Source: an uncultured bacterium (lineage in GTDB: Bacteria; Verrucomicrobiota; Verrucomicrobiia; CAIQCK01). From it: a stretch of DNA of 64,000 bases. The position numbers and the translations under genes were made by a program. Of this stretch, positions 1-64,000 are shown one piece after another. Location: contig CAIQCK010000103.1 of NCBI GenBank assembly GCA_903870275.1, positions 3,819 through 67,818 of the forward strand, given 5' to 3'. How positions within the stretch are numbered: the first letter of the stretch is position 1; each line of letters opens with the position of its first letter. The notes below the pieces were generated by a model. That model was not told the DNA's origin, did no database searches, and saw nothing but the letters and a program-made list of their open reading frames with translations.

Positions 1-132
1 TTGGAAGCCCGGGGCAAAACTGCCAGGCCAGCCGATCTGCCGGCCGACGACGCGCCGCCTGTCATCACGCTGCCCGCCACCCCGGCGTCAAAGACAAACG
101 CCTTGCCCAAGCGCAAGTAGCCGCGCGCCGCA

Positions 133-702
133 TTACAGTTTCACCGATGGCGCCTGCCGCTCAACAGCCGCTTCGATCTCGAAGAAATCCGCTGTCTGAA
201 ATCCGAAGGCGTTGGCGATGAATACCGACGGCACAGTCTGGCAGCGCGTGTTGTAGTCGCGGACGTTGGCGTTGTAGAACCGCCGCGCCGCCTGAAGGCG
301 GTCCTCCGTGTCCACCAGCGACTGCTGGAGATTCAAAAAGTTCTGGTTCGCTTTCAGTTCCGGATAGTTCTCCACCACCGCAAAGAGCGATTTCAGCGTG
401 CGCACCAGATTGTTCTCGTCCACCGCCTGGCTCGACGGCCGGCCTGTCGAGGCCACCGCCGCCGCGCGCGCCTGCGCCACCGCCTCGAACACACCGCGCT
501 CGTGCGCCGCGTAGCCGCGCACTGTCTCGACGAGGTTCGGGATCAGGTCGTAGCGCCGCTTCAACTCCGTGTCCACGTTCGCCCAGCTCTCGCGCACCAG
601 GTTGCGAAGCGACACAAGCTGGTTGTAGAGCGCCACGAAGATAAGCAGCGGCATCCCGAGAATGATCACCACGACGATGATGGGCAGGCAGTTGGCATTC
701 AT
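133..702 (-). CDS. lemA: LemA family membrane protein
   Basis: Translation from internal Met (MNANCLPIIVVVIILGMPLLIFVALYNQ...) shows N-terminal TM helix followed by conserved LemA core (NQLV..R..V...WANVD..LKRRYDLIPNLVETVRGYAAHE). Start codon chosen at 700-702 (ATG); upstream part of track ORF is Gly/Arg-rich and unlikely coding. Confidence 0.8.
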   Translation of the reverse strand: MNANCLPIIVVVIILGMPLLIFVALYNQLVSLRNLVRESWANVDTELKRRYDLIPNLVETVRGYAAHERGVFEAVAQARAAAVASTGRPSSQAVDENNLVRTLKSLFAVVENYPELKANQNFLNLQQSLVDTEDRLQAARRFYNANVRDYNTRCQTVPSVFIANAFGFQTADFFEIEAAVERQAPSVKL

Positions 703-1418
703 GCTTGTGCTCGCTCGCGGAGTTTGTCGAACAGGTAGTGCGGCAATCCTTCGACGAGGCTGCGCGCCAGATCGAGCGCCGCCGCCATCGTTTCCGGTTC
801 CCACGTCCGCTCGTCGAAAATCAAGATGGCCGAGCCGTTAAATTCGATGTGCCGGAACGGGCTGGCCAGCAGCCGCTGCATTGTCTGCGCGTTGATGATG
901 TCGAAGGCGATCTCGCGGTTCTCGGCCTTCACGTGGAAGACGCGGTTGAACTCCGCGCTCTCAAACTCCAGGTCGTGAAAGCCGACGAGATGCGCGGCCT
1001 TGTCGAGGAAGTTTTCCGGCCGCAGCCAGATCGCCGGCACGGGGTAGCTCAACTCCACAATCCCCGCCGAGCAGTAGGTGGTGTGCTCCTGCCGCTCCAT
1101 GTTGCCCTTGCTGTCGGTGGTGTAAGTGACCGTGGTGTATTGGAAATCGCATGCGCAATAGTTGCGGCCCTCCACCGCGCCGCGGATCACGTTGGAGGCG
1201 TAGCTGGAGTCGCCGCGCTGGAACAGCTCGAACTGCGCGAACGTGCCGGGCACGCCGATCGGGTCTTCGCCGCTGAACGCCAGCCCGCGTGCCGCCGCCA
1301 GTTGCGCCAGCGCCTGCCGCCGTTCCTGCGCGCGCTTGGCCGACCACCACACCAAAAAACCAACCACCGCGCCGATGGCGAGTATGAAGAACCAGAATGT
1401 GTTGCCGTCGAAAGGCAC
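699..1418 (-). CDS. LemA-associated membrane protein (DUF3137-like, hypothetical)
   Basis: 239-aa ORF with N-terminal TM helix (FWFFILAIGAVVGFLVWW); stop overlaps lemA start (ATGA at 699-702), suggesting translational coupling. DUF3137 assignment from recalled LemA-neighbour context, not verified. Confidence 0.5.
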   Translation of the reverse strand: MPFDGNTFWFFILAIGAVVGFLVWWSAKRAQERRQALAQLAAARGLAFSGEDPIGVPGTFAQFELFQRGDSSYASNVIRGAVEGRNYCACDFQYTTVTYTTDSKGNMERQEHTTYCSAGIVELSYPVPAIWLRPENFLDKAAHLVGFHDLEFESAEFNRVFHVKAENREIAFDIINAQTMQRLLASPFRHIEFNGSAILIFDERTWEPETMAAALDLARSLVEGLPHYLFDKLRERAQA

Positions 1419-1443
1419 GACGAAGCTGTAGCAAGCCTTGGCG

Positions 1444-3777
1444 CTATTTGCGAACCGAAATCAGCGCAGGTGGCACCAGGTTTTTCAGCCCGATCAGCGA
1501 GAAAACGTAGAGCGCGGCGGCGATCACCAGCAGCCATTGGTAGCCAACCACCAGCGAGAGGTATTCGAGCAGTCCGCCCAGCACCGCGCCCGCAATGTTC
1601 GCGCCGAACGCCAGTTCGGGCGACTTCGAGTTCCGGAACGAGCAGGCGAAGATGACGCCGGCGAAAAGAATCGGCAGACACATGACCACCGCGGACTTGG
1701 CCACTCGCAGCGCGAAGGTGTCCGCCAGAAGCCAGTCGAGTGGGATGCAGAGGTTGACGGCAAGGGCGGCGGCGAGTCCCGCGTAGTAGGGCCACATGCG
1801 TTGCGGCCGCGCCAGCAGGACGTACAGATTCGCCGCCAGAATCATCGCGAGAATCGCCGCGAAGACGATGGAGTTGACCAGCCAGGTGGAACCGAACAAC
1901 TGCGCCGCCTGGGTCACGCTTTTTGTCTCGATCAACATAAAGCCGGCTCCGAGGAAGAAGAAGTGCGGATTGACGCCGCGCAGCGTGCGGACCGGCGCGA
2001 AGACGGCCAGCAAGCCGAGCGAGAGGCCAAGCATCAGCGCCAGCCCCCGCCAGTTGTGCGCCGGGATGCGCGGCTCGCGCAAATAGAGGAACGGCCAATC
2101 GTCCTCGGGCAGTTTCCAGGTTTGCGACTCGATCAGGCTGGCCGATTTGAGGCGCACCGCCTCGCCCTCCGGCGCCGGTCTGCCTGCCAAATCGGCGGTG
2201 GTTGCCGTGAAGCCGTTGAGGGTTCGGTGGAAGTTCGGGTCCTGGTTGAAGAACAGAAAACTTCCGTGCTCGCTGAATTGTTTGCGAATCGGGCTGAGCG
2301 CATCGAGACCGCCGCCCAGCAGCATCGCCATGTGCATTCCCTCGCTCTCACTGTCGCGAATCTCGTCGCGCGGCGGCAGTGAAAGCAGCAGCGGCTCGCA
2401 ACCGAAGCTGTCGCGCATCATCCGGTGCAACCGGGCCACAATCCAGCCCTGGCGGTAGAAGTTGTAGGCGGCAAACACGCCACCGGGCTTCAAGTGCCGC
2501 GCGACGTCCGCGAACGCCTGCCGGGTGAACAGGAAATTTTCCAACCGGATGCTGGAAAAGCTGGAGTGCAACGTCAGCGAGTCCACGAGCGCATAGACGA
2601 TCAGGTCGTATTTCCGGTCGGTCGTCCGCAGGAAGGAGCGGCCGTCGTCAATAATCAACCGCACGCGCGGGTCGTCGTAAGGCCGGTTTGGGTGATGCCG
2701 CCGGCCAAGCCGCGCAATGGCCGGATCAATCTCCACCGCGTCAATGTGCTCCGCCCCTTGCGCGAGTCCGTGGGCCACGTCGTTGCCCGACCCGGCGCCG
2801 ATCACCAGCACGTCTCGAATCGGCGGCAATCCGGCGTCACGCCTCAGCAGATACGGCAACGCGTAGGCCGTCGCCGCCTTGGTGCGGTCCACCATGCGCT
2901 GGTGCGACAAATCATTAACCGAGATGTCCTGCGTCTCCGGCGCGTAACGGATGGAATAATAAGGCGACCAGTGAAACACACACACCGTCCCGCGCCAGCC
3001 CGTCACGCCGATGGCCACCAGCACAACGGCCAGCAGCGCCGTGTTCGAGACGGTGAGCCGCCCCGACGCCCGCAGAAAATAAATCACGCACGCCATGCCG
3101 ACGGCGAACCAGGCCACGGGCGGCAGTTCGCAATACGCCATCGCCCCAAACGCCACGATGCCCGCCAGGCTGCCCGCGATGTTGATGGTGTAGGATTGGA
3201 TGCGATTCTCGATCGCGGCGAGCTTGTTTCCCAAAATCTGGCCGAGCGCCACGAACCACAACGCAATCAGCGTGAAAAAAACGCCCATCAGCAACTCGAC
3301 CGGGATGACCAGTTTCGCCGTCGCCGCTCCCGCGAGTTCGGTGCCGAAGTAAACGAGTTGCGGGCTGCGCTGGTTGCCGACATCCACGCCCGCCAGCCAC
3401 GCGCTGCCCACGGCTGCATAGACCGCCAGCGCCGCCGCGCAGGTCACGCCCATCAGCGTCGGCAGATATGGCAGCACTTTCCACCGGCCGTCGCACGCCA
3501 GACAGCCGACCGACATCCCGACGAACGCCGCCAGCAGCACCGTGTTGGTGAAGAACGTCAGCGAAAAAACGTAGGCGGGAAACCACCGGATCGCGGCCAG
3601 TTCCAAAAACAGGATGGCGAAGCTGATCAGAAACAAATCGAACTTCGGGCGCGCCGCCGCCGGCGCCGGCGATGGCCGTCCCCGCGCCGCGCGCTGGGCC
3701 GCCAGCCACGCCCCCAAGCCGATCATCGCACCGCCCACCAGCGCAAAACACCAAAACGCGTCGCTGTCAAAATCCAT
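1444..3777 (-). CDS. polytopic membrane protein with central spermidine synthase-like (polyamine aminopropyltransferase) domain
   Basis: 777 aa. Multiple hydrophobic segments at both ends. Central SAM-binding Rossmann motif VLVIGAGSGNDV...IDAVEIDPAI...RLIIDDGRSFLR...YDLIVYALVDS typical of SpeE-family. Membrane-fused SpeE-like proteins are common in Planctomycetes/Verrucomicrobia. Confidence 0.75.
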   Translation of the reverse strand: MDFDSDAFWCFALVGGAMIGLGAWLAAQRAARGRPSPAPAAARPKFDLFLISFAILFLELAAIRWFPAYVFSLTFFTNTVLLAAFVGMSVGCLACDGRWKVLPYLPTLMGVTCAAALAVYAAVGSAWLAGVDVGNQRSPQLVYFGTELAGAATAKLVIPVELLMGVFFTLIALWFVALGQILGNKLAAIENRIQSYTINIAGSLAGIVAFGAMAYCELPPVAWFAVGMACVIYFLRASGRLTVSNTALLAVVLVAIGVTGWRGTVCVFHWSPYYSIRYAPETQDISVNDLSHQRMVDRTKAATAYALPYLLRRDAGLPPIRDVLVIGAGSGNDVAHGLAQGAEHIDAVEIDPAIARLGRRHHPNRPYDDPRVRLIIDDGRSFLRTTDRKYDLIVYALVDSLTLHSSFSSIRLENFLFTRQAFADVARHLKPGGVFAAYNFYRQGWIVARLHRMMRDSFGCEPLLLSLPPRDEIRDSESEGMHMAMLLGGGLDALSPIRKQFSEHGSFLFFNQDPNFHRTLNGFTATTADLAGRPAPEGEAVRLKSASLIESQTWKLPEDDWPFLYLREPRIPAHNWRGLALMLGLSLGLLAVFAPVRTLRGVNPHFFFLGAGFMLIETKSVTQAAQLFGSTWLVNSIVFAAILAMILAANLYVLLARPQRMWPYYAGLAAALAVNLCIPLDWLLADTFALRVAKSAVVMCLPILFAGVIFACSFRNSKSPELAFGANIAGAVLGGLLEYLSLVVGYQWLLVIAAALYVFSLIGLKNLVPPALISVRK

Positions 3778-3844
3778 TCTGAACCTCTAGCAGGCTGCCG
3801 TGCCGATTGCGAATCGAAATCGCCGGTGATACTCTCCCGACGCT

Positions 3845-4375
3845 ATGGAGATTTTCGCCATCGGCCACTCGACCCAACCGCTGGAGGATTTCGTGGCGCT
3901 GCTCAAGGCGCATGGGATCGAAACCCTCGCCGACATTCGCACGGTGCCCAAGTCGCGCTACAACCCGCAGTTCAACCAGGACCGGCTCGCCCTCGAGTTG
4001 CCGCGCGTCGGCATCCGCTACGTTCACCTCAAGAACCTCGGCGGCCTGCGCCACGCCCGGCCCGACTCGCAAAACCTCGGCTGGGAGAACCCGGGCTTCC
4101 GCGGCTACGCCGACTACATGCAGACGGAGCCGTTTGCCGCGGGGTTGAACGAACTCATCGAGATGGGCGCGCAAAGCCGGACCTCCATCATGTGCGCCGA
4201 GGGCAACCCGGCGCGCTGCCATCGCAATCTGCTGGCGGACGCGCTCACCGTGCGCGGCGTGACCGTGCTGCACATCTCCAGCCCCAAAAGCGCCCATCCC
4301 CACAAGCTCACGCCGTTTGCCTGCGTCGAAGGCACGCGCGTGACCTATCCGGGTTCGCAACCCAATCTGCTCTGA
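3845..4375 (+). CDS. DUF488 family protein
   Basis: 176 aa. Sequence MEIFAIGHSTQPLEDFVALLKAHGIETLADIRTVPKSRYNPQFNQD...MCAEGNPARCHR matches the conserved DUF488 signature (IGHS...DVR..P.S). ATG at 3845. Confidence 0.75.
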   Translation: MEIFAIGHSTQPLEDFVALLKAHGIETLADIRTVPKSRYNPQFNQDRLALELPRVGIRYVHLKNLGGLRHARPDSQNLGWENPGFRGYADYMQTEPFAAGLNELIEMGAQSRTSIMCAEGNPARCHRNLLADALTVRGVTVLHISSPKSAHPHKLTPFACVEGTRVTYPGSQPNLL

Positions 4376-4395
4376 CTTCGTCCATGTGTTTTTTA

Positions 4396-4490
4396 GTCGC
4401 CGACGTGTAGCCACCGACGCGTAGCCGCCGACGTGAGGAGGCGGAAAGGTCGTGACTGAAAAACATTCGCCTCCTTACGTCGGCGGCTAC
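4396..4490. repeat. REP-like palindromic element in mutS leader (imperfect 23-bp inverted repeat plus partial direct copy)
   Basis: Arms GTAGCCGCCGACGTGAGGAGGCG (4421-4443) and CGCCTCCTTACGTCGGCGGCTAC (4468-4490) are reverse complements (1 mismatch) around a 24-nt loop. A partial direct copy gtgtagccaccgacgc precedes at 4406-4421. A near-identical arm recurs at 27010-27033. Confidence 0.5.
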
Positions 4491-4574
4491 GGTTCGTCCT
4501 CGTCTCGTGCTACGCGTGAAAAAACGGGGCCAGTCAAAAATCCGTGTTCCATCCGTGTTCCATCCGTGGCTAAT

Positions 4575-7142
4575 ATGCCGCCAGTGACAACGACACCTGA
4601 TCCCAGCCTGACGCCCATGATGCAGCAGTATCGCCGCATCAAGCGGGAAATCCCCGCCGACGCGCTGCTCTTGTTCCGGCTGGGCGATTTTTACGAGATG
4701 TTTTTCGACGACGCAAAGTCCGGCGCGCAGACGCTCAACCTCACCCTCACCCACCGCAACCACGTCCCGATGTGCGGCATCCCGCATCACGCCGCCGAGG
4801 GCTACATCAGCCGCCTCCTGCGCGCGGGCCGCAAGGTCGCCATCTGCGACCAGATGGAGGAGCCGCGCCCCGGCCAGCTCGTGAAACGCGAGATTTCCCA
4901 AATCCTCAGTCCCGGCGCGCACTTCGACGGCCGGATGCTCGACGCCTCCCGCAACAACTACCTCGCCGCGCTCAGCACCGACGGCAAACGCTTCGGCTTC
5001 GCCCTCGTGGACCTGACCACCGGCGACTTCAGGCTGACGGAGCTGGACTCCGCCGAATTGCTCGCGCACGAACTGACGCGCACGCGGCCCGCGGAGGTCG
5101 TCGCGCCGGCGGCCAAGGTCGAGGAGTTGTCGAAGCTGCTGACCGATTCCCGCGTGATGATCACCGGCCACGAGGACTGGGTGTTCGAAAACCAGACGGC
5201 GTTCTTCACGCTGCGCGACCATTTCAAGACGCAATCGCTCGACGGCTTCGGCTGCGCGGGGATGACGCTCGGCATCGGCGCGGGCGGCGCGGCGCTCTAC
5301 TATCTCCAGAACGTCCTCCGCCGAAACGTCAGCCACATCCGCCGCCTGCAAGTGTATCAAACCGCTGAGTTCCTGGTGCTCGACTCGATCTCGCAGCGGA
5401 ACCTCGAACTGGTCGAGCCGCTCCGCCCCGACGCGCCAAAGAACTCCACGCTCTTCGCCGCGCTCAACCGCACCGCCACAGCGATGGGCGCGCGGCTGTT
5501 GCGTGAGTGGATCACGCATCCGTTGCGCAACGCCGAGGCCATCCGCGCGCGGCAAAAGGTGGTCTTCGAGTTCCACGACATGACCGACGTGCTCGCGGAC
5601 TTTCGCGACCAGCTCAGCCTCGTGCGCGACCTGGAGCGAACGCTCGCCCGGCTCACCGCCGGCAGCGGCAACGCTCGCGACCTGCTCGGCCTGAAGGAAT
5701 CGCTCGCCGCCCTGCCCCTCTTGAAGAGCATCGTCGAGCCGCTCGCCTCGCCGCTGGCGCTGACGTTGCGCGGCTCCATCATCGAACTGCCCGACACGTG
5801 CGACCTTGTCCAACGCGCCATCACCGACGAGCCGCCGTTTACGCTCAGCGACGGCGGCGTCATCCGCGAAGGCTTCAGCCCGGAGCTGGACGAAATCCGC
5901 CGCGCGTCCAAGGAGGGCAAGGAGTGGATCGCCAAGCTCCAGCAGGACGAGATCGAGCGCACCGGCATTTCGTCGCTGAAGGTCCGCTACAACTCCGTCT
6001 TCGGCTACTTCATCGAGGTCACCAAGTCCAACCTCGCCAAGGTTCCCGACAACTACACCCGCAAACAGACCGTCGCCACCGGCGAGCGGTTCATCACGCC
6101 GGAGTTGAAGGAGGTCGAGGGCAAAATCCTCGGCGCGGACGAGCGCGCGGCGAAGCTGGAGGTGGAGTTGTTCCATCAGGTCCGCGCGAAGGTGCTGGAG
6201 CAGACCGCCGCCATCCAACAGACCGCCTCGGCCGTCGCCCACCTCGACGTGCTGGCCGGCTTCGCCGAACTGGCGCGGCACCAGAACTACCATTGTCCGG
6301 AGGTCAACGAGGAGGCGCGCATCGAGATCCGCGACGGCCGCCATCCGGTCGTCGAGCAGCTCATGACCGAAGAGCGGTTCGTGCCCAACGACACCGTCAT
6401 GAACGGCTCCGAGGCGCGCGTGCTGGTCATCACCGGCCCGAACATGGCCGGCAAGAGCACCTACATCCGGCAGGTGGCGCTCTTGGTGCTCATGGCGCAG
6501 ATCGGCTCGTGGATTCCCGCTGCCAAGGCCACCGTCGGCATCGTGGACCGCATCTTCACCCGCGTCGGCGCCAGCGACGACCTCGTGCGCGGCCAGAGCA
6601 CGTTCATGGTGGAGATGAACGAGACCGCCAACATCCTCAACAACGCCACCGCCAAGAGCCTCGTCATCCTCGACGAGATCGGCCGCGGCACCAGCACGTT
6701 CGACGGCCTCTCCATCGCGTGGTCGGTCGCCGAGCACCTGCACAACGAGGTCAAGGCCAAGACGCTCTTCGCCACGCACTATCACGAGCTGACCGAACTG
6801 GCCCGCACCTGTTCCGCCGTCAAGAACTACAACGTCGCCGTCCGCGAGTGGAGCGACCAGATCATCTTCATCCGCAAGATCGTCGAGGGCGGCACCGACA
6901 AGAGCTACGGCATCCACGTCGCCCGCCTCGCCGGCCTCCCCCGCCCCGTCATCGAGCGCGCCAAGGAAATCCTCCGCAACCTCGAGGAGAGCGAACTGAC
7001 CCCCGAAGGCCAGCCCAAGATCGCCCAGCACGAGCACGGCCGGGGGAAAGCCGGAACGCGAAAGGCGAAAGGCGGAACCAAGCCCGCCAAAGTCAGCGAG
7101 CCGCCCCCGCAGATGTTTTTGTTCGGGGATAAGGTGAAATGA
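4575..7142 (+). CDS. mutS: DNA mismatch repair protein MutS
   Basis: Conserved N-terminal mismatch-binding region (TPMMQQYRRIKRE...GDFYEMFFDDA), Walker A GPNMAGKSTYIRQVAL, and STF.VEM / DE.GRGTST / TH(Y)HEL motifs. Start set at ATG 4575 (MPPVTTTP...); the upstream part of the track ORF covers the palindromic repeat. Confidence 0.95.
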   Translation: MPPVTTTPDPSLTPMMQQYRRIKREIPADALLLFRLGDFYEMFFDDAKSGAQTLNLTLTHRNHVPMCGIPHHAAEGYISRLLRAGRKVAICDQMEEPRPGQLVKREISQILSPGAHFDGRMLDASRNNYLAALSTDGKRFGFALVDLTTGDFRLTELDSAELLAHELTRTRPAEVVAPAAKVEELSKLLTDSRVMITGHEDWVFENQTAFFTLRDHFKTQSLDGFGCAGMTLGIGAGGAALYYLQNVLRRNVSHIRRLQVYQTAEFLVLDSISQRNLELVEPLRPDAPKNSTLFAALNRTATAMGARLLREWITHPLRNAEAIRARQKVVFEFHDMTDVLADFRDQLSLVRDLERTLARLTAGSGNARDLLGLKESLAALPLLKSIVEPLASPLALTLRGSIIELPDTCDLVQRAITDEPPFTLSDGGVIREGFSPELDEIRRASKEGKEWIAKLQQDEIERTGISSLKVRYNSVFGYFIEVTKSNLAKVPDNYTRKQTVATGERFITPELKEVEGKILGADERAAKLEVELFHQVRAKVLEQTAAIQQTASAVAHLDVLAGFAELARHQNYHCPEVNEEARIEIRDGRHPVVEQLMTEERFVPNDTVMNGSEARVLVITGPNMAGKSTYIRQVALLVLMAQIGSWIPAAKATVGIVDRIFTRVGASDDLVRGQSTFMVEMNETANILNNATAKSLVILDEIGRGTSTFDGLSIAWSVAEHLHNEVKAKTLFATHYHELTELARTCSAVKNYNVAVREWSDQIIFIRKIVEGGTDKSYGIHVARLAGLPRPVIERAKEILRNLEESELTPEGQPKIAQHEHGRGKAGTRKAKGGTKPAKVSEPPPQMFLFGDKVK

Positions 7143-8236
7143 ATGCCGTAGGCAAGATTGGAATGTTCTGCCTTCTCTTGGCGGCAGTGGTTGTTTCTTT
7201 CCTTACGGGCTGTGCAATTGCGCGAGTGCCATATGACGTGACGGTGAAGTATGCAGAGGTTCGTGGTAACATGATTAAGGAGGAGTTCCACAAACAAGTC
7301 CCCTCAGAAATCAAGACATTTGAAGACCTAACCAAGCTGCTGGACGCCTACGACAAGTTCAAAGGCGTAAAGCAGATGAGCTTCGAAGAAAGCGTCTGGA
7401 CCGATGAGGCTCGCGAGGCCATTCGCGGTTTGGAATTCAATCATAACACTTCAGCAGTTTTCTTGGTCGAGATAGTTAGGCGAGAGTTCGATTGCGAAGA
7501 CTTTTGCAAATTCGCCGCGGAACACAGAAACGCAACTGTGGAGTTACTTGATCGCCTTGCAGATCACCCCAGAGAATCTGTTTGGCTTCAAGTCACCAAG
7601 AATTCGAACGTGACCACAGAACTGTTGCGAAAGATATATTTCAACCCAAAGTCTAATTTCTATGTTCGCGGTTACGCAGCTCACAATCCAAAGGCTCCGC
7701 CCGAAATCGTCACCGCTTTTCTTCAGGAAGCGATGTCGAACACGGATCCAAGAAAGAGATGCTGGGCTAGCGGTTTTCCACGCGCGTCGTTATCCTTAGG
7801 AGATTATTCAAAATTGTCGAAAGACCTCGACAAACGCGTTAGAGATGCGCTGGCTAGAAATCCATCAGCGCCAATCTCCATGCTGGAGTCACTTTCGGAA
7901 GATGCTGACCCATATGTGAGCCGGCACGCCCGCGAAACAATTCAAAAGGTGAAGACAAATCACTTCACAAAGAAGGCTCAAGATTTTGTTTGCAGCAACA
8001 AAACGGTTCTTAATCTGATCGGCTCGGTGCCAGAATTTCACCAATTCGATACCAGTTCCTCTAAAGAGCCGTGCCCCGACGGCGGATTTGCGGGACACAC
8101 CTACTTCAGAGTAGAGACACCATCAGCGCACAAAGGCTGTTTGATCAAGATTAGTTGGCGATCCAAAGATTGCGAAGACGACTTCCAACCATTGGAAATT
8201 CAGGCAAACAGCAAAGTGATTTGGAAGACGCAATAA
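7139..8236 (+). CDS. lipoprotein with HEAT-like repeats (hypothetical); low-GC gene
   Basis: Signal peptide with lipobox (LLLAAVVVSFLTGC). About 5 degenerate HEAT/PBS-lyase-like helical repeats in the central region. ATG overlaps the mutS stop (ATGA). GC content visibly lower (roughly 45-48%) than flanking DNA. Confidence 0.65.
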   Translation: MNAVGKIGMFCLLLAAVVVSFLTGCAIARVPYDVTVKYAEVRGNMIKEEFHKQVPSEIKTFEDLTKLLDAYDKFKGVKQMSFEESVWTDEAREAIRGLEFNHNTSAVFLVEIVRREFDCEDFCKFAAEHRNATVELLDRLADHPRESVWLQVTKNSNVTTELLRKIYFNPKSNFYVRGYAAHNPKAPPEIVTAFLQEAMSNTDPRKRCWASGFPRASLSLGDYSKLSKDLDKRVRDALARNPSAPISMLESLSEDADPYVSRHARETIQKVKTNHFTKKAQDFVCSNKTVLNLIGSVPEFHQFDTSSSKEPCPDGGFAGHTYFRVETPSAHKGCLIKISWRSKDCEDDFQPLEIQANSKVIWKTQ

Positions 8237-8259
8237 TCTTCCACAAAATTCCTCACCCC

Positions 8260-9405
8260 ATGCTTATGAAACGAATCACCGCCACCACGGTCGCGCTTTG
8301 GTTCCTGACCTCCGTGCTGTCAGCCTCGGACGGGACGGCGCCGACCGATGTGCCGCAGATTCCGCTGTGCATGATCGGCGACAGCATTACCTGGGCGGGC
8401 GAAGGCGATTACTGGCGGCAGGATCTCCTGGAGCAGCTTCCCGCGCTGGCTTTTGTCGGCACGCACACGGCCAAGCTCGGCTACAGCCACGCGGGCGAAG
8501 GCGGCAACGGCACGCGGGCCGTGCTCGCGCGCCTCGGCGATATCCCGGATTGTCCATACTACTCGCTGCACATCGGCACCAACGACAACAACCTCAAGGA
8601 CGCGTCCGCCATCGAGTCGCACGCCGCCGCCACCGCGGACCGCATCGTCGCCATCGTGCAGGGGCTGTTGAAGAAGCCGTCGGTGCGAAAGGTGTTCCTG
8701 TGCAGCATTCTCCCCTGCCAGACGGACAACCCGTTGCGGGACCGGACCAACGCCGCGACCAACGTGGTGTTGCGACAGAAGATGGCGGCGTTTCCCAAGG
8801 ACAAGGTGGTTTGGGTGGAACTGGAGAAGCCCGTCCGCGCCATCGAGAACTGGGGTCCGATGATCAAGCTGCACCCGACGCAGGAAGGATACAAGGTGAT
8901 GGGGAAGCTGCTGGCCGATGCCATCGCCGCGGCCCTCGGCGTGCAGGATCGCGCCGCCGTGCCGAAACCGCGGCCCGGTTGCGGCGTGCGGGTGGAGAAT
9001 CTTTGGGACGGCGGCGGCAACGGTCGCACGCGTGCGCCGATCATCGCCGGCTGGTATACGGCGTCGTTCGACGTGGTGCGCGCGGCCGGGCCGAAGGCCA
9101 CGGTGACGATCCGCGGCGAACTTCCGCCCGCAAAGGACCCCAAAACCGTGCAGCACGCATTCAACCAGTCATTCCCCGTGGCCTCCGGGGACGCCGGCAA
9201 GCGCGTCACGGTCAACTTCTTCACGGAACACGAGGGCTACAAATACACGCGCTCGCCGTTGGCGTTGACGGCCTCCGGATGCGAGATCACGAAAATCCTG
9301 GTCGAGAAGCGGCGGCCATCCGGCAAAGCCTCCACCTACGGCCAAGGCTCGTATGTGGACACCGCGACCGCACCCCTGCCCGGCGAACTTGTGGAACGAC
9401 CGTAA
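8260..9405 (+). CDS. SGNH/GDSL-family hydrolase with C-terminal beta-rich domain
   Basis: Signal peptide (MKRITATTVALWFLTSVLSA), block I GDS motif (CMIGDSITWAG), GTND block III-like (HIGTNDN). Start at ATG 8260; ATG 8266 is an alternative. Confidence 0.7.
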   Translation: MLMKRITATTVALWFLTSVLSASDGTAPTDVPQIPLCMIGDSITWAGEGDYWRQDLLEQLPALAFVGTHTAKLGYSHAGEGGNGTRAVLARLGDIPDCPYYSLHIGTNDNNLKDASAIESHAAATADRIVAIVQGLLKKPSVRKVFLCSILPCQTDNPLRDRTNAATNVVLRQKMAAFPKDKVVWVELEKPVRAIENWGPMIKLHPTQEGYKVMGKLLADAIAAALGVQDRAAVPKPRPGCGVRVENLWDGGGNGRTRAPIIAGWYTASFDVVRAAGPKATVTIRGELPPAKDPKTVQHAFNQSFPVASGDAGKRVTVNFFTEHEGYKYTRSPLALTASGCEITKILVEKRRPSGKASTYGQGSYVDTATAPLPGELVERP

Positions 9406-9504
9406 ACGCTGGCGACAGATTTACCCGGCGCTGATAGAAATCTCTGCAAAAGCCGTTGTCCACACTGTAGCGGCGGTCCCATGAAAATAATAGCAAGTTT
9501 CTCT

Positions 9505-9535
9505 TGACATATAGAGAAAGTATCTATATGTTCTT
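9505..9535 (+). promoter_or_regulatory. candidate sigma70-like promoter (TTGACA-17-TATGTT) overlapping a perfect 8-bp inverted repeat CATATAGA-N7-TCTATATG
   Basis: AT-rich patch in GC-rich intergenic DNA. TTGACA at 9505-9510; inverted repeat at 9508-9515 and 9523-9530. No convincing downstream CDS: ORF 9542-10021 is Pro/Gly-rich low complexity. Confidence 0.3.
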
Positions 9536-10059
9536 CCCGCCATGAATTGGACCGGCACGCGGGCGCAGACCCTCCGGCCGGGAGCCGGCGGCGGCAACCC
9601 GGAGGCCGGCCCGAGCCATCCGCGGATGGTTGCGGGCACCGGCCTCGTGCCGCCATCCAAGACCCGGCCCGGCCCCACAAGCCGGATGGTGACGGGCCAG
9701 ACGCCGCCGGCATGGACCACGGACGATCTGGCGGCCACGCCGCCTCTTGATGGCCCCAAGCGCCAGAACCGCCCCCAACGCGGACGGCTGCGGCTGGTGG
9801 CGGGACGATCATCCTCCCCATCCATCATCTGGGTCAATTTTTCAAAACGAACCCATATGATGGCCCCGGTCCAACCTGGAAAACATCGTTTTCCCGAAGA
9901 AAACCCGGGGTTCGATGCCCGAGGGCCGGGGAATTCAAAAGGTGTTTTTACGAAACGAAGCCAAATGAAAGGAGGCTCATGTCAGGGAATGATACGGTTC
10001 GGAGTTGGCCTTGCCCGGTAGCGGCGGTAGCGGCAAAGCGTCTCCAACCCGCTCGCTCG

Positions 10060-10161
10060 GTCAAGGTTCGGTCAAAGCCAGTCAAAGTGAAAACGCCCAA
10101 AAATAATTTGGCCTAATCCGGGTTGATCCGGCTGCATCCGACCTGATCCGACTCAATCCAA
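10060..10161. repeat. phased direct-repeat array: GTCAA(A/G)G x3, then ATCC(G/A) x5 at exact 10-bp spacing
   Basis: GTCAAGG/GTCAAAG/GTCAAAG at about 10060, 10070, 10081. ATCCG at 10116, 10126, 10136, 10146 and ATCCA at 10157, i.e. one-helical-turn periodicity. About 150 bp upstream of the CDS starting at 10302. Confidence 0.45.
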
Positions 10162-10301
10162 CAGAAACCGACCCAGTGAAACCCATGAAACATTGCAAAC
10201 GCACGATGGCTGTGGCGGCGGAACAAAACCAAATCATGCCACCGAAGGGCAAACATTTCACCGAGACTTTCTGGCTGGTTGCCATTAGGATGGCGCCCGA
10301 C

Positions 10302-10817
10302 ATGAAACGGCTTCTCATTCTGCTCCTGTTCGCCGCTGCCGTGTCCGTGGGCGCGGTGGAGGTGGATGTCACGCTCAAGAACGGCAAGAAGGTGACGGGC
10401 GGCGTGCTGGTTGATAACGACCGCGAGATCATCATCCTCGTGCAGGCGTCCAACGGCGTTTACCGGCAGACGATCAAGAAAGCCGACGTTGCTGGGGTCA
10501 AAGAGCACGCCGCGCCGAAAGCCGGGCCGCCCGGCCCCGCGGACGTGGCACGGCTGCAAAAGAGCATCAAGGCCGCCGAGGAGGACGTGCGCCGGCGCGA
10601 GGCGGAGATCCCCATTGCCCAGAAGGCGCTGGATGATTTCTACGGCAGCCACCCCGACGCCAAGGCGGCAACGCTGGACAGGGAGCGGAAGTTGCGTGCG
10701 CGACTGGCGACGACTCGAACGCAAGTGGATATCGCCCGCTCCAAACTCAACGCACTCACCTTGGACCTCGGAGCGATGAGCCGCCAGTTGACCGAGCCGC
10801 CGCCGCAGGCGAAGTGA
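10302..10817 (+). CDS. hypothetical secreted protein with C-terminal coiled coil
   Basis: Start at ATG 10302 gives a signal peptide (MKRLLILLLFAAAVSVGA). Beta-rich N-domain then a charged helical region (ARLQKSIKAAEEDVRRREAEIPIAQKALDDF). Confidence 0.5.
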   Translation: MKRLLILLLFAAAVSVGAVEVDVTLKNGKKVTGGVLVDNDREIIILVQASNGVYRQTIKKADVAGVKEHAAPKAGPPGPADVARLQKSIKAAEEDVRRREAEIPIAQKALDDFYGSHPDAKAATLDRERKLRARLATTRTQVDIARSKLNALTLDLGAMSRQLTEPPPQAK

Positions 10818-10839
10818 GGAAGCGGTGAGGCGAACCCTC

Positions 10840-11583
10840 TCAACCCTGCCGCCCTGCGGGAACTGTTCCCTTCAGAAGAACGCTGGTTCCCAGCGGCAAA
10901 GGAAGCCCCTTGTCCACCTGCAACAACGCGCGAAGGACGGCACTGGTGAACGGGTGGGTTTTGCTGTCGCCCGAATCGGCAAGCGGGTAGGCACGGCGCA
11001 AAATTCTGCTGTAGAGCAGGCAAACCGGGATCAGGGTGAATCCAAAATACCGCACTCGATCAACCACGACGGCACGGCCGACCGTTTGGCGCAACGAGCG
11101 GATGGAGTAGCGCCGGTAGTGCCCGAGGGATTCATCGTGAAAACCGAACAGCCATTGGCCCGCCGGCACGGTGAGCATCAAGAGGCCGCCGGGGCGCGCG
11201 CACGCGATCAATTTCTCCACGGCTTTCACATCGTCCCGGATATGCTCGATCACGTCGGTGGCGATCACGCAATCGTAGGGCTGGCTGACCTGAAGGTCTT
11301 CGATGGAGCAAACCTTGAACGTGCAACGGGGAATCGCCAGTGCCCCCGCCGTCTGCCTTGCCAGCTCGATATACTCGCGCGAAGGATCAACGCCCATGAC
11401 ATCGTGACCGGCTTCGGCCAGCAGGAACGACAGATCCCCCGAACCGCATCCCGCGTTCAAAATCCTCAGCGGCTTCGGCTCTGCGCCCAGCCATTCCAGG
11501 AGGATGCGATACTTCGTGTGCGCATACAAATCCCGCGAGCGCGCCAGCAAGTCTTGATACTGATAAGCGTTAAAGCCGTTCAT
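10840..11583 (-). CDS. class I SAM-dependent methyltransferase
   Basis: Motif I LNAGCGSGDLS, post-I acidic residue (GHDVMGVD), motif II-III (DCVIATDVIEHI...ARPGGLLMLTVP). Confidence 0.8.
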   Translation of the reverse strand: MNGFNAYQYQDLLARSRDLYAHTKYRILLEWLGAEPKPLRILNAGCGSGDLSFLLAEAGHDVMGVDPSREYIELARQTAGALAIPRCTFKVCSIEDLQVSQPYDCVIATDVIEHIRDDVKAVEKLIACARPGGLLMLTVPAGQWLFGFHDESLGHYRRYSIRSLRQTVGRAVVVDRVRYFGFTLIPVCLLYSRILRRAYPLADSGDSKTHPFTSAVLRALLQVDKGLPLPLGTSVLLKGTVPAGRQG

Positions 11584-11622
11584 GGCTGAATTACCGGGCG
11601 ACCGGTTCTCGCGACGGTTGTC

Positions 11623-12369
11623 TCACCGATTATAGACTCCGCGGCGGCGATTATAGGCGATGGCGAGCACGTCGCAGAAGGTCCTCACGTTCCGCAAAAA
11701 ACCGGCCCGGGTCGTGCCGTAGTCATTGTTCCACGTGACCGGGATGTCATAAATCCGATACCCGTGAAGCCGGGCGATGGCCAGCAGTTCGACATCGAAC
11801 GCAAATCCGGCGACGGTTTGCCGGCTGAAGACCGTCGTGGCGGCCGCGCGCGAAAAACACTTGAACCCGCACTGGCTGTCCTTGATCCCCGGAAGGACCA
11901 GCCACTGGTAGAACCATCGGAACAAAGCAGCGCCGAACCGGCGGAAAAGCGGGATGTGTTGGACCAGCACGGTGGAGGCGTTGGTCCGGGATGCAATCAC
12001 CACGTCGGCGCCGTTGGCCATCAGCGGCAGCACCTTTTCCATCTCCAGCAATCGCGTCGCATTGTCGGCGTCCATGAACATGATGAGGTCGTGCCGGGCC
12101 AGACTAACGCCATGTTTCACCGAGGCGCCTTTGCCGGCCGGGCCGGGATTCCAATGCGCCTTCATGTTGGGATGCGCCTTCAACAACTCCGCCATCGGCT
12201 CCATGTCTTCGTGCGTCGTCGCTTCGCCGACGAGGAGGACTTCCCAGGGCGCGCTCCATCGCTTGAGATAATCCAATACGTCCTCCAGCGTCCGGGCCAG
12301 TTGAACTCCCTCGTGGAAGAACGGAATGATCACTGAGAGCGAGGGTCGTTGCGGCATGGCGGGTGGCAT
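11623..12369 (-). CDS. family 2 glycosyltransferase (polyprenol-phosphate sugar synthase-like, Dpm1/GtrB-type)
   Basis: LSVIIPFFHE ... EVLLVGEATTHEDMEP ... FMDADN (DxD) ... typical GT-A GT2 N-terminal layout; about 245 aa. Confidence 0.8.
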   Translation of the reverse strand: MPPAMPQRPSLSVIIPFFHEGVQLARTLEDVLDYLKRWSAPWEVLLVGEATTHEDMEPMAELLKAHPNMKAHWNPGPAGKGASVKHGVSLARHDLIMFMDADNATRLLEMEKVLPLMANGADVVIASRTNASTVLVQHIPLFRRFGAALFRWFYQWLVLPGIKDSQCGFKCFSRAAATTVFSRQTVAGFAFDVELLAIARLHGYRIYDIPVTWNNDYGTTRAGFLRNVRTFCDVLAIAYNRRRGVYNR

Positions 12370-12622
12370 GAACTAAAGCAAGCCTCTCAGGAACTCGATG
12401 TCTCCACGCTCGGCGTGTTTCATGGGTTATATGTTCGTCCATCCTGGAGTTGGCGCAAGAACATTTATCGCACCGCCCCCGACCCGACTCCGGCTGATTC
12501 GATTGCGCACACAAGCTCTCCCAAAAGCATCCGGGCAAATGAACCACCCGCGTCCTCTGCATCACCGCGCACCCATCGCCATGCGGCTCCGAAGCCGGCG
12601 TCCAGCCGGCGTCAGGGTCCGC

Positions 12623-12650
12623 TTGCAAAACTTTCCGCCGCGTGTAGAAT
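12623..12650 (+). promoter_or_regulatory. candidate sigma70-like promoter TTGCAA-16-TAGAAT upstream of MscS gene
   Basis: TTGCAA 12623-12628, TAGAAT 12645-12650. AAAGGAG RBS lies 7 nt before ATG 12691. Confidence 0.4.
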
Positions 12651-12690
12651 GCTCCCGTCTGCAAACGGCCAAACCGAAAAGGAGCGCAGC

Positions 12691-13527
12691 ATGAACAACA
12701 CTCTAATGACGTGGAAAGACACGCTTGTGGATTTCCTCATCCGCAAGGGGTTCGACATCCTTGGCGCAATTGTCATCCTCATCATCAGCGCGATCCTGGC
12801 GCGCTGGCTTGGCAAGCAGATCGAGAACTGGCTCGCGAAGCAAAAGATGGAGTTGCCCATTCGCACGCTCATCGTGCGCGTCGTCAAGATGCTGGTGTTC
12901 GTGCTGGCCGGCGTGCTGGTGCTCGAGAAACTGGGCGTGGCGATCGGGCCGATGATCGCGGGCATCGGCGTGGCCGGCGCGGGCATCGCGCTGGCGCTGC
13001 AAGGCGTGCTGAGCAACGTCACCGCCGGGTTGCAGCTCATTCTCACCAAACGTTTCCACGTCGGCGAATACATTGAAATCCTCGGCGAGCGCGGACAAGT
13101 CCACAACATCGAGTTATTCTCCATGGTACTGATCCGGCCGGACGGGTCGCGGGCCGTCATCCCCAACAGAAAGATCATCGGCGAGATTTTTCACAACTAC
13201 GGCACAACCCGGCAAGCCAGCCTCAGCGTCGGCGTGGCTTACGATTCGGACATCCCTCTGGTGTTCTCCACGATTCGCGAAGTGCTTGACGCCAACCCGC
13301 GCGTCATGAAAGACCCCGCGGCGGGCATCGGCATCGCCTCGCTGGGTGAGAGCGCCATCAACATCGGCATTTCGCCCTGGGTCACTTTGCAGGATTACGG
13401 AGCGGCCCAGGAGGAAATTTACAAGGTCCTCATCGAGAAGTTCCGAGAGAAGCGCATCGTAATCCCGTGCCCCCGACGCGACGTCCGATTGTTGAACACG
13501 CCGGCGGGCGGCGCGGCCGCGGCGTAA
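12691..13527 (+). CDS. small-conductance mechanosensitive channel (MscS family)
   Basis: Three N-terminal TM helices; conserved MscS TM3/beta-domain region (GVAIGPMIAGIGVAGAGIALALQGVLSNVTAGLQLILTKRFHVGEYIEI...VIPN). Start ATG 12691 with strong RBS; upstream part of track ORF rejected. Confidence 0.85.
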   Translation: MNNTLMTWKDTLVDFLIRKGFDILGAIVILIISAILARWLGKQIENWLAKQKMELPIRTLIVRVVKMLVFVLAGVLVLEKLGVAIGPMIAGIGVAGAGIALALQGVLSNVTAGLQLILTKRFHVGEYIEILGERGQVHNIELFSMVLIRPDGSRAVIPNRKIIGEIFHNYGTTRQASLSVGVAYDSDIPLVFSTIREVLDANPRVMKDPAAGIGIASLGESAINIGISPWVTLQDYGAAQEEIYKVLIEKFREKRIVIPCPRRDVRLLNTPAGGAAAA

Positions 13528-13575
13528 GCTGAAGCGGAATTCATCGTGCAAAAACTCACGGGCGGTTCCCGCGCG

Positions 13576-14769
13576 TCACTCGCTCTTCTCAATCGGCTCA
13601 AAAAGTCCGAGCACGCTGGTGAAGCCGTGCACGAAGACCTTGTCGCCGACGGGGCCGATCTCGCCGTTGCAGAAAAATCCCGCCAGCGGCAACGCGCCGA
13701 GTTTCTCGTGAATGAGGCTCACGTCGTGGTTCGGCAGGCCGAACAGATTTTCGCCGCGACCGAGGCAGGAAAACAGCAGCGCGCCCTGCGGCGGGCTTTT
13801 CGCAAGCGCGGTTTTCTGCCGCTCGATCAACTCGCGCAGGTCTTCGTTGGCGGTGGCGCCGTCGCGCAGCTGGAATTGGATCGTCTGCCCGGAATGAATC
13901 TCCCGGTCGCCAATGGCGATGGCGCCGTTGTTCGGGTCGAGACCGACGATGTTGCGGATGAGGAAATCGCCGCGATGGAACTCGGCCTGATACTCGTTGA
14001 TGACACGGCCGACAAACAGCGCCTGCTGCGCCAGTTGCCGGTCCTGTTCGGAGAGCGCCTTGAGCGTTTCCTGCAACGCCACCACGGGCGGCTGGTTGGC
14101 CAGTTCGACGATGACGTTGCGCTGCGCTTTGGTGATGATGAGGGGTTCGCCGATGGGCCGGCAACCCTGGCTGACAATCACGCGCAACCGCACCGGTCCC
14201 ATCAGTGCCACGCCGACCGCGCCGCTGTCGTAAACCTTTTCGCCAATCCAGACGCGGTTCTCGCCGGCCTGCCGCGCGCCGCTGGCCAGCCCGCCGATAA
14301 TCGGACGGCCCGGATACGCCGCGCCGAGTTCCTCCACCGCGCGCGTGGCGTCCATGCTGAAAGGGTCAGGCAAAAAGATGAATGACGCCTCGTCCTCCGG
14401 TCCGACGCCCAGTTCCGAATGCCAGAAGGCCGGGCCGTTGGATTCCTCCACCTGTTCCTGCGTGATGCGAAACGGTTCGACGGTCACGCCGGGCATCGAA
14501 ACCGCCCAGAGCGCGATGGCGACTGATCCCTCCACTTCGCGATCCGCGCCGATGATGCCGCCGCCGGTGCAGCCGACAAGCCGCCGCGCGCCAACCCGGA
14601 GGTGAACGTCCTCGATGAGGTCCGGCAGCACATCCACAAAACGCGGCGAAACGAACAGCAAGGCAAGGTCCACCTTGGCCGCGCCAAGCTGCGCGCGCAC
14701 TTGCTCGCACAACTCAACAGCCGCCTTGCCGGCGTCGCGTTCGACGGATATGGCCGCGGAGAACTTCAT
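13576..14769 (-). CDS. FIST domain signal-transduction protein (FIST_N + FIST_C)
   Basis: About 397 aa. Characteristic layout: DLALLFVS...CTGGGIIG (FIST N) and C-terminal ...LFSCLGRG...GFFCNGEIGP (FIST C). Start at internal ATG 14767-14769 (MKFSAAISV). Confidence 0.7.
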   Translation of the reverse strand: MKFSAAISVERDAGKAAVELCEQVRAQLGAAKVDLALLFVSPRFVDVLPDLIEDVHLRVGARRLVGCTGGGIIGADREVEGSVAIALWAVSMPGVTVEPFRITQEQVEESNGPAFWHSELGVGPEDEASFIFLPDPFSMDATRAVEELGAAYPGRPIIGGLASGARQAGENRVWIGEKVYDSGAVGVALMGPVRLRVIVSQGCRPIGEPLIITKAQRNVIVELANQPPVVALQETLKALSEQDRQLAQQALFVGRVINEYQAEFHRGDFLIRNIVGLDPNNGAIAIGDREIHSGQTIQFQLRDGATANEDLRELIERQKTALAKSPPQGALLFSCLGRGENLFGLPNHDVSLIHEKLGALPLAGFFCNGEIGPVGDKVFVHGFTSVLGLFEPIEKSE

Positions 14770-14811
14770 CCGCTGTAAAATGCGCGCCCCTTGCCCTTCG
14801 CGCAAGCTCTT

Positions 14812-16281
14812 TCAAGGAAACACGTCCTCGCCCGTTTTCCCCGGCATGACGAGCGCCCCATGCACGCAGTCCGGCCGCGCATACAACATGCAGCCTTTGT
14901 CGCTGTAAAGGCGCGACCATTTTAGCTCGTTCACAATCTCCTGCTCTCGCGGCCAGCCGCGCGGCACGAGCGCGAAGTCCGTGGGGTAATCGGACAGCAG
15001 CCGCCGCCAGCCCGCTCGGCCCATCGAGAAGTCCAGCGAACAACGCACCGCGTCGCGCGTGAACACCGTCACATGGCGGCCGTCGGCGGACATGCGGCAT
15101 TGGCCGTGCAGCTTCCACACGACAAACTCGCCCCACGGAAACCAGATGGCGAGATTGCCGCGAAGGCCATTGGCCTTCATGAACTCGACGCCGCCGACCG
15201 GATAATAGATGCCACCGGCGTGGGGACTGCCCGGCACGCGCAGATGCCACGGCGCGCTGCGAAGCCACAAACCAAAAACGAGCGCCGCGATAACCAGCGC
15301 GCCAACGGGCACGATGCGCTGCGCCGCCGCCGTCTCCGCTCGCGGCCAGCGCTGGCGCAGGCGGGCCGCCCACCGTTCCATCACCGGCGGCAACAAAGCG
15401 ACGGCGCCAATGGCCAGCAACGGTATCTGCCGGTTCTGGCGTGTGCCCATGACGGCGAACAGCGCGAGCACCATCCACCGCCGCACATCACGCTCGCGGG
15501 CCGCCAGCAAAACGGCGAACGCCAGAAAGACGAGGATTTGAAACTCCGGATAGTTGTTGGTAAACCAGGCAACCGACTGCCACTCGGTGATGTCCTTGTT
15601 GGGGTCGCGGAGCGTTTCCCAAACCATCGCCCAGTAGTTCGCGTGATAAGGATTGACCAGCGTCGCCGCGGCGCAGGTGGCCGTGATGAGAGCGAGCCGT
15701 TTCGCCGTCGCCAGTTCGCGCCACGATCCAACCGTCCACATGCCCATCAGCACGAGTCCGATCAGCACCCCGGCATGCAGGTTGACCCACAACACGAAGA
15801 AGGCGGGCATCCACCACCACGCGCGCCCACAGCGGAGCCACGCCAGCAGCATCGCCACGAACAGAAAGGAAAACATCGTCTGCCGAAACGGCATCGCACC
15901 GACAGCCAATGAAGGAATGGCGCACGCGACAACCAGAAGCGTCACCAATGCCGACGCGCCCTCGCGCCGCGCCGCGCGATACGCCACCACGAACGTGCCG
16001 ATCATCAGCGCCAGCGTCAGCCCGCGCGCCGCCGCGCCGCCGCCCCAGACGAACAGCGGATAGGTCAGCGCGTTGCTCAGCCAATGGTGGCACACCCACG
16101 ATCCCGTCGGCAGGTAGGAGTCCGCGTCCACGCGGGGCGCGCCGCCGGTGTCCCACACGAGTTTGCCTTCCGAGAGATAACCCCAGAGATCATAGGTGGC
16201 GATGTAACCGCTGAGATAGACCAGCGCAATGCTCCAGACCAGCGCGTGGGCGGCAATGACGAGCAGGCGTTCGCGATTCAT
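14812..16281 (-). CDS. polytopic membrane protein (GT-C-like putative glycosyltransferase; hypothetical)
   Basis: About 490 aa from ATG 16279-16281 (MNRERLLVIAAHALVWSIALVYL). About 10 predicted TM helices then a soluble C-terminal domain. Upstream 110 codons of track ORF lack coding character. Confidence 0.5.
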   Translation of the reverse strand: MNRERLLVIAAHALVWSIALVYLSGYIATYDLWGYLSEGKLVWDTGGAPRVDADSYLPTGSWVCHHWLSNALTYPLFVWGGGAAARGLTLALMIGTFVVAYRAARREGASALVTLLVVACAIPSLAVGAMPFRQTMFSFLFVAMLLAWLRCGRAWWWMPAFFVLWVNLHAGVLIGLVLMGMWTVGSWRELATAKRLALITATCAAATLVNPYHANYWAMVWETLRDPNKDITEWQSVAWFTNNYPEFQILVFLAFAVLLAARERDVRRWMVLALFAVMGTRQNRQIPLLAIGAVALLPPVMERWAARLRQRWPRAETAAAQRIVPVGALVIAALVFGLWLRSAPWHLRVPGSPHAGGIYYPVGGVEFMKANGLRGNLAIWFPWGEFVVWKLHGQCRMSADGRHVTVFTRDAVRCSLDFSMGRAGWRRLLSDYPTDFALVPRGWPREQEIVNELKWSRLYSDKGCMLYARPDCVHGALVMPGKTGEDVFP

Positions 16282-16503
16282 GGGCGCGTGAGGACAATCG
16301 CGGCTTTCACTCATTGGCACAGCACGGCGGCGGGCGAAACGCCCAACGTCGCCTCGAAGATGTTGAAAACCAAGACGGCGAGCTTGACGTGCATCGTGCA
16401 AAGGATAGCCGCCCGCCGCATGCTTCGTCAACGTTACGTCGGACACCGTCGTCCGCAAAGAAAAACGCCTTGACAGAAAAATGCGGGGGTCGAGGATGAA
16501 CAC

Positions 16504-18084
16504 GTGAACGGCATGGCACGATTGCAGCGGCGGGACTGGGGCATTGCTGCATTGATCTTCCTGGCGAGCGCCGCGATACGCATCCCGTTTCGCAGTGAAC
16601 TGGCTTATCATTGGGATTGCATCGAGTTCTCACTGGGGATCAGCGACTACAACATGCTTCTCAACCAGCCGCATCCGCCCGGTTATTTTCTTTTTGTGAT
16701 GCTGGGCCGGCTGGTGAATCTGTGGCTGGGCGACCCGCACGCGAGCCTGGTGTGGGTCAGTCTTGTCGCGGGCGCGGCCGTGGCGGGCGGCGGTTATCTG
16801 CTGGGCACGTCGCTTTTCGGCCGGGCTTGCGGCGCAGCCACCGCCGTGATTCTGGCCACCGGCCCGACGTGCTGGTTCCACGGCGAGGTGGCCATGGCCA
16901 CGATGCTGGATTCCGCGCTGACACTGGCGACGGTGCTCGTGTGCCTGTGGGCCATCCACCGGGGCGGCGCGTGGTGGCAGGTGGCGCTCATGTCCCTGTC
17001 GCTGGCGCTGGTGGCATCCAACCGGGGCCACGTGGCCATCACCCTGGTGCCGTTCTGGCTTTACACGTTTTACCGGCTGCAACCACCCCGCGGGCTGAAG
17101 TTGCTGGCGGGGTTGCTGATGACCGCCGTCTTCTGTCTGGCATGGCTGGCGGCGTTGGCACACCTCTGCGGCGGCTTTGACGTTTACCTCGGCTGTTCCA
17201 TCCGCATGTGGCGGCGGCTGGGCGAGTATATGCCCTGGGGCTCGGGCATGTTCCAGGTGGTCGCCAGCGCGATGCAAATGGCGGCCTGTTGCTGGACGGG
17301 CTTGCTGCTGGCGGCCGTCATTGCGATCATCGAATTGGTGCGGTGGGCGATGTTTCAATCGCGTGAAAACAAAATCCGGTTCTTCGCGCAGCACCGCGAA
17401 TCATTGCTGCTATTGGCTTTTTGGCTGGGGCCGCAGGTGGCGTGCGGTTTGTTTGTGTTCTTCACGACCTCGCCCGGCCACGTGCTGAGTTACTTCCCGG
17501 TGCTGGCCGTGCTGGCTGGACTGGCGTTGTGCCGGGCCGCCGGCGGTCTCGGTGGAGAACGCCCTGCCGGCGGACTGAAATGGCCGGTTTTGTTTGCCGT
17601 GCTGGGCGCCGTCGCGCTGGTCAACGCGGGCGTCTTTATCTTCCAACCCAGAGGGTCGTTCGCGCTGCCGCTCACCTCGGCGCAACGCCGGCAGGACGAG
17701 CAACAACTCAAATCCTATTTCAAAACAATCCGCTCCGGTTATCCGCCGGAGACAACGTGGATTTGTCATTATGGCGAGTTTTTGTACTGTGGTTTTCAGC
17801 ACTTCGCGTATTACATGCCGGAGTATCACAACGTGTTGCTGGAGCGCGACCGGGCCTTGCCCAAACCCTACTCGGAAGAATTCTGGGTGAGCCACCAAAG
17901 ACACCTGACGTTTATCGAGCGTCTGGAGTGTCCGCCGGGCGTGACGCGTCTGTTGCTGGTGGTGCCGCCGCCCTGGTCGCTCGATTCCCTGTTCGCGCGG
18001 TTTTTTGACCTCGCCAAAGCGCGCCCGGTGCCGGGAACAGCGGGCATGTTGTTCGAGCTGCCCGTCGAGATCGCCCGCCCATGA
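16504..18084 (+). CDS. GT-C fold membrane glycosyltransferase (PMT/ArnT-like; family uncertain)
   Basis: 526 aa, more than 10 TM helices. First periplasmic loop has acidic motif HWDCIEF and PPGYF reminiscent of the PMT/ArnT-type DE loop. C-terminal soluble domain. Confidence 0.55.
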   Translation: MNGMARLQRRDWGIAALIFLASAAIRIPFRSELAYHWDCIEFSLGISDYNMLLNQPHPPGYFLFVMLGRLVNLWLGDPHASLVWVSLVAGAAVAGGGYLLGTSLFGRACGAATAVILATGPTCWFHGEVAMATMLDSALTLATVLVCLWAIHRGGAWWQVALMSLSLALVASNRGHVAITLVPFWLYTFYRLQPPRGLKLLAGLLMTAVFCLAWLAALAHLCGGFDVYLGCSIRMWRRLGEYMPWGSGMFQVVASAMQMAACCWTGLLLAAVIAIIELVRWAMFQSRENKIRFFAQHRESLLLLAFWLGPQVACGLFVFFTTSPGHVLSYFPVLAVLAGLALCRAAGGLGGERPAGGLKWPVLFAVLGAVALVNAGVFIFQPRGSFALPLTSAQRRQDEQQLKSYFKTIRSGYPPETTWICHYGEFLYCGFQHFAYYMPEYHNVLLERDRALPKPYSEEFWVSHQRHLTFIERLECPPGVTRLLLVVPPPWSLDSLFARFFDLAKARPVPGTAGMLFELPVEIARP

Positions 18085-18085
18085 A

Positions 18086-18107
18086 GCCGGCCAGGCAACC
18101 GGCCGGC
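18086..18107. terminator. GC-rich hairpin between convergent genes (GCCGGCC-N8-GGCCGGC)
   Basis: Perfect 7-bp G/C stem located between the stop of 16504..18084 (+) and the stop of 18113..19675 (-). Confidence 0.4.
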
Positions 18108-18112
18108 ACGAA

Positions 18113-19675
18113 TCACTGCTTGCTTCGGTAGGAGCCAACCACCAGGTCGCTGATGAACCGCTCCGGGTTTTCCACGGCGGCGCGCGTCAGGATGAATTCG
18201 TTCTGGCCGGAGTTTTTCTTGATCAGCCGCAGGCCAAACTCAAAGTCCTTGAACAACTCATCGCAGAAGTCGCGCACCGGACGCTGCGCGGCGAGCGCCC
18301 GCTCCACGACGGCTTCGACACCGTCCGGATCAAAGCCGAGTGTCAACTCGTGTTTCCGGCTGAACCGCTCCGCCCACTGCCGCGCCAGCATGCGCGCCAC
18401 GATCTGCGGCTCATAGTTCGGATCGGCGAGCAGTTTCTCCAGCTCGCGCGCCGGGTTCTCGATCACCTCCGCGGTGACAACAAAACTGCGGACACTGCTC
18501 GATGGCAGATGAAACTTGAACTCGCGCAACGCCCGCTCGCAAACCGTCAGCAGCGCGCGCGCGCCGGTCCGCTCGGTCGCCGCCTGCCGGGCAATGGCGC
18601 GCAAGCCCTCCTCCGCAAAGAGCACGTCAATGCCGAACGCGCGGAAACTCTGCTCATACTGGTGGATCACCGAGCCTTCGCTCTGCCTGAGAATGGCGAA
18701 CAGGTCGTCCTCGGCCAGTTCGTCGCACACGACGCGCACGGGCAGCCGGCCGACGAACTCCGGCTCGAAGCCGAACTGGATGAGGTCCTCCGTCGTCGCT
18801 TTTCGCAACAGGTCGCCGCGGGGAATCTCGCCGCGGATTTTCGCGCCGAAGCCGATCTGCGCCTCGCGCAGCCTCGATCGGGCGATGTCCTCGAGTTTGT
18901 CGAAGGCACCGCTGACGATGAAGAGGATGTGGCGGGTGTTGATGGTCTGCCGCTTGATCTTGCCGTGGCGCTGAAATTCCATCGCCGCCTGGAGCTGGCC
19001 GGTGAGGTCGGTCTGCGAACGCAGCGGCACCTCGGTTTCCTCCATCAGCTTCAGGAGGTTGCTCTGCACGCCACGGCCGGAGACGTCGCGGCCGATGTTC
19101 TGCGCGGCGGCGGCGATCTTGTCAATCTCGTCCACGTAGATGATGCCGTATTGGGCGAGCTTGACGTTGCCGTCGGCGCGCGCGACCAGCTCGCGCACGA
19201 GGTCCTCGACGTCGCCGCCGACGTAGCCGGTCTCGCTGAACTTGGTGGCGTCGCCTTTGACAAACGGCACGCCGATGAGCTGGGCGATGCAGCGGATGAG
19301 GTAGGTCTTGCCCACGCCGGTCGGCCCGATGAGCACCACGTTCTGCTTGTGATACTCGTGGGTGGCGCGGCCGGTCTCGGCGAGCTTGACGTGGTTGTAG
19401 TGGTCGCACACGGCGATGGAGAGAACTTTCTTGGCCTCGTCCTGCCGGATGACGAACCGGTCGAGATGGGCCTTGATGTCCTTGGGCTTGAAGTTGAAAT
19501 CGAACGTGAGCGGCTTCTCCTCGGCGGCCTCGCCGGGTTCGTCGGTGGCAGCCCTCTCCGGCTGGTTCGGGACGCTGACGAAGACAGCCTTGTCGCCAAA
19601 CTGCTGTTTCATGAAATCGGAGAGTTTCTTCTGCACCTCTTCCGGCGTCGGCGAATTGTTCGCTTGTGGTTTCAT
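18113..19675 (-). CDS. ClpX-like AAA+ ATPase lacking the N-terminal zinc-binding domain, with about 120-aa C-terminal extension
   Basis: Walker [11 protein letters not shown], Walker [11 protein letters not shown], sensor/arginine-finger region and ClpX-type GFxPEFxGRLP motif ([12 protein letters not shown]). No C4 zinc ribbon at the N-terminus. Start at ATG 19673-19675 (MKPQANNSP). Confidence 0.8.
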
Positions 19676-19831
19676 CGCGGCCGAATATACACGGCGGGAA
19701 TAGTGGTTGCACCGCCATTCCGCGCGCGGGCGGGCCATGCCGCTCCAAACACACCGTAAATTTCCGCTGGCCCGGCGCACTTCCTGTTTGACGCGTTTCC
19801 CTTGGGTTTGCTAAAAGCCACATGCGCTTTT

Positions 19832-20620
19832 ATGGCTATGATGTTCGGCAACCTGCTAATTCGAGCGGTCGGCGGCGTTCTTGTATTGAGCGCGGCGGCC
19901 TCCGCGACCCTGGCACAAACCGCCGGTGATTTTTTTATCCTCAAGATCGGCCAGCGCCGTGACGTCGTCATCACCCGCGCTGACGCGAAGAATCTCTATT
20001 ACCAAACGCCCAGCGGCGACGCGCCCATGCCGTGGCCGAGCATCAAGAACGAGCCGGGCAGTTGGAATCTGGCCGACCGGCCGGGCGTCAAAGAGGCGCT
20101 CGCCAGCGCCGATGCCGGCCAATACGCCGCCGCGCTGGCGGTCTTGAAACCGCTGGTGGAACGCTACATGGTGCTGCCGGTGCCGTGGGTCCAGGACGCG
20201 GTGGTCGCGGTGGTCCGGTGTCATACGGAGTTGAAGCAGTTCGCCGACGCGGACGCCGTGGCGAAAAAGTTTTCGGAATTCCAGCCCGGTCAGGCCAATC
20301 GCGTGAAGCCCTACCTCGCCATCGCGCTGGCCGGCCAGAAGAAGTATGACGAGGCGATCACTGTGCTCAGCGAAGTGGTCAAGTCCAGCGAAACCAAACT
20401 GGTCGTGACGTTCGCGGAGGCGCGGATGTTCGGCCTGGCGTATCTGGCGCTGGGCGACTGCTACGCTGCCAAAGGCGATGCCGCCAAAGCGCTGGAATGT
20501 TATTTGACGACGGCCGTCCTTTATTATCAGGATGAACCGACCGCCCGCCAGGCGCAGGCCAAGGCGGACGAATTGAAAAAGAAACTGCAACCGCAAACAG
20601 CCAAGGCATCCGATCAATAA
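19832..20620 (+). CDS. TPR-like secreted protein
   Basis: Signal-peptide-like N-terminus (MAMMFGNLLIRAVGGVLVLSAAASA). C-terminal helical repeats (LALGDCYAAKGDAAKALECYLTTAVLYY). The track ORF begins at TTG 19802; ATG 19832 preferred. Confidence 0.55.
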   Translation: MAMMFGNLLIRAVGGVLVLSAAASATLAQTAGDFFILKIGQRRDVVITRADAKNLYYQTPSGDAPMPWPSIKNEPGSWNLADRPGVKEALASADAGQYAAALAVLKPLVERYMVLPVPWVQDAVVAVVRCHTELKQFADADAVAKKFSEFQPGQANRVKPYLAIALAGQKKYDEAITVLSEVVKSSETKLVVTFAEARMFGLAYLALGDCYAAKGDAAKALECYLTTAVLYYQDEPTARQAQAKADELKKKLQPQTAKASDQ

Positions 20621-20677
20621 CAGCGTTTCACCACGAAAGCAAAAGTGCGTCGTCTTTGAGCCAACCGGAAATAACTT

Positions 20678-21646
20678 ATGAAAAATAAATTGAACATCCG
20701 TTTCGAAGCTCGTCATCGCTGGACGGCGGTCGCCACGCTGTTGGCTCTGAGCGCGGCATGGCCGGCCAACGCTTCGGCCGCGGCGGCTCATGAGACGCTG
20801 TGGGACACGCTCAAAGCCGGCGGTCCGATGCTGATCCTCATCGGCGTTCTCTCCGTGCTCACCGTGGGACTGATTTTGGAGTGCTCCTTCCGGCTGCGCG
20901 TGTCCAAAGCCGCGCCGAAGGCGATCGTGGATTTGTTGCAAAAGGCCATCGCCGACGGCAACTACCAGGAAGCGTGGCGCGTGTGCGACAAGAACCCCAC
21001 CTTCATGACCAACGTCCTCAAGCCCGCCATCCAGCGTGTCGGCCGCGGCAAGGAGGTCGTCCGCGAAATCATGTCGGACCACGCGTTGAAAGAGGCGATG
21101 GGCTGGCGCGCGCGGTGCAGCTATCTCTCCATGATCGGCGTCGTCGCGCCGATGTTCGGCCTGATGGGCACGGTGGTGGGCATGATTCACGCCTTCGCCG
21201 CTCTCGCCGGCGGCGGCATCATCGCCGACCCGACGAAGCTGGCCGGCGCCATCTCCGAGGCGCTGGTGAACACCGCCGCCGGTTTGTTTGTGGCGGTGCC
21301 TGGGTTCATGGCCTTTTACTTTTTCCGCAACCGCACGCAGGAAGTCATCGTCGCGGTTGAAGACGTCCTCAACATCCTCCTGGAGGACGTTCCCTACGAT
21401 CAGCTCCAGGGCATCAAGATCGGCCCGCAACTCGAAGCCGAGCTGAGCGGCGAGGCGGCTTCCACCACTCCATCCGGCGGTGAGGCGGGTTCTGCCTCTC
21501 CATCCGGCGAAGGAGCCGCGGGCGAGATGCCCAAGGCGGCGCCGGCTGCGGGCGCGGTCATCGTCCCCTGCCCCAACTGCAACGCGCAGATTCCGCAGGG
21601 CATTCCGACCTGCCCCAACTGCAAGTCCACGCTGGAGTGGGCCTGA
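20678..21646 (+). CDS. exbB: MotA/TolQ/ExbB proton-channel protein with C-terminal Gly/Ser/Ala-rich linker and C4 zinc ribbon
   Basis: Signal peptide plus 3 TM helices with the conserved MotA/TolQ/ExbB region (GLMGTVVGMIHAF...AISEALVNTAAGLFVAVP). C-terminal tail ...CPNCNAQIPQGIPTCPNCKSTLEW. Confidence 0.8.
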   Translation: MKNKLNIRFEARHRWTAVATLLALSAAWPANASAAAAHETLWDTLKAGGPMLILIGVLSVLTVGLILECSFRLRVSKAAPKAIVDLLQKAIADGNYQEAWRVCDKNPTFMTNVLKPAIQRVGRGKEVVREIMSDHALKEAMGWRARCSYLSMIGVVAPMFGLMGTVVGMIHAFAALAGGGIIADPTKLAGAISEALVNTAAGLFVAVPGFMAFYFFRNRTQEVIVAVEDVLNILLEDVPYDQLQGIKIGPQLEAELSGEAASTTPSGGEAGSASPSGEGAAGEMPKAAPAAGAVIVPCPNCNAQIPQGIPTCPNCKSTLEWA

Positions 21647-21703
21647 GCGCGGGATGGTGTTCGAAGCCATGATGGTCTAGCTTGGCAGTAGCCGCGAGAA
21701 GCC

Positions 21704-22192
21704 ATGAGAAAAGAGTCCAAAGCCAGCAGGTTCATGAACGACATGGAGGATCCGGACATCTGCATCGCAGCGATGGCGGATTGCCTGTTCGTGCTCCTGA
21801 CTTTTTTCATGTCCATTTGCTCGCTGGACGTGATGCGCGCCACATTGGAGGTGGCGCTACCGGACGCGCTGAGCGCTCGCGAAATCAAGGAAGGCCGCCA
21901 GGGCTGGGCCTACATCCACATGGTCTGGCAACCGGTGGAGCGCGTCGCAGTGACCACTTTTGAAGGAAAACAATACACCGAGCCGGAGCAGCTCGCGCCG
22001 ATCCTCAGCCGGCGCATGAACGATACCAACCTCAAGAGCGCCTACATCCGCGCGCAAAAAGACTGCCCGTATATTTTCATCTCGCGCCTGACCAAAGTGA
22101 TCGCCGAAGCGGGCATTCCCAACCTGGTCTTCGGGACTTACGAGTCGGGCGGCGCGGGAGCCAAGGCCGCCGCCGCCGCAAAAAAACCATGA
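21704..22192 (+). CDS. exbD: biopolymer transport protein ExbD/TolR
   Basis: Single N-terminal TM (ICIAAMADCLFVLLTFFM) and ExbD periplasmic fold; 162 aa. Confidence 0.8.
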   Translation: MRKESKASRFMNDMEDPDICIAAMADCLFVLLTFFMSICSLDVMRATLEVALPDALSAREIKEGRQGWAYIHMVWQPVERVAVTTFEGKQYTEPEQLAPILSRRMNDTNLKSAYIRAQKDCPYIFISRLTKVIAEAGIPNLVFGTYESGGAGAKAAAAAKKP

Positions 22193-22611
22193 GAACAGAA
22201 GCGCCGGAAGAACAGGAAATCGGTTTTCAGATCACGCCCATCGTGGACATCGTCGCGTTGCTGATCATGTTCTTCATGTGCACCGCCTCCAAGGTGAAGC
22301 CAGAAGGCCAGATCGGCGTCACCCTGCCCGGCTCCGGCGAAGGCGCCAGTGTCGCCGAAGTGGAAGTCTATCTCGGCATCCAGCCCGACGGCGCGGTCAC
22401 GTTCAACGAATCGCCCATCGGCACGCCCATGGACGACAAACTGCAACAGTTGCGCGACAAGCTCCAGTCCATTACCAAGCGGTTCGGCGACAAGATTCCC
22501 GTCTATATCGCGCCGGCGCCCAATTGCATGCACCAGCGCGTGATAGACGTGCTCGATGCCTGCGCCGCCTCCGGCATCAAAAACCTCTCCTTCTCCGAAG
22601 CAGCCGGGTAG
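22189..22611 (+). CDS. exbD: biopolymer transport protein ExbD/TolR (second copy)
   Basis: ITPIVDIVALLIMFFMC TM then ExbD domain; start overlaps the previous stop (ATGA). Confidence 0.8.
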   Translation: MRTEAPEEQEIGFQITPIVDIVALLIMFFMCTASKVKPEGQIGVTLPGSGEGASVAEVEVYLGIQPDGAVTFNESPIGTPMDDKLQQLRDKLQSITKRFGDKIPVYIAPAPNCMHQRVIDVLDACAASGIKNLSFSEAAG

Positions 22612-22717
22612 CGTGGTGCCGCCCCGGGTTTCTTCCTTCAGAGTCTGTTTTTCCGCCTTGCCTTCGACTGCGCCGGCTCCTACGTTGCCGTGCGTGGTCA
22701 GGCGACTCAAATGCCCC

Positions 22718-22912
22718 ATGAAAACGACCGACAGCTACAAGGCCAAATTGGATATCTGGGCGCGGGAGCACCAGCCATGCCCACAGCCGAAGATCGCCAA
22801 TCTTCCGCGCTTTGGTTCCAAGAAGTTCAACTCCTACGCCGAGCTGAACGCGTGGAAGAAACAGCTGCTCGAAACGCTGGCCAGCCGCGGCGGAGCGCGA
22901 TGGACGACGTAA
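22718..22912 (+). CDS. small hypothetical protein (64 aa)
   Basis: ATG 22718 (MKTTDSYKAKLDIWAREH...). Overlaps the next gene by 13 nt. No recognisable domain; coding status uncertain. Confidence 0.35.
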   Translation: MKTTDSYKAKLDIWAREHQPCPQPKIANLPRFGSKKFNSYAELNAWKKQLLETLASRGGARWTT

Positions 22913-23349
22913 TCCGCCTATTCAACCGGCATCGCGTGCGCTACTTGCTGATCGGAGGGCAGGCTGTGCGATTGGAGGGCATGCCGCGCTTCACCATGGA
23001 CTGGGATTTTTATGTTCCTGCGCGTGATGCGGTGAACATTGAAAAGATCAACCGTCTGTTGGCCGACGAACTGGACGCTCCATTGCTCCCGCTCGGCCCG
23101 CACGGCGAGAATTTTGTGCAAACCTATCAGACTCGCTGGGGAATCATCCAATTCCACCTCGGCGGTGTTGGACTTCCGGCTTTCGATAAAGCTGAAAAGC
23201 AAACCGTGGTTCATGTCACCGAAACCGGCGCCCGCGCGCGCTGCATGTGCACCAAGGACTTGATTGCGAGCAAGAAGCGCGCCGGACGCCCGCAGGACTT
23301 GCTCGACGTGGAGTTCTTGAAAAGAAAAACGGCGGCGAGTTCCTCTTAA
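22900..23349 (+). CDS. minimal nucleotidyltransferase (Pol-beta superfamily, MNT-like)
   Basis: hGGxAxxxxGxxRxTxDhDh motif (LLIGGQAVRLEGMPRFTMDWDFYV). C-terminal KKRAGRPQDLLDVEFL resembles the conserved AGR.KDL.D tail of MNT/DUF6036-type proteins. Start ATG 22900. Confidence 0.6.
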   Translation: MDDVIRLFNRHRVRYLLIGGQAVRLEGMPRFTMDWDFYVPARDAVNIEKINRLLADELDAPLLPLGPHGENFVQTYQTRWGIIQFHLGGVGLPAFDKAEKQTVVHVTETGARARCMCTKDLIASKKRAGRPQDLLDVEFLKRKTAASSS

Positions 23350-23411
23350 AGAGATCCGCCACCCGCTGCCAGCACACCCAGCCGGTGTCCGTGCAATTTG
23401 GAAAGAATAGT

Positions 23412-23439
23412 TTGACAAGTCAGGGGCGATTCCTAGGAT
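23412..23439 (+). promoter_or_regulatory. candidate promoter TTGACA-16-TAGGAT upstream of fabG
   Basis: TTGACA 23412-23417, TAGGAT 23434-23439; fabG ATG at 23455. Confidence 0.35.
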
Positions 23440-23454
23440 ACGCGCGGCTTTTTT

Positions 23455-24198
23455 ATGGGCAATCTAAACGACAAAATTGCGTTGGTTACGGGCGCGGGCC
23501 GCGGCATCGGCCAGGCTATTGCGCTCAAACTGGCTGCGAACGGCGCTGATGTGGCCGTCGTGGACCTCAAACCTGAGTTCTGCACCGAGACGTGCGACAA
23601 GGTCCGCGCGCTGGGCCGCCGCGCCTGGGCGTACGGCGCCGACGTCTCCAAAGCCGCCTCCGTGGAGGAGACGGTCGCCAAGGTCCTCGCCGACTGCGGC
23701 AAGGTGGACATTCTGGTCAACAACGCCGGCATCACCAAGGACACGCTGCTCATGCGCATGAGCGAGGCGGACTGGGACATGGTGCTGGACATCAATCTCA
23801 AGGGCACGTTCCTCTTCACCAAGGCGCTCGCGCGCGATTTCGTCAGACAGCGCTCCGGCCGCATCGTGAACATCGCCTCCGTCATCGGCCTCGTCGGCAA
23901 CGCCGGCCCGTGCACCTACGGCGCGTCCAAGGCCGGCGTCATCGGCCTGACCAAGTCCGTGGCCCGCGAGTTGGCCTCGCGCAGCGTCACCTGCAACGCC
24001 GTCGCCCCCGGCTTCATCGAAACAAAGATGACGGCGGCCCTCGGCGAGGAGATCCGGCAGAAGCTGATGACCCAAATCCCGCTGCGCCGGCTCGGTTCCC
24101 CCGAGGACGTGGCCAATGCAGTGCATTTTCTGGCAAGTGACCAGGCCGCTTACATCACCGGTCAGGTCTTGACAGTGGACGGCGGAATGGTGATGTAA
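23455..24198 (+). CDS. fabG: 3-oxoacyl-[acyl-carrier-protein] reductase
   Basis: Short-chain dehydrogenase/reductase (SDR) with TGAGRGIG cofactor motif, NNAG, catalytic S...YGASKAG; 247 aa; fabG synteny with acpP/fabF. Confidence 0.95.
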   Translation: MGNLNDKIALVTGAGRGIGQAIALKLAANGADVAVVDLKPEFCTETCDKVRALGRRAWAYGADVSKAASVEETVAKVLADCGKVDILVNNAGITKDTLLMRMSEADWDMVLDINLKGTFLFTKALARDFVRQRSGRIVNIASVIGLVGNAGPCTYGASKAGVIGLTKSVARELASRSVTCNAVAPGFIETKMTAALGEEIRQKLMTQIPLRRLGSPEDVANAVHFLASDQAAYITGQVLTVDGGMVM

Positions 24199-24234
24199 AT
24201 AGCAAACATCTGAGAGAATAAGGAGAATACAACC

Positions 24235-24492
24235 ATGGCAGACAACAAAGGCAAGCCCACCTTCGAGCGCGTTAAGGACATTATTGTCGAACAGCTCGGC
24301 GTCAACCCCGACCAGGTGAAACCGGAAGCGCGTTTCATCGAGGACCTCTGCGCCGACTCGCTGGACACCGTCGAGCTGGTCATGGCTTTCGAGGAAGAGT
24401 TCGGCACCGAGATTCCCGACGAGGATGCGGAGAAGCTCCAAACCGTCGGCGACGCGGTCAAGTATATCGAGGAAAAAGCTCCCAAGAGCTAA
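24235..24492 (+). CDS. acpP: acyl carrier protein
   Basis: 85 aa with phosphopantetheine attachment motif [20 protein letters not shown]; AAGGAGA RBS upstream. Confidence 0.95.
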
Positions 24493-24514
24493 GCTCCATT
24501 CGAGCGGTTTACAC

Positions 24515-24566
24515 GGGGCATTGGTGGCGGCGCGACAGGACGCTTGACAACCGCACCCAATGCCCC
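24515..24566 (+). promoter_or_regulatory. acpP-fabF intergenic stem-loop (10-bp stem GGGGCATTGG / CCAATGCCCC, 32-nt loop)
   Basis: Arms at 24515-24524 and 24557-24566. Loop contains TTGACA (24544-24549). Candidate attenuator/processing site or internal promoter. Confidence 0.35.
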
Positions 24567-24581
24567 AACTGTCTAATTCAT

Positions 24582-25829
<1,248 letters not shown>

Positions 25830-25958
25830 GCGCCTTCCCGGGAGCGCGGGCATCCTGCCCCCCGACGTTCACGCGCAGGCGCAGCCAGTTAGAAGGCGGT
25901 TGATGGAACCGTCTCTGTTGCGACCACTTTTTTTATCCATACTTTATTCGAACGCAGC

Positions 25959-26792
25959 ATGCAATTTACCATCGTCACACCCAGCTTCAGGAATTCTTCC
26001 TGGCTTAAGCTGTGCATCGCCTCGGTGGCCGACCAGGGTGTGGAGGCGGAACACATCGTCCAGGACTCCTGCTCCGATGACGGCACGCAGGACTGGCTGC
26101 CGCACGACTCCCGCGTCATCTCCGTCATCGAAAAGGACACGGGCATGTATGACGCGGTCAACCGCGGATTCCGCCGCGCACGGGGGGAATTGCTGGCCTA
26201 TCTCAACTGCGACGAACAATACCTTCCCGACGCTTTGCGCAAGGTAAGCCGTTTCTTTGACCAGCATCCCGGCGTGGACGTGATTTTCGGCGACACCGTG
26301 ATCGTCGGCCCCCAGGGCGAATACATCTGCGAGCGCCGCGCGCTCCTGCCCCATCGCCTCCATACCCTCATCAGCATGAACCTGAGTTTCCTCACGGCCG
26401 CCACCTTCATGCGGCGGCGGGTTTTTCATGAACTCGGACTCCACTTCGATCCAAGCCTGCGTGACGTGGGCGACGCCGAATGGACACTCCGTTTGCTCAA
26501 GGCTGGAGTGCGCATGGCGACGATGAAAGAATTGACCAGCGCGTATACGGAGACAGGAACCAACATGAGCCTCGGCCCGAATATGGCTCGCGAACGGGCT
26601 GTCTTCGCCCAAACCGCCCCGCTGTGGGCGCGCACACTGGCCCCGTTCCTCGTGGCCTATTTCCGGTCCCGCCGATGGCGCGCGGGGCATTACCGCTGCC
26701 AACCGCATTCGTATGTCATCTACACCAAGGACGGCCCCAACGAGCGAAAGCTCTTCCAAGCGAACCAGCCGACCTTCCGATGGTCGCGGTGA
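25959..26792 (+). CDS. family 2 glycosyltransferase
   Basis: FTIVTPSFRNSSWL...DSCSDDGT...YLNCDEQYLPD (DxD-like) typical GT2 GT-A fold; 277 aa. Confidence 0.8.
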   Translation: MQFTIVTPSFRNSSWLKLCIASVADQGVEAEHIVQDSCSDDGTQDWLPHDSRVISVIEKDTGMYDAVNRGFRRARGELLAYLNCDEQYLPDALRKVSRFFDQHPGVDVIFGDTVIVGPQGEYICERRALLPHRLHTLISMNLSFLTAATFMRRRVFHELGLHFDPSLRDVGDAEWTLRLLKAGVRMATMKELTSAYTETGTNMSLGPNMARERAVFAQTAPLWARTLAPFLVAYFRSRRWRAGHYRCQPHSYVIYTKDGPNERKLFQANQPTFRWSR

Positions 26793-26843
26793 CCCGTCAG
26801 AAATCACGACGAAGCACGCAACCCTTGATATGACCGCCCTTCT

Positions 26844-26888
26844 TCGCTGTAGCGGCGGTCTCCAACCACCGAGCTGTTCATTATCAAC
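26844..26888. repeat. short repeat (half copy of hairpin element CTGTAGCGGCGGTCTCC...TTCAT(T/C)ATCAAC)
   Basis: Matches 27058-27105 (left arm plus loop of the hairpin element below). A third copy of the core CTGTAGCGGCGGTC is at 9465-9478. Confidence 0.5.
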
Positions 26889-27000
26889 CTCAACTACACG
26901 CCCAACACCGCGCGCGAGTCGAAAGTGGACGCCATCCTCAACAACGCCCCCGGCTTTGGCGGCCACAACTGTTCCCTCGTCGCCAAGCGGTTCGTGTAGG
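26888..27000 (+). pseudogene. diverged duplicate of the fabF 3' end (last about 37 codons plus stop)
   Basis: About 95% identical (6 mismatches over about 112 bp) to 25718-25829. Retains frame and a TAG stop ([36 protein letters not shown]) but has no 5' part. Confidence 0.6.
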
Positions 27001-27057
27001 CAGACGCCTGTAGCCGCCGACGTAAGGAGGCGGTCATGTTCGCATCCTCGATCTTTC

Positions 27058-27130
27058 CGCTGTAGCGGCGGTCTCCGACCGCCGAAATGTTCATCATCAA
27101 CAACCGGCGGTCAGAGACCGCCGCTACAGC
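27058..27130. repeat. palindromic hairpin element (17-bp perfect stem GCTGTAGCGGCGGTCTC / GAGACCGCCGCTACAGC, extendable to about 27 bp)
   Basis: Arms at 27059-27075 and 27114-27130. Preceded by a REP-like arm CTGTAGCCGCCGACGTAAGGAGGCGG (27008-27033) shared with the mutS leader element. Confidence 0.5.
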
Positions 27131-27199
27131 CACCGCTTGTCCGCGTGACTTCCCCCGCCCCTTCTGGTAGAAACGCCGCCAAGGAGAGCGGCAGAGACG

Positions 27200-29605
27200 A
27201 TGAAGAAGTGGCTGAAGATTCTGTCTGTGGTATTGCTCGGGGCTCTAATGGCAACGGGCGCGTTCTTCGTCGCCAAACCGGCAAGGATGCCGGTGTTCCA
27301 ATCAACTTCTGTTTTCCGGCATTATCACACTTTGTGCGTGCCTTACCGCCGACCACCGGCGCTTGATGCGGCCGAAGCAACCCCCATATTGGAACACGCC
27401 ATCCAGCGAATCCGCCAGCGCCTCTTTAAAGCCCGCAATCGTTTGCCGGCACTGTCGGAAATAGACAAAGCAACAATCAAGGGATGTGACTTCACATATC
27501 GGAAAGGAGACGTCTCCCGCGATGAGACAGGCAAGCGGGTTTTTGATCCGCCGGATTCCTGCTACTTGTCCCTGCATGCCGAATATCCGTTCTGGGAATC
27601 AATGATGCTGTCAGTTGTTCCAAAGGAGTATTCAGTGTATGGGGATTGTTTTGCTGTCTACGCATCGGTAACTACGGAAACCGGTCAGTCCGAGATTTAC
27701 AAAATAATTCAGCAGGAAATGGACCGTGCAGTTGAAGAACTCCAAACGGCGGTCCGGTCCAAAATGCTCAAGGCAGGGGAAGGAATCTTTCTGGCCGTCA
27801 GAACCAGCGACGCCGCAAAGGTGGAGCAGTTCCTGGCCCGCAAACCCGAGTTGGCCAATGCCAAAGACACCCATGGGCTTGCGCCGCTTCATTGGGCACA
27901 AGACACGCGCGTTGCGGAGTTGTTGCTGGCGAAGAAAGCCGATGTTACCGCCAAAGACAACTTCGGTCTCACGCCCCTGCACTGGGCGGTCTATAATGGC
28001 CGCTTCGAACTCGTAAAACTGCTCGTCGCCAACAGGGCCGACATCAACGCCAAAACCACCGATGGCTGGACTCCCACGGACCTCGCCGAGGAACTGTACG
28101 GTGAAGCCGGGAAAGCAACGTCTTTTCTTCTCCAGCACGGCGGAATTCCTGGCCTGCCCGACGCAAGATTGATGGTAGTTCTTAGATGGCTCGACAAAAC
28201 GCACTTGAAGCGAGCGCTGCAAATGAAACCTAATTTCGTTGCCCTGAAGGACGAACAGGGGCGCACCGCACTGCATCACGCAGTTTTATCTCGCAACAGA
28301 GAAGCGGTGGAACTGCTTTTGAACGCCGGCGCGGATCCCAACATCAAGGACAATTATGGAAACACGGCAATATTGACGCCAAATGTCATGGTTGATCCAA
28401 AACTGCTGGAACTGCTGCTGACTCACAAGGCCGACCTCAACGTCATGGACGAGAAAGGCCGGACGCCTCTCGACCGTGCACTACTGGATCATGCATCAGA
28501 AATCGTCGCTCTTCTTCGCAAATACGGCGCCCAGAGAGGAGTAGAACCCCTTCGCAATACCATAATGCAACAAGACATGGGCGAACTGAAAGTATTGCTG
28601 TCATCCCAAACGGTTGACGTCAATAAGAAGGACCGTTATGGCAGTTATCCCGTTCATCTTGCGGTGTTTTACAAAAACATCGAAATGCTGAAGCTGTTGC
28701 TGGATCACAACGCTGATCCCAATGTCAGGGACAAAGAAGGTTATACATTGTTCCAAGTGTTCCTCGGATCCAAAGAAATGATGGCTTTGCTGATCGCCCA
28801 CGGAGCCGATGTTAACGCCAGAGACGGGTGGGGTGCCACGGCGCTTCATCATGCAGTCGGACTTATCAACAACAAGGAAGCCGTAGAGTTCCTCATTGCC
28901 AACAAGGCCGACGTCAACGCTGAAGACAAGAATGGCTGCACACCTTTGGATCGCGCATTTCGGCACAGCTCTAACCCGCATCACAGAATTGTGATTGATC
29001 TTCTTCGAGAGCACGGTGGCATATTCAAGAAATACCAGAAAGAAGCCAGCATCATGGAGTCACACCTCAAGAGACGGCAGTACATAATGGCTGGGATGCC
29101 TCTCTTTCCATACGGTTTAACAAACATAATTATTCGCCCGTTGCCGATAGTCCGCAAAAAAACATCGCTTACTCCTATTCAGGATATGGAGTTGCGGAAC
29201 ATGCCGGATGTGAAGGCCGCCAGCGAAGCACTGTCGGAAACTGGCAAAAAGTCTGCCAACGTGAGAAGAGCGACAATGTCCAAACTGGGATATCACATTG
29301 AGTCTCGCACTAATGGCACGTCGAATGTCGGGACAAGCGTATTCCGTGGGTGGTTTACTGCCGATGGGGAGCGGGTGACGACCAAGCAATTGACGGAATT
29401 CGACGATTTGCCGGACGTGAAGGCCAGTCGTGAAGCCACTGCACAAGCTGGCATGCTATACTGGGCAGTGAGGAGAGCAGCAACGACCACGCTTGTTAAT
29501 CAGACAGGTTATGGCACCAATCGCGCATCATCGGCGATTCAAGCACCGCCGGCGGGATCGGGCACGAATGGAGCGGTGCAGGTGAAGGGGAATGTGATGC
29601 GATGA
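27200..29605 (+). CDS. ankyrin-repeat protein with N-terminal signal peptide/TM and unknown N- and C-terminal domains (low-GC gene)
   Basis: 801 aa. About 10 or more ankyrin repeats (G.TPLHWA..NG....V.LLL..GAD.N). N-terminal hydrophobic segment (ILSVVLLGALMATGAFFVA). C-terminal region has an internal duplication (MPDVKAASEA / LPDVKASREA). GC visibly lower (about 50%). Confidence 0.85.
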   Translation: MKKWLKILSVVLLGALMATGAFFVAKPARMPVFQSTSVFRHYHTLCVPYRRPPALDAAEATPILEHAIQRIRQRLFKARNRLPALSEIDKATIKGCDFTYRKGDVSRDETGKRVFDPPDSCYLSLHAEYPFWESMMLSVVPKEYSVYGDCFAVYASVTTETGQSEIYKIIQQEMDRAVEELQTAVRSKMLKAGEGIFLAVRTSDAAKVEQFLARKPELANAKDTHGLAPLHWAQDTRVAELLLAKKADVTAKDNFGLTPLHWAVYNGRFELVKLLVANRADINAKTTDGWTPTDLAEELYGEAGKATSFLLQHGGIPGLPDARLMVVLRWLDKTHLKRALQMKPNFVALKDEQGRTALHHAVLSRNREAVELLLNAGADPNIKDNYGNTAILTPNVMVDPKLLELLLTHKADLNVMDEKGRTPLDRALLDHASEIVALLRKYGAQRGVEPLRNTIMQQDMGELKVLLSSQTVDVNKKDRYGSYPVHLAVFYKNIEMLKLLLDHNADPNVRDKEGYTLFQVFLGSKEMMALLIAHGADVNARDGWGATALHHAVGLINNKEAVEFLIANKADVNAEDKNGCTPLDRAFRHSSNPHHRIVIDLLREHGGIFKKYQKEASIMESHLKRRQYIMAGMPLFPYGLTNIIIRPLPIVRKKTSLTPIQDMELRNMPDVKAASEALSETGKKSANVRRATMSKLGYHIESRTNGTSNVGTSVFRGWFTADGERVTTKQLTEFDDLPDVKASREATAQAGMLYWAVRRAATTTLVNQTGYGTNRASSAIQAPPAGSGTNGAVQVKGNVMR

Positions 29606-29640
29606 GTGAAGAGTTTGGAAATTCCGGCAACTCTTCACTC
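29605..29640. terminator. bidirectional hairpin terminator (perfect 12-bp stem GAGTGAAGAGTT / AACTCTTCACTC, 12-nt loop)
   Basis: Immediately after the ankyrin gene stop; followed by T-rich TTCATTCTTAACTTTT. Sits between convergent genes (ankyrin +, GT4 -). Confidence 0.6.
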
Positions 29641-29654
29641 TTCATTCTTAACTT

Positions 29655-30734
29655 TTAACTCTTCACTTTCCTTCCCGCCAGCTCCTCGTAGAGATCCTCC
29701 AGCCGCCGGGCCATCCGGTCGAGGCTGAAGCTCTCCACCACGTGCGCGCGGGCGGCGTCGGCGAGACGTTGCGCCAGAGCCCGGTCGCGCAACAGCCGCG
29801 CCACGGCCTCCGCCAGCGCCCCCACGTCGCCCGATTGCACCACAAGGCCGTCGCGCTCGTGCGTGACGATCTCGCGCAGACCGTCCACGTTCGTCACGAC
29901 CACCGGCCGCGCCATCGCCATCGCCTCCAGCACGGCCAGCCCCAATCCCTCCCACAAGGCCGGCAGCACCACCACCGCCGCCCGTGCCAGCACCGGCTGC
30001 ACGTCCGGCACCGTGCCGAGGAAGTTGACGCGGCTGCCGATCCCAAGCTGCCCGGCGCGTGTTTGCAGTTCATCTCGCAGCATGCCGCCGCCGGCCAGTT
30101 CGAGCCGCAGGTCGGGAAACTCGCTCAACAACCGCCGCATGGCCTCCAGCAGGATGCGGTGGCCCTTCTGCTGGGTGAAGTTGGCCACGCAGACGACCGG
30201 CCCGGCCGCCGGCAGCGGTTGCGGCGCGAATTTTCCGCAATCCACGCCGTTGTGAATCACCTCCAGCCGGCGCGCGTGCCGATACTCCGCCGCCACCGCG
30301 CTCGACACCGCCACGACCGCGTCCACGCGCCGCTCCACCCAGCGCCCCACCGGCCGCAGCCGGCGGTCATGCCGGTCGTAATAGCGGACATTGTGCTTGG
30401 TGGAGACAATCGCCCGCGTCCACGCCAGCCGCCCCGCCGCATAACCCAGAATGTCCGCCTGGATCAGATGCGTGTGCAGGACCTCGATCCGCTCCCGCTT
30501 CAGCAACTGCGCCAGCCGCCACGCCGGCCAGGGGTCGAACTTCTGTGTCGAGCGCAGATGGTGAACGCGGATGCCGGCCCGCTCCAGTTCCGCCGCCAGC
30601 GGCGCGTCGCCGTGAAGATAAGCCACCTGCGGCTCGACCTTGGTGCGGTCAAGGCGTGGCAGCACCGTCGTCAACAGGCGCTCGGCGCCACCGACGTTCA
30701 GCTCGGTAATAAAATTCAAGACGCGGCAAGGCAT
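29655..30734 (-). CDS. family 4 glycosyltransferase (GT-B, glycosyl transferase group 1)
   Basis: N-terminal NFITELNVGGAERL and C-terminal E..G....EAMA.G.PVV.T..GG..E motif (GLGLAVLEAMAMARPVVVTNVDGLREIV). Start ATG 30732-30734. Confidence 0.85.
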   Translation of the reverse strand: MPCRVLNFITELNVGGAERLLTTVLPRLDRTKVEPQVAYLHGDAPLAAELERAGIRVHHLRSTQKFDPWPAWRLAQLLKRERIEVLHTHLIQADILGYAAGRLAWTRAIVSTKHNVRYYDRHDRRLRPVGRWVERRVDAVVAVSSAVAAEYRHARRLEVIHNGVDCGKFAPQPLPAAGPVVCVANFTQQKGHRILLEAMRRLLSEFPDLRLELAGGGMLRDELQTRAGQLGIGSRVNFLGTVPDVQPVLARAAVVVLPALWEGLGLAVLEAMAMARPVVVTNVDGLREIVTHERDGLVVQSGDVGALAEAVARLLRDRALAQRLADAARAHVVESFSLDRMARRLEDLYEELAGRKVKS

Positions 30735-31864
30735 TGGTTGATTTCCTGAATCACGCGGTCCACGTCGAGTTGCCGCATGCAGCGGTGTTGAAAGTCGCAA
30801 CGCATCGGCGGGACGGCGGCGCAGTGTTGCTCATTTTCGGCGGCGGAACAAGCCAACATTGTCCACACCACGCGCTCGTTGGGCCAGCGCGGCAGGAAGC
30901 GCGGGTTTGTCGGCCCGTAGATTGCCACCGTCGGCACGCCGAGGCTCGCAACAATGTGCGTCAGTCCCGTGTCGAGTCCGACATAAACGCGGCAGCCGCG
31001 CGCCAGCGCCGCCACCTGGCGCACCGTCAGGTTGACGATCTCCGCCGGGTCGGACGGTCCGCCGACGAGCGCCACGCGCAAACTGCGCGCCCGGAAATGT
31101 CCGGCGACGGCGCGAAAATTCTCCACCGGCCAGAGCTTCAGCGGAAACCCCGCGCCAACGTGCAGGAGGATGTCGTACGCCGGGGGCGCAGCCGTCCCGC
31201 CCGCCGAAAGGGTGAAGTATACCCCTCTCGTAGACGATACCGGATTTGCCCCCCACCCTTGTCCCAAGGGTGGAACGCCGACACTCCCGGCAATTTCATT
31301 CTCGAGATAAATCGCCGGCATCTGGCCGCCCGCGTCCGCGCCGGCCAGTGCCGCCACCGCGTTGTATTTTTCCACCAACGGAATTTGGGAAACCGGCCGC
31401 AGTTCGCGGTCGAACACAAAACCCAATCCCGACCGCGAAAATCCGACGCTCCAACGCGGCCGGGCCAGCGCCGCCAGCGCGCAACTCGCCGGCACGCCGG
31501 TGAAATCCACGAGCAAGTCGCAACCGCGCAGCCGTCGCGCCAGCGCGAACAGTCCGCGCCAATCCGTGCGCGGCTCGCGGGTCCGGTCGTTGCAAAGCCC
31601 GTCGAAGCAAATGATCTCGCGCAGATGCGGATTACCAAGCAGCGCTTCGCGGGCGCGCGATTTGACGACGGCGTCCATGACGGCGTTTGGAAAGCGGCGT
31701 TTGAGCACGGCGATGGCCGGCGTGGCCAAGAACACATCGCCGAGATAATGGAAATGCAGGATGCCAATGCGGCGGACGTTTTCCGGTGTCGGCGCGCGAC
31801 GACCGCGCCGCCGCCACAGCGCGGCGCCGGCGGCGTGAAAGAGACCGGCCAGCAAACGTTTCAT
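30716..31864 (-). CDS. family 9 glycosyltransferase (ADP-heptose:LPS heptosyltransferase-like)
   Basis: RIGILHFHYLGDVFLATPAIAVLKRRFP (GT9 N-terminal signature) and C-terminal VGLDTGLTHIVASLGVPTVAIYGPTNP. Start ATG 31862-31864; the upstream extension of the track ORF runs through the tRNA. Confidence 0.8.
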   Translation of the reverse strand: MKRLLAGLFHAAGAALWRRRGRRAPTPENVRRIGILHFHYLGDVFLATPAIAVLKRRFPNAVMDAVVKSRAREALLGNPHLREIICFDGLCNDRTREPRTDWRGLFALARRLRGCDLLVDFTGVPASCALAALARPRWSVGFSRSGLGFVFDRELRPVSQIPLVEKYNAVAALAGADAGGQMPAIYLENEIAGSVGVPPLGQGWGANPVSSTRGVYFTLSAGGTAAPPAYDILLHVGAGFPLKLWPVENFRAVAGHFRARSLRVALVGGPSDPAEIVNLTVRQVAALARGCRVYVGLDTGLTHIVASLGVPTVAIYGPTNPRFLPRWPNERVVWTMLACSAAENEQHCAAVPPMRCDFQHRCMRQLDVDRVIQEINQCLAAS

Positions 31865-31897
31865 GACGGCTGCAGACTTCACCGCTCGGATGGAAAA

Positions 31898-31972
31898 TGG
31901 TGGGCGCTGTTGGGATTGAACCAACGACCCCTTGCGTGTGAAGCAAGTGCTCTCCCACTGAGCTAAGCGCCC
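31898..31972 (-). tRNA. tRNA-Val (anticodon CAC), CCA encoded
   Basis: Reverse complement GGGCGCTTAGCTCAGTGGGAGAGCACTTGCTTCACACGCAAGGGGTCGTTGGTTCAATCCCAACAGCGCCCACCA folds as a cloverleaf. Acceptor GGGCGCT/AGCGCCC, D-arm GCTC-AGTGGGA-GAGC, anticodon stem CTTGC/GCAAG with loop TTCACAC, T-arm GTTGG-TTCAATC-CCAAC. Confidence 0.85.
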
Positions 31973-32105
31973 AACCGAGGGCCGAAATTTATAATGCAGC
32001 GCGGCGGCGGTTTCAACCGGTAATTTCAACAACGTTTGGAATGGGGGCACATCGCGCTTCACCGACCGCCCTGAAAAGGCGGCGGGCAGCTCATCGGTTT
32101 TCGAT

Positions 32106-33254
32106 TCAGACCGCCGGCAGCGTGAACCAGAACGTGCTGCCCTTGCCGACTTCGCTTTCCACACCGATCTGGCCGCCGTGCGCTTCGATGGCGAGTTTGC
32201 TGAACACCAGCCCCATGCCGACGGTGTATTGACGCAAGTTCTGTTCAACCACGCCGTATTTTTCGAAGATTTTCCCGCGAGATTCGGGGCGAATCCCCGA
32301 TCCCGTGTCGGTCACCGCCACGCGCGCCATGGCATGGTGCCGGCTCACGGTGACACGGATCCGGCCGTTGTCGGGAGACGCCTTGATGGCATTGCCAACC
32401 AGAGCGGCCAGCACCCGTTGAATGATCTCCTTGTCGGCGTTGGCCACGACCGGCTCCAGTTGCAATTCGACGCTCAGAAAACGCTCTTCCACCAGGGAGC
32501 CGATGGATTCCATGACCGCCTGCATCAAGACCGCGAGGTCGTAAGCCTGCCGGTTCAAAGGCAGTTCACCCGCCTCCAGGCGGCTGGCATCCACCAGCGA
32601 GGCAATCATGCCGACCAGCCTCTCCGTGTTCTGACGAATGCTGTCGAAATACCGCACCTCGGTGCTGGTGAGTTTTCCGGCGGTCTTCGCCTTGAGCAGG
32701 TCCAGATAACCCATCATCGCCGCGATCGGCGAGCGCAAATCGTGCGCGATCATATGAACCAGATTGTCGCGGAAGATTTCGAGGTCGCGGAGGTGAGTGT
32801 AGCTCATCTGCAGCTGCTGGTTTTGCTGCTCCAGATTTTCTTGATAGCAGCGGTTGGCTTCCGTCAGGCGCGCGCGCTCGTCTTCGGACGCCTTCAGCCT
32901 GACGGCGTTGCCCACGCAACGCAGGATCGTCTCCTTGGAAATCGGCTTGACGAGGTAGTCGAACGCGCCGGCCCGCACGGCGGCGGCGGCCGTTTCCACG
33001 GCGGGCTGGCCCGTGATCATGATGACCTGAATGCGCGGCGATTCTTTGTGAATGGCTTGCAGGAGTTCCACGCCCGTGATGCGGGGCATCACGATGTCGG
33101 ACACCACCACGTCATAGTTTTTGGACGGGAGCCGTTGCAGCACCGCGACGGTTGCATCCTCCGCTGTTTCCACTTCGTATCCCGCATCCCGCAGAAACTC
33201 TTGCAGCGTCAGGCGGATGCTTTTTTCGTCGTCCACAATCAATATGCGAGCCAT
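32106..33254 (-). CDS. hybrid response-regulator receiver / histidine kinase (REC-HisKA-HATPase)
   Basis: N-terminal REC (ILIVDDE...DVVVSDIVMP...LVKP), H-box MIAHDLRSPIAAM, C-terminal ATPase G-boxes (VTDTGSGI...GMGLVFSKLAIEAHGG). Confidence 0.85.
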   Translation of the reverse strand: MARILIVDDEKSIRLTLQEFLRDAGYEVETAEDATVAVLQRLPSKNYDVVVSDIVMPRITGVELLQAIHKESPRIQVIMITGQPAVETAAAAVRAGAFDYLVKPISKETILRCVGNAVRLKASEDERARLTEANRCYQENLEQQNQQLQMSYTHLRDLEIFRDNLVHMIAHDLRSPIAAMMGYLDLLKAKTAGKLTSTEVRYFDSIRQNTERLVGMIASLVDASRLEAGELPLNRQAYDLAVLMQAVMESIGSLVEERFLSVELQLEPVVANADKEIIQRVLAALVGNAIKASPDNGRIRVTVSRHHAMARVAVTDTGSGIRPESRGKIFEKYGVVEQNLRQYTVGMGLVFSKLAIEAHGGQIGVESEVGKGSTFWFTLPAV

Positions 33255-33266
33255 GCTTTCCTTTCG

Positions 33267-36200
33267 TTAGTCCTTGACGGGCAAATCCAGATGAAACCGC
33301 GTGTATAGCCCTGTTTGTGTCTCAAAGTGCAGTCCCCCTTGATGGTCTTTCGCGATGCCGTGGCTGATGGACAGTCCCAGACCCGTTCCTCCTTTTCCGA
33401 CCTTGGTGGTGAAGAAGGGGTCGAAAACACGGTCGCGGATTTCCCGAGGCACGCCGACCCCCTGGTCTTCAACGGTCAATCGAATCCAACGGCTTCCTTC
33501 CTTCTCCAGCGACCGGGCGGTGACGCGAATCGTCTTGTTTGCATCATGTTTCGGATACTTCTCGTTCAGCGCGTCGCGGGCGTTCGTCAGCAAGTTCAGA
33601 AACACCTGCTGGATTTGCTGGCTGTGGCACTTCACCTTGGGCAGGTCGGGAGGAACGTCCACGGTCAAGGCGATCTGGTCGTGCCGCATCACGGTCTGAA
33701 TGAGCCGGAGGACGGAGTTGACGATGTCGCTCATGTGCGTCCACTCGTGCTGCCGTTTGTCCTGCCGCGAAAAGGAGAGCAGGTTTTGGACGATCTGGGA
33801 CACGCGATCGGTTTCCTTGATGATCTCCGCCGCGTATTCCCGCAGGGGATTGTCCGCCGCCAGCCGGTCCACCATCAACTGCGCGTAGTTCATGATGCCG
33901 TTGATGGGATTGTTGATCTCGTGGGCGACGCCGCCCGCCAGCGTGCCGAGGGACTCCAGCTTTTGCGATTGGCGCAGTTGGGTTTCAAGCTCGGCTTCGC
34001 GCGTCACATCGAGCTTGAGGGCGATGTAGTTGACAATCCGGCCTGCTGCGTCCCGCACGGGGGAGATGGTGGCGTCCTCCTGGTAAAGCGTGCCATCCTT
34101 CTTTTTGTTGATCATGCGGCCATGCCAGACCTCGCCACGCGTGAGTGTCTCCCACATGTGCTGGTAGAACGCGGTGTCGTGTTTGCCGCTTTTGAGAACG
34201 CGCGGGTTCTGGCCAAGAGCCTCGTCGCGCGTGTAGCCGGTGATTTTCTCGAACGCCGGGTTGACATAGAGGATTGTGCCATGGGCATCGGTGATGACAA
34301 TGGTCTCGGCGGCTTGTTCCATGGCCGTGACCAGCCGCAGACGCTCCTCCTCCGCCCGCTTGCGCTCGGTGACGTCTTCCACAAATCCTTCGTAGAAAAG
34401 CACCCTGCCTTGCGAGCCCCGCGTGACGCGCGCGCTGGTGGAAACCCACATCGTGCTGCCGTCCTTGCGGTAGGCGCGGTTTTCAAATCCCCGCACTTCG
34501 CCCCGCTCTTCCAGTTGCCGTTGAAACTCCCGCCGGTATTCAGGGTGCAGGTAAAACTGGCGACCGATGTCCTGAACGGACGCCAGACACTCGGCGGGCG
34601 ACGCGTAGCCGTGCATGGCCGCGAACGCCGGGTTGACCGTGATCAACTTGCCGTCGGGCGTGCTCTGAAAAATGCCTTCCGCCGCGTTCTCAAAAATGCC
34701 GCGGTATTTCTCCTCCGCCTGGCGCAGTGCATCCTCCGTCCGCCGGCGTTCGGAAATGTCCCGGCTGACCCCCACGATGCCGACAAAGGCGTTCGTCTCG
34801 TCGAACATCCCGCTGTAGCCGACCTCGCACCATGCCGTCCAGCCATCCTTGCAGAGGTATTTGAGTTCGAGCGTTTCGCGCACGCGTTTGCCGGTCCGCA
34901 TCTGGGGGATCGTTTCGTCCAACTTCCCGCGAAGCGCCGTGGCGGAAGCCGCCACCAGCACTTGTTCCAAACCGCGCGACAGGACTTCCTCCGCCGTGTA
35001 GCCCAGCAACCGTTGAACCGAGGGACTCACGTAATTCAGCCGGCCCAACGTGTCCAGCGTCCAGATCACGTCGCTGGCGTTGTCGGCCAGCAACCGGAGG
35101 CGCTGTTCGTTCTCGCGCAACGTCTGTTCCATGAGCTTGCGCTCGCTGATGTCGCTCACCGTGCCCATCAGCCGGACCCGTTCGCCCTTTTCGTTGCGCC
35201 CGACGCGCCCCCGGACCGCAATCCAGCGCGGCGGCCGGCCCGGCCGGGCAATCCGGCACTCAAAACTGAGATGATCGGTGAACAGCGCCTGCGCAAAGCA
35301 ACGCTTGACCGGCTCAAGGTCTTCGGGCACGACATGCTTCAGGAGGATTTCGTAATTCCATTGGGATGGCGGGATGTCGTAGCCGAAAATTTGGTCGTGC
35401 CGCAACGTCCGCCAACTGGTGTCGCCGACCAAGTCCAACTCCCATGCACCCATCTGGCCTGCGTCCAGCGCGAGACGGAGCCGTTCCTCGCCTTGCTTCA
35501 ACTTCTCTTCAGCTTGTTTGCGCTCCGTCACGTCGTCGTAAACGGCCACCAACTCGCCCGACGGCAGCTTATAGACGTAATTTTCCCGCCACGAAACACT
35601 GCGACCCTGCTGGCGCAACGCACCGGAGTGCCGCTCGGGCACACCGGTTTTCCAAACGCGCCGGAACACGTCCAGCAACCCCATTTGCTGGACATTCGGA
35701 AACGTCTTGGCGATGCCTTTCCCAAGCAGTGCCTCCTTTTTCACGTTTTCGATCTGCTCGGCTGCCGTGTTAAAATCCTTGAAAATAAAATCCTCGCCGC
35801 TTCCCCGGACTTCGTAAACCGCGACGCCGCTTTTGATTCCGTTGAACAACTCCCGGTATCGTTTTTCGTTCTCGGCCAGTTGTTGCTCCGTTTGCGCGAG
35901 CTGCTTGCGATTCTGCGCCTCCTGCAAGGTCCGCCGCACGGCCGGCCCCAAACGGTTCAGCCTGTGCTTGAGCACGTAATCGGTCGCCCCTTGGTGCAGC
36001 GCGTCAATGGCGGTTTCCTCGCCAAGGTTGGCGGAAACGAAGATGAAGGGCACTTCGGGGCGTTTCTTTCGCGCAAGCTTCAGGGCGGACAGGCCGTCGT
36101 AGGACGGCAGGGAGTAATCGGCCAGAATCAGGTCCAGAGCCGGGTTCCGCAACCCGGCGGCAAAATCCGCCTCCGTCCAGACGCGCCGCACGCTGCACCG

Positions 36201-36356
36201 GATGCCTTCGCGCTTCAGTTCGCGCATCACCAGTTCGGCGTCGGCGGGGCGGTCTTCGAGGTTGAGTATCTGGAGTTCCTCGCTCACGGCTTGGCGGTGG
36301 GAAAGCGCACTCCGGATGGACGTTCCGGCGGCTGGTTCAACAACAGCCAGTAACAT
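33267..36356 (-). CDS. REC-(PAS)n-HisKA-HATPase sensor histidine kinase
   Basis: REC domain ([10 protein letters not shown]...LILADYSLP), about 5 PAS/PAC modules, H-box [13 protein letters not shown], HATPase (DQGVGVP...[10 protein letters not shown]). Possible GTG start at 36285-36287 overlapping the upstream gene stop (GTGA); ATG 36354-36356 is the alternative. Confidence 0.85.
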
Positions 36357-36760
36357 CCCAGTTGCGCGACAGCTTCGGAAAAGTTGTCGAAGTTCACGGG
36401 CTTGACGATGTAGCTGTTCACGCCCAACTCGTAACTGCGTACGATGTCCTGCTCCTCGCGAGAGGAAGTGAGCACCACCACCGGGATGGTCTTCACGGAG
36501 TTGTCGGACTTGAGCTTGCGCAAGACATCCAGACCGTCCACCTTGGGCAGCTTCAGGTCCAACAGGATGATCTTGGGCCGGTTGCGCACCCGGCTGTTTC
36601 CGCCGCGAGGACCAAAGATAAACTCCAGCGCCTCTTCGCCGTCCTTGACCCAGACTAGTTTGTTGGTCAGGTTGCGTTTCTTGAGCGAGCGCATGGCCAG
36701 TTCGGCGTCGCGCGGATTGTCTTCAACCAACAGGATTTGAACTTCGCTATTTGTGCTCAT
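36284..36760 (-). CDS. stand-alone response regulator receiver (CheY-like)
   Basis: [13 protein letters not shown]...[13 protein letters not shown]...NSYIVKP; start ATG 36758-36760 overlaps the stop of the upstream kinase (ATGA). Confidence 0.85.
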
Positions 36761-39700
36761 GGTCGTCCCTTTCTTACCGGCAGTGAGAAACAAAACATCG
36801 CGCCCTCGTTGAGAGTTGCCTCCGCCCGGACGCGGCCGCCGTGGCGGTGGATCACGCGCTGGACAATGGCCAGCCCGACACCCGTGCCCTCGAACTCAGC
36901 GTCGCCGTGCAACCGCTGGAACACGCCGAAGAGTTTGCCCACATATTTCATGTCGAAGCCGACGCCGTTGTCCTTCACGTAGTAGAGATGCTCCGAGCCT
37001 TCCGCACGGCCTCCGATCTCAATGATCGCCGTCTCCTTTGGACGGGTGTATTTGATGGCGTTGGAAATGAGGTTTACCCACACCTGGCGGAGCATAGCCC
37101 AGTCGCCCTCCGCCGGCGGCAGCGGATGAAGTTGGAACTGGATCTGCCGGCCCGTCGCCCGGGCCGCGCACTCGTCAAAGACCGCCTGAGCCAACCCGCC
37201 CATGTCAATCTCCACCGCATCCAAGGACTGGCGCCCCACCCGCGAAAACGCCAGCAGATCGTCAATCAACTGGCCCATGCGCTTGGTTTCGTCGCAGATG
37301 ATGTCCACGGTCCGCCGGCCTTCCTCGCCGAGTTGCTTGACATGGTCTTCCACCAGGATGTTCGCGAAGCCGTTGATGGCCCGCAGCGGCGCGCGCAAGT
37401 CGTGCGACACCGAGTAGGAAAACGCCTCGAGTTCCTTGTTGGCCGCCTCCAGTTGGGCAGTGCGCTGGATAACGCGCGTCTCCAGTTCGGCGTTGAGGGT
37501 GTTGATTTCCTCCTCCGTCCGCTTGCGCTCGGTGATGTCGCGACCCACAACCACCGATCCGACAATCGTACCGTCTTTGTCGCGAATAGGGGCGAAACTG
37601 TAGCTGCCCACCCACGTTTCGCCCGTGTCTTTGCGTCGCAGCACATGCTCCACATTGGTGGCCGTTTCGCCCCGGAGCGCTCTTGGAACCGCCCACTGAT
37701 CCGACGGCACCGGTTCGCCATTGGTCATGAATACGTCCAGAATCGCGTTGTAATCAGCCAGGATTCGACTGCATTGATCCTTGCTCTTGAACTTATGGAA
37801 CGTCGCGAAGGCGTCGTTGAACTCGATAAACCGCCCCTTGGAATCGGAAATAAACACGGCATCGGTCATGCTGGACATAGCTGCCTGCATTTTCGCCCGG
37901 CTCGCCAGCATCAGTTCCTCGGCCTGTTTGCGCGCGCTGATGTCACGCACAATGACTTGCGCGCCGGGCTTTCCCTCAAAGGTGAACGGCATGGCCCCCG
38001 CCTCCACGTCCACCACGCTGCCATCCAGTCGCAGAAACTGCTCTTCGATGATGGGAAGCGGCTCCGGGTTTCTTTCCATGGCCGCCATGCGCTCCAGAAC
38101 CTCCTGCCGGAACCTTGGGTGGATGAAATCCAAAATGAACTTGCCAAGCAGTTGTTCCGGCCGATCCGCGCCGAAAAGTTTCAGGCCGGCCGGATTGATG
38201 TAAACAAACTTCCGGTCCGAGGAGATGAAAATGGTGTCCGGAGACGACTCCACCAGCCGGCGGTAACGCTCCTCGCTTTCCCGCAGACTCTGTTGGCTCA
38301 GCCGATAGGCGATGGCTACCGCCAGATTGTCGGCCAGCCGCTCCAGCAACGCGACGCGTTCCGGCGTGAAACGCCCTTTGCGCTTGTCGTTGATTTGCAA
38401 CAGTCCGCAGGTGGTCTGGCTCGTGCGCAACGCCACGAGGGCTACCGATTCATAGCCTTCGCCATTGCAACGATTGCGCGTGCGGCCCTGGCGGTCGGCT
38501 TCCGTGGTGCCGGCCAGGAGTTCGGTGGTGGAATTGGTCCAAAAACTGCCGCGCGCGGTGAAGAACGGCTTCGTGCGGTTGAACCGTCCGCAGATCACGT
38601 TGCCGCACATGCAATCCAACACGGGATGGCCGTCGCTGTCCTGCAACGGCCGGCCCTCCGCGTCGTGCAGGCACAGTTTGTCTTCCGCGCGGACAAATTC
38701 CGCCGGAAACCCGCGTGTCTCAAAATACGGATAGTCGCCGTCCTCGCGCAGCCGGATGCCCACGGCATCGCAGTCGAGCCACTCCTTCAGCAACAGCGTC
38801 GAGTCCCGCAACAACTCGCGCAGGTTGCTGGCGGCGTTGAACACCCTGAGCAAATGCACCGTGATCTCGCGATCTCCTTCCAATCGCTTGCGTTCTGTGA
38901 TCACGTCGAACACGGCCACGAAGTGTTCCTTGGCGGGGCTATACACCGCGATTTCGAACCAGTCCTGCAGGCCCTCCACATAAACCTCGAACCGCTCCGG
39001 CACGCCGGTCGCCGCCACACGACCGTAGGTTTCAAGCAACTTTGGGTCGGCCTCGCGAATGCCGGGGATGATTTCGGTGATTTTCCGTCCGACGACATTC
39101 TTCAAGCCGGTTAGTTTTTCAAAAGCGTCGTTGACAGCCAGATAGACGAAGTCCTGCGGCCGGCCTTCCTCGTAAATCATCCGGCAATAGGCGAAACCGT
39201 TGAGCATGTTCTCGAACAAGAAGCGGTATTTCTCCGCGCTTTGCCGCGCCAGCTCCTGCGCCTCCTTGCGCTGGGTGATATCGCGGATGATGGCCAGCCC
39301 GCAGCGGACGCCGCCGACCTCCACAAACCGGTCGCTGCTCTCCACCGGGAACGTCGTGCCGTCCTTGCGCCGGTGGACGGTTTCAAACATGGCGGTGCTG
39401 TCGCGTTCCAGCCGCCAGACTTGTTGCGCGGCATCCTCGTGAGCCTCTGGCGCGCGCAAGTCAGTTAGCCGCATCCGCAGCAGTTCGGCCCGCGAATAAC
39501 CGTAGCTCTCCACGGCACGGTCGTTGGCTTCGAGGATCTTCCACTCCTTGTCGGTCAGCAGGATGATGTCGTTGGCGTTTTTCATCAGGTGCTCGATGCG
39601 CTGGGCCATCGCCACCCGCTCCTGCTCGACCCACAACTGGCGTCGCAACAAATTCACATCGTGCCGCCGCCAGAGCATCGCCACGCTGAGGCAGACGACG

Positions 39701-41385
39701 ACGGCCAGCAATCCCATCCCGCCCCAAACGGTTTGGGCCTGCCGCCGCAACTCGGCATAAATTTCGTCCCGATCCACCTTCGCGATCATGAACCAAGGCG
39801 TATCGGGAACGGCGCGGATGACGGCCAGCACCGGCACGCCGCGATAGTCCGCGCCCTCCACGCGGCCGGTCTCGCCCCGCGCCGCCATCGCCGCCGGCAA
39901 ATCTTTCTTGCCGATGGGCATTCGCAACGCGAGGGCAGTGTTTGTGCGATGGCGCAGTTCGCTCAGAAACAGCACGTCCCCGCCTTCGCGCCGCACCAGC
40001 AGCGTCTCTCCCGTCCGACTCGGCGTCGGCCACTCTCGCAACAGCGGATAGAGAAACCGCTCCGGGTCCACCTCCATGTCAATAGCGCCGATGGCTGGGC
40101 CGCCGTTCGCCGCGAGAATTGGCACCGCGAGGTCGAGATGGATATCTCCGTTGAACCGGCTGCGGTGCAGGTCGGACATGACAACCTCGCTCGAGCGCAT
40201 GGCTTGCTGCGCGTAGCTCACGCCGATGGGGCCAACACCGGTTCTCTCCGAGGGAGAAACCAGAAGCACCCGGCCCGTCGCGTCCGTCAGCGCCACGCAC
40301 AAAGCCTGGTTGTGTTCCCTCAAGGCGTCGAGCCATTGCGTCAGCCGTTCGGGCGAGATGCTGTTGGTCGAATCCTTGAGAAAGTGATTCATCGCCTCGA
40401 TCATGAAGGGATTCAGCAGCCAGGAGCGGGCGTCGCCGAGGCGTTCGGCGCGCCAGTCCACGATCTGCCGCACCTTCAAGTCCGCAATGGCGGTCACGTC
40501 GCCCATCGCGCTCTTGCGCGCCAGGGTGTCCAGATGATTGAGGAAGAAGAAACCGGCGGCCGCTGTCGCCGCGACAACAGACATCAATGCCGCTAGCAGC
40601 GTCAGGCCGAAACTCCGCCGTGACGGCAACGCTGACGCGGCCTGGCCGAACACCATTTGCAACGGCCATCGGTCCAGGCCCGCGGCAAACAAGAGGCCCG
40701 CGCCCAGCAACGTCAACGCAACGGCCGAGGCCGGCGCCATGGGAATCCAGTCGCTTTCGTGAAGGATGGACACGCCCATCGCGTAGCCGAGAATCGCCGA
40801 AAGGCCCAGCAACGTCACCATCAACGCGAATCCGGCGGCCAGTTGTCGAAGCTCCCGCCACCGGCCTATCGGCGGCAGTTGCGTCAGCAACGCCAGCGCC
40901 GCCACCAACAATCCCCCCGCGCTCATCACGGATATCCGACCCACCGGCACGCCGCCGACCTTGGCATGAACGTCCGCCAGCCAGCGTTCGAGGCTGGGGA
41001 TGGCGCCGCTCTCTTTCGTCAACGCCAGCAGACAGAACGCGACCACAGCCAACGCCGCCAGATAAGCCGCTGCTATCGGAACCCAACGCGACGGCCAGCG
41101 GTGGCGCAGGAACAACGCGCCGCTGAGCAGGACTGTCAAGCACGCCGTCAACGGCGCCATCGGCACATGCTCGTCGCCGAATGCGCCCCACTGCCAGCGG
41201 CCACTCCACCATGAGACCATCGCCAGCGCCGCGATGCCCGCCGCGCCAAACGCGCCCCACGCCACCGCGCGGCGCTGAATGATCTGCTGTTTGGAATCCG
41301 CGTTCACGCTCGTTGGCCGTAGTAGCAGTTCGTGGGCATCCCTGGACCGCGAGCGGTCTTCCACCAGGATATCATGGCAGTCCAC
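36757..41385 (-). CDS. giant membrane sensor histidine kinase (multi-TM N-terminus, periplasmic sensor, multiple PAS/GAF, HisKA, HATPase)
   Basis: 1542 aa. About 10 TM segments in the first about 330 aa. Repeated PAS-like modules, H-box [20 protein letters not shown], HATPase G-boxes (DNGVGFD...GTGVGLAIV). Confidence 0.85.
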
Positions 41386-41706
41386 GCAATGTGCGCGATC
41401 CTCCCTGAACTGCTGGCGATTCTCCCCGAACGCCTCAGGACACAGCTTGGCCCCCGCCCGCTGATTTCATCCTCCCTCATCGTTGGATTGATAACACAAT
41501 CCACGAAGGAAAAACTAGTTATGGCTCGCCTTGACTTCATTGCCACCCACCAACGCACAACTTTGCCGTTGTGCATGCCCATTCAAAACGACAGCTACGA
41601 ATGTCACCTCGGTTCAGCATGACCTTCCGTGCGCAGGCTAATACTCTTAACACCCTTCTCCTGACAGCGCTAGTCAGGAACCCGCCGACAGGGTGTAGGA
41701 ATTATC

Positions 41707-42381
41707 CTACACGGCGGCACTGGGCGGGGTCTGCCCGGTCAACTGGTGACGGATGGCATAGTGGATCAGGTCTGTTGTTGTTCGTAGATCCATCTTCTTC
41801 AACAACCGCGCACGGTAGGTGCTGACCGTCTTCTCACTCAAGCCCAGTTCCGCCGCGATGGTTTTGCCGGAACCGCCGGCCACGATGCGGTGCAACACTT
41901 CGAATTCGCGGTTGGAGAGATTCTCGTGGGGCAACAGCGTGCGCGCGCCCAAACTGCTCGCCAGCCGTTCGGCGAACGAGGAACTGACGTAGGTGCCACC
42001 GGCCAGAATCCTCCGCACCGCGTCGGCAAGTTCCTCCGGCGCGCGCTCCTTGGTCAAATACCCCGCCGCGTGAAACTTCAACGAGCGCATGGCGAATTGG
42101 TCTTCGGGGTGCACGCTGAAAACCAACACCGGCAACTCCGGGCGTCTTTGTTTGACCTCGCGCAGCACGCTCAAGCCGTCACGATCCGGCAGCGAGATAT
42201 CCAGAATCAGCAAGTCCCACCGTTCCCTGCCGAGTTGCCGCAGCGTCCCGGCGGCGTCCGCCGCCTCGCCAAAGACCGCGCCCCGAAACTCTTCCTTCAG
42301 AATCTGTTTGATGCCAAGCCGCGTGGTGGCGTGGTCGTCGGTAATCAGGATGCGGAGCGGTTTGCGGGCAGGTTTTTTCAT
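41707..42381 (-). CDS. NarL/FixJ-family response regulator (REC + LuxR-type HTH)
   Basis: RILITDDH...LLILDISLPDRDG...SVHPE, and C-terminal LSNREFEVLHRIVAGGSGKTIAAELGLSEKTVSTYRARLLKKM. Start ATG 42379-42381 overlaps the kinase stop (ATGA). Confidence 0.9.
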   Translation of the reverse strand: MKKPARKPLRILITDDHATTRLGIKQILKEEFRGAVFGEAADAAGTLRQLGRERWDLLILDISLPDRDGLSVLREVKQRRPELPVLVFSVHPEDQFAMRSLKFHAAGYLTKERAPEELADAVRRILAGGTYVSSSFAERLASSLGARTLLPHENLSNREFEVLHRIVAGGSGKTIAAELGLSEKTVSTYRARLLKKMDLRTTTDLIHYAIRHQLTGQTPPSAAV

Positions 42382-43649
42382 GAATGCTTCAAGGGAATCG
42401 CAACCCGGACGGTGGTGCCTTCGCCGGGCGCGCCGTGAATGATCACCTCGCCCCCAAACTCGCGCGCCCGCTCCCGCATGCCCAGCAGGCCCACGGCGCC
42501 GGCGTCGGCCATCTCCCGTGACGAGATGCCGCGGCCGTTGTCCGACACTTCCATCACCGCCCGACCGGCTACGGCCCGCAGCCGCGTGCGAACGCGCGTA
42601 GCTCCCGCATGGCGCGCGACGTTTGCCAGAATCTCCTGGAAGATGCGGAACATCGCCGTGGACCGGCCCGTGTCGAGCACCATTCCCTCCGCCGGCAAGT
42701 CCAACTCGCACTCGATGCCGCTACGCTCTTCAAACTGTTTCGCCCCCCACTCCATCGCCGCCACAAAACCCGACGTGTCCAGCACGGCGGGCCGCAACTC
42801 GGTGGAAATCCGCCGCGCCGTGTTGAGATCGCTTTCGACGCGCTTCATCATCGTTGCAATCCGCCGGCGCACGCCGGACTGGCCCGATTGCTTTTTCTCA
42901 TCCAACCGCCGGTCCAGCCATGCAAGGTCGAGTTTCAAATCCGTAAATGCATGGCCCATTTCGTCGTGAATTTCGCGGGCGATCCGGGCGCGCTCTTCCT
43001 CGCGAACGCTTCGCAGCCGGGCCGCCAGCGTCCGCAACTGTTCCCGCGAGGTCAGCAACCGTTGTTCGACCTGTTTGCGCTCGGTGATGTCGCGAATCGC
43101 GGCGACATGAATGCCGCGCCCCCGGCTTGTGAAATAGCTGCCCGCGATTTCCACCGGGAACACCGTGCCGTCCTTCTTGCGGTGCCAGCGGAGCGGAACA
43201 CTGGTTTCGCGCGCGGCGATGGCTTGCCCGGTTTTTTCCGGTTCCGCGGACATATCGGTCGGTTTCAACTTCAGAAATTCCTCACGACTGTAGCCGTAGA
43301 GCCGGGTCGCGGCGGCGTTGGCGTCCAAAACACGGCCCGTCTCGCCGTCAATCATGAGAATCGCATCGGACTCGATTTCGAACAGCCGGCGATGCCACTC
43401 TTCGGACTCGGCCAGTGCCTCGCCGTCCGGCTTGCGCCCGGCGATTTCGCGCTCGTCCGCCACCCATTTCTCCCGCTGCCGGCCCAATTCCACCGCCACC
43501 GCGTCCAATTCTCTCATCGCCTCGATCAAGTGCCGCTGCGTCGCGGTCTCTGCCGGTTGTTCATCCGGCGCGGCGTCCCACCTTTCCCGTAAAGCCGCCA
43601 GATGCCGCCGGGCTGCCTCGATGCGTTGGTTGATCAGTTTGTCACTCAC
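42378..43649 (-). CDS. PAS-containing sensor histidine kinase (NarX/LiaS-type; HisKA_3 + HATPase)
   Basis: PAS (ILMIDGETGRVLDANAAATRLYGYSREEF), HisKA_3 H-box EEERARIAREIHDEMGH, HATPase (SDNGRGI...GLLGMRERA...GEGTTVRVAIP). Confidence 0.85.
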   Translation of the reverse strand: MSDKLINQRIEAARRHLAALRERWDAAPDEQPAETATQRHLIEAMRELDAVAVELGRQREKWVADEREIAGRKPDGEALAESEEWHRRLFEIESDAILMIDGETGRVLDANAAATRLYGYSREEFLKLKPTDMSAEPEKTGQAIAARETSVPLRWHRKKDGTVFPVEIAGSYFTSRGRGIHVAAIRDITERKQVEQRLLTSREQLRTLAARLRSVREEERARIAREIHDEMGHAFTDLKLDLAWLDRRLDEKKQSGQSGVRRRIATMMKRVESDLNTARRISTELRPAVLDTSGFVAAMEWGAKQFEERSGIECELDLPAEGMVLDTGRSTAMFRIFQEILANVARHAGATRVRTRLRAVAGRAVMEVSDNGRGISSREMADAGAVGLLGMRERAREFGGEVIIHGAPGEGTTVRVAIPLKHS

Positions 43650-43958
43650 ATGTTCAGTTTTGTCAGACGCAGGCCGTCGCCTGCTATCGCCGTTTATACT
43701 GTGGCCGATAATTTGCTCCTTTTTCCAGTGTCAAATGCCCATGACCCTAAAAACTTTCCCCGGTATTTCCCGTTGTCAGCCTGTTGAAACGGCGTAGTCT
43801 GTCCGCCGGCATCGGACGGCGCAATTGGCGAGAGGAGCTTTTCTTCGTTTGAGCCGTCTAATGCCGTGGTGACCCACATGAACTTCAGACCTGGAAACCG
43901 AAGTTGCGCGGGCAAGGATGCCGGTGCCACGGTCAACTTCAGTTTTCGGGTCAAACCC

Positions 43959-46900
43959 ATGACGCCCATGAACATATACACTCAATTCCTTGCCGCGCTC
44001 GCGGCGATAACCCTCCTCTCTCCAACCGGCGTCGCACTCGCCGACAACGAAATCGGCTTCATCGAACGCTTCGCCCTCGCGCCCGACCGCGAAAAGGCGC
44101 TCAGCGAACTCGTGCCCGGCAGCGAGGATTTTTATTACTACCACGCGCTCCATGTCCAGAACGCGCGCGACACCGTCAAACTTGCCGACACGTTGACGCA
44201 GTGGAAAAAGCGGTTCCCCAACTCCGAGCGGCGGTGCGTGATCGAGAACCGCGAGGCGCTCATCGGCTACGAAACCAATCCGCAAACAACGCTGGCGTAT
44301 CTGCGCGAAAAGCTGAGCCTGCATTTCAACCACGTGCAGGAGGCCCGCGACAAAAAACCCGATCTGCCCTCCTCGCTCGACCCGAAACGCATCGCCCGCG
44401 GGGTCTTCGAGAAAGATTCGCTCACCCACGACGGCGGCATGCAAAGCTTCTCCCAAACCGCGCTGGAGGATCTGGTAAAACGCCAAGCGCCGCTCGATGA
44501 ACAGCGCCGCCGCGCTCTGCTGGCGAAGATTCACCGTCCCGATGTGTCACATCTGGTCGAGGTGATCGTCGCCGATTTGAAATGCAAGGAGTCGCGCGGC
44601 TTCGGCGAGTTTGCGATTCACCGCGCATTGTTACCCGACCAACTCGACGCGCTTGTCCGGGCACTGCCGGCGCTGGCGGTGAACGAGGCGTTCGTGTTAA
44701 CGCGACTACGCAAGCTCGCGCCGTCCGCCGATGCCGACATCGAGTTCGGCACCGCCGAGCGCGAGGCGTGGCTGGAGCGCGTGTGGAACTACACGAAGAC
44801 GCTGCCGCCGGCCTTCAACGCGCTGAAAGCTTGCGTGCTTTATCAGCGGCTCGACCACGACCGCAAAAAGAGCGTCTATAACCACGAGCGGTTTCTCGAA
44901 TACGTCAAGCTGCCGCGCAGTTTCTTCTACGTGAACCCGCTCTGGCTCCGGAGCCGGACGCAACTTGGCGAGCCGGTCGCCGATCTCAACATTAGCTTTG
45001 CTGACCCGCTGCCCGGCGTGCGGCCCGTCGGCATGGACGAACCGCTGGTGCGCGATTATTTCGTGCATCTCTTTGCCGCCAACGGCAAGGCCGACAGCGA
45101 TGCCCATGCGCTGCTGTCGCCGTGGACCGATTACATTCGCGAGTCGTGGCTCAAACCGATCCTCGCCGAGGCGATGATCCTCCACGGCATCGGCGACCCG
45201 GAACGCTGGGCGTCGCTGCTCGCGCCCTCGGAATTTCAGCGGTTGAAGGAACGCGTGGACATCGAGTTTCCGCCGACCAACACCCCGTTCACCACGCCCG
45301 GCGCCGACGTGGCGATGGATGTGATCCTCAAAAACACGCCGAAGCTGCTCGTCCGAATATACGAAGTCAACGCCCTGAACTTTTTCCTCGTGCAACACCG
45401 CCAGCTCAACACCGACCTCAACCTCGACGGCCTCGTCGCCAACAGCGAACGCACGCAGACGTTCGACGCCGGCCCATTCAAGCGCGTGCGGCAGACCTTC
45501 AAGTTTCCCGAACTCCGGGGCCGGCGCGGCGCGTGGATCGTGGAGTTCATCGGCGGCGGGCGCAGCAGCCGGGCGCTGGTGCGCGTCGGCCAGTGGCAGT
45601 TACTCCAGCAAACCGGCCCCGGCGGCGATCTGCTGACCGTGCTCGACGAACAAGGCGAGCCGGTGAAGGACGCCGTCGCGTGGCTCGACGGACGGAAGTT
45701 CACGCGCGACGAAAAGCTCGGCCGCATCAACGTCCCGTTCACCCAACAGCCCGGCCGCGCCAACATCGTCATCTCGGACACGGCCGGCACGTTCGCGACG
45801 CTGACGCAGTTCGAGCATCACGCCGAGGACTACCGGCTCGACGCGCAATTTCACGTTGAGCGCGAACAACTACTGGCCCGGCGCGAAGCGACTCTCGCGG
45901 TGCGCACAACGCTCATGCTCGGCGAATCACACCTCGACCCGGCGATCCTCCGCGAGCCGAAGCTCGCCATCACCACGACCACGCTCGACGGCATCTCCAC
46001 AACGCGCGAGGTCCAGGACGTGAAACTGACCGCCGCGCACGAGTTAACGCATACGCTGACGGTGCCTGAGCGGCTGGCGCAACTCCAAGTGACACTCAGC
46101 GGCAAGGTGGACGTGCTCAGCGAGGGCGGCGCCAAGCGCGACTTGAGCGCGTCGCACACGTGGAACATCAACGGCATGGACAAGACCGACGCGATTAGCG
46201 ACGGGCATTTGTCAAAGTTCGGCGGCGATTACGTCTTCGAGTTGCTCGGCAAGAACGGCGAACCGCTCGCCGACCAGCAGGTAGTGTTTGCGTTCACGCA
46301 TCGTGATTTCAGCCGGCCGCAGCACATCGCGCTCAAGACCAATGAGCGCGGTCGCATCGCGCTCGGCCCGCTCACTGGTTTGCGCAGCGCGCGCGCCAAG
46401 TGTCCGAACAATCGCGAGAGCACGTGGGCGCTCGCGGACTTCGAGCGGACGTGGCCCGGCGTGATTCACGCCCGCGCCGGCGAGGCTATCCGGGTTCCGA
46501 TGCCGCTGCACTCGCGAGAGTTCTCGCTGCTCGAAACCCGCGCCGGAACCTTTGTCGCCGACTGCACCGCGCAGATGAAACCCGATGGCGAATTCCTGGT
46601 CATCCCGGCACTGGCCGCCGGCGATTACTCGTTGCGCTTCCGCAACGACAATCGCGAACTCACGGTCAAAATCACCGACGGCAAACCCAGCGCCGGGTGG
46701 TTCCTCGGCAAAAACCGACAACTTCAGGCGAAGAACACCGCGCCGCTCCATATCACCGGCGTGAGCGTGGAAAAAGATGTCATCGAAATCAAACTGGCGA
46801 ACGCCTCGCCGTTCGCGCGCGTCCATGTCGCCGCGTCGCGGTTCGAGCCAGGGCGCGGATTGTTTGGGGGACTAGCCGGCTTTGCGCGATTTGGCGCGGC

Positions 46901-49900
46901 TGAGAGTGCGCCCGCGAAGCAGCCAAACCTTTACGCCGGCGGCCGCGAGATTGGCGACGAGTATCGCTACATCCTCGAACGCCGCAACGGCCGCGTGTTT
47001 CCGGGTAACATGCTCACGCGCCCCGGCCTGTTGCTCAATCCGTGGGAGACGCGAGACACCGGTCTCGCGGAACTCGAACAAAGGGCCGGCGAAATGGCCG
47101 GGGCCACAGCGGGTAATCGCGCCATGTCAAGATACGGCGGCGGCATGGTCGGCACTCCCAACGTGATGGCCGCAGCCGGCGCAGTTGCGGACAGCGATCT
47201 CGATTTCCTCGCTGCGAGCGAGCCGGTGATTTTCAATCTGTTGCCGGACAAGAACGGCGTTGTGCGCGTCGCGCGCGAGGCGCTCGCCGACCGCCAACAC
47301 GTGCAGGTCTATGCGGAGGATCTCGACGACGCCGTCTGGCGCTCGTTTGCGCTGCCGGAGGCGGGGACCAAGTTCACGGACTTGCGGCTCGCGCACAATC
47401 TCGACCCGGCCAAACCGTTCGCGCAGAAAAAGGAAATTGCCGTGCTCAAGCCGGGCGGGGCATTTGCGCTGACCGACACGCTCACCGGCGAACTCGAAAC
47501 CTATGACACGCTCGGCAGCGTGTACGCGCTTTTCACGACGCTCAGCGGCGACGGCAATCTCGCAAAATTCGCCTGGCTGTTGCAATGGCCAAAGCTCGGC
47601 GACGAAGAACGGCACGCGAAATACGGCGAGTTCGCCTGCCACGAGTTGAACTTTTTCCTGTGGCGCAAAGACGCGGCGTTTTTCGAGAAGACGGTGCGGC
47701 CGTATCTGGCCAACAAGAAGGACAAGACGTTCATGGATGACTTCCTGCTCGGTAACGATCTGGCGCGCTATCTCGAACCGTGGGCCTACGCGCGGCTCAA
47801 CGTCGTCGAGCGCGCGTTGCTGGCCCAGCGCGCGAAAGGCGAAGCCGCCAATGCCGCGCGGCATCTGCGCGAGTTGTGGGAGATGGTGCCGCCCAATCCC
47901 GACGAGCAAGACCGCTTGTTCGAGACCGCGTTGCGCGGCCGGGCGCTGGAATCCTTGATCAAACTCGGGGCGGGGACTTTGATCCTCAATGGTTCCAACT
48001 CCTACGCAGGCGGCGTCGTCATCAATGCCGGCAACCTGTCAGTGACGGTGGCAGGAGGAGGTGCACTCGCAACCGCGCCTCTTCCGCCACCCGGCGCCGC
48101 CGCGCCGGCCACTCCCGCTCTCGTTGTGACGAAAGATGCGCGTCACCTCTCTTTTCGTGCCGATCAATTGGAGACGCTGGCGGAGAAGGCCCCAGCAAAA
48201 CAATCGCCCAAAAACCTCAGGGTACCGATGGAAGTTCGGGCTATGGCAGAACAACGCCACGCCATCTTCAAAAAAGCCGGTCTTGCCATGGATGGGGAAG
48301 AAGGTGTTTTGAGAGACAAAAGCGAATCCGGTCGTTGGGGCTACTTCGGCGCAGACGCCACCAAGCACGCCCGCGGCGAGGGGCGCGCCTATTACCGCCA
48401 GCTCGGCGCGACCAAGGAATGGGCGGAGAATAATTACTACAACCTCCGCATCGCGCAGCAAAATGACAGTCTCGTCGGCATCAACGCCTTCTGGCGCGAC
48501 TACGCCCAGTGGGTTGCCGACGGCGCGAAAGCCCCGTTCGTCTCCGCCAACGTCGCGGAAGCGCACAATGACTTCGCCGAGATGATGCTCGCGCTGGCCG
48601 TGCTCGATCTGCCGTTCGAGGCGCCGAAGCACGCCTCCCAAGTCACGAATCACGAATTACGATTCACAGCCGCCAGCCCGGTCATCATCTACCACAAGGA
48701 AATCAAACCGACCGCGCCCGCCGCCGCGCCGCAGGCGGAACTGCTGGTCTCGCAAAGTTTCTTCCGCCAGGGCGACCGTTACCGGCAGGAAGGCAACGAG
48801 AAGTTCGAGAAATACGTGACGGAGGAATTTCTCGCCGGCGCCGTCTATGGCGCCAACATCGTCGTCACCAACCCGACCAGCGCACCGGTGAAGGCCGAGG
48901 TGCTCCTGCAAATCCCGCAGGGCGCGTTGCCGGCGCTCGGCAGCAAGAACACCGATTCGCGCCGGCTGCGGTTGGAGCCTTACACGACCCAGACCTTCGA
49001 GTATTGTTTTTACTTCCCCGCCACGCCGGCCAAGCCCAATGAAACATTCGCCCACTACCCCGTCAACATCGCCGTCGCCGGCCACTGTGCGGCGGCGGCC
49101 CGGCCGTTTGCGTTCAACGTCGTCGTCAAGCTCTCGCAGATGGACAGGGCATCGTGGGATTATCTCTCGCAATACGGCAGCGAGGCGGAGGTCTTCGCGT
49201 TCCTCAACCAGAACAACGTCGAGCGGCTCGACTTCGAGCGCGTGGCGTGGCGCTGCCGGCAGAGCGTGGATTTCTTCCGGAAACTGACGGGGTTCATGCA
49301 GGTCCACCACGTCTGGAACGAAACGGTTTACAGTTACGCGGTCGTTCACAATGACACGCCGGCGTTGCGCGAGTGGCTGCGGCACAAGGACGAGTTCCTG
49401 GCGAACTGCGGCCCGTTCCTCGCCTGCAAACTGGTCGTGCTCGATCCGATCGAGCGGCGCGCTTACGAGCATCTGGAATACTCGCCGCTGGTCAACCAGC
49501 GCGCGCACCGGCTCGGCAACGAGTGGCGCATCGCCAATCCCGCCGTGCGCGACCAATACCTGCGGCTGCTCGACATCCTCGCGCACAAGTCCGCGCTCGA
49601 TGCGATGGACAGCATGAGCGTGACTTATTATTTGTTCCTGCAAGACCGTGTCGAGGAGGCGCTGGCGCGATTCAAGACGATTGACCCGAAACAACTGCCG
49701 GCGCGCGTGCAGCACGATTACTTCCGCTGCTATGCCGGTTTCTACGAAAGCAACCTGGCCGACGCGCGCGCCATCGCGACCGGCTACCGCGACTTCGCCG
49801 TGCCGCGCTGGCAGAAACTTTTCGCCGAGGTCGCCCGGCAGCTCGATGAGATCGAGGACAAAGCCGTCGTCGCGTCGAAGAAATCCGCCGATGACAAACC

Positions 49901-50591
49901 CGACCGCGAGAAACAACAAAGCGAACTGGCGGCGACCGAGCCGGTTTTCGATTTCAAGGTGGAGAACAAAACCATCGCGTTGACCTGGAAACATCTCGGC
50001 GAGGTGACGATCAACTACTACCTGCTGGACCCGGAGTTTTCGTTCAGCAGCAATCCGTTTGTGAGCCAGGACGCCAGCCGGTTCAGCATCATCAAACCCA
50101 ACAAGACCGCCGCGCAACCGCTGCCGAAGGAGAAGGACGCGCTCGACGTGCCGCTGCCCGGCGAGTTTGCGAAGGCCAACGTGCTGGTGGAGATCGGCGG
50201 CGCCGGCCAGCGCAAAGCGCAGGCGTATCACGCCAACACGTTGAAACTGGCGCTGGCCGAAAACTACGGCCGGCTCGAAGCGCGCGACAGCGTCACCGGC
50301 AAGGCGGTGGCGAAGGCTTACGTGAAGGTGTATGCGCGCCTGCGCAACGGCACGGTGCGGTTCTTCAAGGACGGCTACACCGACCTGCGCGGCCGTTTCG
50401 ATTACGCGAGCCTCAACAGCGCCGGCTCCGAAATGGCGCCGGGGATGCCTGGCGAGACAGCGCCCGCGAACGGTCTCGACTACCAGATGCTCAAGCCCGC
50501 CGAGTTGGGCGAAGTGGAGAAGCTGGCGATTCTCATCCTCAGCGACACCAACGGCGCCGCCACCCGCGAGGTCAATCCGCCCCGCCAGTAG
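43959..50591 (+). CDS. giant secreted hypothetical protein (about 2210 aa) containing one autotransporter-associated beta-strand (PATR-like) motif
   Basis: Start at ATG 43959 gives a signal peptide (MTPMNIYTQFLAALAAITLLSPTGVALA). Long continuous ORF with good coding character. PATR-like motif LIKLGAGTLILNGSNSYAGGVVINAGNLSV at about 47950-48040. No other recognisable domain from sequence alone. Confidence 0.8.
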   Translation: MTPMNIYTQFLAALAAITLLSPTGVALADNEIGFIERFALAPDREKALSELVPGSEDFYYYHALHVQNARDTVKLADTLTQWKKRFPNSERRCVIENREALIGYETNPQTTLAYLREKLSLHFNHVQEARDKKPDLPSSLDPKRIARGVFEKDSLTHDGGMQSFSQTALEDLVKRQAPLDEQRRRALLAKIHRPDVSHLVEVIVADLKCKESRGFGEFAIHRALLPDQLDALVRALPALAVNEAFVLTRLRKLAPSADADIEFGTAEREAWLERVWNYTKTLPPAFNALKACVLYQRLDHDRKKSVYNHERFLEYVKLPRSFFYVNPLWLRSRTQLGEPVADLNISFADPLPGVRPVGMDEPLVRDYFVHLFAANGKADSDAHALLSPWTDYIRESWLKPILAEAMILHGIGDPERWASLLAPSEFQRLKERVDIEFPPTNTPFTTPGADVAMDVILKNTPKLLVRIYEVNALNFFLVQHRQLNTDLNLDGLVANSERTQTFDAGPFKRVRQTFKFPELRGRRGAWIVEFIGGGRSSRALVRVGQWQLLQQTGPGGDLLTVLDEQGEPVKDAVAWLDGRKFTRDEKLGRINVPFTQQPGRANIVISDTAGTFATLTQFEHHAEDYRLDAQFHVEREQLLARREATLAVRTTLMLGESHLDPAILREPKLAITTTTLDGISTTREVQDVKLTAAHELTHTLTVPERLAQLQVTLSGKVDVLSEGGAKRDLSASHTWNINGMDKTDAISDGHLSKFGGDYVFELLGKNGEPLADQQVVFAFTHRDFSRPQHIALKTNERGRIALGPLTGLRSARAKCPNNRESTWALADFERTWPGVIHARAGEAIRVPMPLHSREFSLLETRAGTFVADCTAQMKPDGEFLVIPALAAGDYSLRFRNDNRELTVKITDGKPSAGWFLGKNRQLQAKNTAPLHITGVSVEKDVIEIKLANASPFARVHVAASRFEPGRGLFGGLAGFARFGAAESAPAKQPNLYAGGREIGDEYRYILERRNGRVFPGNMLTRPGLLLNPWETRDTGLAELEQRAGEMAGATAGNRAMSRYGGGMVGTPNVMAAAGAVADSDLDFLAASEPVIFNLLPDKNGVVRVAREALADRQHVQVYAEDLDDAVWRSFALPEAGTKFTDLRLAHNLDPAKPFAQKKEIAVLKPGGAFALTDTLTGELETYDTLGSVYALFTTLSGDGNLAKFAWLLQWPKLGDEERHAKYGEFACHELNFFLWRKDAAFFEKTVRPYLANKKDKTFMDDFLLGNDLARYLEPWAYARLNVVERALLAQRAKGEAANAARHLRELWEMVPPNPDEQDRLFETALRGRALESLIKLGAGTLILNGSNSYAGGVVINAGNLSVTVAGGGALATAPLPPPGAAAPATPALVVTKDARHLSFRADQLETLAEKAPAKQSPKNLRVPMEVRAMAEQRHAIFKKAGLAMDGEEGVLRDKSESGRWGYFGADATKHARGEGRAYYRQLGATKEWAENNYYNLRIAQQNDSLVGINAFWRDYAQWVADGAKAPFVSANVAEAHNDFAEMMLALAVLDLPFEAPKHASQVTNHELRFTAASPVIIYHKEIKPTAPAAAPQAELLVSQSFFRQGDRYRQEGNEKFEKYVTEEFLAGAVYGANIVVTNPTSAPVKAEVLLQIPQGALPALGSKNTDSRRLRLEPYTTQTFEYCFYFPATPAKPNETFAHYPVNIAVAGHCAAAARPFAFNVVVKLSQMDRASWDYLSQYGSEAEVFAFLNQNNVERLDFERVAWRCRQSVDFFRKLTGFMQVHHVWNETVYSYAVVHNDTPALREWLRHKDEFLANCGPFLACKLVVLDPIERRAYEHLEYSPLVNQRAHRLGNEWRIANPAVRDQYLRLLDILAHKSALDAMDSMSVTYYLFLQDRVEEALARFKTIDPKQLPARVQHDYFRCYAGFYESNLADARAIATGYRDFAVPRWQKLFAEVARQLDEIEDKAVVASKKSADDKPDREKQQSELAATEPVFDFKVENKTIALTWKHLGEVTINYYLLDPEFSFSSNPFVSQDASRFSIIKPNKTAAQPLPKEKDALDVPLPGEFAKANVLVEIGGAGQRKAQAYHANTLKLALAENYGRLEARDSVTGKAVAKAYVKVYARLRNGTVRFFKDGYTDLRGRFDYASLNSAGSEMAPGMPGETAPANGLDYQMLKPAELGEVEKLAILILSDTNGAATREVNPPRQ

Positions 50592-50747
50592 CGACGCACG
50601 GCGAAAGCGGGAATTCATTGCGGTTTTTGAGATTTCCGGGATGAACTCTGTTGCTTGCTCAGGCTCAAGCAAATCAAAACTCTGTTTCGGATCTAGAGGA
50701 AACACTTCACGCCCACCGGCCAGGGCAAAAGGCTGACAACGCTTCCG

Positions 50748-53222
50748 TCACTTCAACGACCAGGCTTCGAGTCGTCTGGCACCGGTATAGAGAATCTGCC
50801 CGTTCGGCGCAAACGCCAGGGCGATCCCCGGCCCGACCGCATTCACCCGGTTGAACTGAATCTCCACCAGCAACTCGCCGGTACCGATGCGAAACACTCC
50901 AATCCGGCCTTTGTCCGTATTCAAAGGCGCCCCGACGATGGCCAGCCAGCGGCCATCGGGTGAGAAGACCAGCGAGCACGCCCGGTCCGCCACCGGGTAG
51001 GCAAAGCCTTGCTGGAGCCTGCCCGTCGCCACATCCCACAGCCGAGTTCCGTCCCCTGCCGTGGCCGTGGCAAGGCAGCGGCCATCGGACGAAAAAGCCA
51101 GTCCGCTTACTTGGCCGGCATGTTCGTCAAACTGCCGCAATAGCTTGCCCGTGGCGGTGTCAAACAGTCTTATCGTTTTCGTTGAGACCGAGCCGCCGCC
51201 CGCGGCCAGCAGACTGCCGTCAGGCGACACCGCGACGACGCTCTTCACGCCGCTGTCGCCCTTGTGCTGCCACAAAGCGCGCCCGCTCCCGATATCAAAA
51301 CAGGCGATGTCGTTGAAACCGGCATAACCCAGGCGGAGCGCGGCGCGATCAAACGCAAAAGGACCAAGGCCAATGCCGCTGCTGGGCCTGCCTTTCAGTT
51401 CGATCTCCGAAACCAACTTCCGCTCGGCGACATCCCACTCACTTAACCACCCCTGTTGGTGAACTAGCACCACCTTATGTCCGGTATCGTGGAACGCCGT
51501 CCCCAGACACCAAGACCTGGGCTCGCGCGGAACCTGCCACACAGAGTTCCCCGATTTCGCCTCCCAGATTTCGACCGTTCCGTTGGTGAGCGTTGCCAAC
51601 AACTGGCCGTCGGGCGAGAGAATGAGATGCGACGGGTTGACGAAGAGCGGTGTGGCATAGACAGGTTCGGTGAGGATTTGCCTGGGCAGAGGCGACGGCT
51701 TGGGCGCTGGCTGTTCGGCCAGGTCATATTCATTGCGGAGCAAGTTCCGCCATTGGGCCAGCACCGTCTTCTGGTCGGCTGAACTCCGAGGCTGGGCGTC
51801 GTAGATACTCCGCACGCTGACGAGCGGTTCAGGCCGGCCGGCGTTCGAAATCTCCAGCATCTCTTTGAGTGTGTGCCAGTCGGTCAACTCGAACCGGGGA
51901 TGCTTCATTAACGCGATGAGCAATTCCCTCGTGTCGGGGCGCGCAGCCACCCGCACTTCCTGCAAGAATATTTCCGGCTGGTGGAAAGGATCTCTTGCCG
52001 TGACGAGTGCCTTATAGAACCAATCGGTGAGAAAATCCTTCTCCGCGGCGCCACAAACCCGCCACAAACCGCCGGTCAAATAGCCTGCGGCGCCGACATA
52101 ATCCCTTGTTTCGTGTTTCAGCGCCGTCCGCAGGATGTCGCCGGCGCGGGCGGGTTGCAGCGCCGCCGCGCCGATGGACCATGCCGGGTTGACGCCGTGA
52201 TAATCACGTTCCGCATCCTCGCAGGTGAGCAGCGCGCCGGCATCCTCCGGTCGCAGCAATTGGGCGGCATGACGAAGGATGAAATTGGCGATTCTCACAA
52301 AGTTAGGGTTCTTTTTGTTTTCCATCCGCAGGTCTGGATCGTCCGTCACCGGCTTGCGTTGGAGAAATCGCAACAGCGCTTCCGGCCCCAGTTCGCAGGC
52401 CGTGGCCAGCAGTTCCCGGTCTGACGCCAAACAATGTTCCGCCATGTATCCCTCGTTCCAACCTTCGGGGCATAAAACAAAAAGCCGTGTCCATGCGCGC
52501 TCCCTTGGAGGCAGTGCGTCCATCTCCGTCAAGACCCGCTTGATGTCCGATTGGTATTCCGGCTGAATCGGACTTGTTTCGCGCGTGGCGCGGTTCATTT
52601 TGACTGCGAACCAACCCGCCGAATACTGGCGGCCTTCATATTTCTTCCAGTATTTCTTGAAGATTTCCGCCGTCACCCGCGTCTCCCGTTCATCCGAAAC
52701 TCCCCAAAACTTGAGCATGGCTTGAGCCACGTGATCCACCGTCTGCGGACTCTCTAACTCGTCCACGGGACGCGGGCCTCCCATGCTGCTCATGAGTGCG
52801 CTGTTCATGAATTCGTGGAGGTCCGGGAACGTGGGAGCCTCATCGTCCACGAGCGATGCGATCAGCGGCAAATCCCGTCCATCTTCGCGCTCAAAAAGCG
52901 CGCCCAACGCCAGCGTTCGCATCTTCGGGTTGGGATGTTCGAGCAGTGCCGCCAAACTCTCGCGGTTGCCACTCAACGCGCGAAGCTCGCGCGCCAGACG
53001 ATCCTGCTGCGCCGCCAGCCGGTCATTATCCCACAGCCGCAACTGCCGGTTATAAATGAGGGTGGTTCGCGCGAAGTGACTGTAGGTCTGCGCCATCCGT
53101 TCCAACTGGATCTGAACCTGATTGCCGGTGGCGTCGGCCGCTGACAAGGCCGTAGCCGCCAGAAGCCATGCTGCAAACGTGCCGATGCGAGAGAGGGACC
53201 GGTGTTTCAGTTTGCGGAACAT
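50748..53222 (-). CDS. secreted protein with N-terminal alpha-helical domain and C-terminal WD40/beta-propeller repeats
   Basis: Signal peptide (IGTFAAWLLAATALSAADA). C-terminal about 300 aa with WD-like repeats (LSPDGQLLATL..GTVEIWE; AVSPDGSLLAAGG..TIRLFD; AFSSDGRCLATAT..GTRLWD; VFSPDGRWLAIVG). Confidence 0.8.
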   Translation of the reverse strand: MFRKLKHRSLSRIGTFAAWLLAATALSAADATGNQVQIQLERMAQTYSHFARTTLIYNRQLRLWDNDRLAAQQDRLARELRALSGNRESLAALLEHPNPKMRTLALGALFEREDGRDLPLIASLVDDEAPTFPDLHEFMNSALMSSMGGPRPVDELESPQTVDHVAQAMLKFWGVSDERETRVTAEIFKKYWKKYEGRQYSAGWFAVKMNRATRETSPIQPEYQSDIKRVLTEMDALPPRERAWTRLFVLCPEGWNEGYMAEHCLASDRELLATACELGPEALLRFLQRKPVTDDPDLRMENKKNPNFVRIANFILRHAAQLLRPEDAGALLTCEDAERDYHGVNPAWSIGAAALQPARAGDILRTALKHETRDYVGAAGYLTGGLWRVCGAAEKDFLTDWFYKALVTARDPFHQPEIFLQEVRVAARPDTRELLIALMKHPRFELTDWHTLKEMLEISNAGRPEPLVSVRSIYDAQPRSSADQKTVLAQWRNLLRNEYDLAEQPAPKPSPLPRQILTEPVYATPLFVNPSHLILSPDGQLLATLTNGTVEIWEAKSGNSVWQVPREPRSWCLGTAFHDTGHKVVLVHQQGWLSEWDVAERKLVSEIELKGRPSSGIGLGPFAFDRAALRLGYAGFNDIACFDIGSGRALWQHKGDSGVKSVVAVSPDGSLLAAGGGSVSTKTIRLFDTATGKLLRQFDEHAGQVSGLAFSSDGRCLATATAGDGTRLWDVATGRLQQGFAYPVADRACSLVFSPDGRWLAIVGAPLNTDKGRIGVFRIGTGELLVEIQFNRVNAVGPGIALAFAPNGQILYTGARRLEAWSLK

Positions 53223-53230
53223 GGGATGCC

Positions 53231-55657
53231 TTAGTTGATCGTTCCTGCGCCCGCCGATGCGCGCCGCTGCCGGAGACGTGTCAATGATGACTTCGCCGTC
53301 TGGGTAAGCGGAGCGGCGGGGTCGCCGTGAGTCAGTGTTTCAATCACGGACTCCGCCGCAGCCACGCGGCTGTGTTCGAGCGCCATCACGGCCCGCGGAG
53401 GACGCAGGCGCGCGGATAACGGCAGCAATTTAATTTGCTCTGGGTCGGAGACCGTCGCCGGGCGCAGACGCGCAGCCATGAAAGCCACGGCCGCTTCACC
53501 ACCGGCTGCGAGTGTCCACGCGGCTTGATGCGCAGCCCAATGGTCATTGCTGCCAAGCACCTGCCACAAGGATTCCATTTCGGCCTGCGTCAGCGCGAGG
53601 GCGGGCAATCGGCCGTGTTGCAGCCGGCCGGTCATGTCCCAAACCAAGGCGTCAGCGTCGTCTGGCGTGACCAGCATGGTGTCGTCGGGGAAAAAAGCTA
53701 GCGCACGGCCATCTCTTCTGCCGGTTTTCCAGCGGTGGATTTCCTTCCTGGTCAGCACCTCCCAGAACGCAATCTCACCAAACCGGATCGTCGCCAGAAG
53801 GCAGCCATCAGAAGAAATCGCAGCGGCCGCCTCGTGACTTCCCTTCGCAAGGATTTCACCCGTCTTCGCGTCCCAAACACCGCTGCCCACCGCCAGCCAG
53901 TCGCCATCGGGCGAGACGGCAAGGCTTGGGAGCAAATGGTTGGCGCCCTTGAGCGCGCGGACATCTTCGCCCGTCGTCAGGTCTCGCAAGGCCAGATTCT
54001 GGTATTCACCCGCCCACCAAGCTTGGCTGCCGTCTGATGTGGGTTGCACTGAATAGACAGGTTTCTTGGGGCGCGCGGCTTTTTTTTCAGCGCCGGCACC
54101 GTTCGTTGGTTGCGCCGCAGGGATCGGTGCTTTCGGGTTGTCTATTGAACGCAGCAGCTTACCGGAGGCGGCTTCCCACACGCACATCCCATTCCGTGCA
54201 CCCGTCAACACCTCTTTGCCGTCCGCCAGAAACGCCACAGGTCCGTTGCCTTGGTGGTTTTTTCCAAATTGCGAAACCGGTTCTCCGGTCGCCGTATCAA
54301 AAAGAAAGAACGTGTCACCGCCATTGATCCAAGCTGTCGCGGCAAGGACGCGGCCATCGGGCGAAAACCTCAAATGTTGCACACCCCAATGAGACCCCAC
54401 GCCTTCGATCCGTTTCCGTTCTCGCGCTTCCGGCCAAGTCCACAGAATGATTCTGCCGTCCTGGCCGCCCGTGGCGATCGTCCTGCCATCCGGCGACACC
54501 GCGACCGCCTGTACCGGTTCGTCATGGCCGCAGCCGGGATTGATCTCCTGCCAGGTGTCCGTGTTCCAAAACCGAACACGATGCCCCTGTCCGGTGGCGA
54601 GGGTTTTCCCATCGGGCGAAAAGGCCAACGCTCCAACAGCTTCATGACTGGCTGGCAGACGATGAAGTTCTTGGCCGGTGACGGGGTCGTAGATTCTGAC
54701 CATTTCAGAACCCTTGGCGGCAAACCATCGGCCATCGGGCGAGAACACGCCCCCGCTGTAAGTGCCCGGCACATCATGCAACTCTTGTCCCGTGGCGGGA
54801 TCCCAGAATCGCAAAAACGCCCGATGGGCTCCGGGAATTGGCACCATGCAGGAACCCACCACTATTTTGCCGTTGGGTGAAAAGGCGAACCACGCATGAA
54901 AACCCGTCCCACCCGCCAGCCGAACGGGCGGACCTTCCGTATGGACGGGGCAAACCCACATCTCACCTTCGAAGGAACGCCCCCGGGAATAGGCCAAGGC
55001 GAGATACTGGTCGTCCGGAGAAAATTGCAGAGCCGAGACCAACGGAGAAAATTGCATTTTTTGAAACAACTTCTCATCCGATTTCCAACGCCGCAGTTCT
55101 TTCGCCTGTTCCACATCCCAGAAGATGATGTCGCCGCCATCGCCACTGGCTGCTTGAAGCCCGTCCGCGCTCAAGGCCACGGCGCGAGATATCTCCTTCG
55201 CACCGGTCAATTCGGAGCGGCGCTCCCCGGTGGCCGCATCGAAAACATGGATGATTGGAGGCCCGTTCTCCGCCAGCACCACCGTCCGCCAATCCCGCGA
55301 AATCGCGCCAGCCGTCACGAAGGATGTGGGCTTGAACACCTGCCGTTTTTTTCCTGTCGCCACGTCCCAAAGACCGACTTCGTTCCCTGCCTCCGTGAAC
55401 AACACCGATCCATCGGGCGAAAACGCCAAGCTGCGAATGTGTTCCTGGTGCATAAACCTGTGCGAGCCGAGGCGCGCCACTGTTTTTAGAGCGGCTTCAT
55501 CGCCACCCACGGGTTCCGCGCCAATCGCCACTGCCAGTGTTGGATCCCCTGCAATAGTCAACAACATCGAGAGAACGGCCCCCTCCAACATAGATCGAGT
55601 TTTTCCAAGCACTCTTCTCCAGATTCCCGATTTCCGCCAAACAAAAGCTGTTGTCAT
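53231..55657 (-). CDS. WD40-repeat protein (multiple propeller blades) with C-terminal helical domain
   Basis: More than 12 WD-like repeats (AFSPDG..L......WD). Alternative start at MLEGAVLSMLL (about 55591). Confidence 0.8.
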   Translation of the reverse strand: MTTAFVWRKSGIWRRVLGKTRSMLEGAVLSMLLTIAGDPTLAVAIGAEPVGGDEAALKTVARLGSHRFMHQEHIRSLAFSPDGSVLFTEAGNEVGLWDVATGKKRQVFKPTSFVTAGAISRDWRTVVLAENGPPIIHVFDAATGERRSELTGAKEISRAVALSADGLQAASGDGGDIIFWDVEQAKELRRWKSDEKLFQKMQFSPLVSALQFSPDDQYLALAYSRGRSFEGEMWVCPVHTEGPPVRLAGGTGFHAWFAFSPNGKIVVGSCMVPIPGAHRAFLRFWDPATGQELHDVPGTYSGGVFSPDGRWFAAKGSEMVRIYDPVTGQELHRLPASHEAVGALAFSPDGKTLATGQGHRVRFWNTDTWQEINPGCGHDEPVQAVAVSPDGRTIATGGQDGRIILWTWPEARERKRIEGVGSHWGVQHLRFSPDGRVLAATAWINGGDTFFLFDTATGEPVSQFGKNHQGNGPVAFLADGKEVLTGARNGMCVWEAASGKLLRSIDNPKAPIPAAQPTNGAGAEKKAARPKKPVYSVQPTSDGSQAWWAGEYQNLALRDLTTGEDVRALKGANHLLPSLAVSPDGDWLAVGSGVWDAKTGEILAKGSHEAAAAISSDGCLLATIRFGEIAFWEVLTRKEIHRWKTGRRDGRALAFFPDDTMLVTPDDADALVWDMTGRLQHGRLPALALTQAEMESLWQVLGSNDHWAAHQAAWTLAAGGEAAVAFMAARLRPATVSDPEQIKLLPLSARLRPPRAVMALEHSRVAAAESVIETLTHGDPAAPLTQTAKSSLTRLRQRRASAGAGTIN

Positions 55658-55719
55658 GGGTCACCTCGATACGAGCATCACCGCTGCGGTTATCAATGCG
55701 AGTCGGTTCATAAGTGCCT

Positions 55720-57192
55720 TTATGGCGTCGGTTCGGGCGGATCTGGTTTCTTGGTCTTCGGCGCCGGCGACACGGGGGCGGACCCGACAGCAGGCTTGCG
55801 CAGTTTGTTCAGCGCCTCGGCGGCAAAGTGGCGCACGTCCCGATCTGTATCAATCAAGCAGGCGGTCAGTGGGTTGATGGCTCGCGTGTCCCCCAGCCTG
55901 CCCAGCGCCCAAGCGGCTTGGCAGCGGACCTGCTGATTCTTATCGTTCAAGCAAGCGATCAGCAGATCAACGGCTCGCTTGTCACCCAGCTTGCCCAACG
56001 CCCAAGCAGCTAGCCAGCGGACCTGCTGATTCTGGTCTTTCAAGCAAATGATCAGCGGCTCGACGGCTCGCTTGTCCCCCAGCTTGCCTAGGGACTCGGC
56101 AGAGTTACTGCGCACCGACCACGCTTCATCTTTCAGGCAGGCGATCAACGGTTCAACGGCCCGCACATCCCCCAAATCGCCCAACGCCGCGGCGGCAGGC
56201 CAAGACAGACGATTGTCCCGGTCTTGGTCCGTCAAGCAGGCGATCAGCGGCTCCAAAGCCCGCTTGTCCCCCACGTGGCCCAGCGCATGGGCGGCTATTC
56301 TGCGCACGACCCAATCCTGGTCTTTCAAGCAGGCGATCAACGGCTCGACGGCCCGTTCGTTCCCCGGTTTGCCCAGCGCCATGGCGGCATGCCAGCGCAT
56401 GACCTTGTCCTCATCCTTCAAACAGGCGATCAGATGCTCAACGGCTCGCACATCCTCCAGTTTGCCCAGGACCGAGATGGCGCCCCAGCGCATGTTCTCA
56501 TCTGGACCTTTCGAGCAGACAATGAGCGGCTCGACGACTGGCTTGCCCAGCTTGCCCAGCGCCTTGGCGGCGCCTGATCTCACACTCCGATCTTGATCTT
56601 TCAAACAGCCGATCAGCGGCTCGACGGCTGGTTTGCCCAACTTGCCCAGCGCCTCGGCGGTATGGTAGACTACATACAGTTCCTGATTCTTCATCAACTT
56701 CAAGCAGGCGATCAGCGGCTCGACGGCCCGCGCGTCTCCGAGTTTGCCCAGTGCCTCGGCGGCGACCCACCGCAGATTCTGATTCTGATCCTTCAAGCAA
56801 GCGATCAGAGGCTCAACGGCTTGTGCGTCTCCGAGTTTGCCCAACGCCTCGCCGGCGGCCCTGAACACCCTGTATTCTTGATCCTTCAGGCAGGCGATCA
56901 ACGGCTCAACTGCCCGCTTGTCCCCCAGTTTGCCCAGCGCCACAGCCGCACCCGCGCGCACACGCAAATCCGAATCCTTCAAGCAGGCGATCAACGGCCC
57001 GATGGCCCGCTTGTCGCCCAGGTCGCCCAGCGCATAAACCGCACTCTCGCGTCCAAAAAAGCCAAGCGGATCATTCAACTCGTTGATTCGTTCTTGAACG
57101 GTGTCGGTCGTTCCCACCGCCCCGGCCGCCGCAAGACTCATGCAAAGCGTTATTGAACGAATCAACGCCACGACAAAAGGCTTCACGTTCAT
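55720..57192 (-). CDS. HEAT-repeat (PBS-lyase type) protein, about 14 tandem repeats
   Basis: Signal peptide; repeat unit about 31 aa LGDKRAVEPLIACLKDQ...VR..AA.AL repeated throughout; 490 aa. Confidence 0.85.
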   Translation of the reverse strand: MNVKPFVVALIRSITLCMSLAAAGAVGTTDTVQERINELNDPLGFFGRESAVYALGDLGDKRAIGPLIACLKDSDLRVRAGAAVALGKLGDKRAVEPLIACLKDQEYRVFRAAGEALGKLGDAQAVEPLIACLKDQNQNLRWVAAEALGKLGDARAVEPLIACLKLMKNQELYVVYHTAEALGKLGKPAVEPLIGCLKDQDRSVRSGAAKALGKLGKPVVEPLIVCSKGPDENMRWGAISVLGKLEDVRAVEHLIACLKDEDKVMRWHAAMALGKPGNERAVEPLIACLKDQDWVVRRIAAHALGHVGDKRALEPLIACLTDQDRDNRLSWPAAAALGDLGDVRAVEPLIACLKDEAWSVRSNSAESLGKLGDKRAVEPLIICLKDQNQQVRWLAAWALGKLGDKRAVDLLIACLNDKNQQVRCQAAWALGRLGDTRAINPLTACLIDTDRDVRHFAAEALNKLRKPAVGSAPVSPAPKTKKPDPPEPTP

Positions 57193-57369
57193 ATGGCTGC
57201 CTTCATTTTATAACGAACGGTTGCCGATCCGCTTCACCGGTGCAGCCGCCGTTGTTGAGTCCAAGCATTGTGTGTCCGGAGCGCCCGCATGAACTTGTTG
57301 TCGTGTATGCGGCCATCTGTGTTCATCCGGGAATCTGTCAATGATCAGGAGTTGTGACCCCACGCGAAG

Positions 57370-60300
57370 TCATTTGCGGAGGTTGGCGCGCAGCTCGGCG
57401 ATTCGGTCCTGGTAATATGCCTTCTCGACGCTGGAGAGGTTGGCCTCCAACTGGTCAATCTCAGCGAGTGACGGAAGGTGAGTTTCTGTATATGCCGGCC
57501 GGAAGAGGAACAGGTTCAATACTTGTTCCCTCAGATCATCGAAGTATTGTCCGTTGCGCTTCACCGTTCGCGGTGGCAGCAACATGACCATGCGTATCAC
57601 TTCGTTTCGAGCGTCCGTCTCGTCGCTTTCAATCAAGTATCTGCTCGCGGAATAACGAATCTTTGGATGATCGGCCGCAAGCTGTTTGATCGCAAAGACT
57701 TTGATCTCCTGCCCCTTGAGTCCATGAACCGCTTCATAGATGGCATCGCCGAAACAATTGTTTTTTCCGGGCTGCCCGCGAAGTAAAAGAGCCAGTTCGA
57801 GTTTGGCAAGGCCGTAGCCTGGATCGTGTTTGATAAGATACCGCAGCAAGGCCGCCTGAATCGTGCAGGCCCACCCGCCGTTGGAAGATGAATACAGGGC
57901 CTTTACCTCGTCGAGCAAGGCTGGTGAGCCATAACGCCCGATCACGAAGCTCATCTTGAAAAGGTCGCAAGACCGCTGACCACGCCACGAAAGAGCCGCA
58001 ACCCGAAAGGCCGCATCCAGTTCCGGTACAGGTTGCTCCGGAAGCGATGCCAGTCCTTTGAAAGCAAATCGCGGGTAGCCGCTGCGAATGTCCTCCAGCA
58101 AAAGTTTGCGCGCAGCGTCTGAACCCAGTTCGATCAGACGCTGCATAATGTCGTCGGCAATCGTGTGGCCGGCGTCTTGTTCGGGTTTGTCCGGCAGACG
58201 CAACATCGCTTCAAGCACGGGCTGGAATTGCTGGCAGCGCACGCGTGACCACATCTCATCGCCGAGCACGGCACGTTGTTCGTATTCCTGGAGTCCCGGG
58301 AATGCCTGTGCCAAAGCAAGGCGATCCTTCATCGAAGCACCCTCGCCAACGTTAAGATGATACCGAAGCGCCACACGGCTCTTGAGCGGGCGAAACTGCA
58401 TGGGTATGGACGAAACATCGTAACCGGGATCGCCGGACGGTGAACGTTGCGGCTCCTCGATGCTCACCGGTTTGGTTACCCGATTCTCCAGGCTGCGTTC
58501 GCCGCCTGTGCCGTCATAAGCGATGGTCAATGACCAGGTGTAGTTGGTTCCGTATTTGTCCACCCATTGGTCTGCAAACAGATACATCTCATGATTGTCG
58601 AAGTCTTTGAAGCGGTCAAAAGTATAGCCTCTGAAGCGGCCAAAAGTTTCGCAACTGTTCCAAGCCGGTATGTTTCTTTCGGCCTCGGCGCGCGTCATGC
58701 CCGCTTTGATCGAAGCCGCTTGTGCCATCCAAAGCTTCTTGTCCTCCGGCGAACGCATGACTTTGTTGACCTTGACCGGTGCCAGCACTCTTTCCTGATT
58801 GTTTGGAATCCCGAACTTCTCTCTTTTGGAAACGTCGTAAGTGACTATCACTCGCCAGTCTGCCGAGACGAAGTACTGTTCGGTCATAGAATAGAAGTCG
58901 CCCCACCCGCTCCCGCAAAAGTCATAACTGTTTGAAGCCGGAGGAATCCATCGCGGCAAGATCTTCTCCACCTCCGCCCGCGTCATGCCCACCTTCACCG
59001 TCGCGGCACGGGCTTGCCAATCTGTTAGAGTGTCTTTGTCCTCAACGCGCACTGCCGCGTCATCAGCGTTCATTAACACCACCCGCAAACCGCGGTTGCC
59101 AATGCGATTGGGAGGCGCGCCGCCGTTGCCGCGGCAACTCGACGTGAGAAAGGCGGGATCGCGCATAAACGCCCCGCCTCGCAACACATGGCCTGTGCCG
59201 GAAACCGGGCCTTGAGGGTCTACCGGGACATTGGACAGATGCGGCTCATACCAATCCCTGCACCACTCCCAAACATTGCCGTGCATGTCATAGAGGCCCC
59301 ACGCGTTCGGCTCCTTCAACCCGACCGGGTGGGGCCTGTTTCCCGAGTTGGATTCATACCAGGCGTACATGCCAAGGCGGGTTTCGTCGTCGCCGAAGGA
59401 GTACTTGGTGGTGCTGCCGGCGCGGCACGTGTATTCCCACTGCGCTTCGGTCGGCAGCAGCGCCTTCATGCCGGGCACTTTCTCGCTCAGCGTGGCCAGA
59501 AACGGCTGGCAATCGTCCCATCGGACATTCTCCACCGGATTCCTCGGGTCTTTGGTGGGGTGCGGATTGCCGCCCAAGACGGCCAGCCATTGCTCCCGTG
59601 TTACTTCGTATTTCCCCATGTAAAACGGCTGGGTGAGAACGACCCGGTGCTTTTCGTTTCCATCGCCCATCATGAACGAGCCGCCGGGGATGAGGACAAA
59701 CGCCATTGTCACACCGCCGCCCAGGTTCACGGTGAGGGTTCTTTGCGCTTTTCGTATATCGGGCTCGCGGCTGGCTTTCGCAATGTCCGGGTGCCGCAGG
59801 ATACGGCCCTTGCCGGTGACCTCGTTCACGTCAATCGAATGAAAGACCGTTTCGGCGCGATCACTGACCAGACCCAATGCTCGCTCGTTCGGAAGTTTCC
59901 ACAATCTCTGGCGGCTGGCGTCGCTGAAGTCGGTTTTCCATTCGTTCATCAATCGGCCATCAAGAAAGGCGCGTACGCCGTTCTTCCGCACTTGCAGGAC
60001 CGAAGAATAAACCCGGTTGTTCGCCAGAGAGTGAGGCGTCCACACCGTCAGGGGGTTGTTGTTCGCCGTCCTGCCCTTCACCATTTCGAAGCCGAAACAA
60101 CTGTTGCACCAATGCCCCATCACCCAAAGAGCGGGTCTTTCGTCCTGCGAGAACAATTGCCCAACCGGCTCTTCTCCTTCGGTGCGGGTAAAGACTATGC
60201 GAAAATCGTATTCCTCCGGCGGCTCGTAGGGAATTTGCAGCCGCGCTGCCTGCACATCATCCGCACAAACCAGAGCCTCATCTCGCATCCTCCACCTTCC

Positions 60301-63300
60301 CAGAACCGCGTCCTTGATTGGATCAATAAGCGGCAACAATTGGACTGATCCCGGCCACGCCGCAGCGCTAGTCAAGTGAGCGTCTGCGCTGCCTGGCTCG
60401 AAGATCGAACCGTCATCCACCAAACCGAGCGAGCGGACGACGGTGTCACTGCGCCCAAAAACTCCGACAATCGGCTTGCCCATCCCGGCAAGTTTGATGG
60501 TATCGCCAACGCTGTTCTTGCCGCCAAGCCAGCCGCTCTTGTATCCATCATGAGTATCCAGACCACCGCCGGCGCCTTGGATCTTCATGAATTCGATCTC
60601 AAAGCCGTTAAGAAACACAATCCCCATCCCATTGAGTCCGCCAACCGCGTAGCCGGGCTTGGCCTCCACCGTCTGCGTGGGTTCCTGCACCTCTCCCTGC
60701 ACGGCGCCTAGAAACTTTTTCATGCCCGCGCGGTAGATCGGTTGCAAGGATTTCACCACCCTTTGGTTCTTCTCCTCCCCGAAACTGACCTTGAAGCCGA
60801 CCAGGAACAATTGCGGTTGCGGTATTTCCAAAAAGGCAGCGCCGATGCCGCTGCCGAGTGAAGCGGGCAGTTTGAGCATCGTAGATGTTGGTTTTTGCGC
60901 AAATGCCGGCGCGGCCATCTCAGCGTCGTCAAGCCCCGATGTGAGCCGCTTTTGCAATTGCGTTTCAGCAGTCTCGCGACCGGCTTCCGCGATTCCCAAA
61001 TGCGGCACAACCCTGCCTTTGCTGGTGATTTCTAACAGCTGGATCTCTTGAAAAACGACACGGCTTAGGAAACTCCCCACGCCGAGGCAATTGTGGTCTG
61101 GAATGTCCCAATGGGGATGAAGAGTGCCATCCTTGAAGTCTGTGTTCCAAATCGAAATCAGCTCGTTATTCAGGTAAGCCTTCACGCCGTTCTTCCGAAC
61201 TCGCAATAGGGAAGTGTAAATCTGGCCGTTTTTAAGGAAGTCCTGTCGCTTGACAGTGGTTGCATTATGTTGTGAATCCTGGCCGTTGATGTGTTCGAAG
61301 CCAAAAACTTTGTTGTGATCTCCAGCCATTTGCCAGAGGGCGGCGCGTCCAACGTGAGTCACATATTGGGCAATGCAATCGTTGCCGGAGGTGCGGATAA
61401 AAACGATGCGGAAGTCGTATTCTTCAGGCGGCTCGTAAGGAATCATTAGCCTTTCGTGTTTGCCGCTCCCGGAAACGAGACTGTCTCCTTGGAATGTCCA
61501 CGCTCCCTTTACGGCATCCTTCACAGGATCAATCAGCGGCATGAGATTGACGGCGCGCGACCATGCGGCGTCGTTTTCAGGCAGAGTAGCCAGTGCCTCT
61601 AACGTAAAAGTCTGCTTGCCGCTGCCTTGATTTGAGACAACGGTTTTTGACGACAGCCAACCACACAACTTTTTATCGGCGGAGAGTTCGGGAAGCGAAC
61701 TGCCAGAAGGCTCGGAGATTGTGTGAAACGTGACGGTTTCGTAAGGTTTCTTTGCATAAGACACATTCAGGGGTGCATGAGAAGCGGGGAAAACTCGCCA
61801 AGTTTCGTGGGGTGGCGTGCCGAGCGTGTCGGCTACGTAAGCAACTGTATCTGTCGGCACTTCCGATTCAAATGACTCGCCGGATATGAACGTGCATCCC
61901 ATGAAATTGGAACCCTCTGCGCACCACATAACAGTAGGTGGCACCGCGCAGTCAACGAACTGACAGGAACTAATGGTATTCCACTTGCTGCGAAGTAATT
62001 TCATGTGGTCGAATGGCTTGTCCTTCAAGCGCCTGTGCGCGATTTCCGGAAATCGCATTGACACGAATGCACAATGGGTAAACTGGATCCCGAAATCCGT
62101 TCCTTTGAGTGACGGGAACGCAGATTTGTAGAACAGACAGGAATCCGCCACCCACTTGGAGGAATAATAGCTAAACCACGCACCCCGCTTTTCAAACTGG
62201 CATCGGTCAAAGACGGCCCATTTCGCCTTCAGACCGTGGGGGTTAAGATTCTGTCTGATCGTAACGCCTCGTAGTACCGCCGGTTTCTCCGGCGTGCCTT
62301 CGATCGCAAACTCCCCGTCCTTGTTCAGATAAATGTCACCGCCTCGAATTTCCACTCCCGGCGCCACTTTGATCTCTATGGCGTGCCGGATATTTTCCTT
62401 TACTGCGTAAGTGCCGTTCAACACATACGGCCTCGACGTGTCTGTGAACGCGTAGTCCTTCTCGATGTTCAGGGGAAGGTAAGACTCATTTTGCTTATCA
62501 GTTCGCCACGGCGACCACCACAACAGCCCCGCGAGCGCGAAGGCGACAGCCGCGAAGGCTGCGAACACCAACGGCGCCCGCTGGCGCGGAGGAGTTGCTG
62601 CCGCGCCCGCCGCACCGCCCGCGCTCTGGGTCGGTTGCGATGCCGTGATGGTTTCCACCCGCGTCTTGACCTCACTGATTTGCTGATAGCGGCGTTCGGG
62701 TTCCTTTTCCAGCGCGCGCAACACAACTTCGTCCAGCCGCACATCAATTTGCACTTTTCTCGATGGTGGTTCGATGGGTTTGCCGGGCAGTTCGCCGGTG
62801 AGCAGTTCGTAGAGCACCACGCCGAGCGAGTAGATGTCCGCGCGATGATCGGTAACGCGATGCGCCTTCTGTTCCGGGGCCATGTAGGCTGGCGTACCGC
62901 CGGGCTCGGATCGTGATGTGGGCACTCCTGCGCGCGCGTCATTGCTTTCACAAACAGAAATGTCCGTGCTACGGCCGAGCATTTTCGCGATGCCGAAGTC
63001 GGCAATCTTGACGCGACCGTCCTTGTCCAACAGCAGGTTCTCCGGCTTGACGTCGCGATGCACGATACCGTGCTCATGGGCGTATTGCAGCGCCTCGCAC
63101 ACGGGAGGGACAATGGCCAGCGCCTGTTCCGGCGTGAACCGCTCCGCCTTCATCGCCTGGCGCAGGTTCACGCCGTCCACGAACTCCATCAGCAGGTAGT
63201 AGAAGCCGCCGGCCTGGCCGAAGTCATAAACCGTGACGATGTTCGCATGATTCAGCATCGCGAGCGCCCGCGCTTCGTGAGCGAACCGCTCGGCAAATTG

Positions 63301-63609
63301 CGGATCGCCTACGCGTTCGGGGGCGAGCAGTTTGAGTGCGACGAGGCGGTCGAGGTTCTTCTGTCGCGCCTTATAGACCACGCCCATGCCGCCACGGCCA
63401 AGGTATTCGAGAATTTCCAGTTGCGGGAAGTGCGGCGCCAGCTCCAGTGGGGACAGGGCCTTGCGGGACGCGACAGGTTCCGCATCCGGCTTCGTCGGCG
63501 CCATCGCCTCCGCCATCAGACAGCGGGGGCAAAGACCCGCCGTGGACGCCACCGGCAAAACTGCGCCGCACTTCGGGCACGCATTTGTCGCTGAAGAGGG
63601 TTCGCTCAT
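57370..63609 (-). CDS. giant multidomain Ser/Thr protein kinase: N-terminal zinc ribbon + kinase + TM + beta-rich region + 2x LamG/DUF1080-like + FGE-sulfatase (formylglycine-generating-enzyme family) + 2x BamE/SmpA-OmlA-like + C-terminal helical repeat domain
   Basis: Start ATG 63607-63609 (MSEPSSATNACPKCGAVL...CPRC). Kinase motifs GRGGMGVVYKA, VALK, HRDVKPENLL, DFGIA, APE. TM VFAAFAAVAFALAGLLWW. Duplicated about 200-aa modules (LIDPxKDAVxGxW...IPYEPPEEYDFRIVF). FGE domain (GGSFMMG...YEVTREQW...GNVWEWCRDWY at about 59034-59800). Duplicated GMTRAEVE/GMTRAEAE modules. Confidence 0.85.
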   Translation of the reverse strand: MSEPSSATNACPKCGAVLPVASTAGLCPRCLMAEAMAPTKPDAEPVASRKALSPLELAPHFPQLEILEYLGRGGMGVVYKARQKNLDRLVALKLLAPERVGDPQFAERFAHEARALAMLNHANIVTVYDFGQAGGFYYLLMEFVDGVNLRQAMKAERFTPEQALAIVPPVCEALQYAHEHGIVHRDVKPENLLLDKDGRVKIADFGIAKMLGRSTDISVCESNDARAGVPTSRSEPGGTPAYMAPEQKAHRVTDHRADIYSLGVVLYELLTGELPGKPIEPPSRKVQIDVRLDEVVLRALEKEPERRYQQISEVKTRVETITASQPTQSAGGAAGAAATPPRQRAPLVFAAFAAVAFALAGLLWWSPWRTDKQNESYLPLNIEKDYAFTDTSRPYVLNGTYAVKENIRHAIEIKVAPGVEIRGGDIYLNKDGEFAIEGTPEKPAVLRGVTIRQNLNPHGLKAKWAVFDRCQFEKRGAWFSYYSSKWVADSCLFYKSAFPSLKGTDFGIQFTHCAFVSMRFPEIAHRRLKDKPFDHMKLLRSKWNTISSCQFVDCAVPPTVMWCAEGSNFMGCTFISGESFESEVPTDTVAYVADTLGTPPHETWRVFPASHAPLNVSYAKKPYETVTFHTISEPSGSSLPELSADKKLCGWLSSKTVVSNQGSGKQTFTLEALATLPENDAAWSRAVNLMPLIDPVKDAVKGAWTFQGDSLVSGSGKHERLMIPYEPPEEYDFRIVFIRTSGNDCIAQYVTHVGRAALWQMAGDHNKVFGFEHINGQDSQHNATTVKRQDFLKNGQIYTSLLRVRKNGVKAYLNNELISIWNTDFKDGTLHPHWDIPDHNCLGVGSFLSRVVFQEIQLLEITSKGRVVPHLGIAEAGRETAETQLQKRLTSGLDDAEMAAPAFAQKPTSTMLKLPASLGSGIGAAFLEIPQPQLFLVGFKVSFGEEKNQRVVKSLQPIYRAGMKKFLGAVQGEVQEPTQTVEAKPGYAVGGLNGMGIVFLNGFEIEFMKIQGAGGGLDTHDGYKSGWLGGKNSVGDTIKLAGMGKPIVGVFGRSDTVVRSLGLVDDGSIFEPGSADAHLTSAAAWPGSVQLLPLIDPIKDAVLGRWRMRDEALVCADDVQAARLQIPYEPPEEYDFRIVFTRTEGEEPVGQLFSQDERPALWVMGHWCNSCFGFEMVKGRTANNNPLTVWTPHSLANNRVYSSVLQVRKNGVRAFLDGRLMNEWKTDFSDASRQRLWKLPNERALGLVSDRAETVFHSIDVNEVTGKGRILRHPDIAKASREPDIRKAQRTLTVNLGGGVTMAFVLIPGGSFMMGDGNEKHRVVLTQPFYMGKYEVTREQWLAVLGGNPHPTKDPRNPVENVRWDDCQPFLATLSEKVPGMKALLPTEAQWEYTCRAGSTTKYSFGDDETRLGMYAWYESNSGNRPHPVGLKEPNAWGLYDMHGNVWEWCRDWYEPHLSNVPVDPQGPVSGTGHVLRGGAFMRDPAFLTSSCRGNGGAPPNRIGNRGLRVVLMNADDAAVRVEDKDTLTDWQARAATVKVGMTRAEVEKILPRWIPPASNSYDFCGSGWGDFYSMTEQYFVSADWRVIVTYDVSKREKFGIPNNQERVLAPVKVNKVMRSPEDKKLWMAQAASIKAGMTRAEAERNIPAWNSCETFGRFRGYTFDRFKDFDNHEMYLFADQWVDKYGTNYTWSLTIAYDGTGGERSLENRVTKPVSIEEPQRSPSGDPGYDVSSIPMQFRPLKSRVALRYHLNVGEGASMKDRLALAQAFPGLQEYEQRAVLGDEMWSRVRCQQFQPVLEAMLRLPDKPEQDAGHTIADDIMQRLIELGSDAARKLLLEDIRSGYPRFAFKGLASLPEQPVPELDAAFRVAALSWRGQRSCDLFKMSFVIGRYGSPALLDEVKALYSSSNGGWACTIQAALLRYLIKHDPGYGLAKLELALLLRGQPGKNNCFGDAIYEAVHGLKGQEIKVFAIKQLAADHPKIRYSASRYLIESDETDARNEVIRMVMLLPPRTVKRNGQYFDDLREQVLNLFLFRPAYTETHLPSLAEIDQLEANLSSVEKAYYQDRIAELRANLRK

Positions 63610-63653
63610 GTCACTGTCCTGACGTGGAAACAGGGGTTGGTTACAAAGTTTTT

Positions 63654-64000
63654 TTAGCTTCCCAAGGCGGCAAACAAGACGCCCATCTCGGTCTCGACCT
63701 GACCGGGATCTCGCAGCGTGCCGGCAACCTCCGACCTCACCAACTGGCGGAACCGTTTCTTCATGCGATGCACCGCGACCTTCAGCGCGACAGGGTTCAG
63801 TCCGCAGCCAGCCGCCATCGCCGTCTGATCGCCATGTGCCGCATCGCCGGTAAGCCACGGCTTGATCTGCTCGAAGAAAGCCCCGCGCCCTTCCGATGCG
63901 CACTCCCGCTGCAACGCCTCCAAAGCGCGAGCCAGCACGGTTAGTGCCCATTGCCGGTCAAAGGCCGCGTCGGGAGTCAACGCCTTCGGGTCTGCCACCG
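63654..64000 (-). CDS. ECF-type RNA polymerase sigma factor (partial; 5' end beyond window)
   Basis: C-terminal region-4-like HTH (GLNPVALKVAVHRMKKRFRQLV) in 114 visible codons. Stop at 63654, 44 bp upstream of the kinase start. Confidence 0.7.
   Translation of the reverse strand, partial: VADPKALTPDAAFDRQWALTVLARALEALQRECASEGRGAFFEQIKPWLTGDAAHGDQTAMAAGCGLNPVALKVAVHRMKKRFRQLVRSEVAGTLRDPGQVETEMGVLFAALGS

Follow-up and report, generated by a model that had tools for sequence, protein, structure and literature searches.

What are the short phased repeats at positions 10060 to 10175 of the 64-kb stretch of DNA analysed here (the window), and do they belong to the neighbouring gene, to a replicon or to something else? 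The original prediction, made from the letters, described five ATCC motifs at exact 10-bp spacing preceded by three GTCAA(A/G)G motifs, and took the two sets for iterons or a cooperative regulator-binding array upstream of a small secreted-protein gene. Sequence reading placed ATCCG at 10116, 10126, 10136 and 10146, as predicted, and ATCCA at 10156 instead of 10157, so that all five ATCC units follow each other at exact 10-bp steps; AACCG at 10166 forms a sixth, degenerate unit of this array (A-array, Table 1). Upstream, GTCAAGG at 10060 and GTCAAAG at 10071 and 10081 are spaced by 11 and 10 bp (G-array), and the GAAAC repeats that had been noticed after the ATCC motifs were confirmed at 10164, 10178 and 10187. 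The repeats are real: allowing at most one mismatch, ATCC-N6-ATCC-N6-ATCC has four overlapping matches in 64 kb, all at this site, compared with a shuffle expectation of 0.19, and 0 of 100 shuffles reached four matches. When every 4-mer and every period between 7 and 15 was considered, to correct for the look-elsewhere effect, the ATCC run was the sole run of at least five identical 4-mers in 64 kb; 100 dinucleotide-preserving shuffles yielded none. The shuffled-sequence check named in the original prediction thus rejected a chance origin of the periodicity. The GTCAARG pair by itself was not significant within the window; the G-array is convincing because it is conserved in other copies of the element described below, not from window statistics. 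Tandem Repeats Finder called a weak period-10 array (score 35), and the array is therefore degenerate and not a fresh duplication.

Table 1. Features of the inserted element and of its flanks, in window positions
Feature	Position	Strand	Description
Left junction	9412..9440	+	Ancestral GCGACA (-35-like), 17 bp, TAGAAA; collinear with insertion-free relatives through GGCGAC (9411-9416)
Half copy of REP-like palindromic repeat	9465..9478	+	CTGTAGCGGCGGTC; complete hairpin at this place in L006 and L007
Element promoter	9485..9538	+	AT-rich upstream patch, TTGACA 9504-9509, 17-bp spacer, TATGTT 9527-9532; sigma-70-like, 10/12 matches
Structured non-coding core	9539..9972	+	5' domain 9539-9812; 3' domain 9813-9972
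Box K1	9838-9863	+	TTTTTCAAAACGAACCCATATGATGG; near-invariant, in core
Box K2	9944-9968	+	GTTTTTACGAAACGAAGCCAAATGA; near-invariant, in core
Poorly conserved spacer	9973..10059	+	CGGTAGCGG twice (10016-10033) and GCGTCTCC; 42% identity to L028
G-array	10060..10090	+	GTCAAGG-TTCG, GTCAAAG-CCA, GTCAAAG-TGA; unit of heptamer core and 3-4-nt spacer
AT-rich linker	10091..10113	+	AAACGCCCAAAAATAATTTGGCC; separates G-array from A-array
A-array	10114..10175	+	Six 10-nt units, core ATCCG(A/G)C; last unit (10166) degenerate AACC
Conserved tail	10177..10212	+	GTGAAACCCATGAAACATTGCAAACGCACGATGGCTG; includes GAAAC repeats of the original prediction
Degenerate third K-box	10220..10238	+	GGAACAAAACCAAATCATG; found by repeat search; followed by right end of element and insertion at ~10258-10267
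Ancestral promoter-like element of downstream gene	10263..10291	+	GAGACT, 17 bp, TAGGAT, 10 nt before ATG
Small secreted-protein gene (outside element)	10302..10817	+	171 aa; signal peptide MKRLLILLLFAAAVSVGA (protein begins MKRLL)

The arrays lie in an interval of 896 bp between the lipase stop codon at 9405 and the ATG of the secreted-protein gene, in good agreement with the predicted 900-bp gene-free region, as the ORF called there is not coding (see below). Public gene callers place a 159-aa ORF at 9542-10021 and extend the downstream gene to 210 aa; the latter call is mis-started by 39 codons, and 20 of 20 homologues begin at a Met matching ATG 10302. All of these homologues are from Verrucomicrobia MAGs. 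Two relatives (L008 and L009) have the lipase upstream as in the window, with 30-40 bp to the secreted-protein gene; their lipase end is 92% identical and leads to the gene start after ~30 bp. The spacer before the gene is likewise short in L010-L022. These relatives carry a conserved promoter-like GGCGAC(T/A)-N17-TAG(A/G)AT ~10 nt 5' of the ATG: on the left side L008, L010 and L017 read CCGTAAACG(T/C)TGGCGAC, then ATG within 30-40 bp, and on the right side the window segment 10263-10291 is collinear with GGCGACTTTCTG...TAGAATG...ATG in L008, L011, L012, L021 and L022. The window retains GGCGAC at 9411-9416 and GAGAC-TTTCTG...TAGGAT at 10263-10291. Because the two motif halves flank the intervening segment and the relatives have short spacers, we concluded that about 850 bp (9417-10267) was inserted into the ancestral promoter region. 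The insertion is absent from every relative outside the lineage of the window, L006 and L026. Within that lineage, contigs of the same organism are 100% identical across the locus, and the whole segment is present at about 93% identity in L006/L007 and L026/L027 (the L026 contig stops at the position matching 10266, one base before the right junction). Neither terminal inverted repeats nor inverted heptamers at the left end of the element were found by eye or by repeat search. The GCGAC and GAGAC at the two junctions are a possible 5-bp duplication, too weak to call.

The insertion bears directly on the predicted role as a gene-specific operator or activator array. The arrays are co-oriented with the secreted-protein gene and lie about 110-240 bp 5' of its promoter-like sequence at 10263-10291, which could suit such a role; OmpR/PhoB-type operators, in contrast, are located at about -30 to -110 of the regulated promoter. 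The ancestral promoter was retained 3' of the insertion, the inserted segment is missing upstream of all orthologues outside the lineage, and the arrays recur at loci without a co-oriented downstream gene, all of which makes an operator for this gene very unlikely. Strictly, the orthologous intergenic regions do lack the arrays, an absence that the original prediction had counted against itself, yet this is outweighed by their conservation in paralogous copies. A phased repeat beside a gene may thus belong to an inserted repeat element and not to the regulation of the gene itself.

We concluded that the phased arrays belong, as a conserved module, to a multi-copy non-coding element of roughly 780 bp inserted at this locus. 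The element has its own promoter, which is conserved in L006, L026, L023, L025, L028 and L032 (the -10 hexamer is weaker in L028), followed by the core, a spacer, the arrays and the tail. In addition to the K-boxes, a near-invariant block of the element body spans 9767-9895. The GCGTCTCC in the spacer also precedes the first array of L028, and homology to L028 fades beyond about 10258. On the + strand no intrinsic terminator follows the core or the tail, and neither the AT-rich linker nor the minus strand of the G-array contains an acceptable -35/-10 pair by hand or by promoter search. BLAST and nhmmer with the core profile detected no second copy of the element in the 64-kb window; only the 14-nt REP-like repeat matched, and this 14-mer, CTGTAGCGGCGGTC, recurs at 26847, 27060 and 27129(-).

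We could not match this small non-coding element family to any described family. The window element and six related loci gave no match in Rfam 15 at the gathering threshold, the sole pass in the window being the tRNA at 31901-31972; the window and L028 elements likewise gave none of note at E up to 10, where the matches in the element were at chance level (rseX with 23 bits, mir-934 and Ms_AS-1). ARAGORN found no tRNA or tmRNA-like genes in five related loci, and the likeness of CGATCC/GAATCC to a tRNA T-arm was rejected, as the supporting stem is absent. A DnaA box was also rejected: of the 8 positions that the TTATNCACA consensus specifies, TGATCCGAC fits only 4, and the locus is not oriC. 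A literature search on the heptamer and on Verrucomicrobia ncRNA motifs returned nothing relevant.

Further copies were found with the translated 159-aa ORF as probe and subsequent DNA alignment. Uncultured freshwater Verrucomicrobia of a small group have the element at several genomic locations. One copy adjoins an ADH gene at a contig end (L023/L024), one has a Pel9A-like gene on one side and a convergent 605-aa gene on the other (L028-L031), one follows clpX (L032-L034), and L025 holds a further copy. Several copies are from the same samples as the organism of the window, and because diverged copies occur in contigs from the same samples, there are probably several copies per genome. The copies are diverged, with 60-85% identity overall and 63-88% between segments (only 63% in the 5' core between window and L028). 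Their neighbours are ordinary cellular genes on long contigs, such as mutS (window), clpX (L032) and kdpA (L028); the window copy lies near genes for a GDSL lipase, MutS, a methyltransferase and a GT2. Across the loci examined, no replication, par, recombinase, DNA-binding or regulator gene was a common neighbour. In a set of 1.84 billion proteins the family forms 31 representative clusters annotated as hypothetical proteins. Some short contigs hold little beyond the element (618-1003 nt), which hints at assembly breaks.

Could the region encode a protein, with the repeats as a peptide repeat, either in the 159-aa ORF or in an N-terminal extension of the downstream gene (210/213-aa ORF)? Both ORFs were annotated by gene callers, there are the 31 representative 'homologues', and an ATG directly 3' of the promoter is conserved. 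The pattern of substitutions speaks otherwise: by codon position they number 8/15/9, 18/19/10 and 19/26/22, with no third-position excess, so that the 159-aa ORF is non-coding. At about 93% identity in nucleotides, the translations are 84% identical. Reading frames shift between element copies, and the ORF ends differ, both in-frame TAGs of the window being GAG in L006; the homologues of the real gene begin at 10302. A coding role is hardly credible. For annotation, this means that public databases list translations of a non-coding element as 'hypothetical protein' clusters, at least 31 in number.

The core is structured. Its fold (9539-9972) has an MFE z of -2.82 relative to shuffles. For the 5' domain, the RNAalifold structure was compatible with pairing in 88.9% of cells, compared with 28-51% in slid controls; both partners differ in nine pairs, three of them adjacent and fully compensated in helix 3, and the covariation score was not attained in any of 500 shuffles, a comparison based on about three independent lineages with the structure derived from that same alignment. 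The 3' domain is conserved mostly in primary sequence, with little covariation, and no structure is predicted for the tail that carries the arrays (z = +0.92). With a conserved promoter directly before this core, the element is probably RNA-encoding.

The position of the arrays relative to the core varies among copies. L028 carries, after the core, an extra ATCCGA x4 array, then five G-units (GTCAACC-TTG, GTCAAAG-CCA, GTCAAAG-TGG, GTCAAAG-TGG, GTCAAAG-TGA), an AT-rich stretch, the second A-array (GATCCGACCC three times and AAATCCGGGT) and the tail (GAAAGCC..ATGAAACCC..ATTGCAATTGCACGATGACTG). Its arrays face a convergent gene that ends about 40 bp past the element, and no co-oriented gene lies downstream. 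In L032, five GTCAAAG units, an AT-rich stretch and ATCCGAC arrays separate the 5' half of the core from the 3' half, at the place of the loop of a predicted hairpin in the window (GGGACG-AUCAU-CCUCCC); this module is interrupted by an insert of 350 nt with an 18-bp duplication of array sequence at its flanks. Copies L023 and L025 consist of the core without arrays, and because such core-only copies exist, the arrays are dispensable for the role of the core. Among ~38 further family members, at least 13 show the three-frame peptide signatures of the arrays (SKSVK../SD.IR.NPT) in their translations, after K2 or before K1; for P0030, P0025 and P0006 the array content was inferred from translations alone.

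Both arrays, the AT-rich linker and the tail can be aligned among the window, L028 and L032, with two homologous A-arrays each in L028 and L032; the tail aligns unit by unit with GTATGAAACCC..ATTGCAATTGCACGATGACTG of L028 and CGATGAAACCCGTTGAACATTGCAAATGCACGAT of L032. Mismatches to the consensus of these three paralogues are concentrated in the spacers: 3/91 core versus 19/39 spacer positions in the G-array (p = 2e-9), and 15/161 versus 33/69 in the A-array (p = 3e-10). Although the heptamer cores were delimited post hoc and the units lack independence, the contrast is large. The second G-unit GTCAAAGCCA and the last G-unit GTCAAAGTGA are identical in the three paralogues. All intervals measure 10 or 11 bp in the three paralogous copies and in the two orthologues, and these five copies bear out the non-random helical phasing claimed at the outset. 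The linker retains its AT-richness in L028 and L032 (TTTCGACTATTATTTTTTAC), with sequence identity of just 39%. The number of G-units varies from 3 (window and L006) to 4 (L026) and 5 (L028 and L032). The arrays are always on the promoter strand, 3' of the promoter. Within the window and the 34 loci scanned, motif pairs were found only in element copies.

This core/spacer contrast indicates that the arrays are old, selectively maintained recognition motifs that did not arise from recent slippage alone. The heptamers are under selection, and the recognition-site part of the original prediction therefore stands, with near-invariant cores and variable spacers, whereas iterons and an operator of the adjacent gene do not. 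A functionless 10-bp-unit VNTR, produced by replication slippage in junk intergenic DNA, would account for the unit counts of close relatives, which differ (3, 3, 4 and, as deduced for P0025, about 5), for the 1-bp indel in the first G-unit and for the mosaic of repeats in the region (REP-like hairpins; the duplication around the insert of L032). Neutral decay, however, would spread the variation evenly and gene conversion would homogenise the spacers, while the variation sits in the 3-nt spacers and the arrays are kept unit by unit in copies whose 5' domain is only about 63% identical. We regard neutral slippage as quite improbable.

What, then, recognises the heptamers, and as DNA or as RNA? 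One possibility is a cooperative array at the DNA level, in which an oligomerising protein (of the winged-helix response-regulator, ParR/RHH, Rep-like or recombinase arm-binding type) would cover the heptamers along one side of the helix, with the AT-rich linker as a bendable or meltable segment. Such a protein would serve the element (maintenance, recombination or local chromosome structure) and not the secreted-protein gene in particular. The uniform 10- or 11-bp intervals in three paralogues and two orthologues fit well, as does a linker that keeps its AT composition and not its sequence; so does a 3' core conserved by sequence and not by covariation. Pho boxes of the OmpR/PhoB family consist of a 7-bp repeat and a 4-bp spacer, and the R1 ParR-parC site has 5+5 iterons of 11 bp. 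The element shares with them a 7-bp, here invariant, core and a 3-4-bp variable spacer, a 10-11-bp period and 3-6 units on one face. It differs in that its arrays are not placed at a regulated promoter, that cognate regulator or par genes are missing nearby, and that the arrays belong to a repeated element that looks transcribed.

Several observations weigh against DNA as the target. The copies whose neighbours were retrieved share no DNA-binding, rep, par or recombinase gene. The arrays are 250-700 bp 3' of the sole conserved promoter, and inside the core in L032, unusual positions for an operator or end-binding site; no inverted copies exist at the other end of the element. A search for the motif elsewhere, suggested in the original prediction, found the ATCC array once in 64 kb and the motif pairs just in element copies among 34 loci, and there is no sign of a regulon. 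We consider a DNA-level array unlikely, though it is the leading alternative.

Replicon iterons, the more specific version put forward originally, fared less well. Like the iterons of origins (P4-type ori; lambda ori inside gene O), the arrays are phased direct repeats by an AT-rich stretch, and the conserved AT-rich composition of the 23-nt linker recalls an origin unwinding element, but the linker is too short. The units (7+3 bp) are shorter than those of replicon iterons, typically 17-22 bp; the element has no initiator gene, no rep gene is adjacent, and the copies are found at several loci among ordinary cellular genes on long contigs. The K-boxes of the core had 0 matches in IMG/VR. Scanning IMG/VR for the arrays returned a small number of unrelated tandem repeats of phages, together with probable iterons: ATCCGACAGC arrays lie beside a primase-helicase-like ORF in phage contig L046 and inside a replication-protein-like ORF in L043. 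These probable iterons resemble the arrays of the element and indicate that arrays of this type do serve as DNA sites elsewhere, which counts in favour of a DNA-level binder, with the reservation that the common heptamer follows from the search pattern and is not evidence of relatedness.

Reading the arrays as part of an RNA is the most economical explanation, because they are on the promoter strand, after or inside the core and part of a tail predicted to be unstructured, because the copies have no common neighbour gene, and because L028 lacks a co-oriented downstream gene. We therefore favour, tentatively and at somewhat less than an even chance, the explanation that the arrays are the transcribed multivalent binding platform of a new ncRNA. 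The strong sigma-70-type promoter of the element would drive a transcript with a ~430-nt structured core, and the arrays would be co-transcribed with it, either as an unstructured 3' extension (window and L028) or as an expansion of a hairpin loop of the core (L032). Three to five GUCAAAG and four to six AUCCGAC motifs with free 3-nt spacers might then be bound by a sequence-specific factor in several copies or through several of its subunits, and the platform may act as a sponge, scaffold or loading site, as CsrB/RsmZ and the TRAP or Rho substrates do. We infer that the region is transcribed, that the RNA is the relevant molecule and that a binder exists. Strict 10/11-nt spacing and an AT-rich linker are needs of a binder specific for one face of DNA and not of a single-stranded RNA platform; descent from a 10-nt duplication also accounts for the spacing. 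Primary-sequence conservation of the 3' core is also compatible with a site at the DNA level.

A narrower version of the RNA platform, not fully separate from it, is a Rho-loading (rut-like) region that ends the ncRNA. Rho has six primary binding clefts, and an unstructured stretch with C over G and YC dinucleotides at a 10-nt period would fit them. The A-array contains 35% C and 19% G (C/G 1.8) with five to six periodic UCC motifs, the whole tail, arrays included, is predicted to be unstructured and has a C/G of 1.3, and an intrinsic terminator was not found. On the other hand, a conserved 7-nt motif is not normal for rut sites, the G-array lacks C-richness (C/G 0.67), and in L032 the arrays precede the 3' core, so that termination there would cut the RNA short. 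Rho loading appears improbable.

Among known systems, the closest parallel to an RNA platform is offered by the sponge sRNAs CsrB, RsmY and RsmZ. They too are non-coding genes with their own promoters (for the element, a promoter-like site from which transcription is presumed), have several diverged copies at different loci, and carry many short conserved motifs with free spacers, the motif number varying between paralogues and orthologues. The motifs themselves are different: GUCAAAG and AUCCGAC in a predicted unstructured tail with a strict 10-11-nt period, not GGA in hairpin loops. CsrA-type GGA motifs were rejected as the primary reading, since they occur only on the non-promoter strand (as CGGAU). 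The arrays of the element are also joined to the ~430-nt structured core, and a terminator was not found. A looser likeness exists to the target RNAs of TRAP and HutP, which have regularly spaced short motifs. In its most specific form, the proposal would be a new family of long ncRNAs (about 0.45-1.1 kb) of freshwater Verrucomicrobia with an optional (GUCAAAG)3-5 + (AUCCGAC)4-6 module that titrates or assembles an oligomeric nucleic-acid-binding protein; this is possible but doubtful as a whole. If true, it would represent a CsrB-like regulatory principle with entirely different motifs, and we know of no CsrB-like sponge of such kind in the phylum. To our knowledge very few regulatory RNAs have been described in Verrucomicrobia, a phylum abundant in lakes and soils. 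The platform, should it exist, may provide an entry point into post-transcriptional and RNA-protein regulation in this phylum, having two 7-nt motifs of defined sequence and naturally occurring forms of 0, 3, 4 or 5 units.

As a repeat, the element resembles pneumococcal BOX A-Bn-C, enterobacterial BIME/REP and ERIC in being non-coding and intergenic at several unrelated loci, and in being modular, with a variable number of internal modules and presence or absence between close relatives. REP, BIME and BOX units are imperfect palindromes with tens to hundreds of near-identical copies per genome. The element, in contrast, is built of direct heptamer repeats, occurs once in 64 kb with no sign of high copy number, and has a conserved promoter and a covarying core; its copies are old, diverged and kept at orthologous loci. 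The mosaic arrangements of core and arrays might instead reflect nested insertion of an independent small repeat.

We compared the window with L008, a related locus carrying the same small secreted-protein gene, on both sides of the element's insertion. The end of the lipase gene (window 8812-9416) is 92% identical, but identity is just 69% across the secreted-protein gene and the methyltransferase that follows (window 10298-11000). This drop from one side to the other marks a putative breakpoint of recombination or replacement, which coincides exactly with the site of the insertion. The window and its relatives also carry a family of REP-like palindromic repeats with the pattern CTGTAGCGGCGGTCT..GACCGCCG...CGGCGGTC..AGACCGCCGCTACAG (see table). 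The related contig L007 carries the full hairpin at the site where the window keeps the left half only, and the start of that contig falls within the hairpin. Two copies of CGGTAGCGG (window 10016-10033) are similar to that left half-site.

Assemblies break repeatedly at or within the element, some at its near-invariant core block (box K2) and others a single base before the right junction. The contigs of P0026, P0027, P0031, and P0032 are 618-1003 nt in length, and some contain little beyond the element. These breaks are consistent with several element copies per genome or with presence/absence polymorphism among co-occurring strains. Among the representative clusters annotated as "hypothetical protein" in public data, at least 31 (P0023-P0061) are translations of the element; since the element is non-coding, these clusters are spurious gene calls. 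P0047 (2350 aa), also matched in the profile search, is an unrelated repeat protein and not an element translation.

Coordinates of repeats, promoter-like motif, contig ends, and phage arrays
Feature	Location	Coordinates
REP-like repeat, several copies	window	26845-26861, 27058-27134
REP-like repeat, half copy	window	9462-9478
REP-like repeat in relatives	L006	1046-1078
REP-like repeat in relatives	L007	1-78
Region with promoter-like motif	window	10263-10301
Region with promoter-like motif	L008-L022	160 nt upstream of gene
Contig ends	L004, L005	window 9946
Contig ends	L026, L027	window ~10266
Phage array	L046	3300-3520
Phage array	L043	8950-9440
Phage array	L042, L044, L045	

In L032, where an element copy follows clpX, an IS21-like insertion sequence lies directly 3' of the element end (4010-4250 and 4254-6564). 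It encodes an IstA-like rve/Mu-transposase-C protein and an IstB-like ATPase, and its left end has 4-5 repeats of ~22 bp each (ATTTCGG-N7-8-GTTACCA); contig L033 terminates here. The ATCCGAC array of L032 is interrupted by an insert of ~350 nt (3352-3745), which contains the long inverted repeat GGTGGATCGCGTTCTCCGAACGCGAT.../...ATCGCGTTCGGAGAACGCGATCCACC and is flanked on both sides by the 18-bp direct duplication ATCCGGCCCAATCCGACC. It could be a MITE-like element, with array sequence serving as its target or being duplicated by it.

The promoter-like motif GGCGAC(T/A)-N17-TAG(A/G)AT is conserved in the small secreted-protein gene family. Its end, ~10 nt 5' of the ATG, suggests an mRNA that would be leaderless or have a very short leader. 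A conserved ATG likewise lies within ~10 nt after the element's own promoter.

Arrays of (A/T)TCCGACA with a 10-11-bp period were observed on IMG/VR phage contigs, and are probably origin iterons. One is located directly 3' of a primase-helicase-like ORF of 671 aa and has inverted copies (TGTCGGA) close by; another lies within a 340-aa ORF.

Three stretches of the window (7001-8000, 27001-29000, and 57001-62000) are clearly lower in G+C (50-56% vs. ~62%) and may have been horizontally acquired. The 7001-8000 stretch covers a gene (7139-8236) for a 365-aa lipoprotein-like product with a faint LRV-repeat match.

Follow-up and report, generated by a model that had tools for sequence, protein, structure and literature searches.

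In the window, a stretch of 64,000 nt from an uncultured member of the Verrucomicrobiota, fabF is the last gene of fabG-acpP-fabF, and its product is 92-95% identical in amino acid sequence to FabF of the related genomes L091, L093 and L133. The gene is followed on the same strand by a glycosyltransferase (GT2) gene, by a second copy of its own 3' end and by an ankyrin-repeat protein gene (ank), with several palindromic elements in between (Table 1). The repeat consists of the last 36 codons of fabF, the stop codon and 2 nt on either side; its two copies, H1 and H2, are spaced 1170 nt from start to start, are identical at 109 of 115 positions (94.8%) and share an identical start of 47 nt. A 31-mer of the repeat occurs exactly twice in the window and in none of 100 shuffled sequences. 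The preliminary description of this DNA had claimed a duplication of the fabF 3' end of about 112 bp with about 95% identity, and this duplication is real; all features which it had named lie where they had been placed. Reading frame and stop are indeed preserved in both copies, although the stop codon is TAA in H1 and TAG in H2 and two of the six differences are non-synonymous.

Table 1. Positions of the features between fabF and the end of ank in the window.
Feature	Positions	Strand	Remarks
fabF (beta-ketoacyl-ACP synthase II), intact, 415 aa	24582-25829	+	PF00109, PF02801
H1, functional fabF 3' end: codons 380-415, TAA, 2 nt on each side	25717-25831	+	
C motif, REP-like hairpin GGAG-GCGGGCA-TCC-TGCCCCC, directly 3' of the fabF stop	25831-25868	+	Orthologous in L091/L133
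Lineage-specific DNA 5' of GT2, AT-rich stretch before the ATG	25869-25958	+	Start of the segment missing in relatives
GT2 glycosyltransferase gene, 277 aa	25959-26792	+	PF00535 Glycos_transf_2
Lineage-specific spacer, GT2 to REP singlet	26793-26844	+	No significant match to relatives
A_L1, one A-type GTAG REP unit and doublet spacer, ending within the spacer	26845-26888	+	
Novel joint, REP-doublet spacer ...TTATCAAC to fabF codon 379/380 CTCAACTAC	26886-26889	.	
H2, non-functional and apparently displaced copy of the fabF 3' end, TAG stop, without upstream gene	26887-27001	+	
Z2, left arm (27010-27033) of a B-type GTAG REP doublet and spacer, without right arm	27002-27057	+	
A doublet, two inverted A-type GTAG REPs, REPIN/BIME-like hairpin	27058-27130	.	
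Conserved leader of ank (CTTCTGGTAGAAACGCCGCCA...)	27131-27199	+	Kept in L091, L093, L099
ank, ankyrin-repeat protein gene	27200-29605	+	fabF neighbour in GT2-less relatives

Both amino acid changes (L>S and L>P) are private to H2, as is one synonymous change, giving three private changes in 115 nt, and the two positions concerned are invariant in five relatives. H1 departs from the consensus of the relatives at synonymous positions only (TCG, TTT). We read H2 as a displaced native-type fabF end, which is non-functional and appears to be decaying, and the orphaned REP half A_L1 is likely to be decaying likewise. H1 appears to remain under purifying selection, and the scar itself probably has no function. 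An AAA and a TGT codon are common to H1 and H2 and absent from all five relatives compared, suggesting that both copies stem from the lineage of the window and not from L091-, L093- or L133-like donors. The feature and its surroundings (1,801 nt) recur at 100% identity in two separate ENA assemblies, namely ERZ27313164 (L001/L003/L004) and ERZ27245625 (L005), and in four further runs the Logan contigs (L002, L006-L008) match at 100% over the 199-1,197 nt that they cover; thus, the feature is not an assembly artefact. Being identical in independent assemblies, the structure is fixed.

The repeats bracket 1,055 nt (25832-26886), in agreement with the 1.06-kb GT2-bearing segment described before, and the 277-aa GT2 frame is the only substantial one on the gene strand. 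Its product matches PF00535 with E=1.2e-16 and 61.5 bits at a gathering cut-off of 23.3 and thus belongs to glycosyltransferase family 2. A search of NCBIfam yielded weak WcaE/TuaG-like matches far under the cut-off and no equivalog at its cut-off, and the best relatives of solved structure are unnamed glycosyltransferases (9omm/9omh, E about 1e-19). The nearest homologues are 68-70% identical and reside in four different gene neighbourhoods, none of them adjoining fabF, while the protein cluster comprises the window protein and one truncated form, nothing else. A foreign origin of GT2 on grounds of base composition was considered and rejected: its GC content of 0.60-0.62 is below that of fabF (0.65-0.68), but that of ank is far lower (about 0.50). 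Scanning for promoters and terminators returned nothing beyond the expectation from shuffled sequences, neither a consensus promoter nor a terminator being present at 25869-25958, and a single weak terminator-like site lies within the fabF end at 25803-25820. As GT2 is located on the same strand directly 3' of fabG-acpP-fabF with no consensus terminator in between, it may be co-transcribed with these genes.

REP elements around the fabF ends

The elements A and B combine an imperfect palindromic stem-loop of a length within 20-40 nt, a terminal GTAG and an arrangement in inverted doublets, the features by which REP sequences are recognized. The arms of the A doublet (27059-27130) measure 26 nt, are 96% complementary and enclose a spacer of 20 nt; the predicted DNA fold has -35.3 kcal/mol (z=-11.4), and each A unit taken alone also forms a small palindrome, CGGCGGTC-nnn-GACCGCCG. 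For B, a doublet with a 24-nt spacer is found in the window at 4415-4496 (fold of 4400-4500, -34.8 kcal/mol, z=-6.6) and another in L133 at 4813-4884, and the B arm downstream of H2 (27010-27032) is identical to the arm at 4468-4490 of the former. Doublets are also present in L117, L103 and L113. The truncated A_L1 matches the corresponding part of the A doublet, A_L2 (27058-27101), at 89%, differing at 5 of 44 positions; its stem is decayed by two G>A changes at positions that are G in L093, and no stable fold results. The half hairpin, the full hairpin, the REP-like arm and the nesting of palindromes, all noted in the preliminary description, are therefore borne out.

TGTAG precedes the stem in two copies of the window, the arms of the A doublet, and in 42 copies from other contigs. 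The information from these 44 copies is confined to where the tag lies with respect to the stem, since the tag itself belonged to the search pattern. The GTAG start also occurs outside this constraint, in A_L1 (26846-26871) and in the B arms. Within the window, tag and stem together (GTAGCSGCSG) are found nine times in 64 kb at an expectation of 0.57, and the A core is present in 30 IMG/VR contigs with up to six copies per contig. A search of the palindromes against Rfam gave sub-threshold hairpin matches only (miRNA precursors, isrG). REPs with an unpaired GTAG tetranucleotide at one end have been described before and have already been reported in Verrucomicrobia (PMC3733652), and REPs are treated as non-autonomous elements (PMC3733652, PMC8266576). 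The C motif, in turn, is identical at 33 of 38 positions to L091 (9256-9293) and at 25 of 28 to L133 (4901-4928), and in the window and the fetched loci it occurs at the post-fabF position only. Two further candidates, a weak hairpin at 25894-25914 as a right arm of A and an inverted 9-mer shared by 26830-26838 and 27029-27037, scored no higher than background and were dismissed, as the GGCGGTC stem motif accounts for both.

Related genomes and the novel joint

In three congeneric genomes, which belong to two species (L091/L092 and L093/L099, FabF 92% identical), the gene order is exbBD-fabG-acpP-fabF-ank-GT4-GT9, with GT2 absent from it. In the closest relative found, L133 (FabF 95%), the genes up to fabF are kept, again without GT2, and L095 and L096 likewise lack GT2 3' of fabF, their downstream genes being unrelated; related species without GT2 after fabF number four. 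A scan of FabF from species representatives gave, among the matches listed, relatives of at most 67% identity in which fabG-acpP-fabF is kept and the downstream genes are not, so that these say nothing about the site. A scan of JGI metagenomes with the ank leader retrieved no more than the already known contig of L091, the L093-like contig L099 and, as a chance match, L098. No significant match to 25869-25958 was obtained in the intergenic regions of L091, L093 and L133. GT2 and its flanks (about 25869-26844) are thus present at this site only in the lineage of the window.

The sequences following H1 and H2 match the relatives differently. The C motif comes after H1, an order also seen at the fabF end of L091 and L133. 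H2 and its 3' flank align with L133 (4692-4863) at 86.6% over 172 nt, comprising the fabF end, the B arm and the B spacer, and beyond this spacer the flank runs into the A doublet and the ank leader as in L093, where both follow 16 nt after fabF; the A doublet occupies the same position as the doublet of L093/L099, and 27002-27057, which has no direct match in L093, is matched in L133. Hence, the locus contains two different native-type 3' flanks along with two different stop codons. The prediction that relatives without GT2 exist holds for L091/L092, L093/L099 and L133, but in no single relative does fabF lead straight into the sequence from 27001 onwards. In L133, one fabF is followed by both B and C in succession, and the A doublet lies about 940 nt further on; a permissive tblastn/blastn search of the noncoding stretch between C motif and A doublet returned noise and no remnant of GT2. 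Altogether, the few hundred bases after fabF display four REP arrangements across the window lineage and three alignable related species.

A single joint is novel. Here the spacer of a GTAG-REP doublet passes directly into fabF at codon 379/380, the breakpoint being ambiguous within a shared AC, a microhomology of 2 nt that is no more than chance gives. On the A side the break falls into the loop of the -35 kcal/mol hairpin, and no sign of a classical transposase was seen at the joint. Placement of GT2 behind the fab operon by an insertion or recombination event, as proposed earlier, is supported by the absence of GT2 in relatives and by the colinearity of the H2 flank with L133 and L093. The further proposal that repeat elements mediated this event is upheld in part: one breakpoint does lie in a REP-doublet spacer, but the other falls inside the coding part of fabF, where the microhomology amounts to 2 nt, indicating that the join is illegitimate and not a homologous recombination between REPs. 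A causal role of the repeats is hypothetical.

Origin of the arrangement

On balance, the structure probably arose when two versions of the fabF-ank interval, both from the same lineage, underwent a single illegitimate (unequal) exchange. One version would have carried GT2 in the order fabF(TAA), C motif, GT2 and A doublet, and the other would have resembled the GT2-less relatives, with fabF(TAG), B repeat, A doublet and ank. It might be hypothesized that the incoming strand was anchored on one side by homologous pairing, either in fabF or in the A doublet and ank, and that the other end was ligated non-homologously once the loop of the A hairpin had suffered a break or stalled replication; the native-type fabF end, H2, would thereby have been pushed downstream. 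The outcome would be that of homology-facilitated illegitimate recombination or of an unequal sister-strand exchange, and either a GT2 allele entered a GT2-less genome or the reverse occurred, as the product fits both directions. To our knowledge, natural transformation has not been described for the organism of the window. Two hallmarks of homology-facilitated illegitimate recombination are found here, inserted DNA absent from close relatives and one joint with a microhomology of few nucleotides, and orphaned 3' gene fragments that follow the insertion of new modules in T6SS and Rhs loci have been attributed to this process (PMC5361080). Neither a GT2-bearing allele with a complete A doublet nor a GT2-less allele of the exact window lineage occurs in the collections searched, so that the premise of two alleles is one that we infer. 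If the alleles had already diverged, the AAA and TGT codons common to both copies could be explained only by a donor that was very close or by gene conversion at a later time. The serial arrangement of B and C after one fabF in L133 makes an origin within a single genome possible.

The main rival, a tandem duplication within one genome followed by deletions, draws on this arrangement of L133 and its distant A doublet, and we regard it as possible though rather doubtful. From an ancestor with fabF, B doublet, C motif, GT2, A doublet and ank, GT2 having been gained in an earlier, unrelated event, a stall at the A hairpin and a template switch back to fabF codon 379 would have doubled the whole interval, whereupon unit 1 would have lost the B doublet and unit 2 the part from the right arm of B to the end of the spacer downstream of GT2. 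A joint of A spacer and fabF is exactly what tandem duplication makes, two nested direct repeats (H1/H2 and A_L1/A_L2) are present, both copies of H bear the lineage-specific AAA and TGT, and several breakpoints coincide with REP boundaries. Colinear whole units, as expected of a simple tandem duplication, are however lacking: only H (115 nt) and A_L (44 nt) are shared, and the unit interiors of 1,013 and 56 nt are unrelated. Moreover, three events are needed, two of them deletions not between repeats and one of these ending 2 nt past the fabF stop; the stop codons differ; the divergence is uneven for a single age (5/44 between A_L1 and A_L2 against three private changes in 115 nt of H2), albeit with small numbers; and no genome with the full duplicated unit has been seen. 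The order homology, insert, homology and the repeat unit of 1,170 nt would equally be delivered by Campbell-type integration, through a single crossover, of a 1,170-nt circle (H, C, GT2, A_L) that circularized illegitimately in a GT2-bearing strain and recombined with the 115-nt fabF segment of a GT2-less one, and the H1 and H2 flanks differ as they would between donor and recipient. We consider this unlikely, as it takes two steps where a single unequal exchange suffices and 115 nt are a short substrate. The sole circle-like hint, an overlap between the two ends of L002, a Logan contig of 1,197 nt, is otherwise explained, since these ends (25720, 26916) are forced graph breaks at k=31 within the identical 47-nt start of the repeat.

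A more active part of the elements can be envisaged. The REP system itself might have made the join, a RAYT-type enzyme or processing of the doublet hairpin cutting the spacer, which would then be ligated to fabF; in a milder form, the 115-nt repeats would render GT2 a RecA-excisable on/off cassette for surface glycans in the population. We deem this decidedly improbable; if true, REP doublets could capture and relocate fragments of host genes and cargo genes such as GT2. Still less probable is the action of a REP-associated tyrosine transposase (RAYT) that cleaved single-stranded DNA at the A doublet and ligated it to fabF, moving either GT2 or the fabF fragment as REP cargo. The hairpins A, B and probably C are of REP type and carry a GTAG (or GGAG) tag, the breakpoints include one in a doublet spacer and others at REP boundaries, and the REP content of the site differs among all relatives whose intergenic sequence is comparable (L091, L093/L099 and L133), suggesting that the elements are active on that time scale; yet the fabF-side breakpoint features neither REP nor GTAG, left of GT2 there is no REP except the conserved C motif, and no RAYT gene is known from this genome. 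RAYTs are not known to move cargo genes. Hardly credible, finally, is the remnant of an integrase-borne genomic island targeting the fabF 3' end with H1 and H2 as attL and attR. Direct repeats that rebuild the 3' end of the target gene are typical of such islands, and frame and stop are preserved in both copies. However, GT2 is the sole substantial gene-strand frame in the short segment, no integrase occurs there or among the genes identified in about 20-33 kb (the neighbours being fab, ank, GT4, GT9 and tRNA-Val), the presumed island side of H1 begins with the C motif, orthologous to chromosomal DNA of the relatives, and the upstream edge of H2 adjoins a truncated REP spacer and not island DNA.

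The event, for which we favour the exchange between two alleles, is of a known kind and has left a clear but ordinary genome scar; no new mechanism and no new kind of element are indicated. It provides a base-by-base case of an accessory gene added directly behind an essential operon with the operon undamaged, and of REP hairpins marking rearrangement breakpoints in a poorly studied phylum. Given four different REP arrangements, the site after fabF should be convenient as a natural marker for the turnover of REPs and for strain-level recombination in Verrucomicrobiota.

Comparison with known systems

Like REPINs and BIMEs, A and B are imperfect palindromes of 24-26 nt that stand behind a GTAG tag; they form inverted doublets with 20-24-nt spacers as well as singlets, are intergenic and recur in other contigs. 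In contrast to a normal REP insertion, one doublet is truncated in its spacer here and fused to coding sequence, which makes it a rearrangement scar. Shyamala and colleagues reportedly described REP-associated tandem chromosomal duplications in enterobacteria in 1990, in which both partners are REPs and exchange is homologous. The join point at a REP element is common to those duplications and the present locus, whereas here a REP spacer is partnered with coding sequence. Genomic islands at gene 3' ends, bounded by attL and attR, similarly have 3'-end direct repeats flanking extra DNA with the gene left intact, but the present insert is tiny, lacks an integrase and has a flank of chromosomal origin. 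With regard to the orphans of T6SS effector-immunity, Rhs and CDI loci, our case differs in that the orphan consists of 115 nt from a housekeeping gene, has no immunity-type gene associated with it and shows nothing to suggest that selection retains it, and in that the donor appears to be of the same lineage and not a foreign species. The architecture is nevertheless shared: new DNA lies beside a conserved gene whose former 3' end survives downstream as a displaced remnant, and one joint is without homology (PMC5361080, PMC3240628).

Organization of the repeated fabF end

The preliminary description of a duplicated fabF end enclosing a GT2 glycosyltransferase gene, with nested palindromic repeats, was borne out, all features being found as described (see table). 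The two copies of the fabF 3′ end, H1 within the gene and H2 beyond GT2, are identical at 109 of 115 positions with a start-to-start spacing of 1170 nt, and a 31-mer taken from the repeat has two occurrences in the window but none in shuffled sequence. GT2 is the sole substantial gene-strand ORF in the 1,055 nt between them. Two separate ENA assemblies (ERZ27313164, ERZ27245625) carry the surrounding 1.8 kb at 100% identity, as do Logan contigs of four further runs across the parts covered; the arrangement is genuine, and in this population it is fixed. The lineage is present in the samples of runs ERR4195937, ERR4194907, ERR4194899 and SRR5754711.

Features of the fabF-GT2 locus and copies of the associated repeats
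Feature	Position	Size	Remarks
fabF	24582-25829		stop TAA; PF00109 and PF02801
H1	25717-25831		last 36 codons of fabF, stop and 2 nt on either side
C motif	25831-25868	38 nt	after H1
GT2	25959-26792	277 aa	PF00535, 61.5 bits
A half copy (A_L1)	26845-26888	44 nt	directly upstream of H2; left arm and loop of palindrome A
H2	26887-27001		second copy of the fabF 3′ end
Single arm of palindrome B	27010-27032		second palindrome family; between H2 and full A
Full palindrome A	27058-27130		26-nt arms; -35.3 kcal/mol, z=-11.4
Complete B copy	4415-4496

GT2 is an ordinary polysaccharide-type family 2 enzyme without any equivalog-level assignment. The gene lies on the same strand as the fab genes and directly after them, near GT4 and GT9 (heptosyltransferase-like) genes, and no consensus terminator was found in the fabF-GT2 interval. 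A different assembly of this population (sample ERZ1426818) has GT2 divided into two called ORFs, 69 and 200 aa long, of which the longer is 100% identical to the window protein; this reflects either a disrupted gene or an assembly error. Because of this call in two pieces, GT2 may be dispensable. The scar itself has no evident function.

Palindromic repeats

Each arm of palindrome A forms a hairpin by itself, CGGCGGTC-nnn-GACCGCCG, with TGTAG in front, and members of the B family likewise start with GTAG. Thirty unrelated IMG/VR contigs classed as viral (L100-L129) contain the exact 24-nt core of A (TGTAGCGGCGGTCTnnGACCGCCG), at up to six copies per contig and with five or six in some; inverted pairs are frequent there, and the loop alone is variable. 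We assign A and B to the GTAG-tagged REP elements and their inverted doublets to the REPINs or BIMEs, a class already reported from Verrucomicrobia (PMC3733652). The C motif has a REP-like build as well, consisting of GGAG, the 7-nt stem GCGGGCA and the loop TCC; its returning stem TGCCCCC has one mismatch compared to the perfect TGCCCGC of the relatives L091 and L133, and among the material fetched the motif occurs at this position alone.

Several further repeat copies were observed. At 4390-4496, three tandem 14-nt partial copies of the GTAG-proximal part of B (GTAGYCRCCGACGY) precede the complete B doublet, and a truncated A-type REP remnant, CTGTAGCGGCGGTCC without its returning stem, resides at 9464-9480. 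Beside the A core, the IMG/VR contigs carry a sister family whose stem co-varies (CGGCGCTC...GAGCGCCG); these contigs may derive from the host or represent prophages of PVC bacteria.

The locus in related genomes and the novel joint

The source organism belongs to an uncultured Verrucomicrobiota lineage. Three genomes representing two congeneric species (L091/L092, and L093 with L099) encode a FabF 92% identical to that of the window and have the same order, exbB-exbD-exbD-fabG-acpP-fabF-ank-GT4-GT9-sensor kinase, with GT2 absent from the fabF locus of all three, so that the locus is polymorphic for an insertion relative to its congeners. The fabF of L093/L099 ends in TAG, and 16 nt separate this stop from an A doublet and a conserved ank leader, the two matching window positions 27058-27199, while in L091 the stop is TAA and is followed by the C motif (33 of 38 positions identical to that in the window), a different hairpin and the same ank leader. 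The closest relative found, L133 (FabF 95% identical in amino acids; 92.5% nucleotide identity across fabG-acpP-fabF and the upstream intergenic DNA), has a TAG stop and, directly 3′ of fabF, a complete B doublet, which 16 nt separate from the C motif; an A doublet follows after about 940 nt of noncoding DNA rich in repeats. Neither GT2 nor a GT2 remnant was found after its fabF. In two relatives with a FabF identity of 78-79% the downstream genes are unrelated. As the relatives lack GT2 and its nearest homologues, just 68-70% identical, reside in four different neighbourhoods, none adjoining fabF, the parsimonious reading is that the window lineage gained GT2 at this site.

Together with its 3′ flank, H2 aligns over 172 nt at 86.6% identity to the fabF end, B left arm and B spacer of L133, and the flank then continues into the A doublet and leader in the manner of L093; judged by this alignment, H2 appears to be a displaced, native-type fabF end that is no longer part of a gene. 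Leu>Ser and Leu>Pro substitutions are confined to H2, at positions invariant in five relatives, and its one further private change is synonymous, as are the two private changes of H1. This difference strongly suggests that H2 is decaying and H1 is under purifying selection. The A half copy has lost two stem G residues that are kept both in the matching part of the full doublet and in L093. AAA and TGT codons common to H1 and H2 are seen in none of five relatives, which points to an origin of both copies in this lineage after the split from L133.

Just one junction has no equivalent among the relatives, namely ...GTTCATTATCAAC/CTCAACTACACG.... Its left side is the spacer of the A doublet, which in the intact copy continues AACCGGCGG, and its right side is fabF sequence starting at codon 379/380, which in the gene follows GAGTGCGAC. 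AC are the only bases common to the parent sequences at the breakpoint. The joint in the REP spacer is thus illegitimate, one partner lying inside the loop of a very stable hairpin.

Other features were observed in these regions. The noncoding stretch of L133 (4930-5870) is of lower GC (0.53) and has several copies of CATTTGGSTTCGTTT and GGTCGGAT-type short repeats; past 5870, gene order no longer matches the window (DUF4190, MutS). The ank gene (window 27200-29605; L091 9432-10178; L093 9407-10747) is highly variable among congeners, with 801 aa in the window versus 248 and 446 aa, local matches of just 32-45% identity and a GC of about 0.50 versus 0.65-0.70 for flanking genes; its leader and first codons (MKKWLKIL / MKNWLKIL) are conserved. 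Between exbD2 and fabG, at 22718-23349, small ORFs of 64 and 149 aa, the latter with a weak match to DUF6036 nucleotidyltransferase (E=5e-4), constitute a second lineage-specific insertion adjoining the fab genes, and are possibly a toxin-antitoxin-like pair; L091 and L133 have about 120 nt of intergenic DNA in their place, and L093 a third exbD. A tRNA-Val(CAC) gene (31898-31972, minus strand) lies between the GT9 and sensor kinase genes and is traversed by the mechanically listed ORF 30716-32248, which means that the true GT9 gene is shorter (382 aa in the gene call of L001, an ENA contig of the same population). About eleven 93-nt periodic repeats of 61-74% identity at 55785-57045 probably encode HEAT- or ARM-like protein repeats.

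Origin of the arrangement

We lean, if only slightly, towards one event of unequal exchange, in which the partners were two alleles of the fabF-ank interval from the same lineage. One allele would have had the order fabF(TAA)-C-GT2-A and the other fabF(TAG)-B-A-ank, and in the exchange homology would have anchored one side, the other being closed by a non-homologous join. Two alleles are favoured because the stop codons differ and two different native-type flanks directly follow the stops. The second allele is not required if, as the main rival explanation holds, a hairpin-stalled template switch duplicated the whole interval of an ancestor with the order fabF-B-C-GT2-A. Although L133, where a single fabF is followed by B and C in series, is in line with such an ancestor, two subsequent deletions would bring the number of events to three, and we regard this course as rather unlikely. 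Campbell-type integration of a 1,170-nt circle would result in an identical product, but appears improbable to us. Involvement of a REP-associated transposase finds little support and is very improbable, and a decayed integrase island, similarly little supported, is scarcely credible given the absence of an integrase among the genes identified over about 20-33 kb, the tiny insert and the chromosomal-type flank.

The favoured unequal exchange would correspond to the outcome described for homology-facilitated illegitimate recombination, a process also invoked to account for the orphaned 3′ fragments of T6SS and Rhs loci. Precedents exist for GTAG REPs, for rearrangement joints associated with REPs and for orphaned 3′ gene ends alike, and the locus adds a well-resolved further example of such events from an under-studied phylum.

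What the first reader, a model, noticed from the sequence alone, without database searches (positions are those of the whole stretch)
27200..29650. Low-GC single-gene island encoding an 801-aa ankyrin-repeat protein, bounded by repeats and a perfect 12-bp hairpin
GC drops to about 50% versus about 65% in flanks. The gene encodes a signal-peptide/TM protein with 10 or more eukaryote-like ankyrin repeats plus unknown N- and C-terminal domains (C-terminal internal duplication). Left boundary is the repeat/pseudo-fabF scar, right boundary a strong bidirectional terminator. Composition and boundaries suggest horizontal acquisition. Ankyrin proteins in bacteria are often host-interaction effectors or protein-protein interaction scaffolds.
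Basis: partly seen in the sequence, partly recalled or inferred. Interest (0 to 1): 0.55.

Follow-up and report, generated by a model that had tools for sequence, protein, structure and literature searches.

The report
Resident low-GC exported ankyrin-repeat gene
The 801-aa membrane-anchored ankyrin-repeat gene and its low GC content are real, but it is a fast-evolving gene that has long sat next to fabF in a small group of Verrucomicrobia, not a recently acquired island, and its biochemical role is still unknown.

Summary
The ORF at 27200-29605 (+), 801 aa, is real. It has one N-terminal hydrophobic anchor, an uncharacterised N-module, 13 ankyrin repeats and a duplicated C-module. Its GC is 52.7% (GC3 0.59), against 63% (GC3 0.80) for ordinary genes in the window; codon-usage z = -14.7.

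The "island" reading fails. The two closest relatives carry the gene at the same locus. P0001 (58% identity) has the same right flank (GT4-GT9-RR/HK-PAS kinases). L003 (49-50% identity) has the same left flank (ExbB-ExbD-ExbD-fabG-acpP-fabF, plus the same intergenic hairpin). The L003 orthologue is equally GC-poor.

The 115-nt pseudo-fabF repeat brackets a separate 1.17-kb glycosyltransferase insertion, not the ankyrin gene.

Polarised synonymous changes show no drift toward high GC. The implied equilibrium GC3 is about 0.4-0.58 for ank and about 0.9 for fabF (window lineage). The low GC is therefore a stable property of this gene.

The gene evolves about 8 times faster than fabF at non-synonymous sites but is under purifying selection (dN/dS 0.28).

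Distant homologues of the N-module are small lipoproteins. The C-module is shared with small membrane-anchored proteins.

Most likely it is an envelope-facing protein-binding scaffold, comparable to periplasmic RARP-1 or Bd3460. Interest is modest.

The parts
27200..29605 (+). Complete CDS of the 801-aa ankyrin-repeat protein. The ATG is preceded by AAGGAG 13 nt upstream; the stop codon TGA is at 29603-29605.
   Evidence: ORF list; sequence; six full-length homologues at 43-58% identity; family alignment supports this start.
27200..27280 (+). N-terminal signal-anchor: MKKWLK followed by a hydrophobic stretch of about 20 residues (residues 1-27). It is the only hydrophobic segment in the protein. 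Whether it is cleaved is undetermined.
   Evidence: Kyte-Doolittle scan; conserved across the family; predicted helix 2-23.
27335..27787 (+). N-module (residues 46-196), an uncharacterised exported domain. Predicted as long helix / 4-5-strand antiparallel sheet / long helix. Invariant C46, C121, PALS, YxKG and EMDRA motifs.
   Evidence: Alignments A1, A2, A4. pLDDT 80-90 in the full-length model. An exhaustive HMMER search finds it in small lipobox-bearing proteins and fused to TPR or short ANK arrays. No Pfam or PDB sequence match.
27785..29035 (+). Ankyrin-repeat array (residues 196-612): 13 helix-pair repeats in three blocks. Copy number varies among family members.
   Evidence: Pfam; motif scan; AF2 secondary structure; repeat-sized indels in the family alignment; PDB hits to DARPins and ankyrin-1 fall only in this region.
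29147..29326 (+). C-module unit 1 (residues 650-709): LTxxQ..L..(M/L)PDVKAA...helix...LGY...TN.
   Evidence: hhalign of the two halves of alignment A3: 99.5%, E = 1.5e-22; helix-hairpin plus beta-hairpin in the model.
29354..29533 (+). C-module unit 2 (residues 719-778), a tandem duplicate of unit 1.
   Evidence: The motif is also found in small membrane-anchored proteins P0141-P0146.
29537..29602 (+). Conserved extreme C-terminal tail IQAPPAGSGTNGAVQVKG.... It is shared with the small proteins P0141-P0146 (for example ...IQVPPAGSGTNGAVKGK).
27059..27130 (+). 26-nt inverted repeat (about 25-bp hairpin) between the fabF 3' end and ank. It lies at the same place in L003, with one compensatory pair change. 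It is likely the fabF terminator/stabiliser or a 5'-UTR element of ank.
   Evidence: It occurs only at this locus in the window. No Rfam family matches.
29604..29640 (+). Perfect 12-bp stem with a 13-nt loop, overlapping the ank stop codon, followed by a T-rich (not pure T) tail on the + strand. Probable ank terminator/stabiliser. A shorter hairpin sits at the same position in L003.
   Evidence: Not called by the terminator scan.
25832..27001 (+). NOT part of the ank unit. This is a 1.17-kb insertion/duplication relative to L003. It carries the GT2 gene (25959-26792, normal GC3 of 0.78), a partial copy of the hairpin arm (26845-26888) and the second copy of the fabF 3' end (26887-27001). The first copy is at 25717-25831. 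There is a TCAAC microhomology at the right junction.

Best explanation
Identity and history. The gene encodes a lineage-specific, vertically maintained envelope protein of a narrow verrucomicrobial clade (related to subdivision 3 / Pedosphaera). It has sat immediately downstream of fabF since before the window and L003 lineages split; their FabF proteins are 91% identical.

Inferred mode of action. A basic N-terminus followed by a hydrophobic helix of about 20 residues inserts into the inner membrane with the N-terminus inside. This places the rest of the protein outside the cytoplasm. That part consists of an alpha/beta N-module that also exists as free lipoproteins, a 13-repeat ankyrin solenoid, and two copies of a helical C-module ending in a conserved tail. 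There the ankyrin groove and the terminal modules bind other envelope proteins. The protein thus acts as a tethered scaffold, adaptor or inhibitor, in the manner of periplasmic RARP-1 or Bd3460, and not as an injected effector.

Low GC. The low GC is not a mark of recent transfer. The gene's synonymous sites evolve toward an equilibrium GC3 of about 0.4-0.58, while the neighbouring fabF is held near 0.9 in the window lineage. The most likely cause is that this weakly constrained, probably weakly expressed gene escapes the selection or biased gene conversion that keeps GC-ending codons elsewhere, against AT-biased mutation (Hershberg and Petrov 2010, PMC2936535).

Shown: synteny, composition, the substitution pattern, purifying selection and the module relationships.
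Inferred: topology, binding function and the cause of the low GC.
For: Synteny:
- The P0001 contig has ank(+) followed by GT4, GT9, a 382-aa RR-HK, a PAS kinase, an RR and a second PAS kinase, exactly as in window 29655-41385.
- L003 has ExbB-ExbD-ExbD...fabG-acpP-fabF-ank, with the same intergenic hairpin and a conserved motif.

Composition is inherited:
- L003 ank has GC3 0.58 against 0.81-0.88 for all its neighbours. L001 and L087 ank have 0.66 against 0.70-0.85.

No amelioration:
- Polarised synonymous changes AT>GC versus GC>AT are 28-30 versus 31-34 in the window lineage and 13 versus 26-28 in the L003 lineage. Implied equilibrium GC3 is 0.39-0.58.
- The fabF control gives 0.87-0.94 in the window lineage and 0.66-0.77 in L003.

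The gene is functional but fast-evolving:
- ank has dN 0.39, dS 1.41, dN/dS 0.28. fabF has dN 0.05 and the other neighbours 0.04-0.15.

Export:
- There is a single N-terminal hydrophobic segment after MKKWLK.
- Two cysteines are invariant in the full-length family.
- The stand-alone homologues of the N-module nearly all carry lipobox signal peptides.
- C-module homologues are N-terminally membrane-anchored small proteins.

Not a known effector or defence family.

Precedents: RARP-1 is periplasmic and not secreted (bioRxiv 10.1101/2022.02.23.481736). Bd3460 is an ankyrin inhibitor of the predator's own peptidoglycan endopeptidases (PMC4686830).
Against: - Topology is predicted only from sequence logic; no signal-peptide predictor or experiment was available. 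Positive charges also follow the hydrophobic segment (K26, R29).
- No conserved partner gene accompanies the family across its three genomic contexts, so no binding target can be named.
- Only two relatives give locus information for the fabF context. For P0001 there is no DNA, and its left neighbour is unresolved because it lies at the contig end.
- The polarised-substitution test uses parsimony at high divergence (dS about 1.4) with somewhat GC-richer outgroups, which biases it toward GC>AT.
- In L003, fabF also shows some AT-ward drift.
- The most distant family member (L088) has GC3 0.78. The low GC is therefore clade-specific and not universal to the family, which also fits an old intra-phylum transfer.
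- Expression level is unknown.
Confidence: 0.6

Rival explanations
1. Ancient horizontal acquisition. The ancestor of the window/P0001/L003 clade received the gene from a lower-GC donor, possibly another verrucomicrobium carrying the family in a different context. The gene inserted downstream of fabF and has simply not ameliorated.
For: - The family is absent within 10 kb of fabF in 80 other genomes, including about 15 Verrucomicrobiota at 58-67% FabF identity.
- More distant members lie in two other contexts.
- Family GC3 ranges from 0.58 to 0.78.
- Codon usage is strongly atypical.
- A rough estimate of my own (inference, not a tool result): the flank dS of 0.27-0.7 would allow only partial amelioration since the split.
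Against: - No excess of AT>GC synonymous changes in either lineage. An ameliorating gene should show one.
- No mobility genes, tRNA or flanking direct repeats around ank. The direct repeat belongs to the GT2 insertion.
- Other repeat-protein genes in the same window show the same depressed GC3, which suggests a genome-internal process.
Confidence: 0.25
2. Secreted or surface-exposed "eukaryote-like" effector. The ankyrin array targets proteins of protist grazers or hosts, and rapid evolution reflects an arms race.
For: - The ankyrin repeats are close to consensus and are the dominant feature.
- dN is about 8 times that of fabF, and repeat copy number varies among members.
- Three independent assemblies of the identical strain all break inside this gene at about 29.11-29.14 kb, which could reflect population heterogeneity.
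- From my own knowledge: symbiont ankyrin proteins can modulate amoebal phagocytosis.
Against: - No T3SS, T4SS or T6SS genes, or other delivery genes, lie nearby.
- All effector-family models score far below their cut-offs.
- The long hydrophobic anchor and the lipoprotein-type relatives of the N-module point to retention in the envelope.
- dN/dS of 0.24-0.28 in every region gives no sign of positive selection at this resolution.
- RARP-1 shows that such proteins can be wrongly assumed to be secreted.
Confidence: 0.12
3. Recent single-gene genomic island, delimited by the pseudo-fabF scar and the hairpin.
For: Atypical GC and codon usage; repeats on the left and a hairpin on the right.
Against: - Same locus in relatives whose orthologues have diverged to 49-58% protein identity.
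- The orthologous junction in L003 lacks the scar but has ank.
- The scar flanks the GT2 gene.
- The strain is 100% identical across independent samples.
- No mobility genes.
Confidence: 0.03

Closest known systems
RARP-1 of Rickettsia parkeri, a periplasmic ankyrin-repeat protein (bioRxiv 10.1101/2022.02.23.481736)
   Same: An exported bacterial protein whose ankyrin repeats act in the bacterium's own periplasm and bind other envelope-accessing proteins. It was first assumed to be a host-directed effector.
   Different: No sequence relationship was tested beyond generic ankyrin repeats. My recollection, not checked in the paper here, is that RARP-1 has a cleavable Sec signal, a disordered region and few C-terminal repeats. 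The present protein has a long signal-anchor, 13 repeats and two unrelated structured terminal modules. Its host is an uncultured, probably free-living verrucomicrobium (habitat not verified).
Bd3460 of Bdellovibrio bacteriovorus, an ankyrin self-protection protein (PMC4686830)
   Same: An ankyrin fold used to bind and neutralise the bacterium's own peptidoglycan (cell-wall) endopeptidases. This is a concrete mechanism that an exported ankyrin scaffold could share.
   Different: From my own knowledge, Bd3460 is a small protein. It is encoded at the same genomic locus as one of its two targets, Bd3459; the other, Bd0816, is at a different locus (abstract). Here no conserved neighbouring target gene exists across the three contexts, and the protein is four or more times larger, with extra modules.
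Legionella Dot/Icm ankyrin effectors (AnkH, AnkY, AnkX etc.; NCBIfam equivalogs)
   Same: Multi-repeat, consensus-like ankyrin arrays in a bacterium. These models give the best NCBIfam hits.
   Different: Scores are at most 141 bits against cut-offs of 450-1400 bits, and only over the repeats. There is no T4SS context. The protein has an N-terminal membrane anchor, not a C-terminal translocation signal.
Classical genomic islands / foreign genes undergoing amelioration
   Same: GC about 10 points below the flanks, deviant codon usage, and confinement to a narrow clade.
   Different: Syntenic in diverged relatives, no mobility machinery or flanking repeats, and a substitution pattern that is stationary or AT-ward, not GC-ward.

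Membership tests
Ankyrin-repeat proteins (Pfam clan Ank) | Multiple 33-residue helix-turn-helix repeats scoring above the Pfam gathering thresholds | tested here: met
   Ank_2, Ank_4, Ank_5, Ank and Ank_3 score 102-169 bits against cut-offs of 21-27 bits. The model has 13 helix pairs.
Legionella-type Dot/Icm ankyrin effectors | Score above the NCBIfam equivalog cut-off, i.e. homology outside the repeats | tested here: not met
   The best is AnkH at 141 bits against a 600-bit cut-off. All matches lie within the repeats.
Legionella-type Dot/Icm ankyrin effectors | A type IV (or other) secretion system encoded in the genome or nearby | tested here: inconclusive
   None of the window genes I scanned against Pfam is a secretion-system component. 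Not every ORF was scanned, and the rest of the genome is unavailable.
Recently acquired genomic island | Atypical base composition and codon usage | tested here: met
   GC z = -4.2, GC3 z = -4.0, codon-usage z = -14.7.
Recently acquired genomic island | Presence/absence polymorphism among close relatives, or an empty site | tested here: not met
   The gene is present at the same locus in P0001 and L003. No empty fabF-GT4 site was found. No relatives closer than these, apart from 100%-identical fragments, were available.
Recently acquired genomic island | Flanking direct repeats, an integrase or a tRNA that delimit the element | tested here: not met
   The 115-nt direct repeat flanks the GT2 gene, not ank. 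The neighbouring genes are fabF, GT2, GT4 and GT9, with no integrase. No tRNA scan was run.
Recently acquired genomic island | Ongoing amelioration toward host composition | tested here: not met
   AT>GC changes do not exceed GC>AT in either lineage; implied equilibrium GC3 is 0.39-0.58. Caveat: parsimony at high divergence.
Exported (periplasmic or envelope) ankyrin proteins such as RARP-1 and Bd3460 | An N-terminal export signal placing the repeats outside the cytoplasm | tested here: inconclusive
   There is a single N-terminal hydrophobic helix after a Lys-rich N-terminus, and lipobox-bearing homologues of the adjoining module. No dedicated predictor or experiment was available.
Exported (periplasmic or envelope) ankyrin proteins such as RARP-1 and Bd3460 | A demonstrated envelope binding partner | not testable with these tools
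   No conserved neighbouring gene across the contexts.
CpxP/Spy LTXXQ periplasmic proteins (considered for the C-module) | A match to the Pfam LTXXQ / Spy-type models | tested here: not met
   No such hit even at E <= 10 for the C-module or for P0141-P0146.
Anti-phage defence systems (PADLOC) | A specific defence-protein model together with system partners nearby | tested here: not met
   Only ankyrin-containing models match (PDC-M72A and 'Ankyrin'), and their best stretches lie within the repeat region. The neighbours have no hits.

The most novel reading that the evidence does not exclude
The two terminal modules define new envelope-biology elements of PVC bacteria. The N-module would be a TULIP/BPI-like lipid-binding domain that otherwise occurs as free lipoproteins. 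The C-module with its invariant IQxPPxGSGTNG tail would be a docking or sorting signal shared with small membrane-anchored proteins encoded next to giant surface proteins. The 801-aa protein would then be an inner-membrane-tethered bridge that links membrane lipids or the outer membrane to a partner machine through a long ankyrin spacer. Its permanently low GC would reflect a gene-specific regime, for example silencing or regulation by AT-binding proteins, or exemption from biased gene conversion.
Probability: 0.08. Interest if true: 0.6.

Novelty: new variant of a known kind. Interest (0 to 1): 0.3.

Why it matters
First, it is a caution for island detection. A 10-point GC drop, deviant codon usage and nearby repeats looked like horizontal transfer. 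Comparative data instead show a long-resident, syntenic gene whose synonymous sites have their own low-GC equilibrium next to a gene held at GC3 of about 0.9. In this window the same depression affects other repeat-protein genes (WD40, HEAT/LRV, a giant kinase). Composition may therefore mark a class of weakly constrained accessory genes in these Verrucomicrobia, and not foreign DNA.

Second, it adds to the evidence that bacterial ankyrin proteins with export signals may work in the bacterium's own envelope, and it should not be assumed that they are host-directed effectors.

Third, it delineates two unannotated modules that recur in PVC-group exported proteins and could be defined as new domain families: an exported alpha/beta domain, and a duplicated helical unit with a conserved C-terminal tail.

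Tried and rejected
1. Legionella-type effector membership: NCBIfam scores are far below the cut-offs. Rejected.
2. Defence-system membership: PADLOC hits are only to ankyrin-containing models within the repeat region. Rejected.
3. CpxP/Spy LTXXQ relationship of the C-module: no Pfam hit even at E <= 10. Rejected.
4. Dispersed REP element: the 24-nt arm occurs only at this locus in the window, and has no exact match in the 89 loci fetched at that point. Not a dispersed repeat here.
5. Rfam: only a sub-threshold miRNA-family match to the hairpin (25 bits against 70).
6. PDB sequence searches with the N- and C-module profiles: nothing significant.
8. FabF scan of species-level genomes: the nearest are only 66-67% identical (Verrucomicrobia subdivision 3 / Pedosphaera MAGs). 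No close reference genome and no informative empty site were found.
9. Metagenome scan with the N-module: only 2 loci, both already represented by P0005 and P0006.
10. Search for other proteins carrying the C-terminal tail in the window and all loci: none beyond the ank family and P0141-P0146. A general sorting-tag role could not be shown.
11. Self-BLAST for the C-terminal duplication found nothing. The profile comparison was needed.
12. The first crude gene caller picked antisense shadow ORFs. This was corrected.
Full report
**1. What is in the sequence**

The window contains a single long ORF at 27200..29605 on the + strand, encoding 801 aa.

- Pfam places all significant matches in the ankyrin clan (E about 1e-50), within residues about 197-610.
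- PDB sequence matches are consensus-type ankyrin proteins such as DARPins and ankyrin-1, in the same region only.
- A Kyte-Doolittle scan finds one hydrophobic segment, residues about 4-27, after a Lys-rich N-terminus.
- An AlphaFold2 model built on the family alignment (mean pLDDT 71.7) shows four parts. These are an N-terminal helix; a confident (pLDDT 80-90) helix / 4-5-stranded sheet / helix module at residues about 55-191; 13 ankyrin helix pairs in three blocks; and a C-terminal region of two helical hairpins with small beta-hairpins.
It is clear once the two halves of the family alignment are compared: hhalign 99.5%, E = 1.5e-22, 60 columns.

**2. Composition**

The gene has GC 0.527 and GC3 0.59. 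The 27 ordinary genes of at least 140 aa in the window have GC 0.630 +/- 0.024 and GC3 0.80 +/- 0.05, so ank is about 4 SD low on both. A likelihood measure of synonymous codon choice against all other genes in the window gives z = -14.7. The compositional observation is therefore real and far beyond chance.

It is not unique in the window. The other strongly deviant genes are:

| Gene | Product | z | GC3 |
|---|---|---|---|
| 7139-8236 | lipoprotein-like LRV/HEAT-type repeat protein | -11.7 | 0.53 |
| 53231-55657 | WD40 protein | -8.9 | 0.65 |
| 50748-53222 | WD40 protein | -4.6 | 0.72 |
| 55720-57192 | HEAT-repeat protein | -3.0 | 0.73 |
| 57370-63951 | 2193-aa Ser/Thr kinase with FGE-sulfatase domain | -14.9 | 0.65 |

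 This grouping was made after seeing the data, so its P value is only indicative.

**3. Boundaries**

*Left side.* The 115-nt direct repeat is real: 25717-25831 and 26887-27001, 95% identical, 1170 nt apart. It consists of the last 115 nt of fabF. Aligning both copies with the uninterrupted fabF-to-ank junction of the relative L003 is decisive. Copy 2, a 26-nt inverted repeat and ank are colinear with L003. The stretch between the copies, which carries a family-2 glycosyltransferase gene of normal composition and a partial copy of the inverted-repeat arm, is extra in the window. Its right junction shows a TCAAC microhomology. The scar therefore documents a GT2-carrying insertion/duplication, not the arrival of ank.

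The inverted repeat (27059-27130) folds into a hairpin of about 25 bp. It is conserved in L003 with one compensatory pair change. It occurs nowhere else in the window and matches no Rfam family.

*Right side.* The perfect 12-bp stem exists (29604-29615 / 29629-29640, 13-nt loop) and overlaps the stop codon. It folds significantly better than shuffles (-23.5 kcal/mol, z = -4.35). However, it is A/T-rich, has only an imperfect T-rich tail on the + strand, and was not called by the terminator scan. L003 has a shorter hairpin at the same position. It is a plausible terminator or stabiliser for ank. "Strong bidirectional terminator" is not shown.

**4. Relatives and synteny**

Among 5.8 billion proteins, only six share the full architecture: P0001 to P0006, at 43-58% identity. 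Those that carry a source name are annotated as Verrucomicrobia MAGs. All other hits match the repeats only.

- **P0001 (58% identity).** The gene is followed by GT4, GT9, a 382-aa response-regulator/histidine kinase, a PAS kinase, a receiver and a second PAS kinase. This is the same order and orientation as window 29655-41385. Its left neighbour lies at the contig end and is unresolved.
- **P0003 / L003 (49-50% identity).** The gene is preceded by ExbB-ExbD-ExbD...fabG-acpP-fabF, as in the window. The right flank differs.
- **More distant members.** These lie in two other contexts: Rce1-like / about 1170-aa protein / ank / 207-aa protein / ilvD, and a pseudopilin-like gene plus a TPR gene upstream.

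A FabF-based scan of one genome per species returned nothing closer than 66-67% identity. The best hits are Verrucomicrobia subdivision 3 and Pedosphaera MAGs, which places the organism. None of the 80 loci contains the family within 10 kb.

Fragments 100% identical to window 29108-32096 occur in at least two other assemblies (L090, L091). A third contig (ERZ1426625, no DNA held) shows the same gene layout. All of these contigs end inside ank.

**5. Rates and direction of change**

Between the window and L003:

| Gene | aa identity | dN | dS | dN/dS |
|---|---|---|---|---|
| fabF | 90.6% | 0.05 | 0.27 | 0.18 |
| fabG | 89.9% | 0.06 | 0.44 | 0.13 |
| acpP | 92.9% | 0.04 | 0.49 | 0.09 |
| ExbB / ExbD | 78-83% | 0.10-0.15 | 0.58-1.17 | 0.13-0.18 |
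| ank | 50.5% | 0.39 | 1.41 | 0.28 |

The dN/dS of ank is similar in all three of its regions (0.24-0.28), and the C-module is the most divergent. The gene is therefore functional but evolves several-fold faster than its neighbours.

The L003 orthologue has GC3 0.58 among neighbours at 0.81-0.88. Context-B members have 0.66, and the most distant member 0.78.

I polarised third-position synonymous differences with context-B genes as outgroup:

| Lineage | AT>GC | GC>AT |
|---|---|---|
| window | 28-30 | 31-34 |
| L003 | 13 | 26-28 |

The implied equilibrium GC3 is 0.39-0.58. The same test on fabF gives 0.87-0.94 for the window lineage and 0.66-0.77 for L003.

Within the limits of parsimony at this divergence, ank is not ameliorating. 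It is stationary or still losing GC. This fits a gene that escapes whatever maintains GC-ending codons elsewhere against AT-biased mutation (PMC2936535). It contradicts the picture of a recent foreign gene drifting toward host composition.

**6. The terminal modules**

*N-module.* An exhaustive HMMER profile search of 1.84 billion representatives with the N-module found 22 proteins.

- P0121 and P0122 are short (about 200 aa) stand-alone versions from Verrucomicrobia.
- P0123 has the anchor, the N-module and 3-4 ankyrin repeats.
- P0136 has a signal peptide, TPR repeats and the N-module.
- A set of 150-176-aa proteins nearly all begin with lipoprotein signals, with lipoboxes such as LIGC, LAGC, FVGC, IVGC and IASC.
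- They share the motifs RIHxxL, (P)xLSxI, YxKG and (S/G)C...YP.
- None has a Pfam domain.

This makes the N-module an unannotated exported domain, and it is the strongest indirect evidence that the ankyrin protein faces the periplasm.

*C-module.* The C-module profile found small (174-215 aa) N-terminally anchored proteins, P0141 to P0146. They have the same helix motif (NQFQKxQELPDVKAAREA..EAQKKY..AM) and the same extreme C-terminal tail (IQVPPAGSGTNGAV.K). P0141 and P0144, whose contigs I examined, lie downstream of giant proteins of at least 1600-2100 aa. No other protein in the window or the fetched loci carries the tail.

**7. Interpretation**

The evidence supports a long-resident, lineage-specific gene for an inner-membrane-tethered, extracytoplasmic ankyrin scaffold.

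The nearest functional analogues are periplasmic ankyrin proteins. RARP-1 was once presumed to be secreted, was shown to be periplasmic, and binds other periplasm-accessing proteins. Bd3460 binds and inhibits the cell's own peptidoglycan endopeptidases. Membership in the effector families, defence systems and the genomic-island category was tested and not met.

What remains open:
- the actual topology;
- the binding partners;
- why the gene keeps a low GC (weak expression or selection, exemption from biased gene conversion, or an old intra-phylum transfer);
- whether the contig breaks inside the gene reflect population heterogeneity.

**8. Verdict**

- The island interpretation is not supported as a recent event, and its boundaries were mis-assigned.
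- The "effector" reading is unsupported but not excluded.
- The object is a new architectural variant of a known kind (exported bacterial ankyrin-repeat protein), with two unannotated modules.
- Interest is modest, at 0.3. It comes mainly from the example of stable, non-ameliorating low GC in a syntenic gene, and from two candidate new domain families.

Noticed in passing
window 25717-27001: A 1.17-kb insertion/duplication sits immediately after fabF. A GT2 glycosyltransferase gene (25959-26792, normal GC3 of 0.78) is bracketed by two copies of the last 115 nt of fabF (95% identical). A truncated copy of the intergenic hairpin arm is fused to copy 2 through a TCAAC microhomology. The segment is absent from the orthologous junction in L003.
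   Followed up: partly
window 27059-27130; L003 9941-10011: A 26-nt inverted repeat forms a hairpin of about 25 bp between fabF and ank. Each arm is itself palindromic (CGGCGGTC-nnn-GACCGCCG). It is conserved in L003 with a compensatory change, is unique within the window, and matches no Rfam family.
   Followed up: partly
window 7139-8236 (+): A second strongly GC-poor gene (GC 0.48, GC3 0.53, codon z = -11.7). It encodes a 365-aa protein with a lipoprotein-like signal (…FLTGC) and an LRV/HEAT-type repeat. It lies directly after mutS and overlaps its stop. It could be the same phenomenon as ank. Its relatives were not examined.
   Followed up: no
window 50748-63951 (-): A run of 'eukaryote-like' genes with depressed GC3 (0.65-0.73): two WD40 beta-propeller proteins, a HEAT-repeat protein, and a 2193-aa protein that combines a Ser/Thr kinase domain with an FGE-sulfatase domain. 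Together with ank and the LRV gene, these are all of the compositional outliers in the window.
   Followed up: partly
L090 and L091 (equal to window 29108-32096 and 29142-32019); ERZ1426625 contig: Independent metagenome assemblies contain DNA 100% identical to the window (L090, L091). A third contig, for which no DNA is held, has the same gene layout. All of these contigs terminate inside the ank gene within about 35 nt of each other. This hints at strain-level heterogeneity or a coverage problem in the repeat region.
   Followed up: no
L092 7001-7564; L093 6134-6781; L094 5802-6449: Small N-terminally anchored proteins (P0141-P0146, 174-215 aa; Q/P/S-rich linker) share the ank C-module helix motif and the tail IQVPPAGSGTNGAV.K. 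Those examined (P0141 in L092, P0144 in L093/L094) are encoded just downstream of giant proteins of at least 1600-2100 aa; in L093/L094 a CarboxypepD_reg-like protein lies in between.
   Followed up: partly
L003 10001-10051: The public gene call for P0003 (817 aa) starts 17 codons too early, inside the intergenic hairpin region. The conserved ATG at L003:10052 gives an 800-aa protein that aligns with the window's start.
   Followed up: yes
window 30716-32248 (-): The GT9 (heptosyltransferase-like) ORF is 510 aa when read from the first possible start. The same gene on contigs 100% identical to the window is called at 433-469 aa (partly cut by contig ends) and at 448 aa on the ERZ1426625 contig; the P0001 orthologue is 381 aa. 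The mechanical ORF is probably over-extended at its 5' end and overlaps the end of the GT4 gene.
   Followed up: no
window 43866-50591 (+): A 2241-aa protein whose only Pfam match is a PATR (passenger-associated transport) repeat. It has normal GC3 (0.81), so not all giant or repeat-containing genes in this window are GC-poor.
   Followed up: no

Follow-up and report, generated by a model that had tools for sequence, protein, structure and literature searches.

The window (the whole stretch of 64,000 nucleotides analyzed here) contains six two-component genes and no others, arranged on the minus strand as one array. The first two are HK6 (42378-43649), encoding a soluble PAS-HisKA_3-HATPase_c histidine kinase of 423 aa, and RR5 (41707-42381), encoding a NarL/LuxR-type response regulator of 224 aa with a receiver and a GerE helix-turn-helix. 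The other four, which the original prediction had described as tightly packed minus-strand genes and which we recover as open reading frames at 36757-41385, 36284-36793, 33267-36356, and 32106-33254, are HK1, REC2, HK3, and HK4. Their Pfam domains and intact motifs agree with the predicted composition of three histidine kinases, two of them with N-terminal receivers, and a single-domain receiver. The HK1 stop codon and the REC2 start codon overlap in ATGA (36757-36760) and the REC2 stop codon and the HK3 GTG start codon in GTGA (36284-36287), both as anticipated, and HK3 and HK4 are separated by a spacer of 12 nt (33255-33266, CGAAAGGAAAGC) rather than by the 13 bp previously given for 33254/33267. 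HK6 and RR5 also overlap, in ATGA at 42378-42381, so that the array is predicted to consist of two translationally coupled units, HK6-RR5 and HK1-REC2-HK3-HK4, with a gap of 320-400 nt between them. The cluster ends, as had been proposed, at a tRNA-Val(CAC) gene (31898-31972, minus strand) lying 133 nt past the HK4 stop codon, which was identified by ARAGORN and by Rfam (69.3 bits) and is the only family found in the Rfam scan. HK1-REC2-HK3-HK4 thus form the downstream part of a six-gene signaling locus, here from an uncultured Verrucomicrobiia bacterium, that is conserved among relatives: the six-gene order recurs in three related Verrucomicrobiia contigs (L099, L100, and L101), in each of which tRNA-Val follows the HK4 orthologue as a conserved end-marker of the array.

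HK1 (36757-41385) is a membrane sensor histidine kinase whose open reading frame spans 1542 aa. Because homology to its relatives begins at residue 27, translation probably starts at GTG 41307, for a product of 1516 aa. Hydropathy and an AF2 model give eight hydrophobic segments, fewer than the roughly ten transmembrane segments expected: seven at aa 40-281, in an N-terminal 7-TM module (40531-41277, aa 37-285), and an eighth (TM8, 39673-39729, aa 553-571) following an extracytoplasmic domain (39730-40530, aa 286-552). The Pfam dCache_1 model (PF02743) matches this domain below threshold, at 16.9-19.3 bits against a gathering cut-off of 45 bits. Foldseek matches its AF2 model (pLDDT 88.9) to the sensor domains of PctA, Mlp24/37, Tlp3, KinD, and further dCache proteins (probability 1.00, target-normalized TM-score 0.66-0.74, E ~1e-8), and the model thus predicts a double-Cache fold between two transmembrane helices. 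The many PAS and GAF modules that had been attributed to HK1 come, in Pfam and TIGR00229 annotation, to four PAS domains and one GAF domain in a cytoplasmic sensor array (37516-39603; PAS1-PAS2 at aa 595-840, GAF at aa 855-1025, PAS3-PAS4 at aa 1035-1290). The GAF domain carries a Cys-rich insert (cysteines 905, 925, 927, 932, and 973), a motif also present in two other proteins (P0046 and P0064). The transmitter (36772-37428) was assigned by Pfam, motifs, and a solved-structure search and comprises HisKA (His1328 in SHDLRAPL) and HATPase_c; the solved structures closest to it are 8F71 (E 3e-45) and the bacteriophytochromes 8UPH/9YS3 (E 5e-34), and it can be classed from these matches as phytochrome-type. 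HK1 itself was rejected as a phytochrome, since Pfam finds no PHY or PAS_2 domain in it and only the transmitter is phytochrome-like. The best NCBIfam match of HK1 is LvrA. Its orthologues in L099 and L095 are 73% and 69% identical to it, respectively; the 120 matches listed by a protein homologue search are all at most 991 aa, with no full-length HK1 orthologue among them, and in other phyla a scan of genome contigs matched the dCache part alone.

REC2 (36284-36760, within the open reading frame 36284-36793) is a single-domain response regulator of 158 aa with acceptor Asp68 and a Pfam match to Response_reg alone. Its solved-structure matches are led by 5BRJ (AtRR1/AgR, E 6e-44) and 5IC5 (E 2e-43), with RcpA, Rcp1, and RcpB (1K68, 1I3C, and 1K66) at E ~1e-25. 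These similarities place REC2 by sequence in the Rcp1/AgR (phytochrome-regulator) receiver family, although members of the Rcp1/AgR/BRR class are expected beside a phytochrome kinase and the neighboring kinase here, HK1, is no phytochrome. AtRR1 is phosphorylated by Agp1 (PMC8292422), and because the HK1 transmitter is bacteriophytochrome-like and REC2 is AtRR1/AgR-like, the two would make up a characterized type of cognate pair.

Both remaining kinases join an N-terminal receiver, with its acceptor residues, to a C-terminal DHp/CA core, the features of Rec-controlled kinases. HK3 (33267-36287, open reading frame to 36356) has 1006 aa when read from GTG 36287, the start chosen by gene callers on identical metagenome contigs and in agreement with the N-terminus of the L095 orthologue. 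Pfam and TIGR00229 find in it a receiver, five PAS domains between receiver and DHp, HisKA, and HATPase_c; the phospho-acceptor is D58, the receiver Lys motif VLKH, and the G2 box GTGLGL. Among solved structures, LvrB (8VC9) ranks first for the kinase core (E 1e-54) and for the receiver of HK3 alike (E 5e-27, the sole match at E <= 1e-12), and the best NCBIfam match is again LvrB (NF047466), at 368.7 bits and under the 500-bit cut-off. Orthologues of HK3 are 51-66% identical, with PAS/GAF arrays of varying length. HK4 (32106-33254, 382 aa) has just a receiver, HisKA, and HATPase_c by Pfam, connected according to a reading of its motifs by a charged 45-residue linker with no inserted domain. 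Its receiver, which is NtrC-like, has the motifs VVVSDIVMP (Asp53), MITGQ, and LVKP, and its kinase core AHDLRSPI (His171), NAIK, DTGSG, and TVGMGL. Clusters of HK4 orthologues number in the dozens in Verrucomicrobiia, at 55-77% identity and all 374-382 aa long. LvrB is absent from the 60 best solved-structure matches of HK4, which is predicted to share the Rec-DHp-CA architecture of LvrB without close sequence kinship.

Degenerate kinase domains had been named in advance as a finding that would count against a working signaling cluster, and none are present: the H-box, N, G1, and G2 motifs, including the ATP-lid, and the receiver Asp, Thr/Ser, and Lys are kept in every protein, with the G2 box of HK4 (TVGMGL) as the sole, slight departure. 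A pseudokinase reading is ruled out by these intact catalytic motifs. The predicted lack of an Hpt domain in the operon is also borne out, as no Hpt family occurs among the Pfam matches of HK1, REC2, HK3, and HK4 at E <= 0.01, nor among those of HK6 and RR5 at E <= 0.001. With neither an Hpt domain nor a Spo0B-like phosphotransferase among these six proteins, a classical His-Asp-His-Asp phosphorelay of the ArcB, BarA, or Spo0 type was rejected. Because there is no Hpt domain, signaling would instead have to be multi-step or branched, as the original prediction supposed and as would be expected by analogy to the closest solved and characterized relatives, in which LvrA acts on LvrB and BphP1 acts on AgR plus ExsG.

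These relatives suggest that the four-gene set is an ordinary member of the known signaling cassettes in which one kinase controls another. In the agp1(bphP1)-agR-exsG(-exsF) loci of Agrobacterium and Rhizobium NT-26, a sensor kinase, a single-domain receiver, and a receiver-fused kinase are encoded in that order within a single operon (PMC1552090); BphP1 phosphorylates both AgR and the ExsG receiver, a branched transfer without Hpt, ExsG kinase is inhibited by phosphorylation of its own receiver, and the single-domain receiver ExsF is phosphorylated by ExsG (PMC3899027). The window shares the gene order, an AgR/AtRR1-like REC2, and a phytochrome-type transmitter in HK1, but HK1 has 7-TM, dCache, PAS, and GAF modules in place of a phytochrome photosensory module, the core of HK3 is a LvrB-type HisKA rather than HWE and is preceded by five PAS domains, and a third kinase, HK4, is present. 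In Leptospira, LvrA phosphorylates LvrB, which is activated by phosphorylation of its receiver (PMC5863495, PMC13269768). HK3 is homologous to LvrB in receiver and core, HK4 has exactly its Rec-DHp-CA layout and its size (382 aa, against 382 residues in the 8VC9 chain), and both loci have adjacent co-oriented genes and no Hpt; the kinase-to-kinase cascade known for Lvr would apply to the window by inference. The two systems also differ. HK3 falls under the LvrB model cut-off and has five inserted PAS domains, HK4 is no close relative of LvrB in sequence, and LvrA is soluble and fuses a kinase to a Rec-kinase; the Lvr output is a Rec-anti-sigma protein encoded elsewhere, whereas the window has a separate single receiver and a neighboring NarL-type pair. 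The phcBSRQ operon of Ralstonia (PhcS-PhcR-PhcQ), which we liken to the locus by description and not by sequence comparison, also combines a sensor kinase, a receiver-plus-kinase protein lacking a DNA-binding domain, and a receiver-only protein, with output through a regulator unfused to the kinases and receivers of the operon (PMC8578825). It differs in having the Rec-kinase before the single receiver, a signal synthase gene, and no second Rec-kinase.

On this sequence evidence we consider it on balance probable, if by little, that the four-gene unit is an Hpt-free kinase cascade with branched transfer from HK1 and with the adjacent RR5 as its best local link to output. HK1 would sense through its 7-TM module, periplasmic dCache domain, four PAS domains, and Cys-rich GAF domain and autophosphorylate on its phytochrome-type transmitter, from which phosphate would branch to REC2, perhaps an adaptor, hub, or phosphate sink, and to the LvrB-type receiver of HK3. 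Phosphorylation of that receiver would turn the HK3 kinase on or off, with the five PAS domains adding inputs, and HK3 would control the minimal Rec-DHp-CA kinase HK4 likewise. The end of the cascade would phosphorylate an output-domain response regulator, with RR5 as a possible phospho-acceptor of HK3 or HK4, or else RR5 together with HK6 would be a transcriptional controller of the four-gene unit. The sequence establishes the gene structure, the intact catalytic residues, the family assignments, and the conserved synteny; from these we infer each transfer of phosphate, the direction of receiver control, and what RR5 does. The wiring around REC2 could also differ. The three kinases might sense separately and converge on REC2 as a hub, with their fused receivers serving as sites of feedback or as sinks and REC2 acting by protein-protein interaction or passing phosphate on, as do MrrA of Caulobacter and Spo0F of Bacillus. 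No other gene of the array is as well conserved as REC2 (73-87% identity versus 51-77% for the kinases), which is flanked on both sides by 4-bp overlaps, and single-domain receivers have been described as integrating hubs (PMC5964349), as relays and sinks (PMC8578825), and, in the case of ExsF, as targets of a receiver-fused kinase (PMC3899027). However, L095 has the three kinases without REC2, and the receivers of HK3 and HK4 retain all phospho-acceptor residues, that of HK3 being homologous to the activating receiver of LvrB, so that we regard convergence on REC2 as distinctly improbable.

For the branched cascade that we favor, the nearest possible end point lies upstream of HK1. The original prediction held that the operon has no output-domain regulator and that its output is not encoded locally. 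This is not supported: the REC-GerE regulator RR5 and the HisKA_3 kinase HK6 share the strand of HK1 and are found 321-399 nt upstream of it, and with RR5 a DNA-binding regulator is present at the locus. HK6 matches Pfam PAS_9, HisKA_3 (2.5e-11, above the gathering score), and HATPase_c and has the H-box EIHDEMGH, while RR5 matches Response_reg (6e-24) and GerE (7.8e-18); at the equivalent positions in L099 the two genes are 63% and 84% identical, respectively. From these matches the two can be assigned to the NarL/FixJ type of two-component pair. HisKA_3 kinases usually work with NarL-type regulators, and RR5 would for that reason be expected to have HK6 as its cognate kinase. HK6 itself lacks a receiver domain by which the cascade might act on it. 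The pair could belong to one operon with the four-gene unit, stand above that unit in the pathway, or respond to its signal.

The gap between RR5 and HK1 (41308-41706, minus strand) measures 399 nt to GTG 41307 and 321 nt to GTG 41385. The corresponding gaps in L099, L100, and L101 span 300-413 nt, a size that suggests separate transcription units. In the window, the gap is the probable site of the promoter for the four-gene unit, although a scan of its minus strand, limited to the sigma-70 consensus, found no sigma-70-like or terminator-like site. The gap contains no Rfam family and no degenerate remnant of a receiver gene, and the two intergenic regions have no repeats in common. Several distant cassettes carry a small receiver gene at the position of this gap. 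A perfect inverted repeat with 7-nt arms, TGTAGGA-N4-TCCTACA (41694-41711), overlaps the RR5 stop codon and may serve as an operator or form a small hairpin. No further exact copy occurs in the window, and of the relatives L099 retains the repeat (TGTAGGAAAAATCCTACA) but L100 and L101 do not. The retention of this palindrome where RR5 is 84% identical and its absence where the regulator differs, together with a same-strand gap of conserved size, would fit a transcriptional hierarchy in which RR5 binds within the gap, with the palindrome as one possible site, and turns expression of HK1-REC2-HK3-HK4 on or off, the phospho-output of the operon going elsewhere. We consider this very improbable, given that the palindrome lies across the RR5 stop codon, over 300 nt away from the HK1 start, and may be a hairpin, that no second copy lies upstream of HK6, and that the minus-strand gap lacks a promoter-like site within the sigma-70 scan.

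Comparison with other loci bears more directly on whether RR5 belongs to the cascade. In all four of the related loci that share chromosomal context (that of the window and those of L099, L100, and L101), a HisKA_3/NarL-type pair is found at this position, oriented alike, and in seven loci from Bacteroidota, Ignavibacteria, and Gammaproteobacteria a HisKA_3/REC-GerE pair lies beside homologous Cache-kinase cassettes. REC-GerE genes attached to homologous cassettes in other phyla are 38-57% identical to RR5. The closest relatives of RR5 (43-57% identical) are mostly the last genes of cassettes encoding a kinase, a receiver, a receiver-HisKA_3 kinase, and a REC-GerE regulator. In these cassettes the kinase core shares approximately 50% identity with that of HK1, as does the single receiver with REC2 and the fused receiver with that of HK3. 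Each of these observations speaks against a self-contained relay whose output regulator lies elsewhere in the genome, as LvrC does for LvrB and PhcA for Phc, with the HisKA_3/NarL pair independent of it. This explanation does account for other features. In L100 and L101 the NarL-type pair is just 31-36% identical to HK6 and RR5, compared with 51-73% for the other four genes, and its adjacency may therefore reflect position and not a fixed partnership; the two units are 300-413 nt apart; and LvrC, the partner of LvrB, is not encoded adjacent to it (PMC13269768). L095 has an HK1-HK3-HK4 operon of 58-69% identity below unrelated upstream genes, without REC2 and without a NarL-type pair, so that neither is indispensable. 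The triad of sensor kinase, single receiver, and receiver-kinase recurs in eight loci from many phyla, joined mostly by 4-bp overlaps or short spacers, and two of these (L091 and L093) have no NarL-type pair. An output regulator encoded elsewhere seems to us unlikely, and the cascade with RR5 as its local link remains the reading we prefer.

The locus fits known schemes and leaves current understanding unchanged. Rec-controlled kinases are common and barely studied, with the mechanism of LvrB described only in 2026, and the array, being both conserved and compact, provides a test case from an environmental phylum: a LvrB homologue with an inserted PAS array, a minimal Rec-kinase, a phytochrome-type kinase/receiver pair without a phytochrome, and, adjacent to these, a DNA-binding regulator as a candidate end point. 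A more far-reaching conjecture combines a three-tier histidine kinase cascade (membrane sensor to Rec-PAS kinase to minimal Rec-kinase) that is Verrucomicrobiia-wide and tied to a NarL-type regulator with a 7-TM module that represents an undescribed MHYT-like family; taken jointly, we hold these propositions to be doubtful. KipF to PakF is a two-tier kinase cascade, as are LvrA to LvrB and BphP1 to ExsG, and three-tier wiring, if true, would be one tier deeper than any of these and would show how bacteria link kinases in series and so combine many signals with no need of Hpt proteins.

The modest novelty of the locus lies in the 7-TM module of HK1, which matches no Pfam or NCBIfam model and is a candidate new sensor domain belonging to a family of at least 1200 cluster representatives in a search of protein representatives. 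One motif appears in it three times, at the start of TM2, TM4, and TM6 (one copy reads WIPMAPASA), with the consensus PM(A/S)xxTA in an alignment of cropped sequences (PMAxxTA in HK1) and a conserved Met in each copy; given a predicted N-in topology, each motif would sit at the periplasmic end of its helix. MHYT (PF03707; CoxC) is likewise an N-terminal seven-TM module with a short motif in TM2, TM4, and TM6 near the periplasmic face (PMC11347149) and a conserved Met in each. However, MHYT does not match HK1 even at E <= 10 and the aligned HK1 motifs have no conserved His or Tyr, which rules out membership in MHYT and makes the resemblance one of analogy rather than demonstrated homology. The three conserved methionines of the module might provide a binding site for a metal or for a small ligand, either hydrophobic or gaseous.

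Four coupled minus-strand ORFs, encoding a sensor kinase (HK1, 36757-41385), a single receiver (REC2, 36284-36793) and two receiver-kinases (HK3, 33267-36356; HK4, 32106-33254), lie where the original prediction placed them, and the cluster ends, as it had claimed, at a tRNA-Val(CAC) gene on the same strand (31898-31972). Direct reading confirmed the ATGA overlap of the HK1 TGA with the REC2 ATG (36757-36760) and the GTGA overlap, earlier called probable, of the REC2 TGA with the GTG of the HK3 ORF (36284-36287); the gap between HK3 and HK4 is 12 nt from TAA to ATG, not the 13 bp given before, and contains an AAGGA-like ribosome-binding site. We place the HK3 start at GTG 36287 because a product of 1006 aa is called on identical metagenome contigs and the N-terminus matches that of the orthologue in L095 (GCA_016222825.1). 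Since similarity to every relative of HK1 begins at residue 27, its start is most likely GTG 41307, which would give a product of 1516 aa.

The Pfam and NCBIfam architectures agree with the expectation of three kinases, two of them with N-terminal receivers, and a single-domain receiver: HK1 has a weak dCache_1 domain, four PAS, one GAF, HisKA, and HATPase_c; REC2 has a receiver as its sole domain; HK3 has a receiver, five PAS, HisKA, and HATPase_c; and HK4 has a receiver, HisKA, and HATPase_c. The predicted lack of an Hpt domain also held, as these models found none in the four proteins. A reading of the kinases as degenerate pseudokinases can be ruled out because the H-, N-, G1-, and G2-boxes and the receiver Asp, Thr/Ser, and Lys are complete throughout, the sole motif departure being the HK4 G2 box, TVGMGL.

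Directly upstream on the same strand is a further two-component pair, a PAS-HisKA_3-HATPase kinase (HK6, 42378-43649) and a REC-GerE regulator of the NarL/LuxR type (RR5, 41707-42381), which meet in an ATGA overlap and are followed by 321-399 nt before HK1. Beyond these six, the 64-kb window has no two-component genes. The observations of the original prediction are thus confirmed as a whole and its interpretation in part: multi-step or branched signalling is supported, but not the claim that no output regulator is encoded locally, since RR5 adjoins the four genes. A perfect inverted repeat, TGTAGGA-N4-TCCTACA (41694-41711), overlaps the RR5 stop codon and occurs once in the window; it is kept in the related locus L099, where RR5 is 84% identical, and absent from two others, L100 and L101. 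A NarL-type operator is one possible reading of this repeat, a small hairpin another.

The window's FabF protein belongs to a 90%-identity cluster whose name comes from Verrucomicrobiia MAGs. Within Verrucomicrobiia, HK4 has dozens of orthologue clusters, 55-77% identical and every one 374-382 aa long. Three of their contexts, L099, L100 (GCA_016235595.1), and L101, share one gene order: a HisKA_3 kinase, a REC-GerE regulator, a gap of 300-413 nt, a large sensor kinase, a receiver (156-159 aa), a receiver-PAS/GAF kinase, a Rec-HisKA-HATPase kinase, tRNA-Val(CAC), and GT9 and GT4 glycosyltransferases. L100 and L101 continue with an ankyrin protein, FabF-ACP-FabG, and ExbD; the L099 contig stops short of these. 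Identities to the window are 73% (HK1), 87% (REC2), 66% (HK3), 77% (HK4), and 63% (HK6) in L099, and 62-67% (HK1, core only), 73% (REC2), 51% (HK3), and 62% (HK4) in L100 and L101. By this similarity, the four genes from HK1 to HK4 form an orthologous core in all three. The NarL-type pair keeps its place, but its sequence is less strictly conserved: in L100 and L101, RR5 is 33-36% and HK6 31-32% identical, and the HisKA_3 kinase has CHASE8-HAMP-PAS sensor domains. L095 has HK1, HK3, and HK4 only (58-69% identity), which overlap by 4 bp at one junction and lie 3 nt apart at the other, with neither REC2 nor the NarL-type pair at the locus. Compared with window HK3 (33267-36287), its orthologues have a plastic sensor array and a conserved receiver and kinase core: the L099 protein (8111-9988) is 625 aa with fewer PAS domains, and those of L095 (14152-16926) and of L100 and L101 (both 7227-10004) carry GAF domains and measure 924-925 aa. 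HK1 orthologues also vary in length, from 1255 to 1506 aa.

Parts of the array recur far more widely. Among 24 loci from many phyla found by an anchor search with the dCache region, the triad made up of a sensor kinase, a single receiver, and a receiver-kinase appears in L006, L011, L013, and L016 by phmmer annotation, and it appears again in the Pfam-annotated contexts of L091, L093, L097, and L098, with mostly 4-bp overlaps or short spacers at the junctions of all eight. The single receivers of L006, L011, L013, L016, and L019 are 44-55% identical to REC2, and a HisKA_3/REC-GerE pair adjoins the Cache kinase in L011, L012, L013, L019, L020, L021, L027, and L028. In a second anchor search, with RR5 against metagenomes, the closest relatives (43-57% identical) were mostly the terminal gene of cassettes of a kinase, a receiver, a receiver-(PAS)-HisKA_3 kinase, and a REC-GerE regulator (L031, L038, L039, L045, L047, L048, L049, L051, and L055). 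The kinase cores of these cassettes are 44-55% identical to that of HK1, their single receivers are 49-54% identical to REC2 in six (L045, L047-L049, L051, and L055) and 38% in L031, and the fused receivers of L038, L039, and the short contigs L030, L032, and L041 share 46-48% identity with that of HK3. The six genes of the window are thus homologous parts of a single recurrent cascade with a NarL-type regulator at its end. Their arrangement in the window differs, and the HisKA_3 kinase of the window has no receiver.

Characterized systems suggest how such a cascade could be wired. The best solved relatives of REC2 are AtRR1/AgR (5BRJ, E 6e-44), which is the cognate partner of phytochrome Agp1 in Agrobacterium (PMC8292422), RtBRR, and Rcp1/RcpA/RcpB; the HK1 transmitter is nearest to 8F71 and bacteriophytochrome kinases (E 5e-34). 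HK1 itself is not a phytochrome, as it has no phytochrome domains. HK3 resembles Leptospira LvrB both in kinase core (E 1e-54) and in receiver (E 5e-27, the sole match at E <= 1e-12), but it scores below the cut-off of the LvrB family model (368.7 against 500 bits), and an insertion of five PAS domains separates its receiver from DHp. HK4 shares the LvrB architecture, but its receiver is NtrC-like and its core HK853/phytochrome-like. LvrA phosphorylates LvrB, whose catalytic domain is freed by receiver phosphorylation and which then phosphorylates LvrC (PMC13269768, PMC5863495); BphP1 phosphorylates AgR and the receiver of ExsG, which in turn phosphorylates ExsF (PMC3899027); and the products of phcBSRQ in Ralstonia include a kinase, a Rec-kinase, and a single receiver (PMC8578825). 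From homology and conserved coupling, we infer that HK1 would pass phosphate to both REC2 and the receiver of HK3, that HK3 would be a Rec-controlled kinase that also integrates PAS inputs, and that HK4 would be under the control of HK3. By analogy, receiver control may take either sign, being activating in LvrB and inhibitory in ExsG. For the last step, it is possible that RR5 is a phospho-acceptor of the cascade, that RR5 and HK6 exert transcriptional control of the operon, or that a gene elsewhere encodes the actual output. The locus is a well-conserved addition to Rec-controlled kinase and phytochrome-type kinase-receiver-kinase cassettes, going beyond them in a second Rec-kinase and a positionally linked NarL-type system; in an environmental phylum rich in signalling, it is nothing out of the ordinary.

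HK1 has eight hydrophobic helices, fewer than the roughly ten TM segments first claimed. In its AlphaFold model (pLDDT 88.9, 56 sequences), seven N-terminal helices precede a periplasmic domain and TM8, and Foldseek groups the periplasmic domain with dCache sensors such as PctA, Mlp24/37, Tlp3, and KinD (target-normalised TM-score ~0.7). For the seven-TM module (aa 37-285; 40531-41277, minus strand), 1204 cluster representatives match at E <= 1e-3, and a dCache-like domain follows it in 95 of the best 150 of these; no Pfam or NCBIfam model matches the module, and no solved structural counterpart was found. Its layout resembles that of MHYT, but it lacks the conserved His and Tyr. In alignment A3 of the module, a PM(A/S)xxTA motif occurs at the starts of TM2, TM4, and TM6 (consensus YVPMAPSTA, GRMSPLTA, and IPMALLTA), which under an N-in topology would be periplasmic helix ends; in the second motif of window HK1, GRISVMSA, Ile replaces a Met otherwise at least 90% conserved. 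Separately, the GAF domain of HK1 contains an insertion with five cysteines (aa 900-995; 38401-38688), reading, with gaps, KLCLHD, a stretch of 14 residues, and RNRCNG, whose core, CMCGNV(I/L)CGR, is retained in two distant homologues, P0046 and P0064. The insertion may have a redox role or bind a metal or a cofactor.

Divergent from HK6 is a 2241-aa protein (43866-50591, plus strand) with a single PATR (autotransporter-associated) repeat in Pfam and otherwise without annotation. The minus strand at 50748-63951 encodes a row of large proteins of repeat and eukaryote-like signalling types: two with WD40 beta-propellers (824 and 808 aa), one with HEAT repeats (490 aa), and one of 2193 aa that joins a Ser/Thr protein kinase domain to an FGE-sulfatase domain. 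Downstream of the GT9/GT4 glycosyltransferase genes lies an ankyrin-repeat protein of 801 aa (27200-29605, plus strand), and L100 and L101 have an ankyrin protein of another length in the matching position.
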